Below, piece by piece: positions 1 through 24,424 of a stretch of DNA of 24,424 nucleotides; position 1 is the stretch's first letter; the number at the start of each line of letters is the position of its first letter. The notes beneath the pieces were generated by a model that made no database searches, had not been told where the DNA came from, and was given only the letters and a program-made list of their open reading frames with translations. The translations under genes and the position numbers were made by a program. Source of the DNA: a virus (Duplodnaviria; Caudoviricetes). The stretch covers positions 1 through 24,424 of the IMG/VR virus record IMGVR_UViG_3300050032_000067; one strand, 5' to 3'.

Positions 1-1
1 T

Positions 2-892
2 GATGGAGAACAAACAGCCGAATTGGACCAACATTGCACTTATTTTACTCTAATTCCGGAAATAATTAGAAAATTATCTTATAAAACTATTTCTAAACAA
101 AAAGATATATTATGGAATGAATTAAAAGAATTAGAAAAGTTTATTGTTTCTAATTCTGATATATATGAATCTATAAAATTGGAAATTAATAAAGATATTA
201 CAAGATTAGAAATTAAACAAAATGTAATATCTTGGCTTTGTGATTCTAATTCCGCAATGACCGATACCAAAAAAGAAATTAATAAGTGGTTTTCTAAGAA
301 ATTTCCTAAAACTGAACTATATCTAGATGCATTAAGATCTAAAAATTCATTTCCATATCTTGCATTTGGGATGGAATCTAAAATTTTTCTAGACAATTGT
401 TCAAAATTTCTTATTTCTAAAAATATTCCTGTAATAACTAAGCATGACTGTCTAATTTTTAAAATTTCTGATCTAGAGACTGTTGAAGTAACTTTAAAGC
501 AATCTTTCGAGAAATTCAATGTTTCTTTTAAATGTGGTCTTAAAATTGGAAATCAAGTCGCTACGCTCCAGCCTGCGGCTAACAAATCTTTTTTGATTGA
601 AAATCTGGTCCCTACCAATAAAGAAAATAACCAAGCACTAAAAAAAGAAGAAGAATCACAGGGCAGAGAGCACAGCTCCTATATGGGCGACTTTTTATTG
701 GTAGGGACCACATTATGTAGTGTATATAATTCAAAAACCACAAGATGTTGTATTAATGTTACAGAAAAGACAAAAAGAGGAAAAAAGTATTGGAGATATC
801 AAAAAAAGGGTGGTAGGGACCAGATTGTATTACAAAGTAAAATGTCGAAAGAAGAATTTATAGAAAAAATATTAAAAGGAAAAATAAAATGA
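2..892 (+). CDS. Family-A DNA polymerase / T7-RNAP-fold protein (TV-Pol-like, possible primase-polymerase or replication protein), 5'-truncated
   Basis: Frame is open from base 2 (DGEQTAELDQHCTYFTL), so the gene starts before the window. Motif A-like ELD, motif B-like RLEIK, an MES segment and motif C-like ITKHDCLIF occur in the expected order. The C-terminal ~110 aa overlap the repeat cluster. Confidence 0.6.
   Translation, partial: DGEQTAELDQHCTYFTLIPEIIRKLSYKTISKQKDILWNELKELEKFIVSNSDIYESIKLEINKDITRLEIKQNVISWLCDSNSAMTDTKKEINKWFSKKFPKTELYLDALRSKNSFPYLAFGMESKIFLDNCSKFLISKNIPVITKHDCLIFKISDLETVEVTLKQSFEKFNVSFKCGLKIGNQVATLQPAANKSFLIENLVPTNKENNQALKKEEESQGREHSSYMGDFLLVGTTLCSVYNSKTTRCCINVTEKTKRGKKYWRYQKKGGRDQIVLQSKMSKEEFIEKILKGKIK
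557..581 (-). repeat. Left arm of 25-bp inverted repeat (GNA mini-hairpins on minus strand)
   Basis: Reverse complement TAGCCGCAGGCTGGAGCGTAGCGAC matches 1396-1420 at 24/25. Confidence 0.9.
602..826. repeat. Three copies of TGGTAGGGACCA (iteron-like; one minus, two plus)
   Basis: 606-622 and 694-710 form a perfect 17-bp inverted repeat. 602-617 and 811-826 form a perfect 16-bp inverted repeat. Confidence 0.9.
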
Positions 893-1395
893 TAAATTGG
901 AATGAAATTTTAGAATATGATGAAACAAGTCCGAGTTGTTTGTGGTGGAAAGTTTCTACAAATCCTGCAATAAAGATAGGTAAATTCGCTGGATCTTTAA
1001 AAAAAACTAATTATTATGAAATTGGATATAATAAGAAAAAATATCAATGTCATAGAATAATTTTCGAAATGTTTAATGGAGAAATTCCTGAAGAATTGTT
1101 CATAGATCATATTGATAATAATCGAGAAAATAATAAAATAGAAAACTTACAACTAGCTACTAAATCAGAAAATAATAGAAAATCTTTAATGCAAAAAAAT
1201 AATACTTCTGGTTATAAGGGAGTGACACTGGAAAAAAGAAGAAATATATGGAGAGCAAATATACTAATAAATTTAAAATATATTCATTTAGGATACTTCA
1301 ATGATAAATTAGAAGCCGCTAAAGCTTATGACTCAGCGGCTATAGAATATTTTGGAGAATTTGCTCTTACAAATAAAATGCTTGGATTATTGTAA
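889..1395 (+). CDS. HNH endonuclease with C-terminal AP2 domain (free-standing homing endonuclease type), copy 1
   Basis: HRIIF...IDHIDNNRENNKIENLQL...EN, then NNTSGYKGV...W...HLGYF..KLEAAKAYD. ATGA overlap with the upstream gene. Confidence 0.92.
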   Translation: MINWNEILEYDETSPSCLWWKVSTNPAIKIGKFAGSLKKTNYYEIGYNKKKYQCHRIIFEMFNGEIPEELFIDHIDNNRENNKIENLQLATKSENNRKSLMQKNNTSGYKGVTLEKRRNIWRANILINLKYIHLGYFNDKLEAAKAYDSAAIEYFGEFALTNKMLGLL

Positions 1396-1420
1396 TAGCC
1401 GAAGGCTGGAGCGTAGCGAC
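1396..1420 (+). repeat. Right arm of 25-bp inverted repeat (GNA mini-hairpins on plus strand)
   Basis: TAGCCGAAGGCTGGAGCGTAGCGAC contains GCC-GAA-GGC and GC-GTA-GC, and starts immediately after the HNH stop codon. Confidence 0.9.
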
Positions 1421-1455
1421 GTTTCGAAAACGTTCTTAAAATCTTCTAAAAGTCC

Positions 1456-1484
1456 TTGACAAGCTAGATTAAATTTGCTATAAT
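1456..1484 (+). promoter_or_regulatory. Consensus sigma70-type promoter
   Basis: TTGACA (1456-1461), 17-bp spacer, TATAAT (1479-1484) with extended -10 TG. Confidence 0.85.
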
Positions 1485-1488
1485 GAAG

Positions 1489-1522
1489 AAGTGAGAAAGA
1501 CCTCCAAAAGTTTTTCTCACTT
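1489..1522 (+). other. 5' leader stem-loop
   Basis: AAGTGAGAAAGAC / GTTTTTCTCACTT forms a 13-bp stem (one G-U) with loop CTCCAAAA, at the predicted transcription start. Confidence 0.6.
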
Positions 1523-1523
1523 G

Positions 1524-1570
1524 TAACATAAATAAAAATGAGAGACAAGATCACAAGGAGATCACAAATG
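1524..1570 (+). repeat. Duplicated leader cassette copy 1 (TAAATA + RBS + ATG)
   Basis: TAACATAAATAAAAATGAGAGACAAGATCACAAGGAGATCACAAATG is nearly identical to 2076-2124. Confidence 0.85.
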
Positions 1571-1756
1571 ACTTTTCAACAGCACAGACTAATGTTAAAA
1601 AGAGTAAAATTACAGAACCTAATTAAAGAAAGAATTAAGAAAATTTACAAAAAGGATATTGAAATAAATCTTCCATTAACAGAAATTATTGGAGATATGG
1701 CTGTTCAATGTTATATTGCGGAAACTACTAAAATTAAAAACGGGTTTTACGACTAA
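1568..1756 (+). CDS. Hypothetical basic protein (62 aa)
   Basis: Start moved from 1538 to ATG 1568, which follows AAGGAG. TAATG coupling to the next gene. Confidence 0.7.
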   Translation: MTFQQHRLMLKRVKLQNLIKERIKKIYKKDIEINLPLTEIIGDMAVQCYIAETTKIKNGFYD

Positions 1757-2064
1757 TGAACTTACGTATTAGATGTAAATTTGAAAAGCTATCTCCAAAA
1801 TCCAGAGCATTTATTTGGGGATATGAAGCCAAGCACAACGTTTACTATGTAGAGGTGACAAATACGAGCCACAAAAAACAAAGACCGTTTATAAGGCTTC
1901 CTGAAGCGTTTACGATAGAATTAGTTTTAGGATTTTTCGAAGATTTTCTGGAGGATTTTTGTTTAATTACAGATCAGATTTTAGAAGATTGGTCATTAAC
2001 GGATGTTGGACAAAACCTTCTAGAAAATCTTCGAAAAGAGATAGAAAAATACTCTCCAAATTAA
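1756..2064 (+). CDS. Hypothetical protein (102 aa)
   Basis: ORF translationally coupled to the previous gene; no motif recognised. Confidence 0.7.
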   Translation: MNLRIRCKFEKLSPKSRAFIWGYEAKHNVYYVEVTNTSHKKQRPFIRLPEAFTIELVLGFFEDFLEDFCLITDQILEDWSLTDVGQNLLENLRKEIEKYSPN

Positions 2065-2075
2065 TTTTTAGAGTT

Positions 2076-2124
2076 TAACATAAATAAAAATGAGAGACAA
2101 AGATCAAAGGAGATCACAAAAATG
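2076..2124 (+). repeat. Duplicated leader cassette copy 2 (TAAATA + RBS + ATG)
   Basis: Near-identical to 1524-1570 with small indels. Confidence 0.85.
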
Positions 2125-2370
2125 TTAGAAAAATACACACCAAACGAAACAGGAAATCCGGATAATTTCGTAAAATATCTTAGAGTATGGGCAGATATTT
2201 GTAACAAAATTCAGAAAAAATTTGGAAAAGATATATCAGATACTTTCGAAATTCCTAAAAATGTAGAAAATTTATCTATGTATGATTTATTTCAGAAACA
2301 TTATTTGGAAGAATCTAATAAAATTATAGACAAAAAGATTGCTAAGAAATTTTTGCAGGAGAAGAAATAA
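2122..2370 (+). CDS. Hypothetical protein (82 aa)
   Basis: AAGGAG RBS upstream; no motif recognised. Confidence 0.75.
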   Translation: MLEKYTPNETGNPDNFVKYLRVWADICNKIQKKFGKDISDTFEIPKNVENLSMYDLFQKHYLEESNKIIDKKIAKKFLQEKK

Positions 2371-2371
2371 A

Positions 2372-2539
2372 ATGATATTAGAAATTTTAATAGGATCTTT
2401 AATAGGAACTACAGTTGGACAAATTATTTTTTCGAAAACTTTTTATAGAATTTTATGGAATATTTTTAAGTTTATATATAAAATTTTGAAAGATTTGTTT
2501 ATAACTGGAGTAGAATTTTATGGAGGATTTTTTTCATAA
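2372..2539 (+). CDS. Small hydrophobic/membrane protein (55 aa)
   Basis: ATG 2372 follows AGGAG and the previous stop. MILEILIGSLIGTTVGQIIF is hydrophobic and is followed by an amphipathic stretch. Confidence 0.6.
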   Translation: MILEILIGSLIGTTVGQIIFSKTFYRILWNIFKFIYKILKDLFITGVEFYGGFFS

Positions 2540-3141
2540 TGTCTTCAAATTCACTTCAAAACAGTTATAATGAAATATTTTACGAAGAATTATCATTTTT
2601 AGATGATTATTATACACGACAAATATCAAATAATACTCCTTTCAAACCATATATTAACACATTTGATTTATTAGAAGAAAGAAATGTAGAAATACAATAT
2701 AAATGTTCAACAGTTGATTATATTCAGACAGATGTAACAAAAAAATTAGCAAAGGAAGTTAAAAGATATTTCGAAAGAATCATAAAAACTTTTGAAGAAT
2801 GTAAATTAAATAGTGGAATATGTTTAATGAATATTGGAGATAAATCTTTATATAATATACCAGAAACACTTTTGAAACTAAAATATCCAGAAGAAGCTAA
2901 ATTATCTATTAATAGTCATTATACTAATACAAATATAAATTCTTTTACAGTAGAACATTTCGAAATTAATTTTTATAATTTTTTCGCAAATATTTCGTTT
3001 AGAGATGATTTTCTTGGATTATCCGCTGGCAGTTCTAAAAGTTTTGCGTCATCTCCGGAAACAATTATTAGATTAGCATTTTTTCCTACTTTTTCCATAA
3101 TTCCTTCCGAAAACGAACCGATGAGTGAAATAAATAGATAA
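2539..3141 (+). CDS. Hypothetical protein (200 aa)
   Basis: GGAGG upstream, TAATG coupling; no motif recognised. Confidence 0.75.
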   Translation: MSSNSLQNSYNEIFYEELSFLDDYYTRQISNNTPFKPYINTFDLLEERNVEIQYKCSTVDYIQTDVTKKLAKEVKRYFERIIKTFEECKLNSGICLMNIGDKSLYNIPETLLKLKYPEEAKLSINSHYTNTNINSFTVEHFEINFYNFFANISFRDDFLGLSAGSSKSFASSPETIIRLAFFPTFSIIPSENEPMSEINR

Positions 3142-3176
3142 AAAACTGTAGTTGCGATCTCCTTATAATACAGTTT

Positions 3177-3210
3177 CTCCCAGAGCGTTTTTGGTTCTGG
3201 GAGTTTTTGT
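3177..3210 (+). terminator. Rho-independent terminator
   Basis: CTCCCAGAGC / GTTCTGGGAG 10-bp stem followed by TTTTTGTTT. Confidence 0.8.
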
Positions 3211-3247
3211 TTCTAATAAGATAAATAGTTGTGTAATTGAGGTTATT

Positions 3248-3751
3248 ATGATAAATTGGAATGAAATTTTAGAATATGATGAAACAAGCCCTAGTTGTTT
3301 GCGATGGAAAGAGTTAGGATCTGGTAAAAATAAAGATTTAATAGCCGGAACTTTAAAAAAAACTAATTATTATGACATTGGATATAATAAGAAAATATAT
3401 AAATGTCATAGAATAATTTTTGAAATGTTTAATGGAAAAATTCCGAAAGGTATTTTTATAGATCATATAGATAATAATCGTTCAAATAATAAAATAGAAA
3501 ATCTTCAATTAGTAACTAACACAGAAAATTGTAGAAAATGTTTAATGTCTAAAAATAATACTTCTGGATTTAAAGGAGTTGTTTGGTATAAAAAATATCA
3601 AAATTGGCAGTGTAAAATAAAAGGTAATAAAAAACCTGTTTTCTTAGGATATTTTTCTGATAAAATAGAAGCCGCTAAAGCTTATGACTCAGCGGCTATC
3701 AAGTATTTTGGAGAATTTGCTCTAACTAATAAAATGCTTGGACTATACTAA
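3248..3751 (+). CDS. HNH endonuclease with AP2 domain, copy 2
   Basis: Paralog of 889-1395 (first 41 nt identical). True start is ATG 3248 after GAGG, not 3152. Confidence 0.92.
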   Translation: MINWNEILEYDETSPSCLRWKELGSGKNKDLIAGTLKKTNYYDIGYNKKIYKCHRIIFEMFNGKIPKGIFIDHIDNNRSNNKIENLQLVTNTENCRKCLMSKNNTSGFKGVVWYKKYQNWQCKIKGNKKPVFLGYFSDKIEAAKAYDSAAIKYFGEFALTNKMLGLY

Positions 3752-4221
3752 TTCTTCAATTTTTCGCAAATATCTTTCAAAATTTGATTAGAATTGATAA
3801 AATCCCAATCAATCTTATTTTTTGAGTATCTAGGTATTATAAAAAGATTATCAGAAACGTTTACGAGTGTCTGTAGAGAGGTTTCAAAGAAAAAACGTGC
3901 AGGTATGCGTCTGGAAATTTGAAAGCCTTCTGGTGGTGTTAAAATGCCTCTAGCTTCTTTGTTAATTTTTGCTTCCCAATTTAGAAATCCTTCTGGAAGT
4001 TTTTCTCTAGACTTTTTTAGATATCCTTTTACAACATCTGTTCCTACTTTTTCGTTATGAGCTTTTACAATTTCTTTAACTTTTTCCGGATTTTTATCGT
4101 AACGTTGCTTATTTCTTTTTCGATTACATGCACGACATTCGGAAAAATATCTACAATGGACGTCCAAATAGTATTCGGATAATTCTTTTAGTTCACCACA
4201 TTTAGTGCATTTCTTTTTCAT
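3748..4221 (-). CDS. Zn-ribbon protein with degenerate HNH-like C-terminus
   Basis: KKCTKCGELK...SECRAC zinc finger, a basic helix, then GFQISRRIP...NVSDNL in place of the usual IDHIIP...NL. Confidence 0.65.
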   Translation of the reverse strand: MKKKCTKCGELKELSEYYLDVHCRYFSECRACNRKRNKQRYDKNPEKVKEIVKAHNEKVGTDVVKGYLKKSREKLPEGFLNWEAKINKEARGILTPPEGFQISRRIPARFFFETSLQTLVNVSDNLFIIPRYSKNKIDWDFINSNQILKDICEKLKN

Positions 4222-4223
4222 TT

Positions 4224-4406
4224 TTAATACCTCATTCCTTTTACAATCGATGTTATATCAGTTTTATTATTATCTTTTTCTAAAACTATTTTGAAATTTA
4301 TCTTTTTCAAAATACATTCTTTAGTTAAATTTAATATATCTGACATTTCAGAATCATCAAAATCTATTTCTAATCCAATATTTTTTGCAGCTATAAAAGT
4401 TATCAT
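4224..4406 (-). CDS. Hypothetical protein (60 aa)
   Basis: Tightly packed in the operon, AAGGA RBS. Confidence 0.65.
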   Translation of the reverse strand: MITFIAAKNIGLEIDFDDSEMSDILNLTKECILKKINFKIVLEKDNNKTDITSIVKGMRY

Positions 4407-4407
4407 G

Positions 4408-4599
4408 TTAATTCCTTTTCAAAACTTCTTCTAAAACCTTTTCTGTAATATCTTTTGAAATAACATTTTCTCTAAAAATTTTAATATCAGTATTGCGAGC
4501 GTTATTCAAAATAAATTTTACATCTGCAACAATTTCGGAAAACTCTTCTTCAGGATATGTAGAAATCGTAAAATCGTTATTAGTTTTTATTACTACCAT
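4408..4599 (-). CDS. Hypothetical protein (63 aa)
   Basis: Tightly packed in the operon, AGGA RBS. Confidence 0.65.
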   Translation of the reverse strand: MVVIKTNNDFTISTYPEEEFSEIVADVKFILNNARNTDIKIFRENVISKDITEKVLEEVLKRN

Positions 4600-4754
4600 G
4601 CGAAAATTCCTGGAATAAACATAAAAGAATTATAATGAGTATATCCATAACTTGTTTCTAAATCAATATTTTTTAATTCTACAACACTTTCCGGAATATA
4701 ATTAACAAAGCCATAAAAAGATTCTATTTTAATAATATTTTCATTTTCATTCAT
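4593..4754 (-). CDS. Hypothetical protein (53 aa), not in ORF track
   Basis: MNENENIIKIESFYGFVNYIPESVVELKNIDLETSYGYTHYNSFMFIPGIFAW fills the gap exactly, with an ATGA overlap to the upstream stop. Confidence 0.6.
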   Translation of the reverse strand: MNENENIIKIESFYGFVNYIPESVVELKNIDLETSYGYTHYNSFMFIPGIFAW

Positions 4755-4933
4755 TTTTCATCTTCCAATTTCTTAACAATTCTCGAAAGTCTAGCAATAC
4801 TTTTATCAAGTTTGTTTTCCAATTCGTCAAAACTCTTATCAATTTTTTGAAAACCATTTTCGAAAATATTATTAAGCTCTTCTACATGATTTTCTAACAT
4901 CCTACAAATTTCCTGTTTAGTCTCGTCTTTCAT
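4751..4933 (-). CDS. Small coiled-coil protein (60 aa)
   Basis: ATG 4933 follows AAGGAG; heptad-like Leu/Ile pattern. Confidence 0.7.
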   Translation of the reverse strand: MKDETKQEICRMLENHVEELNNIFENGFQKIDKSFDELENKLDKSIARLSRIVKKLEDEK

Positions 4934-4983
4934 AAAATCTCCTTTATTAAGCTTCATTTTTATTTATGTAAAAGGATAATAAA

Positions 4984-5012
4984 AAATTTCCTGAAGATTT
5001 TAGAGGAAATTT
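4984..5012 (-). terminator. Possible weak terminator
   Basis: AAATTTCCT / AGGAAATTT stem followed by a T run on the minus strand; the stem is AT-rich. Confidence 0.3.
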
Positions 5013-5028
5013 CGAAAGATTTTTAGAA

Positions 5029-5409
5029 TTATTTTCCGTATTTTTTTACTGAAGTATCATCTACAAGAGGTTTATTGATTCTAGGGATTTCTGTATTTGT
5101 TACAACTTGAAGAGTTTTATCTAAAGATTTTGTTGCGGGCGTTCCAGAACCCATCATATAAGCAAATATAAAAATATAAAAAGCTACTTGTCCATATTTC
5201 CAAAGATTCGACGCAGAAAATACTCTTTTTGGTTCAATTTTTTCTTCGATTTTCGCTATTTTTTCGGAGTGTGTGTTCAATTTTGTATTAATTTCTGAAA
5301 TATCATCTGCAATACGATCTTCCATGCGATCAATTCTTTTGTTAAATTGGTCTGTTTGGTCATTTAACATTCCGCGAATAGTATTGATTACATTAAGATC
5401 ATCGGACAT
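5029..5409 (-). CDS. Coiled-coil protein with single TM helix (XhlA/holin-like architecture)
   Basis: N-terminal heptads then VAFYIFIFAYMMG; located downstream of the tail fibre genes. Confidence 0.55.
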   Translation of the reverse strand: MSDDLNVINTIRGMLNDQTDQFNKRIDRMEDRIADDISEINTKLNTHSEKIAKIEEKIEPKRVFSASNLWKYGQVAFYIFIFAYMMGSGTPATKSLDKTLQVVTNTEIPRINKPLVDDTSVKKYGK

Positions 5410-5570
5410 TACTTTTTACTCATTTTCGAAGATTTGAATAGATCTTTTGAAAGATTTTTCGAAATTTCTATGGCCGCTAATTGTTTTTCGGCTTCCTTTT
5501 TTGACATTGGTTTTTTATCGTTTGTATTATGTACTTTGAAACCACCTTTAGGATTCTTTTCTACAGGCAT
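5409..5570 (-). CDS. Small basic phage protein (53 aa), not in ORF track
   Basis: MPVEKNPKGGFKVHNTNDKKPMSKKEAEKQLAAIEISKNLSKDLFKSSKMSKK, with AAGGAG RBS and TAATG coupling to the next gene. Confidence 0.75.
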   Translation of the reverse strand: MPVEKNPKGGFKVHNTNDKKPMSKKEAEKQLAAIEISKNLSKDLFKSSKMSKK

Positions 5571-5620
5571 TTTTAAAAATCTCCTTATATTTTATATTTA
5601 TCGTTTAAAATAAAAATATA

Positions 5621-5812
5621 TTAAGTAGAAGAATCCACAATTAAACCATAACTTGCCAAAGCTGTTAAAAGACTTGTTAAAGCCGCATTCCCACCTTTTG
5701 CGCCTGTTACAGTTGGTTTAGATATCGGAGAAGTTCCGTTAAACCCTATATTACCAGTATGAGAGGTAGTTCCTAAAGTAGTAGTTCCGGAATATTTTTT
5801 TAATGATTTCAA
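5621..5812 (-). pseudogene. Orphaned tail-fibre C-terminal module
   Basis: IGFNGTSPISKPTVTGAKGGNAALTSLLTALASYGLIVDSST resembles a common fibre/spike C-terminal motif. Only a TTG start with poor RBS spacing is available. Confidence 0.55.
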
Positions 5813-5862
5813 TAATCCTTACTATAAATTATTATTTGTTAAATCTACGTTCACGGGGAGCA

Positions 5863-8800
5863 TCAGCGGATCCGTCTCGCGGTCAGTTGACCCGCACATG
5901 CAGCGGAACCAGCGGTAAACGGAACTTGTGCAACCAGATAATAGGTTGTAGTCGATGTAATGCTTACCCTTTGCCTAGGGCATACTATTCCAGTCTCGGT
6001 CGATACAACTGATAAAGCAGGAATAAGGATAACACTTTCTCGGCCATTGTTAGTTATCGTATTGGTTGTCGAAGTTATGTTGGCAACAATTACGCTATTG
6101 CCTACAACTGTTGCTTCATTATAAAAGATTATCAATCCCCCCTCTATATCCCAATCTCCAGCAGTGAGGGACACTGACATAATACTTTTTGCTGTCTCGT
6201 TGACTACCGATACTTGGCTTGCATCCGAGATAACTGTCTCTATGTATTCTCCGACAATTCCAGATGCCGCAGATGAATTATCTGTATACCCTTTTATCGT
6301 AGCTCCCCCATTCGGCGCGGAGATCGCGGTGCCGGTGGCGTTGGATGTGATTGCTCCGGTACTCGATACATACATTAACGCGGATCCACCAGAAACTACC
6401 TCGATGGCATTTCCAGTTCGACCACTCTGTACACCAATCCCAATTCCAGCGTACGAGCCTGAACCTAAATCACTTGTCTGCCCGATCTGTAGTCCATAGT
6501 TTCCAGCACCGTTTGGTGGGTAGTAAGGCACATATAACGACGGGATGCCACCATAGGTTCCTGGTGAATTAGCCGTTATTGTGCCAGACATGCTCGTGGA
6601 CGTGCCTGCCAAAGCCCCCGTAAGCGTGCCCCCCGACAAAGGCAGGTACGGCCCTCCAGTTAATTGTAAATATCTATCATCATATTCATTTATAGTAGTA
6701 ACGTAAGTTATTCCTGTTGGTTCCGTTGATTGATTTCCTAAATTTCCATATGATGCGTTTACACCATCACATGCATCAACCGTTATCCAACAATTTGCTA
6801 TATACACAGGACATTTAGCCCACAATTCCACATTCGACCCATTTGTAACATATCCATAAGTTATTTGGTTTCCACCATATACTGAGCGAACATTAAGATT
6901 TATGGTCGAACGTGTTCCAAAATATACAATATCTTTAGGCGGATAATTTCCACCAAAATTAAATCCGGCGTTAACGGTATATATCAATTGTGCCTGCGAC
7001 GTCCCTACGGCTGTTGGAGTTCCCAAGGTTCCTATTTTATACCAAATTGTCGAATTAGCAGTACTTCCAATTTGAAATCTGTTTTGAACATTTCCATAAA
7101 TTGTATTCAAATTTCCCGTTAAAGTTCCACCAGACAATGGAAGATAAAGATTCGAAAGATTTCCTACATCACTTGCGGAAATACTTCTAGAAACTACTGT
7201 AGAACCATTATTAAAAAGATATCCATTAAATGCTAAAGATAATGGATGCCCGACTAAACCTAAAACAGTCGGAGTTTGTAAATTACCTGTTAAATCTCCT
7301 CCGGCAGATGTTGTTAAAATGTTTAGAGTAGTTGTCCCCGAAACAGTTAAATTTTGAGAAACCGTAGTATTAGCATTTAAGGAAAGTGTTTGTAAGGATG
7401 GTGTAGTATTTCCCTTACCAATAATCAATACTCCGGCATTTTCCGCCGCACTTGACCCGCGATCACTATAAACGGTTCCGAAATTATGAAAAGCATATGC
7501 GTCTATCATTAACGTATTAATAGACTCTGGTTGCCAATTACCGATTCGCGCCCCTATCATAGTATTACCGTAACCGTTTATCATTGTGCTTTGACCTACA
7601 CCAGCGCCAGCTCCAACATAGGTGTTAAAACTACCGGAGACGTTTACAACTCCAGCATTTTCGCCAATAAAAGTATTAACATTACCAACAGCATTTTCGA
7701 AACCAGCAGAATACCCCAAAAAGGTATTATTACTACCAATTGTATTATTTTGTCCGGCACCATTCCCAACAAAAGTATTAAGTCCTAATGTGCTATTGTT
7801 TCGTCCAGCATTTTCGCCAAGAAATAATTCGGAACCTCCAACGGAATTTATAAAATTACTGACTCTTAAAGTTCCGGAAACGTTTAGATTTCCAGGACCA
7901 GATAAATTTCCTCCAGATAAAGGAAGATAATTTAATGAAGCACTTGACGGATAGTAAGGTAGAGCCGGAATATCTCCAGAAGTTAAAGTAGATCCTGAAA
8001 CAACTCTACCAAAAGTATCAGTTTGAACTTTTGTATATATTCCTGAAATTCCTATTGCAGAAAGATTTACTAAAATGTTTCCGGAAGTCGTTATAGGAGT
8101 ATTGGAAATTGTTAATGTGGTAGAAGATACTCCAATAGATGTAACGGTTCCACTTGTTCCGGATGAACTAATACCGGAAGTTATCGCACTAATTGGTAAT
8201 ACAGAACCATTTGCTAATAATATTTGAGCGGAAGTCCCACCAGTTTTTATAAAAGAGTTTGCTTGTATATTAGCATTTGCAACAATACCACCATATGCAC
8301 TAGACATAATTTTAATTATTGAAGAGTTGTTTGCTTGTAAGTCAAATCCCCAATATGCCAAATTCTCATTTAATACAGTAGTATTTGTAACAACATTATT
8401 AGTAAGGGATCCGAAAGCCCAATTAAAATCTATATTAGTTTTTAGATGATCTGAAGTTAAATTTGTTCCAGAAATATTATTAGCATATATGTTAGTTCCG
8501 GAAAGATCTCCTGTTAATATTCCGCCAGAAAGTGGTAAATATGCGGATAAAATACTTAGAGATGGTATTGCAGAAAGTTGTGCATATTTTTTGTCGAATA
8601 AAGTATCGGCAGAAGTTATTCCATACCCAGAAAGAGTTGTAGGAGTTCCGGAAATTTGAGACCATGGTAAAGTCCCGATTGCGGAAATATAAGGAAGAAC
8701 CGGAATATCTCCAGAAGTTAAAGTAGTCCCGGAAACAACACGCCCTTTCGAATCTGTTTGAACTTTAGAATAAATTCCGGAAGTTCCAATTAAAGAAAGT

Positions 8801-8901
8801 GTAGCTGGGCCATACCAAGTTCCGGAACTATAAAGAGCATTGTAATTAACATCTCCAGAAGTTTGAATAGATATTGTAGAAACATTTTGGATTATTTTCA
8901 T
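5863..8901 (-). CDS. Long mosaic tail fibre (1012 aa)
   Basis: Y(S/T)KVQTDxxGRV and PTTLSGYGIT fibre repeats, four YLPLSGG motifs, NTFxGxxAG beta-roll repeats, and a GC-rich C-terminal domain. Confidence 0.85.
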   Translation of the reverse strand: MKIIQNVSTISIQTSGDVNYNALYSSGTWYGPATLSLIGTSGIYSKVQTDSKGRVVSGTTLTSGDIPVLPYISAIGTLPWSQISGTPTTLSGYGITSADTLFDKKYAQLSAIPSLSILSAYLPLSGGILTGDLSGTNIYANNISGTNLTSDHLKTNIDFNWAFGSLTNNVVTNTTVLNENLAYWGFDLQANNSSIIKIMSSAYGGIVANANIQANSFIKTGGTSAQILLANGSVLPISAITSGISSSGTSGTVTSIGVSSTTLTISNTPITTSGNILVNLSAIGISGIYTKVQTDTFGRVVSGSTLTSGDIPALPYYPSSASLNYLPLSGGNLSGPGNLNVSGTLRVSNFINSVGGSELFLGENAGRNNSTLGLNTFVGNGAGQNNTIGSNNTFLGYSAGFENAVGNVNTFIGENAGVVNVSGSFNTYVGAGAGVGQSTMINGYGNTMIGARIGNWQPESINTLMIDAYAFHNFGTVYSDRGSSAAENAGVLIIGKGNTTPSLQTLSLNANTTVSQNLTVSGTTTLNILTTSAGGDLTGNLQTPTVLGLVGHPLSLAFNGYLFNNGSTVVSRSISASDVGNLSNLYLPLSGGTLTGNLNTIYGNVQNRFQIGSTANSTIWYKIGTLGTPTAVGTSQAQLIYTVNAGFNFGGNYPPKDIVYFGTRSTINLNVRSVYGGNQITYGYVTNGSNVELWAKCPVYIANCWITVDACDGVNASYGNLGNQSTEPTGITYVTTINEYDDRYLQLTGGPYLPLSGGTLTGALAGTSTSMSGTITANSPGTYGGIPSLYVPYYPPNGAGNYGLQIGQTSDLGSGSYAGIGIGVQSGRTGNAIEVVSGGSALMYVSSTGAITSNATGTAISAPNGGATIKGYTDNSSAASGIVGEYIETVISDASQVSVVNETAKSIMSVSLTAGDWDIEGGLIIFYNEATVVGNSVIVANITSTTNTITNNGRESVILIPALSVVSTETGIVCPRQRVSITSTTTYYLVAQVPFTAGSAACAGQLTARRIR

Positions 8902-10850
8902 TAGGAAATTGCCGCCTTGAAAACCATAAATTTTATTGCTATAGCTTCTGATAATGACGCATTCGTATTATTTCTAATGAATATTGTTGCTGAACCATTT
9001 GCAGGAGTCACAGCGAATCCATATGCACCTAAAGTTCCGGCAGATGTGTGATTTATATCTACAAAGTCATTTGCACCTATAAACGAATTTGTAAGAACAA
9101 AGTTTACTGTAGTTGCAGAAGCTAATGCGGCACTACTCATAATAATATTTCCGGTAAGTTTATTCAAAGTAACGCCGGTCGCCTTATTAGTTGCTTGAAC
9201 AATTTGACCACCAGAACCAATATTATAACCTATTCCAGAGGAACCATACACAGGACCTAAAAATGTCGCGGTTTTGTTCGCAGAAATTGTTAATAAATCA
9301 TTTGTTCCATAAACTCCAAATGTTATAAAATTATTTGCAGAACCATTTCCTTGATAACAAAAACCAAAGTTCGCAGCATTATTTGTAGCTTCCTGTAAAC
9401 CAAAATCGAAATTAAGTCGATTACCAACAGTGGCGGACATTCCAGTATTCAAAGCAATAATAGGATGTATAAACCCACCAGTAGCAGACATGTTTATTGT
9501 TAATGGAGAATCTACTGTAGATGTTAATGTTTGAGAATTCGCCGAAATATTTGTAGCAGAAATACCAGAAGATGTTATATTCACTATTATATTTTGGGCA
9601 GACGTAGAGTTTACGAAAAAGTTTATCGAGTTTCCAGATGTTGCGGAGTTTCCTATAGATCCAATAGATAAATTGCTTCCTTGTGTATAAATATATCCAT
9701 CATTCGGACCATTTACATACCAATTATTAGCAGATTGAGAATAGTTTGAACCATTTATTCCAAAATCTATATAAAAATTAGTATTATTTCCAATATCAGA
9801 TGTAGCAATAAAATCTGTAGAATTAGAAATACCAGATGATTGATTTTGAGAAATTATTTGAAAATATGAATTAATATACCCGTCCATTTCAATTGGACTG
9901 GTCGGGAAATTCTTAAATGATGCACTAGAAGCAATTACGTTGATATCTTGCGTTACTACAGTACTGAAATTGGCAGAAACTCCTGACACTGCACCAGTTA
10001 ATGTTCCACCGCTTAAAGGAAGATACAAAGAAATGTTGGGAAGGGCCGAAATCTGAGCATATTTGTTATTAAATAAAGCGTCGGCGGAAACTATCCCATA
10101 TCCAGAAAGTGTTGTAGGTGTTCCGGAAATTCTACTCCAAAGTATTGAAGCACTTGTAGCATCATATGGGAGAACCGGAATATCTCCAGAAGTTAAAGTA
10201 GTTCCTGAAATAACTCTTCCATAAGGATCAGAAGAAATCTTTGTATATGTTCCAGATGTTCCAAATAAAGAAAGATTTACGGAAATAGTTCCAGAAGTTG
10301 TAACAGGACTTAATCCAATGCTTAGTGTGGTTGAACTTATTCCAACTGAAGAAACCGAACCGTAGTTTGTAGAAACTGCCGAAAGGTATTTCTTATCAAA
10401 CATAGTATCAGAACTAGTAATACCATATCCGGAAAGTGTTGTAGGTGTTCCGGAAATTCTACTCCAAAGTATTGAAGCACTTGTAGCATCATATGGAAGT
10501 AAAGGAATATCAGCGCTTGTTAAAAATCCTCCTGAAGTTAGTCTACCATAATTATCTGAAACAAATTTAGTAAATGTTCCTGAAGTTCCTATAGTAATCA
10601 ATTCCAAATCTATTGTTCCAGCACTAGTTAAAGGACTTCCAGAAACATTTAGAGTAGTTGACGTAATGTTTATTGCAGATATTCCTGAATTAGTCCAAGC
10701 ATAAGGAAGAGTATTGTAATTATTACTTCCATTACCTATTTTGATATTTCCGGTATCTAATTCAATACAAGGTTCTCCCTGTGATGGAATAGGGTTTACG
10801 GATGCCCAGGTCGCCTTATTACCTCTTCTAAGCTGTATTTGTAATGCCAT
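8901..10850 (-). CDS. Tail fibre with Mtd_N-like N-terminal domain (649 aa)
   Basis: MALQIQLRRG...NPIPSQGEPCIELDTGNIKIGNG...LPY N-terminus, two 109-aa repeats, and C-terminal QATNKATGVTLNK...SLSEAI module. Confidence 0.88.
   Translation of the reverse strand: MALQIQLRRGNKATWASVNPIPSQGEPCIELDTGNIKIGNGSNNYNTLPYAWTNSGISAINITSTTLNVSGSPLTSAGTIDLELITIGTSGTFTKFVSDNYGRLTSGGFLTSADIPLLPYDATSASILWSRISGTPTTLSGYGITSSDTMFDKKYLSAVSTNYGSVSSVGISSTTLSIGLSPVTTSGTISVNLSLFGTSGTYTKISSDPYGRVISGTTLTSGDIPVLPYDATSASILWSRISGTPTTLSGYGIVSADALFNNKYAQISALPNISLYLPLSGGTLTGAVSGVSANFSTVVTQDINVIASSASFKNFPTSPIEMDGYINSYFQIISQNQSSGISNSTDFIATSDIGNNTNFYIDFGINGSNYSQSANNWYVNGPNDGYIYTQGSNLSIGSIGNSATSGNSINFFVNSTSAQNIIVNITSSGISATNISANSQTLTSTVDSPLTINMSATGGFIHPIIALNTGMSATVGNRLNFDFGLQEATNNAANFGFCYQGNGSANNFITFGVYGTNDLLTISANKTATFLGPVYGSSGIGYNIGSGGQIVQATNKATGVTLNKLTGNIIMSSAALASATTVNFVLTNSFIGANDFVDINHTSAGTLGAYGFAVTPANGSATIFIRNNTNASLSEAIAIKFMVFKAAIS
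10096..10496. repeat. Intragenic direct repeat, 74 bp x2 (period 327 bp)
   Basis: 10096-10169 and 10423-10496 differ at one base. Confidence 0.9.
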
Positions 10851-11848
10851 TAGACTGAACCACCATCTATAATTGAAGTGCCGCCATAAATGCTATTAGG
10901 AACTCCACCGTCGATTTGATAAGTTATTGATGTCACAGTTTCTCCATTTACTAATATTTGATAAACTCTATATTCTTCTATATTTAATAAATTGTTAAAA
11001 GACGCATTATTCCATTGAACAGTATTTCCGAAAGTGTTTGCAATAGTTGTATTAACAGTTGCTAATTCATTGAAAGAAAATTCTGAAGCAGTTGTATCAT
11101 CCCAAATTTTAAGCAAACCATTTAATATAACATTTGCAGAAGTTCCGGCAGAAGTTTGAGGAACTATTTCTAAATTTAATTTCCAAGTATAAAGAGTATT
11201 TATTTTACTTGCAAAAAGATTAGTTCCAGCTATTGAAAAGTTTGTTAATAAAGAACTTCCATCTGTTAAATTAAATGTTATAAAATCTGTTAAAGAATTC
11301 CAGGAAATTTGTCCAGAACCTTCTATTTTAATAATGCTGCCAGGAGCTTGATCTGGTATTCCGAAAGGTATTATCCCAGGAACTATATTTGTTAAAGAAG
11401 ATGTTCCTGAAATATTCCAACCAATATTTTGAAAATAGTATGAATTAGCTATTTGAGAAGAATTTGCCGAAATAGGAACCAAAGTAACATTCGTAATATT
11501 TCCAGAAGAATTTACAGTAATAACAGGTATATCCGTAGAATCTCCATAAGTTCCGGCAGATACTCCAGAAGCACTTGTAGAACCATTCGAAATAGGATCT
11601 GCAATAGTTTCGGAAATACCTGACCAAAGAACTAAAGAAAGTGGTAGAGGATTTTGCCGAATTGTTAAAGTTGTTGGATTAGAAAGAAATCTTAATTCTT
11701 CTAAACCAATAGCTTCTAAAGAAATTGGTTGAGTTAAAATAGCTGTATATGTAGGATCCCAAACATCTAAAGAGGAATATAACCATCCATTATCAACCGA
11801 AATTAAATTTGTATTGATACTTTGTATTGTTCCTGGATGTAGTATCAT
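10850..11848 (-). CDS. Tail-associated/adaptor fibre protein
   Basis: Contains GVSAGTYG...IPVITVNSSGNIT and ends in IDGG...YGG...IDGG. ATG 11848 is preferred over GTG 11860 on RBS spacing. Confidence 0.7.
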   Translation of the reverse strand: MILHPGTIQSINTNLISVDNGWLYSSLDVWDPTYTAILTQPISLEAIGLEELRFLSNPTTLTIRQNPLPLSLVLWSGISETIADPISNGSTSASGVSAGTYGDSTDIPVITVNSSGNITNVTLVPISANSSQIANSYYFQNIGWNISGTSSLTNIVPGIIPFGIPDQAPGSIIKIEGSGQISWNSLTDFITFNLTDGSSLLTNFSIAGTNLFASKINTLYTWKLNLEIVPQTSAGTSANVILNGLLKIWDDTTASEFSFNELATVNTTIANTFGNTVQWNNASFNNLLNIEEYRVYQILVNGETVTSITYQIDGGVPNSIYGGTSIIDGGSV

Positions 11849-11850
11849 AA

Positions 11851-13788
11851 TTATACCCACGCTCCTAAAATATTATCCCAAACATATGTCCTACTTGCTC
11901 CGGATGGTAATGTATAATTTCTAAAAATATTTGGCGCTGTTATACTAATATTTCCAGAAGAATTATTAGCAATTGTCATTTGTTGTCCTGTTACTACACC
12001 ATTAGATATACTATTAAGGGTTCCGGAAGTTCCATTCAAATTTACAAAAGTTCCCGGAAAATTTATTTGATATACTCCCGATGTCGCTGATAGTTTTTGA
12101 TATGGTATTACAAGTTGATTTAAAATACTTGTATATCCGGCATTAAGTGTAATTACTGTTCCCTGGACCGTAATTTGTGCTCCCGCGCCGTCAGAAAGTT
12201 GTGCATAATTATTTTGTAAAACGACTTGGGAAGTATATCCGGTAAAAGTAATTCCAGCGGTAGTTGCCGAATTTGTGGTAGTAATTGAAAAAGTGTTTGA
12301 TGTAGTTATAGCTCCGTTGAGATCATCGGTTGCCAAAATCGTATTACCAGTTCCAAAATCCGCGATTCTAAACTTTGAAAGATGATTATCAATACCGAAA
12401 TTAGTAAGCCCAGATGTCCCACCTATACTATTTCCTACTAATTCTATTCTTGGGACTGGACCACCATATATATAAGATCCATTATTTGCAGCAGACATTA
12501 CTCTATCTACAAAGTTTCCAGAATTATCTAATACTTTTAGACAAAATGTTCCAGGAGCATTTATCCCAGTTGTATCAAATCTTAAACCAGCTTCGGAAGT
12601 AATACTTGGACCAGTTCCGTAAACAATTTGGCCAGATGGTTGAGCTAATGCAGAAGTTGATGCAGATGTTAAAAATGCAGAAGTTGATGCAGATGTTAAA
12701 AATGCAGAAGTAACGACAGATGCATGTATAACCTCTCCATTTACACTATCATTAGTAACATTAAAATTTATTCCAAAACCTGGCTGAAGTTTATTCGAAA
12801 GATATCCTGGAATTGTATCATCACCACTTGTAAGAACCATAAAAGGGTTTCCGGGAACACTTGTTACAACTCCTCCAATAGATTCCAAAAGGCCGTCAGA
12901 AAGCTCTAAATTGGTTTTTCCAGTAACTGTTAAATTATTTGAAATAGTTACAGGAACATTCGAAGTTATTTGCTCATTTCCGGGCGAACCATAAAACTGA
13001 AACATTTGATTATATGCAGAGGTTCCAAAACTTAATTGATTTGGATTAGAATTTGAAAGCAACCATTGTGCAGATGAAGGTAGTCCAGTTGCTGCATTTA
13101 TTGTAATAGCTCGCCCTGGAGTAAGATCAAAAGTCACTGGTCCAAAAACCTCTCCACCAGATAAAGGCAAATATTTTCCAGAAAGACTATTTAAAGATAT
13201 TCCTAAAATATTACCAGCACTTGTAAGATTTATATCAGATGTTGCAGAAACTTTTCCGAAAAGATATCCAGGAGTATTGTCCGAACTTGTTACTTTTACA
13301 GTATAAGTGTTTGTAGTCGGGTTTGCCCATTGATAAGCACTTGTAGAACTATTATAATAAAGATAACTAGAGCTTGTAGGAGTAGGAAAATTAGTAGTTC
13401 CAGAAACACTTTGCCAAGTATATGCGGAAGTACTTGAATTATAATAAAGATAACCACTATTAGAAGGACTTCCGAAAGGATTATAACTATTTCCTAAAAT
13501 ACCTTCAATATCGTCTCTTCCAGCTATTTTAACTCCACCATTTTCAATTAATTTATCATACACAGCAAATGTATAAAGTCCCGCGTCGAGAAAATATTGA
13601 GGAGCAAACCCTGCGGAATCTAAAGGAATCGGATTTGGACATGGAGCGGTTTTCGCTAAATCGTAATAAGTTGTTTTTGGGATTTGCGTTTTTGTTTGAA
13701 AAGTGTAAAAAAATCCATTTGAAAGAGGATTTTGATTAGTATTTCGTATTTCTTGGAAAAACCATGGCACTTGAAACCCATTTGACAT
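11851..13788 (-). CDS. Tail fibre/spike with virion-attachment (head-binding-like) N-terminal domain (645 aa)
   Basis: NGFFYTF...PKTTYYD...NPIPLDSAG N-terminus shared with 13863-16766; YLYYNSSTSAY x2, PGYLxxK x2, YLPLSGG. Confidence 0.8.
   Translation of the reverse strand: MSNGFQVPWFFQEIRNTNQNPLSNGFFYTFQTKTQIPKTTYYDLAKTAPCPNPIPLDSAGFAPQYFLDAGLYTFAVYDKLIENGGVKIAGRDDIEGILGNSYNPFGSPSNSGYLYYNSSTSAYTWQSVSGTTNFPTPTSSSYLYYNSSTSAYQWANPTTNTYTVKVTSSDNTPGYLFGKVSATSDINLTSAGNILGISLNSLSGKYLPLSGGEVFGPVTFDLTPGRAITINAATGLPSSAQWLLSNSNPNQLSFGTSAYNQMFQFYGSPGNEQITSNVPVTISNNLTVTGKTNLELSDGLLESIGGVVTSVPGNPFMVLTSGDDTIPGYLSNKLQPGFGINFNVTNDSVNGEVIHASVVTSAFLTSASTSAFLTSASTSALAQPSGQIVYGTGPSITSEAGLRFDTTGINAPGTFCLKVLDNSGNFVDRVMSAANNGSYIYGGPVPRIELVGNSIGGTSGLTNFGIDNHLSKFRIADFGTGNTILATDDLNGAITTSNTFSITTTNSATTAGITFTGYTSQVVLQNNYAQLSDGAGAQITVQGTVITLNAGYTSILNQLVIPYQKLSATSGVYQINFPGTFVNLNGTSGTLNSISNGVVTGQQMTIANNSSGNISITAPNIFRNYTLPSGASRTYVWDNILGAWV
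12647..12711. repeat. 27-bp tandem repeat, 2.4 copies
   Basis: AATGCAGAAGTTGATGCAGATGTTAAA, encoding (T)SAFLTSAS units. Confidence 0.9.
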
Positions 13789-13862
13789 TTATAATATTCC
13801 TCTTAAACGATTCATTATATATTTATCTTTTTGAAAATATTTTTTGAAAAGTTTTCTTAAAA

Positions 13863-16766
13863 TTAAGTTGTTGTTATTGGAATTTGCCCAGGAGAATTAC
13901 TATTTTGCATATTTGAAACTTGTAATCCGGCATAATCAGCATTTCTATAAATTTGATTGTGTGTTAATAATACTTGACCGTCCGGAATTCCAATAAAGTT
14001 TCCTTGATATACTGGAACTGGAAAGAAAGCTTTATAATTTACAACACCATTTGGAAGATTTGCGTAAATTGTTTGTGTAATTTTTGTACCATTTGGGCAA
14101 GCGGCTGATAAAGCACCTGAATTAAGAATTACAAACATTATATTATTGATTGGTTCAGCAGTACCTGGAACATAATGTAAATCAATATCTCCCCACTGAT
14201 CTGTATAGTGATGATCTCCAGTAGCTTGTATAATATCTCTCTGTCCTATCCATATATTTGTCTGAAGTTTTACAGAACCATTTTTAGGAAGATAATTATA
14301 ACTATTACAAAGTCCGGAATCAACATCTGTGAGCCAACCAGTAATAGGAGAACCATCTAAAAGATATGTAGGTTGAATAACTTTAACATTCGGAAAAAAT
14401 GCACTTGAAGCACTTGAAATAGTTGATGGATAATCAAATTGAGTTATTGCTACACCACCATATCTTTTTATTAATAAAATAATTGGATTTATTGTTTCTA
14501 GATATAAATAATTATCTTGAACAGTTCCGTAATATCTTATTGTATTTCTACTTCTATAATCATTTGATAAAGCTATATCAGCACTTGTAGTAATACTTTG
14601 AAAAGATTGAGTACAGGCTGAAGCATATCCTCTCCAATGTGTTAAAATTTCTGAAGTAGATTTACATGCTGTTAAATTAGTGTTTATTGCAATTGGTGTA
14701 CTTATATATAAACCATTATTATATGTAAATGAAGTATTTTGAACTGGCTGAGAATTTTGCCAATCAACTATTGAATAACCATTTGATACAGCATTTGTCC
14801 AATTATCTACAGAAGTACATTCTACAAATTTTAATGTAGTCGTTGTCGATACTGAATAATGAATTGGCCCATTTAAATTAAAATTACAAAAATTAAATTG
14901 CAAAAGTGTTCCAGAAAAATTTGATAAAGGAACTCCAGAAATATCATAAGTATTACTTTTTAAGAAATTTGTATAAGAATGTGTAAGTCCTTCCGAAAAA
15001 TATATTTGAGAAATAGCATTTATAGTTGAGTTAGAAATATTTCCGAAAACATTTCCAGAAAAATTCGTAAAAGTTGATTTATCTACAGTATTAACATTTG
15101 TAACATTAGAAATAATTGATTTATCTACAGTTACTGGATTTACAGAATAAAGAGTTCCAGAAATTATAGAAGAATTTACAATAGAATTTGTAGCAGAAAT
15201 ATTTCCAATCGTATAAGAATTTGTTAATATTAAATTCTGAAAATTTCCTATATTTCCAGAAATTTGTGTGTAAACAGTATTAAAAAATGATGCGGAAAGA
15301 CTTGTAATATTTGAACCAGATGTTCCAAAAATGTTTACATAATTTAATTCGGAAAGATTATTAAAATTTATTTCAGCAGCACTTGTTCCAGACACTCCAG
15401 AAATACTTTGTAAAATAATACTTTGAGAAGGAATTAAAGAAATATTTGTTATATCATTTACAAAGTTTTCCGAAAGTAAATTACTAGGACCATTTATAAT
15501 AACTTGATTTGGAATAGTTAATGTTGAACTTCCTACCAAATATTTGTTTACTAAATTAAAATTTCCAGATTTCAGACTTGCAAATAATGGTATATCATCT
15601 GCCGAAAGGCCGGTTCCATTTGCAGAAAAGAATTCAGGAGATAATCCAGCCGGGACAGAAATATTTCCTACAGTTGTTAAATTCTGAAAATTTATTATAT
15701 TAACTTTTGAAGAACCATCTGTAATATTTGGAATAGTTACATTCTTTCCAGTTCCATTTATGTTAATCGTTCCTGAAGTTGAACCATTCGGAACATACAA
15801 CGACAAATATGATGGCAAAATGAAGTCTAAAGTAATATTAACTTGCTTGTCCATTTCCATAACATTCGGGACAGTGCTTGAATTAATCCATTTTGTAACT
15901 CTACCTTCGTCATTTGAAGCATCCACCCAAGAATATTTTATAGCTTCTGTCACTCCAGTTTGAAAAATAGGTTGAACGTTCAATCCCCAAACTTTTGATC
16001 CACAATCTATTAAAAATGTATTAGAAGTAAATGTAAAAGTTATTCCGGCAGTTGAAATCATCTTCGCATTACTTGTAAAACTCCATGTAGAGTTGTATGC
16101 AGAGGTTGTATAATTTTGATTAAGATATGTGCTACCATCTATTTCAACGTCTTTAGCGTATCTCTGAGAGGCTTGTGCGGACTTTGTTAGATATATCCCT
16201 TGATCTATTGAAGTATTATATACAAGACCAAACCATCTTGGATCAATTGTTTCAACATTATATCGAATATATCTTCCTGTAACATTTGGGGTAAGTGTTA
16301 TTCCATCATCATCTGAATCTGTTGAGCTTTGGTCTAGATAAAATAGCCCCTCGCCACCGTCAGCTTGATTAACTCTTCCTTGGACATAAACCAAAGCATA
16401 TGCATCAGTAATTGCTCTAACATCTGCGTAAGTATTGACCAATAGAAACTGATTATTTGCGAAACCACCCGAACCAGATGTTATAATTGAGTCGTTCAAC
16501 CCTGCTTCTATATCTACCGGGGGGCCGACTTGTGCGGAGGTAGAATCGTATTGCCAAATAGTATATGAACCAAATAAGTAAACAGGTGCAGTTCCAGCAG
16601 AATCTAAGTTAATAGGATTACTTTGGGGGGCAATTCCATATATATCATAATATGTTGCTTTTGGTGTGGTAGTGCCTAGCGCATATGTGTATAAAAATCC
16701 ATTAGCATTGGGCTTCCCATCATCTAAGAAACATTGTAGTCTAGCCGATGGTAAACGTGTGAGCAT
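13863..16766 (-). CDS. Tailspike-like protein (967 aa)
   Basis: Attachment domain (GKPNANGFLYTY..GTTTPKATYYD..NPINLDSAG), DGGEGLFY..DDDG..GRY domain, IDPRWFG and PEFFSANG..DD motifs that typically precede a beta-helix, and an Asn/Ser/Ile-rich body. Confidence 0.8.
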   Translation of the reverse strand: MLTRLPSARLQCFLDDGKPNANGFLYTYALGTTTPKATYYDIYGIAPQSNPINLDSAGTAPVYLFGSYTIWQYDSTSAQVGPPVDIEAGLNDSIITSGSGGFANNQFLLVNTYADVRAITDAYALVYVQGRVNQADGGEGLFYLDQSSTDSDDDGITLTPNVTGRYIRYNVETIDPRWFGLVYNTSIDQGIYLTKSAQASQRYAKDVEIDGSTYLNQNYTTSAYNSTWSFTSNAKMISTAGITFTFTSNTFLIDCGSKVWGLNVQPIFQTGVTEAIKYSWVDASNDEGRVTKWINSSTVPNVMEMDKQVNITLDFILPSYLSLYVPNGSTSGTININGTGKNVTIPNITDGSSKVNIINFQNLTTVGNISVPAGLSPEFFSANGTGLSADDIPLFASLKSGNFNLVNKYLVGSSTLTIPNQVIINGPSNLLSENFVNDITNISLIPSQSIILQSISGVSGTSAAEINFNNLSELNYVNIFGTSGSNITSLSASFFNTVYTQISGNIGNFQNLILTNSYTIGNISATNSIVNSSIISGTLYSVNPVTVDKSIISNVTNVNTVDKSTFTNFSGNVFGNISNSTINAISQIYFSEGLTHSYTNFLKSNTYDISGVPLSNFSGTLLQFNFCNFNLNGPIHYSVSTTTTLKFVECTSVDNWTNAVSNGYSIVDWQNSQPVQNTSFTYNNGLYISTPIAINTNLTACKSTSEILTHWRGYASACTQSFQSITTSADIALSNDYRSRNTIRYYGTVQDNYLYLETINPIILLIKRYGGVAITQFDYPSTISSASSAFFPNVKVIQPTYLLDGSPITGWLTDVDSGLCNSYNYLPKNGSVKLQTNIWIGQRDIIQATGDHHYTDQWGDIDLHYVPGTAEPINNIMFVILNSGALSAACPNGTKITQTIYANLPNGVVNYKAFFPVPVYQGNFIGIPDGQVLLTHNQIYRNADYAGLQVSNMQNSNSPGQIPITTT

Positions 16767-16853
16767 TTATAATATTTCCTTTTGCAGATTTCTATTATAT
16801 TTAGAGTTTTTGAAAATATTTCTTGAAAATCTTCCTAAAGTCGAAGAAAGTCC

Positions 16854-16882
16854 TTGACCAGAGAGATTAAATTTGTTATAAT
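16854..16882 (+). promoter_or_regulatory. Sigma70-type promoter, near-copy of 1456-1484
   Basis: TTGACC, 17-bp spacer, TG-n-TATAAT; 32/36 identical to 1449-1484. Confidence 0.8.
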
Positions 16883-16915
16883 ATAAATAGTCAGGTAACG
16901 AGAAAGGAGATTACA

Positions 16916-17080
16916 ATGTTTTCTATTATATATTTTATCCCTATAGCAATGGCAGCAATTTGGAGTTTATTCGATGAGGACGGGGGACAAGTATATAAAT
17001 CAAAAAAAATAGAATATAAAATAGATGAATGGATAAAAGACATGGAAGAAATTGAAGAAAAAAGAAACCGCCGTATATAG
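16916..17080 (+). CDS. Small single-pass membrane protein (54 aa), moron-like, not in ORF track
   Basis: AAAGGAG RBS; MFSIIYFIPIAMAAIWSLF hydrophobic N-terminus then a charged tail; has its own promoter. Confidence 0.75.
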   Translation: MFSIIYFIPIAMAAIWSLFDEDGGQVYKSKKIEYKIDEWIKDMEEIEEKRNRRI

Positions 17081-17103
17081 CAAACATTTACAATAGATGA
17101 TAT

Positions 17104-18084
17104 TTAAAAATTATATTTTCTTAAATAATCTGCTCCAATTCCGGAAAATAAAGGAGCTATTTTTGAAAGTGTAGGAGCCACAATTGGAGCGCTTTTTGAA
17201 AGAGCATATGGAATAGCTTTCGGAAATACATAATCTGTTCCCAACGCTGCTAAAGTTAATGGTAATACGGATGGAAAATGTGAATGTAACATTCCTGCGC
17301 CAATTGTTTCTAATATTTTTGTTTGTGTACCTCCTAAAGGACTTGTAATAGGATTAGGTTTAGAAATATTAATATAATCTGTTGCCAATGCATCTGGATT
17401 AGCTCTAAGTCTCGGGATATCAACACCCATACTGTTATACATACTTAAAACATCTGGACTATAATTTAATGTAGCTTCTTTAACTGTTTTTCCTTCTAAA
17501 ATTTTAGGTGCTTGTTCCGATGCTGCTAGTTGGTTTAAAAAATTACCTCCCTTATCTCCAGCTTCTTCTAATTTTTGTCCGGCAATATGTCCAATACCAC
17601 TTGCTAAAGCTCCTAATCCACCTTGTAATAAACCTCCAGATAAAGTCGGAGAATTTGTATTACCTAAATATCCACCAACTTGTCCTAATCCCTGATATAA
17701 AGCAGCTTTTAATGGAGATAATTCTGGCTGAGCTAATGAAATAATATTAGCAGGATCGGCAGCAGCATTTTCGAGAGTTCCATTCGTATTAGCATTATTT
17801 TGAAATTCATCTAGTTCTTGTGTAGCCCCTTTTGCAAAACCATCTCCACCCAAAAATGAACTGACTCCTCCAATTAAACCAGCAATCCCAGATTCAGGAT
17901 ATGCAACAGCCTTTCGGAGAAGTGGATATACATTTGAAATATTAAATTTATTAAGATCGTCGGTAGTTTTTAATCCTTGAATATTTTGCGGTGAATTATT
18001 ATTAATAGTATTTCCATTATCATCGAGAAGAACTGGTGAATTATTATTAATAGTATTTCCATTATCATCGAGAAGAATTGCCAT
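17104..18084 (-). CDS. Putative third ejection/DNA-transfer protein (326 aa)
   Basis: ATG 18084 overlaps the upstream stop (TAATG). Gly/Ala/Leu-rich helices; position after two ejection genes. Confidence 0.6.
   Translation of the reverse strand: MAILLDDNGNTINNNSPVLLDDNGNTINNNSPQNIQGLKTTDDLNKFNISNVYPLLRKAVAYPESGIAGLIGGVSSFLGGDGFAKGATQELDEFQNNANTNGTLENAAADPANIISLAQPELSPLKAALYQGLGQVGGYLGNTNSPTLSGGLLQGGLGALASGIGHIAGQKLEEAGDKGGNFLNQLAASEQAPKILEGKTVKEATLNYSPDVLSMYNSMGVDIPRLRANPDALATDYINISKPNPITSPLGGTQTKILETIGAGMLHSHFPSVLPLTLAALGTDYVFPKAIPYALSKSAPIVAPTLSKIAPLFSGIGADYLRKYNF
17990..18077. repeat. Tandem duplication, 43 bp exact, period 45
   Basis: Encodes LLDDNGNTINNNSP twice at the N-terminus. Confidence 0.92.
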
Positions 18085-20027
18085 TATTGTTGCTCCCAGG
18101 CAGAACCATTCCATTTTCCTTTCTTACCATTTGGGAATACTTTTATATCACCTATTTTTTTTGTAACATCTCCAAGATTTTTATCGATTATATTATTGTC
18201 TTTTATTCCATAAGAATTATAAAAAGGAATAACAACATTTTTCTTAATTATTGAAGGAACATTTACTACAAGTCTGGCTGATTCTTTTGGATTATTTAAA
18301 ATATATGTTTTAAGAGCTTCTGTTGGACTTGTTGCATTATATACAGATTCCGGCAATCCAGATTCTTTTAATGATCTTCCTAAATCTGCTTCAGTTCCAG
18401 TTGCTCCTGCTACCTGTTGCACCGATCTCAAAAATGATGCTACTTGCTGATTTAATTCTTGCTGTTGTCTAGCATTTGTAGGATCAAAATTATTCAAAAA
18501 TGTTGATGTTACTTGTGCTTGATTTTTTAATGCTATTTGACTTGAGGTTAATTTCTCAACATTGTTAGAATTTGCTACAGATTCTGCTGATCCTAGAGTT
18601 CCAAATTTAGCCGCATCTGTCCCCCATTTTGTTGCTTCATCTGTTGCTACTTTTTTATTAGTAAAATAGGATTGTAATTGATTCTCTTGCCCAGCAATAC
18701 CTTGTGCTTGTGATTTTTGAGATTGCTGTTCTGAAGTAGCCAATCCAAGCGCCTGAAGATTTTTAGTTCTAACTGTGGAAATTTGTGCATTATAATCTGC
18801 AATAGCTTTAGCATTTTGAGAATCTATATCAGCACGTTTTTGAGGATCTGTTTCGAAGTTATTTTTTAAAATTGGTGCTGGAATATCTGAAACTCCCTTA
18901 TTTGCAAATTGTTCTACAGCATTTTGTATATCGTTTGTAGATAAACTTTTCGGAGCTACACCATTTTGAGAAAGCTTTCTAACAACATTTAATTTATCTG
19001 AATCATTTAATGCTCCTGCATCAAAAGTCGTTCCTGGTAAACTTTTCGGAATGTTTTGTGAAGGTGTTGGATAAGATCCTTGAAATGTTCCAGGCGCGAC
19101 ACCTCCAAAACCAACTTGAGAACCCATTGCTAAAGGTGCAGGAGCTGACGAAGGTGCTGATGTTGAAATATCTGGTAAAGTAAATGTTCCGGAATTATCA
19201 CTAGATGCTGGAGGAGTTACTTGAACGGTATTTCCAGGTTGGACTTGGCCATTAGCATTATCTCCAGAATTTGAACCATACGCTGCGGCAATATTTGCAG
19301 GAGTTGGTGTCATATTTTGAGCTTTAGCTTGACGAAAAGCTTTAAGAGTATTATTGCCAAATTTTCCATCGACAGTTGTTCCGATTTGTGCCTGTATTGC
19401 TTTGTAAGTTGCAGGATCCTTTCTGGAAAGTATCATCAAATCACCATCGGAATATTTTGATAAATCTATTCCAGAAGGTGTAGGAGCATTTGTGGGAGCA
19501 TTTGAACTGGCTGGTGTAGAATTATCATTAGATGCTGGAGGAGTATAAGAAGGAGTCCCAGCAGGTGTCGAAGGAGTTGCAATAGTAGGTTTGAAAGCAG
19601 TTCCTTGACCAACAGCAATACCAGCAGCTTTTTGACCAGCTAAAATCTGATTTAGTCCAGCTTGATTTGTTGAATTTGTAATACGCGCATTCGAAAGAGC
19701 TTGCAAAGTAGGATCAATAAGATTTCCGAAACCTTGTTTATTAAGACTATCAGCAATACCGGCAGCATCTATAATAGGCTGACCATTTGGATCTATAACA
19801 GGATTTCCAGAAGTATCCAAGGAATATTTTATTAAATTTCCTTTAGAATCTTTTTTATATCCTGCTGTAGCAATTGCCTTATTAACTGCAAATTGTCCAT
19901 TTAATTTTTGCATATCCGACATATTTGATAATACATCTGATATTCCCGTATTTTGTGGATTATTTGCTGTGAATAAAAAGTTTCCTAAAGTTGTTGTAGG
20001 ACCTTGGTTTGATGTTGTATCAGCCAT
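18084..20027 (-). CDS. Putative ejection protein (P22 gp20 position, 647 aa)
   Basis: Gln/Ala/Asn-rich with Pro/Ser/Thr linkers; internal VDGKFGNNTLKA motif; synteny. Confidence 0.6.
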   Translation of the reverse strand: MADTTSNQGPTTTLGNFLFTANNPQNTGISDVLSNMSDMQKLNGQFAVNKAIATAGYKKDSKGNLIKYSLDTSGNPVIDPNGQPIIDAAGIADSLNKQGFGNLIDPTLQALSNARITNSTNQAGLNQILAGQKAAGIAVGQGTAFKPTIATPSTPAGTPSYTPPASNDNSTPASSNAPTNAPTPSGIDLSKYSDGDLMILSRKDPATYKAIQAQIGTTVDGKFGNNTLKAFRQAKAQNMTPTPANIAAAYGSNSGDNANGQVQPGNTVQVTPPASSDNSGTFTLPDISTSAPSSAPAPLAMGSQVGFGGVAPGTFQGSYPTPSQNIPKSLPGTTFDAGALNDSDKLNVVRKLSQNGVAPKSLSTNDIQNAVEQFANKGVSDIPAPILKNNFETDPQKRADIDSQNAKAIADYNAQISTVRTKNLQALGLATSEQQSQKSQAQGIAGQENQLQSYFTNKKVATDEATKWGTDAAKFGTLGSAESVANSNNVEKLTSSQIALKNQAQVTSTFLNNFDPTNARQQQELNQQVASFLRSVQQVAGATGTEADLGRSLKESGLPESVYNATSPTEALKTYILNNPKESARLVVNVPSIIKKNVVIPFYNSYGIKDNNIIDKNLGDVTKKIGDIKVFPNGKKGKWNGSAWEQQ

Positions 20028-20848
20028 TATGATAGACCTCCAGTTCCAGTTGCACCACCGGCAGAACCTGGAGCAGAACCTCCGAAATATGCTCCAAGAT
20101 TTTGAAACAATCCATTTTTACCACCTAGGAAATTACCAGCATTATTCCACATATTGTTCTGAGCTTGCCCTTGTATAGATTGACTTCCAGCTGCCATATT
20201 TCCTAATCCTGTATAAAGTCCATTTAATTGTGTTGCTGTATTTTCTCCCACACCATTCAAGGCATTTGAGGCAGTGTATCCAGCATTTACTAAATTACCT
20301 TGATTAGCAATGTTTTGATTCTGATATCCCATATTATTTGTATATATTTGCTGATTTTGATTAAATTGTCTATTAGCATCTGTATTATATCTATCGTAAG
20401 CATTTTGATATTCTTGCGATGCCATATCCTGACCTCTTGTTTGAAGACTTTTTAGCGCTCCTGAACCAAGTGTCATTCCTTTGCTTGCAGTAGATCCTTC
20501 AATTGCCTGATTCGCTTGATCTACTCGAAAAGCATATCCTGGATCTTGCCAATTACTTTCGTTAAATGTGTTTGAAACAGTTGGATTAGCTGCCTGAGTA
20601 TAATTATTAACAGAATTTTGATATTGTGGAAGCTCTGTGGCACCAGCTTGTATATATGGATTAAGATTACCTTGAGCAGTATTGTAAACACCATTAGTAA
20701 AATTAACTCCAGGTTGAACTTGCTGTTGATATGCAGCATTAGCAGCTTTGGCAGCATCAGCTTGAGAGTTACTTCCTAAAAAACTCCCAAGACCTTGAAC
20801 CAAACTTCCACCCGTAGATGCTAGTAATGCAATTGTCGCTGGATCCAT
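20027..20848 (-). CDS. DNA transfer/ejection protein (P22 gp7-like)
   Basis: N-terminal Gly/Ala hydrophobic segment, LNPYIQAG, and DPGYAFR...GALKSL...ASQEYQNAYDRY. Confidence 0.8.
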   Translation of the reverse strand: MDPATIALLASTGGSLVQGLGSFLGSNSQADAAKAANAAYQQQVQPGVNFTNGVYNTAQGNLNPYIQAGATELPQYQNSVNNYTQAANPTVSNTFNESNWQDPGYAFRVDQANQAIEGSTASKGMTLGSGALKSLQTRGQDMASQEYQNAYDRYNTDANRQFNQNQQIYTNNMGYQNQNIANQGNLVNAGYTASNALNGVGENTATQLNGLYTGLGNMAAGSQSIQGQAQNNMWNNAGNFLGGKNGLFQNLGAYFGGSAPGSAGGATGTGGLS

Positions 20849-20908
20849 TTATTATACCTCTATTCTATTTATAAATTTTAGAAAACTTTTACAAAAACTA
20901 TACATAAT

Positions 20909-21286
20909 TTATCTGTTAACCTGTTGAATTATTATTTGATGATTTATTTTTATATTACTATTCGGCAAAACTATTTCGGAATCATTTTTAGAAAGATTTA
21001 CGAAAGTATAGTTCCAATTTCCAGAAGAATCTTGTAAAAAATATGGTAAAATCTGATCTAAAGCGGCACTATAAGGCAATGTTAAAGATATTCCGCCTGG
21101 GCCATTATAAATTATTGTTAGATTATTTTCATTAGTTGTATAAAAATAATTAGAATCATTTCCTTGTTTTACGGTGCAACTTTCTACAAGATTTTGCGAA
21201 AGATTTCTAAACCATATATACCAAGGTTGAGTCAAAACATTCGAACTTGTTAAATCATTTTTTAATGGTGCTGGTTGAAGTAACAT
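20909..21286 (-). CDS. Small tail-associated protein (gp26 position)
   Basis: PAPL...LTQPWYIWFRNL N-terminus as seen in genes following gp10-like hubs; TAATG coupling. Confidence 0.55.
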   Translation of the reverse strand: MLLQPAPLKNDLTSSNVLTQPWYIWFRNLSQNLVESCTVKQGNDSNYFYTTNENNLTIIYNGPGGISLTLPYSAALDQILPYFLQDSSGNWNYTFVNLSKNDSEIVLPNSNIKINHQIIIQQVNR

Positions 21287-22779
21287 TAGAAATCCAACTC
21301 CTCAAGATCTAAGGTAAATCCTACCAAAATAACTTGAATAGGATCAGAGACAATAACTCTATAAACTCTATTTCGCGAATGTCCTAAACATCTAAAAATT
21401 GTCCGAGTTTGATAATTTCCAATTGCTCCAATATCCGCGGTTCTTCCGTTTTGAAAAGTAAATCCAGAATCATCAGAAGTATATAAAATACATTGAGGAT
21501 TAACTCCATATCCTAATTGTAAACTATTTATTAGTCCTACACCTTGTTCGAAAATTATTTGAATAGAATTATGCCGAACTCTTTTCTGATTTATTTGTAT
21601 AACTGGAGTTGTTCTAGTTCGTTTTATTTGATTATATCCCACACCATTTGGATTATCGTTTAAGTAATAATCTACAGACAATTGATAAACGCCATCTCCA
21701 GTATTATCTCCAAAAATGTTTAATCCCCAAATATATGCTTGATAATATCCTTGCCATTTATGTTCTACTCCGAGAGTATCTAAAAATGTTCTTCGATGCC
21801 ATTGTCCAGTTGTCATATCATATACAATTGTTAAATCTGCACTAGGAAAAGTTAATACATAAAAAACGTGGCCAGCTTGTGCATAGGTATATCCGAAAGC
21901 ATCATTAATTTGTCCACCAGAATTATTTGCAAAACTATGTATAAGTTGTTCTATGCCTCTGTTTGATATCTTTACTGGAGTTAGTGCGTTGTTTGACCAT
22001 ACAGCAGCGTTACCAGCCTTATCAGAACCTAGCCAAAAGATATTGCCCTCTACTTTTGCAACGCTATATGGAGCACTACAACCGATATCTATTACTGCAC
22101 CTTCGTATCTTTGCCATTGTTGTGTAGTAATATCTCCAGTATCATAATGCACTTCTGTAGAATAACTTCCGAAAACCCACAATTGATTTGACAAACCTTT
22201 TATTGCAACTATATTATCAGGTAATCCTTCTTTGTCTGCAAAATTAAGAGGATCCCATGTCAAACCATCATTATTATTTGACCAATTGTAATTTATACTA
22301 TTCGGTTGATTTGCTAAAAACTGTGTATCAATACAATCGCAATGTGTGGCACCATTTACAAAAGTGTCTGGATCAATTTGTGAAAAAACATTCGTAGATA
22401 ATTCTAAAATATATCCGAAAGCTCCGTCTACTAAAAATAATTGATGGGTATTATCTACCATTCCAACTGTTCCAGAATATGTTGTGATACTTCCTTTAAT
22501 TAATCTCTGACCATTTTGAAGAATTTCCACAAGATTTGCTCCGAATACTCCAAAAAGTCTCTGGTCAGCAGTCCTATAAAGTCCTCGGCAAACATCTGTG
22601 GAAGTCTGTTGAGAAAATAATTGTAATCCTGGTATAGAAATATAATAATTAGGTATTTTAGAAGTTAATGTAATAGCTTTTTCGAGATATAAATTAATAC
22701 AATCTTCTACACCAATCGAATAATATGGAGAAGCATAAGGCGTGTCTCCAAATCCCATTAGTTTTTGATTAGCTGGCAT
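21286..22779 (-). CDS. Tail hub / packaged-DNA stabilisation protein (P22 gp10-like)
   Basis: CINLY, PGL, EGLPDNIVA, GCSAPYSVA, YAQAGHVFYVLTFP, TIVYD...WHRR, SDDSG, LGHSRNRVY; 497 aa. Confidence 0.9.
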   Translation of the reverse strand: MPANQKLMGFGDTPYASPYYSIGVEDCINLYLEKAITLTSKIPNYYISIPGLQLFSQQTSTDVCRGLYRTADQRLFGVFGANLVEILQNGQRLIKGSITTYSGTVGMVDNTHQLFLVDGAFGYILELSTNVFSQIDPDTFVNGATHCDCIDTQFLANQPNSINYNWSNNNDGLTWDPLNFADKEGLPDNIVAIKGLSNQLWVFGSYSTEVHYDTGDITTQQWQRYEGAVIDIGCSAPYSVAKVEGNIFWLGSDKAGNAAVWSNNALTPVKISNRGIEQLIHSFANNSGGQINDAFGYTYAQAGHVFYVLTFPSADLTIVYDMTTGQWHRRTFLDTLGVEHKWQGYYQAYIWGLNIFGDNTGDGVYQLSVDYYLNDNPNGVGYNQIKRTRTTPVIQINQKRVRHNSIQIIFEQGVGLINSLQLGYGVNPQCILYTSDDSGFTFQNGRTADIGAIGNYQTRTIFRCLGHSRNRVYRVIVSDPIQVILVGFTLDLEELDF

Positions 22780-23489
22780 TAAATTAGCCCTGCCAAACCA
22801 CTTAGATAGTTAAATCCACCCTCTCCACCAATATCATTTCTTAAAGTGCTCATTTCACGCATTAATTCACGTTCTTTCAAATGTTTTAATGCATCATTCG
22901 CTTCAGTTATCAACCCTGGTGATGGAGCTACACCAAAATAAGGTGCAGATTTTAGTGCCAATTGACTTACTAAAAATTGATTAAACTCTCTCGGCAAATT
23001 TGTATAATCATTTATCGTAGGATTTTCCGAAATTAAATAAGATCTTCCGTAAACTCTTACAAAAGCATTCTGTGCAAATCCTGGATAAAAATATAAAGTA
23101 ATAAACGGAAAATTATATAAAATATATACAGCTTCTGGAATAGCATTTAATGGTGTTATCGGAATTGCTCTGTAATCTTCATACTTTTTAATAGCTAATT
23201 TGTAATTTATCCCGTTAATTATTGCTACAACTTCTTTAATTTCGGCAGGTAACGTTGGAATAGTCCCTGAAATATTATTTGTAGTATCTGTTCCTATTGT
23301 TATTAAATTACTTGCCGAAACTACATAATCATATGGTGAATAATTTACAGATCTTATCGAAAACTCCTCTAGCATCATTTTATAATTATTCAACATTATA
23401 TTTGAAGACTCATTATCTAAAGCCTGGCCAAGATTTACTACACCATTTCTTGCAGCAGCTTGTTTAACTATATCGATGATTTGTAGCAT
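22779..23489 (-). CDS. Head-tail adaptor (P22 gp4-like)
   Basis: DIVKQA...GV...G N-terminus and LP......LALKSAPYFGV C-terminus; lies between coat and hub genes. Confidence 0.8.
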   Translation of the reverse strand: MLQIIDIVKQAAARNGVVNLGQALDNESSNIMLNNYKMMLEEFSIRSVNYSPYDYVVSASNLITIGTDTTNNISGTIPTLPAEIKEVVAIINGINYKLAIKKYEDYRAIPITPLNAIPEAVYILYNFPFITLYFYPGFAQNAFVRVYGRSYLISENPTINDYTNLPREFNQFLVSQLALKSAPYFGVAPSPGLITEANDALKHLKERELMREMSTLRNDIGGEGGFNYLSGLAGLI

Positions 23490-23525
23490 AGTAATTCCTT
23501 AAAAATTTAGAATCATTTATATTTA

Positions 23526-23586
23526 GTTTTTTAGAAAATTTTCTTGAAAAGTTTTTTGAAAAGTTTTTTGAAAGACTTTTGAAAAA
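23526..23586. repeat. Imperfect ~12-bp periodic T-tract/GAAAA repeat
   Basis: About five TTTT(T)GAAAA-like units in the intergenic region. Confidence 0.7.
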
Positions 23587-23597
23587 TAATTTATTAT

Positions 23598-23633
23598 AAA
23601 AATAAAAAGGCTCCAGATTTCTCCAGAGCCTTT
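23598..23633 (-). terminator. Rho-independent terminator after coat gene
   Basis: AGGCTCTGGA-GAAA-TCTGGAGCCT stem-loop followed by TTTTATTTT. Confidence 0.88.
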
Positions 23634-23654
23634 AATTATACTACTAGGCAAATA

Positions 23655-24422
23655 TTACCCACGTATGCGCACCACCCATTCTGGACGTAGGACTTTTGCA
23701 CCTAAGAAAGCGTCTAGACGAGTTACGAAAGTAGGAGGAGCATTATTATAAGCACCAGCGGCCATGAACTGACGAATGTAACGTATGCTTATCATTGTGT
23801 CAGGATCACGTTCGGCAAATCCTTCATCTTCATTTTTTGGACGAATGAGTTCGGGACTTGCAATACCAATGGCAGTCTTGTGAAATACAATACCTTCCTG
23901 CCCTGTTGATTTGGCTCCAGCAGAGGTGTAAGGAACAACACCTACAACAGTGCCAGGATCAGCTATGTTTTGATAATCTCCGCCAGCGATAATAGCAGGA
24001 GCAACAACGACCGACTGGCTGGCACTTGTAACGGAACCAACAGCAGTAAGAACAACGAATTGCTGAACGTAAGGCAGTGTAGCATCAGTTAGAGGATTGT
24101 AGCTATAAACAGGAGTTGCACCAGAAAGATAAAACACGTCACCCTGATTAAGAGTAGTTGCCGCAGTAAATCCAGATACGGAAATAGTGGAGGTTTCTGC
24201 CCACCCAGACGTTAGATATGTTGTACCAGCACCGGCGGAAAGTAGACCGATAGAAGCAGAGGTAAGTCCACTCCAAGCAGTCCCGTCAGTATGTGTGGGG
24301 GAGCTATTTGATACTGCCCACTCTGCACCAGCGAAATAACCAATGCGACCTCTCTTATAAATGTCTGAAATTTCTTTCTGGGCATTGAAAAGAGTAAGTT
24401 GAGCATTCGAAAGATTTCTGGA
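23655..24422 (-). CDS. Major capsid protein (P22 coat family), 5'-truncated
   Basis: Frame is open to the window end (LFNAQKEISDIYKRGRIG...HT.G...GDVF). C-terminal FHKTAI...SIRY...RLD.FLGAKVLRPEW; followed by a terminator. Confidence 0.9.
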   Translation of the reverse strand, partial: SRNLSNAQLTLFNAQKEISDIYKRGRIGYFAGAEWAVSNSSPTHTDGTAWSGLTSASIGLLSAGAGTTYLTSGWAETSTISVSGFTAATTLNQGDVFYLSGATPVYSYNPLTDATLPYVQQFVVLTAVGSVTSASQSVVVAPAIIAGGDYQNIADPGTVVGVVPYTSAGAKSTGQEGIVFHKTAIGIASPELIRPKNEDEGFAERDPDTMISIRYIRQFMAAGAYNNAPPTFVTRLDAFLGAKVLRPEWVVRIRG

Positions 24423-24424
24423 AA

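Follow-up and report, generated by a model that had tools for sequence, protein, structure and literature searches.

Organisation of the locus

The window analysed here is a stretch of 24,424 nucleotides from a small, low-GC peat-soil phage with a genome of about 35 kb. The interval under study (557-1420) is a composite, formed by a repeat region at the 3' end of an orphan gene and a homing-endonuclease gene that was probably inserted. The orphan gene, ORF 2-892 on the + strand, is the 3' part of an early ORF encoding 518 aa, which is present in full at L011 3335-4891 (P0002). Its body is conserved to about position 556, while the tail at 557-892 is not conserved. P0003, the only homologue, aligns to residues 17-396 with weak similarity until about residue 406, and residue 408 corresponds to position 557 of the window. 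This homologue is distant and was the single one found among 5.8 billion clusters. Two relatives were obtained by protein, P0003 (Logan) and P0006 (ENA), and the protein searches yielded nothing further except pieces of the same protein. No relatives were detected by blastn in the 'phages' collection, nor at the protein level in JGI metagenomes and GTDB genomes, and in IMG/VR this phage alone was recovered, whether the query was the ORF, the alignment, the terminase or P0006.

A PolA fold had been assigned to ORF 2-892 in the first-pass annotation, and it was unsupported by Pfam, PHROGs, PDB sequences, hhalign and AF2. At E up to 10, Pfam returned DUF6364 alone, under its cut-off, and PDB sequences gave 0 matches to the orphan protein; no PHROG was matched. 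Kinship with PolA or T7 RNA polymerase was rejected, the hhalign probability being 0.2% against T7 RNA polymerase and 0.2% against T7 DNA polymerase. The motifs IDG..E.D.H, R...K...V.SWLC and KHDC represent what we take to be a motif-level resemblance to polymerases, which is not significant. The AF2 model of the full protein displayed a pLDDT of 39.5, too poor for a structure search. Look-alikes of the protein body in the ESM Atlas were unnamed clusters, and no usable match for the tail was found there. The C-terminal portion of the tail forms a module of ~69 aa (683-892, + strand), which in the diverged variant P0006 is a separate 68-aa ORF with 87-89% amino-acid identity. Four strands and a helix are predicted for this module (AF2 pLDDT 65.7). 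Its model had no PDB match at E ≤ 0.001, the best being the TnsE C-terminal domain at E 0.7, and the idea that the tail is what remains of an HNH-AP2 protein was rejected with an hhalign probability of 0.3%. The reading frame of the region ranks first among six, weakly, and the whole interval is probably transcribed, and translated too.

Downstream lies a freestanding HNH-AP2 homing-endonuclease cassette (876-1395, + strand), absent from the first-pass annotation, which makes up 60% of the interval and ends exactly where the right arm of the inverted repeat begins. Its ORF, 889-1395, was matched by Pfam HNH_3 (8.2e-20) and AP2 (4.2e-08), both past the Pfam cut-offs, and by phrog_99 (5.8e-65). 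The ATG overlaps the upstream stop codon (ATGA), and the ORF has its own ribosome-binding site, AAGGA. Mobile endonuclease genes are abundant in the genome, which contains two freestanding paralogues of this one, with 80% and 72% identity. Their similarity is limited to the ORF and about 13 nt upstream, giving the cassette sharp borders, and the arms and dyad repeats lie outside it and accompany neither paralogue. Eight runs were compared, contigs throughout, in which gaps in cover carry no weight. The HNH/right-arm junction at 1395/1396 was bridged in the window form in 3/8 runs (X14, X12, X9); the 5' border of the cassette was not securely bridged, the contigs ending at 918. With the cassette taken out, the spacing of the arms is ~307 bp. 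It is probable that the HNH gene was inserted later, beside the right arm.

Furthermore, a sigma-70-type consensus promoter for downstream small ORFs (TTGACA, 17 nt, TATAAT; 12/12 matches) is located at 1456-1484 on the + strand, corresponding to L011 5455-5483, and forms the right boundary of the element; an upstream promoter is found at L011 3163-3191. RNA cover comes from the contigs of runs X19 and X20 and is limited to 1680-1868 and 2158-2341, outside the element. No tRNA or tmRNA was found. Pfam and PHROGs, applied to 7 + 11 + 24 + 23 protein entries with some ORFs repeated, detected no recognisable polymerase, primase, helicase or initiator in the genome, and the orphan early gene is therefore the only replication candidate. 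Among the proteins searched there was likewise no transposase, recombinase, invertase or integrase. DnaA boxes gave 11 matches in the window compared with 9.1 expected, none before position 8542 and none within 8.5 kb of the locus. A check of GC skew placed the cumulative minimum 0.9-1.9 kb left of the locus; the skew follows gene strand, and the minimum is therefore not independent evidence.

Inverted-repeat arms and dyad repeats

The 24/25 inverted repeat of GC-rich arms in AT-rich DNA that had been described at this locus was reproduced. The left arm (557-581, GTCGCTACGCTCCAGCCTGCGGCTA) and the right arm (1396-1420, TAGCCGAAGGCTGGAGCGTAGCGAC) are complementary at 24/25 positions across a spacer of 814 nt, with GC contents of 68% and 64%, respectively, against 25-32% in the surrounding 500-nt windows. 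When palindromes were left out and 1 mismatch was tolerated, the arm repeat scored 48.3 bits compared with 28.2 ± 2.0 in window shuffles (maximum 34.5), and 0/100 shuffles reached its score. In a cruder exact-match test, the 18-nt arm core gave 40.7 bits versus 30.1 ± 4.1, with one shuffle at 49.2. Direct reading of the sequence confirmed two GNA hairpins per arm, AGCC-NNN-GGCT and GC-GTA-GC. These are found in the left arm, read on the top strand, as AGCC-TGC-GGCT at 570-580 and GC-TAC-GC at 560-566, and in the right arm as AGCC-GAA-GGCT at 1397-1407 and GC-GTA-GC at 1411-1417. The strands proposed for them are also correct, since GAA and GTA loops are read on the top strand of the right arm and GCA and GTA loops on the bottom strand of the left arm, and the sole mismatch between the arms is indeed the middle base of a loop. 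The exceptional stability claimed for these hairpins was not recovered, nearest-neighbour DNA folding of the arms being equal to that of shuffles (z ~0) in a model that has no special GNA-loop term. Scatter of the 25-mer across the genome was not observed, exactly 2 copies being present in ~35 kb, and both GCGNAGC and GCCGNAGGC are confined to the arms across the 35 kb genome.

Both arms had been placed within the orphan gene. The left arm does lie inside ORF 2-892, whereas the right arm follows the second gene, the endonuclease at 889-1395. Read in frame, the left arm encodes VATLQPAA; 4/8 of its codons have a relative synonymous frequency < 0.09, and its GC3 is 0.625 compared with 0.14 upstream. 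It begins at the endpoint of homology to P0003, the sole homologue. Because the left arm starts at the homology end and contains rare GC-rich codons, a constraint at the nucleic-acid level is suggested, and the sequence thus points to arms that are constrained as nucleic acid rather than as protein. The right arm begins one base past the HNH stop codon, and its sequence was not found after either HNH paralogue of the genome. It is abutted by a perfect mini-hairpin, ACGTTT-CGA-AAACGT, at 1419-1433, which has no equivalent beside the left arm.

Between the arms, three copies of a dyad motif, TGGT-AGGG-ACCA, with a span of 12-21 bp, are located in the tail of the orphan gene, one of them inverted. 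Copy 1 occupies 602-622 on the - strand (core TGGTCCCTACCA at 606-617), copy 2 occupies 694-714 on the + strand (core TGGTAGGGACCA at 699-710), and copy 3 occupies 811-826 on the + strand (core TGGTAGGGACCA at 811-822). The central iteron-like repeats of the first-pass annotation thus exist; since they are sited at 602-826, they are not central, and with spacings of 93 and 112 bp and one inverted copy they are dispersed, unlike tandem iterons. Copy 2 pairs with copy 1 at 20/21 positions, and copy 3 is complementary to copy 1 at 16/16. The hairpin formed by copies 1 and 2 (596-720) displays a z-score of -4.76 on either strand. TGGTAGG(G)ACC occurs in 4 copies versus 0.03 expected, three of them tail copies and the other a leader copy, and TGGT-N4-ACCA is present only at the three tail sites. 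The fourth copy, 1 base shorter, is located in the 5' leader of the same gene, 46-55 nt ahead of the ATG. This leader (L011 3225-3340) has a folding energy of -43.6 kcal/mol (z -6.45), with the motif at the tip, and the resulting RNA hairpin hides the ribosome-binding site (GAGG) and the ATG region. In P0006, a codon within the copy 3 core is altered from R to S.

A candidate origin and its alternatives

We tentatively read 557-1420 as a candidate origin or initiator-binding region that was later invaded by an endonuclease gene, a reading in which our confidence is well short of even. According to this proposal, the orphan protein or its C-terminal module would bind the dyad motifs of the origin as well as the one in the leader of its gene, an arrangement that would resemble autoregulating iteron replicons. 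Following local unwinding, the GC-rich arms would be extruded as small hairpins on opposite strands and could act as start or boundary signals, with synthesis from each directed at the other. The endonuclease gene would have homed beside the right arm because the arm sequence is, presumably, conserved among related phages. An origin is favoured by the uniqueness of the arms, the beyond-chance repeat, the gene-specific motif, the position at the end of homology, the rare codons and the want of any other replication candidate among the proteins searched, together with the sharp HNH borders ending at the arm, the nearby skew minimum and the precedent of RSF1010, G4 and N4. Against it stand the dispersed and inverted repeats, the altered copy 3 core in P0006, the lack of a nearby DnaA box, arm folding equal to that of shuffles, and the 507-bp gene that separates the repeats from the right arm. 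It should also be noted that no family match gives the orphan protein a replication role, and that the leader copy sits in a hairpin that hides the ribosome-binding site. If correct, the origin would constitute a compact replicon of one orphan protein and about 360 bp of cis sequence, in an uncultured low-GC peat phage lineage without recognisable replication genes, and would add a tailed dsDNA phage to the IncQ plasmids, G4-type phages and N4 in which priming from hairpin signals is known.

Because the region is presumably transcribed and probably translated, RNA-level roles fit equally well. A possible, though doubtful, alternative is a long-range RNA stem or operator, in which the arms would pair in the early transcript to give a 25-bp stem resembling the processing stalks of RNase III, either copy 2 or copy 3 would pair with copy 1, and the leader hairpin would join in, so as to control translation, stability or processing of the orphan-gene tail and the endonuclease message. 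The arms and repeats all lie on one transcribed strand between the promoters at L011 3163-3191 and 1456-1484, the two partners of copy 1 are mutually exclusive, and the leader is strongly folded with the motif at its tip and GAGG/ATG hidden. Moreover, the arm core occurs inside a conserved intergenic RNA-like hairpin located 3' of a capsid gene in 4 low-GC viral contigs, and a precedent exists in the processing stems that pair over long distances around rRNAs. However, the pairings are all Watson-Crick, one of the two mismatches is G·A and the other C·C, and the G-U signature is absent, as is any strand preference, z-scores being equal on both strands. A loop of 814 nt is kinetically unfavourable, cleavage of the stem would deprive the upstream ORF of its stop codon, and Rfam provided no family match.

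A remnant of a MITE or REPIN-like element is rather unlikely. Under this explanation, a palindromic element would have landed in the 3'-terminal part of the gene without breaking the frame, leaving an ORF that continues across it; the arms would be its terminal inverted repeats and would do nothing for the phage. The 25-bp terminal inverted repeats lie exactly at the end of P0003 homology, and nested inverted repeats occupy the interior. The element measures 864 nt, or 357 nt once the HNH gene is subtracted, each length being divisible by 3, and deletion of 557-1420 leaves a short open frame with a stop at 1457-1459. In addition, the arm core GGCTGGAGCGTAGCGAC matches a multi-copy palindromic repeat family of ~230 bp in a Pyrinomonadaceae MAG, where 9 matches at ≤2 mismatches were found versus 1 in the reversed control, and where the core likewise adopts a paired inverted arrangement; the genome itself is rich in mobile endonuclease genes. 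On the other hand, the element is single-copy in the genome. Exact-pattern scans recovered one arm copy at 42/44 viral loci and no second element with both arms, the remaining 2/44 (L082, L083) overlapping on the contig of this phage, the sole carrier of the inverted pair. The flanks, aatcaa and gtttcg, are unrelated and show no target-site duplication, and no transposase or recombinase was found. The interior encodes the module kept at 87-89% amino-acid identity in P0006, the dyad motif also occurs in the gene leader, outside the putative element, and many of the outside matches to the arm core are in GC-rich coding DNA, consistent with chance. Should the locus instead prove to be a switch acting in RNA, or a palindromic element that has been domesticated, it would show homing endonuclease genes settling next to conserved cis sites. 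Whichever reading holds, the 518-aa protein family has yet to be characterised and merits a solved structure.

It is improbable that the locus represents a new kind of origin, in which opposed GNA mini-hairpins flank dyad sites inside an orphan replication-protein gene and GGCTGGAGCG-N-AGCGAC is a portable module. On this view, the 518-aa protein would be unrelated to known polymerases, primases or initiators, and the hairpin module would be shared with bacterial palindromic repeats and phage intergenic hairpins. Hairpin elements of unrelated bacteria and phages do contain the 17-base arm core.

An intron or an invertible segment is unlikely. For the latter, to which we assign very little probability, inversion of 582-1395 by recombination between the arms would give the orphan protein a different C-terminus. 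Such a scheme suits 25-bp inverted repeats around a segment of ~0.8 kb at a gene 3' end, and the flipped form does give a short alternative C-terminus. Nevertheless, the proteins searched yielded neither an invertase nor an integrase, and the contigs of the 8 runs, which drop rare variants, contained no strand-changing joint; the window orientation was always observed, the left arm being bridged in 4/8 runs and the right arm in 3/8. Least probable of all is a group I self-splicing intron with an HNH gene near the 3' end of the orphan gene and a 12-codon second exon after 1420: an HNH homing endonuclease does lie within GC-rich structured sequence inside a gene, the element is divisible into whole codons (a multiple of 3) and a short open frame follows 1420, but the HNH paralogues are freestanding, a consensus promoter lies within 36 nt downstream, and no spliced joint occurs in the contigs, whose RNA cover of the region is nil. 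A group I or II intron is further disfavoured by Rfam, which gave no match on either strand, whether 520-920 was searched with E allowed up to 10 or 1-6000 with E up to 1. To our knowledge, a 25-bp stem joining the intron ends is not a group I feature. The 12-codon frame after 1420 shows no similarity to the P0003 tail.

Comparison with known systems

IncQ iterons comprise 3.5 tandem copies of 20 bp, whereas the phage repeats, 93 and 112 bp apart with one inverted, are not tandem iterons of ~20 bp. The phage region also differs from IncQ oriV in lying in coding sequence and in having no RepB'-type primase, RepA helicase or RepC among the proteins searched with Pfam and PHROGs. RSF1010 primes at a pair of 40-nt hairpin signals that are inverted, on complementary strands, beside iterons (PMC8567376), and the phage arms resemble the oriV of this IncQ plasmid in being near-identical hairpin-forming signals inverted on complementary strands beside repeats. 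The phage arms are shorter, 25 nt versus 40 nt, and each contains two small palindromes. Mini-hairpins are reported at the start sites of G4, ssiA and N4 (PMC13037366), and the CCGAAGG mini-hairpin given for ssiA finds its counterpart in GCCGAAGGC of the phage arm (PMC8567376, PMC13037366).

Concerning rolling-circle plasmids, the CS-6 hexamer of ssoA single-strand origins is TAGCGA (PMC6395029). The same hexamer occurs in the right arm at 1414-1419, a weak lead, where it lies in a stem and not in a terminal loop. A CS-6 signal was rejected, TAGCGA being present 5 times in the genome compared with 11.2 expected.

Origins of the lambda O and SPP1 gene 38 type carry their repeats inside the initiator's own frame, in a poorly conserved segment, and the phage repeats are similarly located inside an ORF, in a poorly conserved segment. 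The orphan protein, however, matches neither Phage_rep_O nor another initiator family, and the spacing of the phage repeats (93, 112 bp) is far wider. We know of no GC-rich flanking inverted repeats in origins of this type.

Distant inverted repeats form a duplex around an RNA segment in the RNase III stalks flanking rRNAs and at T7 early mRNA sites. The phage arms could give a comparable duplex of roughly 25 bp, although a cut in the phage stem would fall within an open reading frame. With respect to the HNH-AP2 genes of phrog_99, ORF 889-1395 is a clear member, and this membership explains only 876-1395. In the portions of the literature on HNH genes flanked by inverted repeats that were accessible, no account of the present arrangement was found.

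Finally, the phage element shares with REPIN and MITE elements a pair of GC-rich hairpin modules in inverted orientation, spaced by a few hundred bp, and differs from them in being single-copy, in having no target duplication and in its protein-coding interior. The arm matches the hairpin-loop motif of the multi-copy Pyrinomonadaceae MAG family at 18-20/20 nt, a similarity that may represent convergence on the stable GCGNAGC hairpin.

Inverted-repeat arms and their genome

The inverted repeat that the first-pass annotation placed at 557-581 and 1396-1420 was borne out, with 24 of 25 positions complementary, and so was its hairpin anatomy. Each arm consists of AGCC-NNN-GGCT, then GGA, then GC-GTA-GC, and the lone mismatch falls, as had been claimed, at the centre of the first loop. 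GNA-type loops lie on the top strand at the right arm and on the bottom strand at the left arm. The GC content of the arms is 68% (left) and 64% (right), compared with 25-32% in the surrounding DNA. The composition-weighted repeat score was 48.3 bits against 28.2 ± 2.0 for shuffles (maximum 34.5), none of 100 shuffles scoring as high, while in a cruder exact-match version the 18-nt core stood just 2.6 sd over shuffles and one shuffle exceeded the real score. Within the 35 kb genome, GCGNAGC and GCCGNAGGC are confined to the arms, the shuffle means being 3.2 and 0.11, respectively. The left-arm codons GTC, ACG, CTC and GCG are rare (relative synonymous frequencies of 0.04-0.09) and GC3 reaches 0.625 there against 0.14 upstream, which argues that the arm sequence was selected as nucleic acid. 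The inverted repeat is unique, non-random and constrained as nucleic acid. Standard DNA energy parameters contain no GNA-loop bonus, and the arm stability obtained with them, no better than that of shuffles (z ~0), therefore neither supports nor refutes special stability.

The window is the whole IMG/VR virus record (24,424 b, ~40% complete). A second record of the same phage, G001 (35,002 b, 94% complete), matched window 1-3000 at 100% identity, and the two represent one ~35 kb genome in circularly permuted form: reverse-complemented G001 27312-33653 equals window 1-6342, and G001 546-16975 equals window 7120-23550. Inside the tail-fibre ORF 5863-8901, window 6342-7120 is a variable block in which only 88% pieces align between the two assemblies, which are 99.8% identical on either side. 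Phage sequence was present in 20 of 21 listed runs (17 studies), all runs but one being labelled as peat metagenome and X20 as bioreactor metagenome. PHROGs assignments (terminase, portal, scaffold, major head protein, head closure protein, ejection protein and tail fibres) indicate a small tailed phage. The minus strand encodes nearly all genes. The sole plus-strand module, ~4.4 kb, contains the present locus and comprises the 518-aa ORF, two HNH genes and several small ORFs. Among the phage proteins searched, no polymerase, primase, helicase, initiator, integrase or invertase family was detected. A 26-nt AT-rich inverted repeat (88%; 1934-1959 and 2012-2037, 52-nt loop) within ORF 1756-2064 accounts for a chance miRNA match in Rfam.

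Orphan gene and endonuclease cassette

The interval 557-1420, first described as lying inside one gene, is a composite of a repeat region and an endonuclease gene. The full host ORF encodes 518 aa (P0002). This protein gave nothing above cut-off in Pfam, even at E up to 10, no PHROG and no PDB sequence at the same E limit. Searches of 5.8 billion protein clusters yielded only one homologue, P0003 (506 aa, 37% identity), along with fragments of the same protein and the diverged fragment P0006. In the ESM Atlas, its neighbours are unnamed clusters of viral and Bacteroidota origin. The PolA fold proposed earlier was not supported, as the two-sequence profile gave 0.2% probability in hhalign against each of T7 RNA polymerase and T7 DNA polymerase. 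The AF2 model was unusable (pLDDT 39.5). By eye, IDG..E.D.H, R...K..V.SWLC and KHDC resemble polymerase motifs, but not significantly. The BLASTP alignment of P0002 with P0003 stops at residue 396, with weak similarity to ~residue 406, and the left arm opens with the codon of residue 408; beyond the alignment, both proteins have mutually unrelated tails of ~100 aa each. The frame across 557-892 (112 codons) is open and the best of six, with a weak coding score of 0.06-0.11 against 0.26-0.37 for the conserved body. The last 69 residues correspond to a separate 68-aa ORF call in P0006 (87-89% identity). For this tail module AF2 predicted four strands and a helix (pLDDT 65.7), a model with no significant match in PDB, the best being the TnsE DNA-binding C-terminal domain at E 0.7.

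ORF 889-1395 encodes an HNH_3 + AP2 homing endonuclease (Pfam 8.2e-20 and 4.2e-08; phrog_99 5.8e-65) with two paralogues in the genome, at 80% and 72% DNA identity. The three copies share the ORF together with ~13 nt ahead of it, where the AAGGA ribosome-binding site lies; the similarity ends at the stop codon, so that the cassette spans ~876-1395. It supplies the last codons of the upstream ORF and the ATGA stop/start overlap, and its final base directly precedes the right arm, a sequence absent after the two paralogues. The endonuclease cassette was probably inserted later, abutting the right arm; before insertion, the arms would have been ~307 bp apart. The endonuclease load of the 35 kb genome is unusually heavy, with three HNH-AP2 paralogues and two further HNH / endonuclease VII-like ORFs (window 889-1395, 3152-3751 and 3748-4221; 1328-1852 and 1855-2451 of L011, the locus carrying the full host ORF). 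A 10-bp stem AGCCGCT...AGCGGCT in the AP2-coding part of two paralogues (window 1313-1340 and 3669-3696), flagged on the minus strand by a terminator scan, is probably incidental to the coding of the conserved EAAKAYDSAA stretch.

Dyad repeats and possible function

Within 602-826, a repeat of 16-21 nt built on the dyad core TGGT-AGGG-ACCA occurs three times (cores at 606-617, inverted, 699-710 and 811-822), and TGGT-N4-ACCA has no genome occurrence beyond these tail cores (0.54 expected). A fourth copy, TGGTAGGACC, its centre shortened by one base, is located in the 5' leader of this gene (L011 3280-3289); it precedes the ATG by 46-55 nt and follows a TTGACA-17-TAAACT promoter. With the shorter centre included, four copies are found against 0.03 expected, and the motif is specific to the 3' tail and 5' leader of this one gene. 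In P0006 an arginine codon within the core of copy 3 becomes serine; the dyad centre of that copy is therefore not strictly kept, and its half-sites may be. Upstream of the window, the hairpin formed by the leader (L011 3225-3340) is highly stable (-43.6 kcal/mol, z -6.45), with the motif copy at its tip and the ribosome-binding region paired. Judged by eye, a pseudoknot might also arise in the leader through the pairs CTTCACT/AGTGAAG and ATAGTTGGT/ACCAACTAT. Ahead of three early ORFs there is a conserved box, (C)ATAAATAAAAATG(A/T)GAGACAA(A), which might serve them as a common leader or regulatory element (window 1502-1568 and 2054-2120, copies that extend to 67 nt at 76% identity; L011 ~3222-3245).

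This unusual feature is real, and its first description left parts of the anatomy out. Tentatively, the locus is regarded as a candidate origin, or a region where an initiator binds, that a homing endonuclease invaded at a later stage. Such endonucleases commonly settle alongside conserved sites, which is consistent with such an invasion. An origin is plausible, and the 518-aa gene is the only replication candidate of the genome. In autoregulated iteron replicons, motif copies stand in the repeat cluster as well as in the control region of the gene itself, and the phage gene shows this pattern. RSF1010 (PMC8567376; PMC13037366) is an earlier example of hairpin start signals arranged as an inverted pair. 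As for the GC skew, which the first-pass annotation proposed to check, the cumulative minimum falls 0.9-1.9 kb left of the left arm, in the divergent promoter region, but the sign follows the gene strand. No DnaA boxes were found near the locus.

Somewhat less probable, and ranked second, is an RNA-level stem or operator system. Every pairing is Watson-Crick and z-scores are equal on both strands, so RNA and DNA levels are not discriminated; RNA contigs span 1680-1868 and 2158-2341 only. A domesticated palindromic mobile element, ranked third, is less probable again; a multi-copy palindromic element of ~230 bp in a Pyrinomonadaceae MAG carries the arm motif. An invertible segment is unlikely: contigs of eight runs, from which rare variants drop out, contained no inversion or deletion joints, and the left arm was bridged in four of the eight (X14, X18, X12 and X9) and the right arm in three (X14, X12 and X9), always in the arrangement of the window with 0 differences. 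An intron is also unlikely, slightly more so, with no Rfam family on either strand. The lack of any function takes the remaining probability.

Arm motif in other genomes

Exact scans with the arm core returned matches in unrelated contexts, many of them in GC-rich or coding DNA and fitting chance. The viral scan (16 specified bases) gave 44 loci, approximately the chance level by a rough estimate made without the collection size. The inverted pair of the arm core occurs, among scanned loci, in this phage only. Three outside contexts look non-random and may reflect a portable stable-hairpin module or convergence; Rfam gave no family for any of them. In the Pyrinomonadaceae MAG, nine matches at two or fewer mismatches were found against one in the reversed control, and two other genomes displayed no excess. 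There, GG(T/C)TGGAGCG-N-AGCGAC, with N varying, occupies a hairpin loop of the element. The ~230-bp repeat (L043, in G002:C53, L049, L051-L053, L031 and L036) is also present in soil metagenomes, with an outer inverted repeat ACGCCGAAGGCGTTCGCTAA and inner hairpin loops containing GAGCG-N-AGCGAC. In the second context, a hairpin separates two genes of a 37% GC contig. The third is a conserved ~115-nt hairpin element on the minus strand of four low-GC viral contigs (L059 1180-1300, L063, L088 and L094), located downstream of the major capsid gene and ahead of the ORF that follows. This element has GGCTGGAGCGCAGCGAC in its hairpin loop and GGAGG at its end, and in two contigs a DUF3800-XI RNA lies ~1 kb away.
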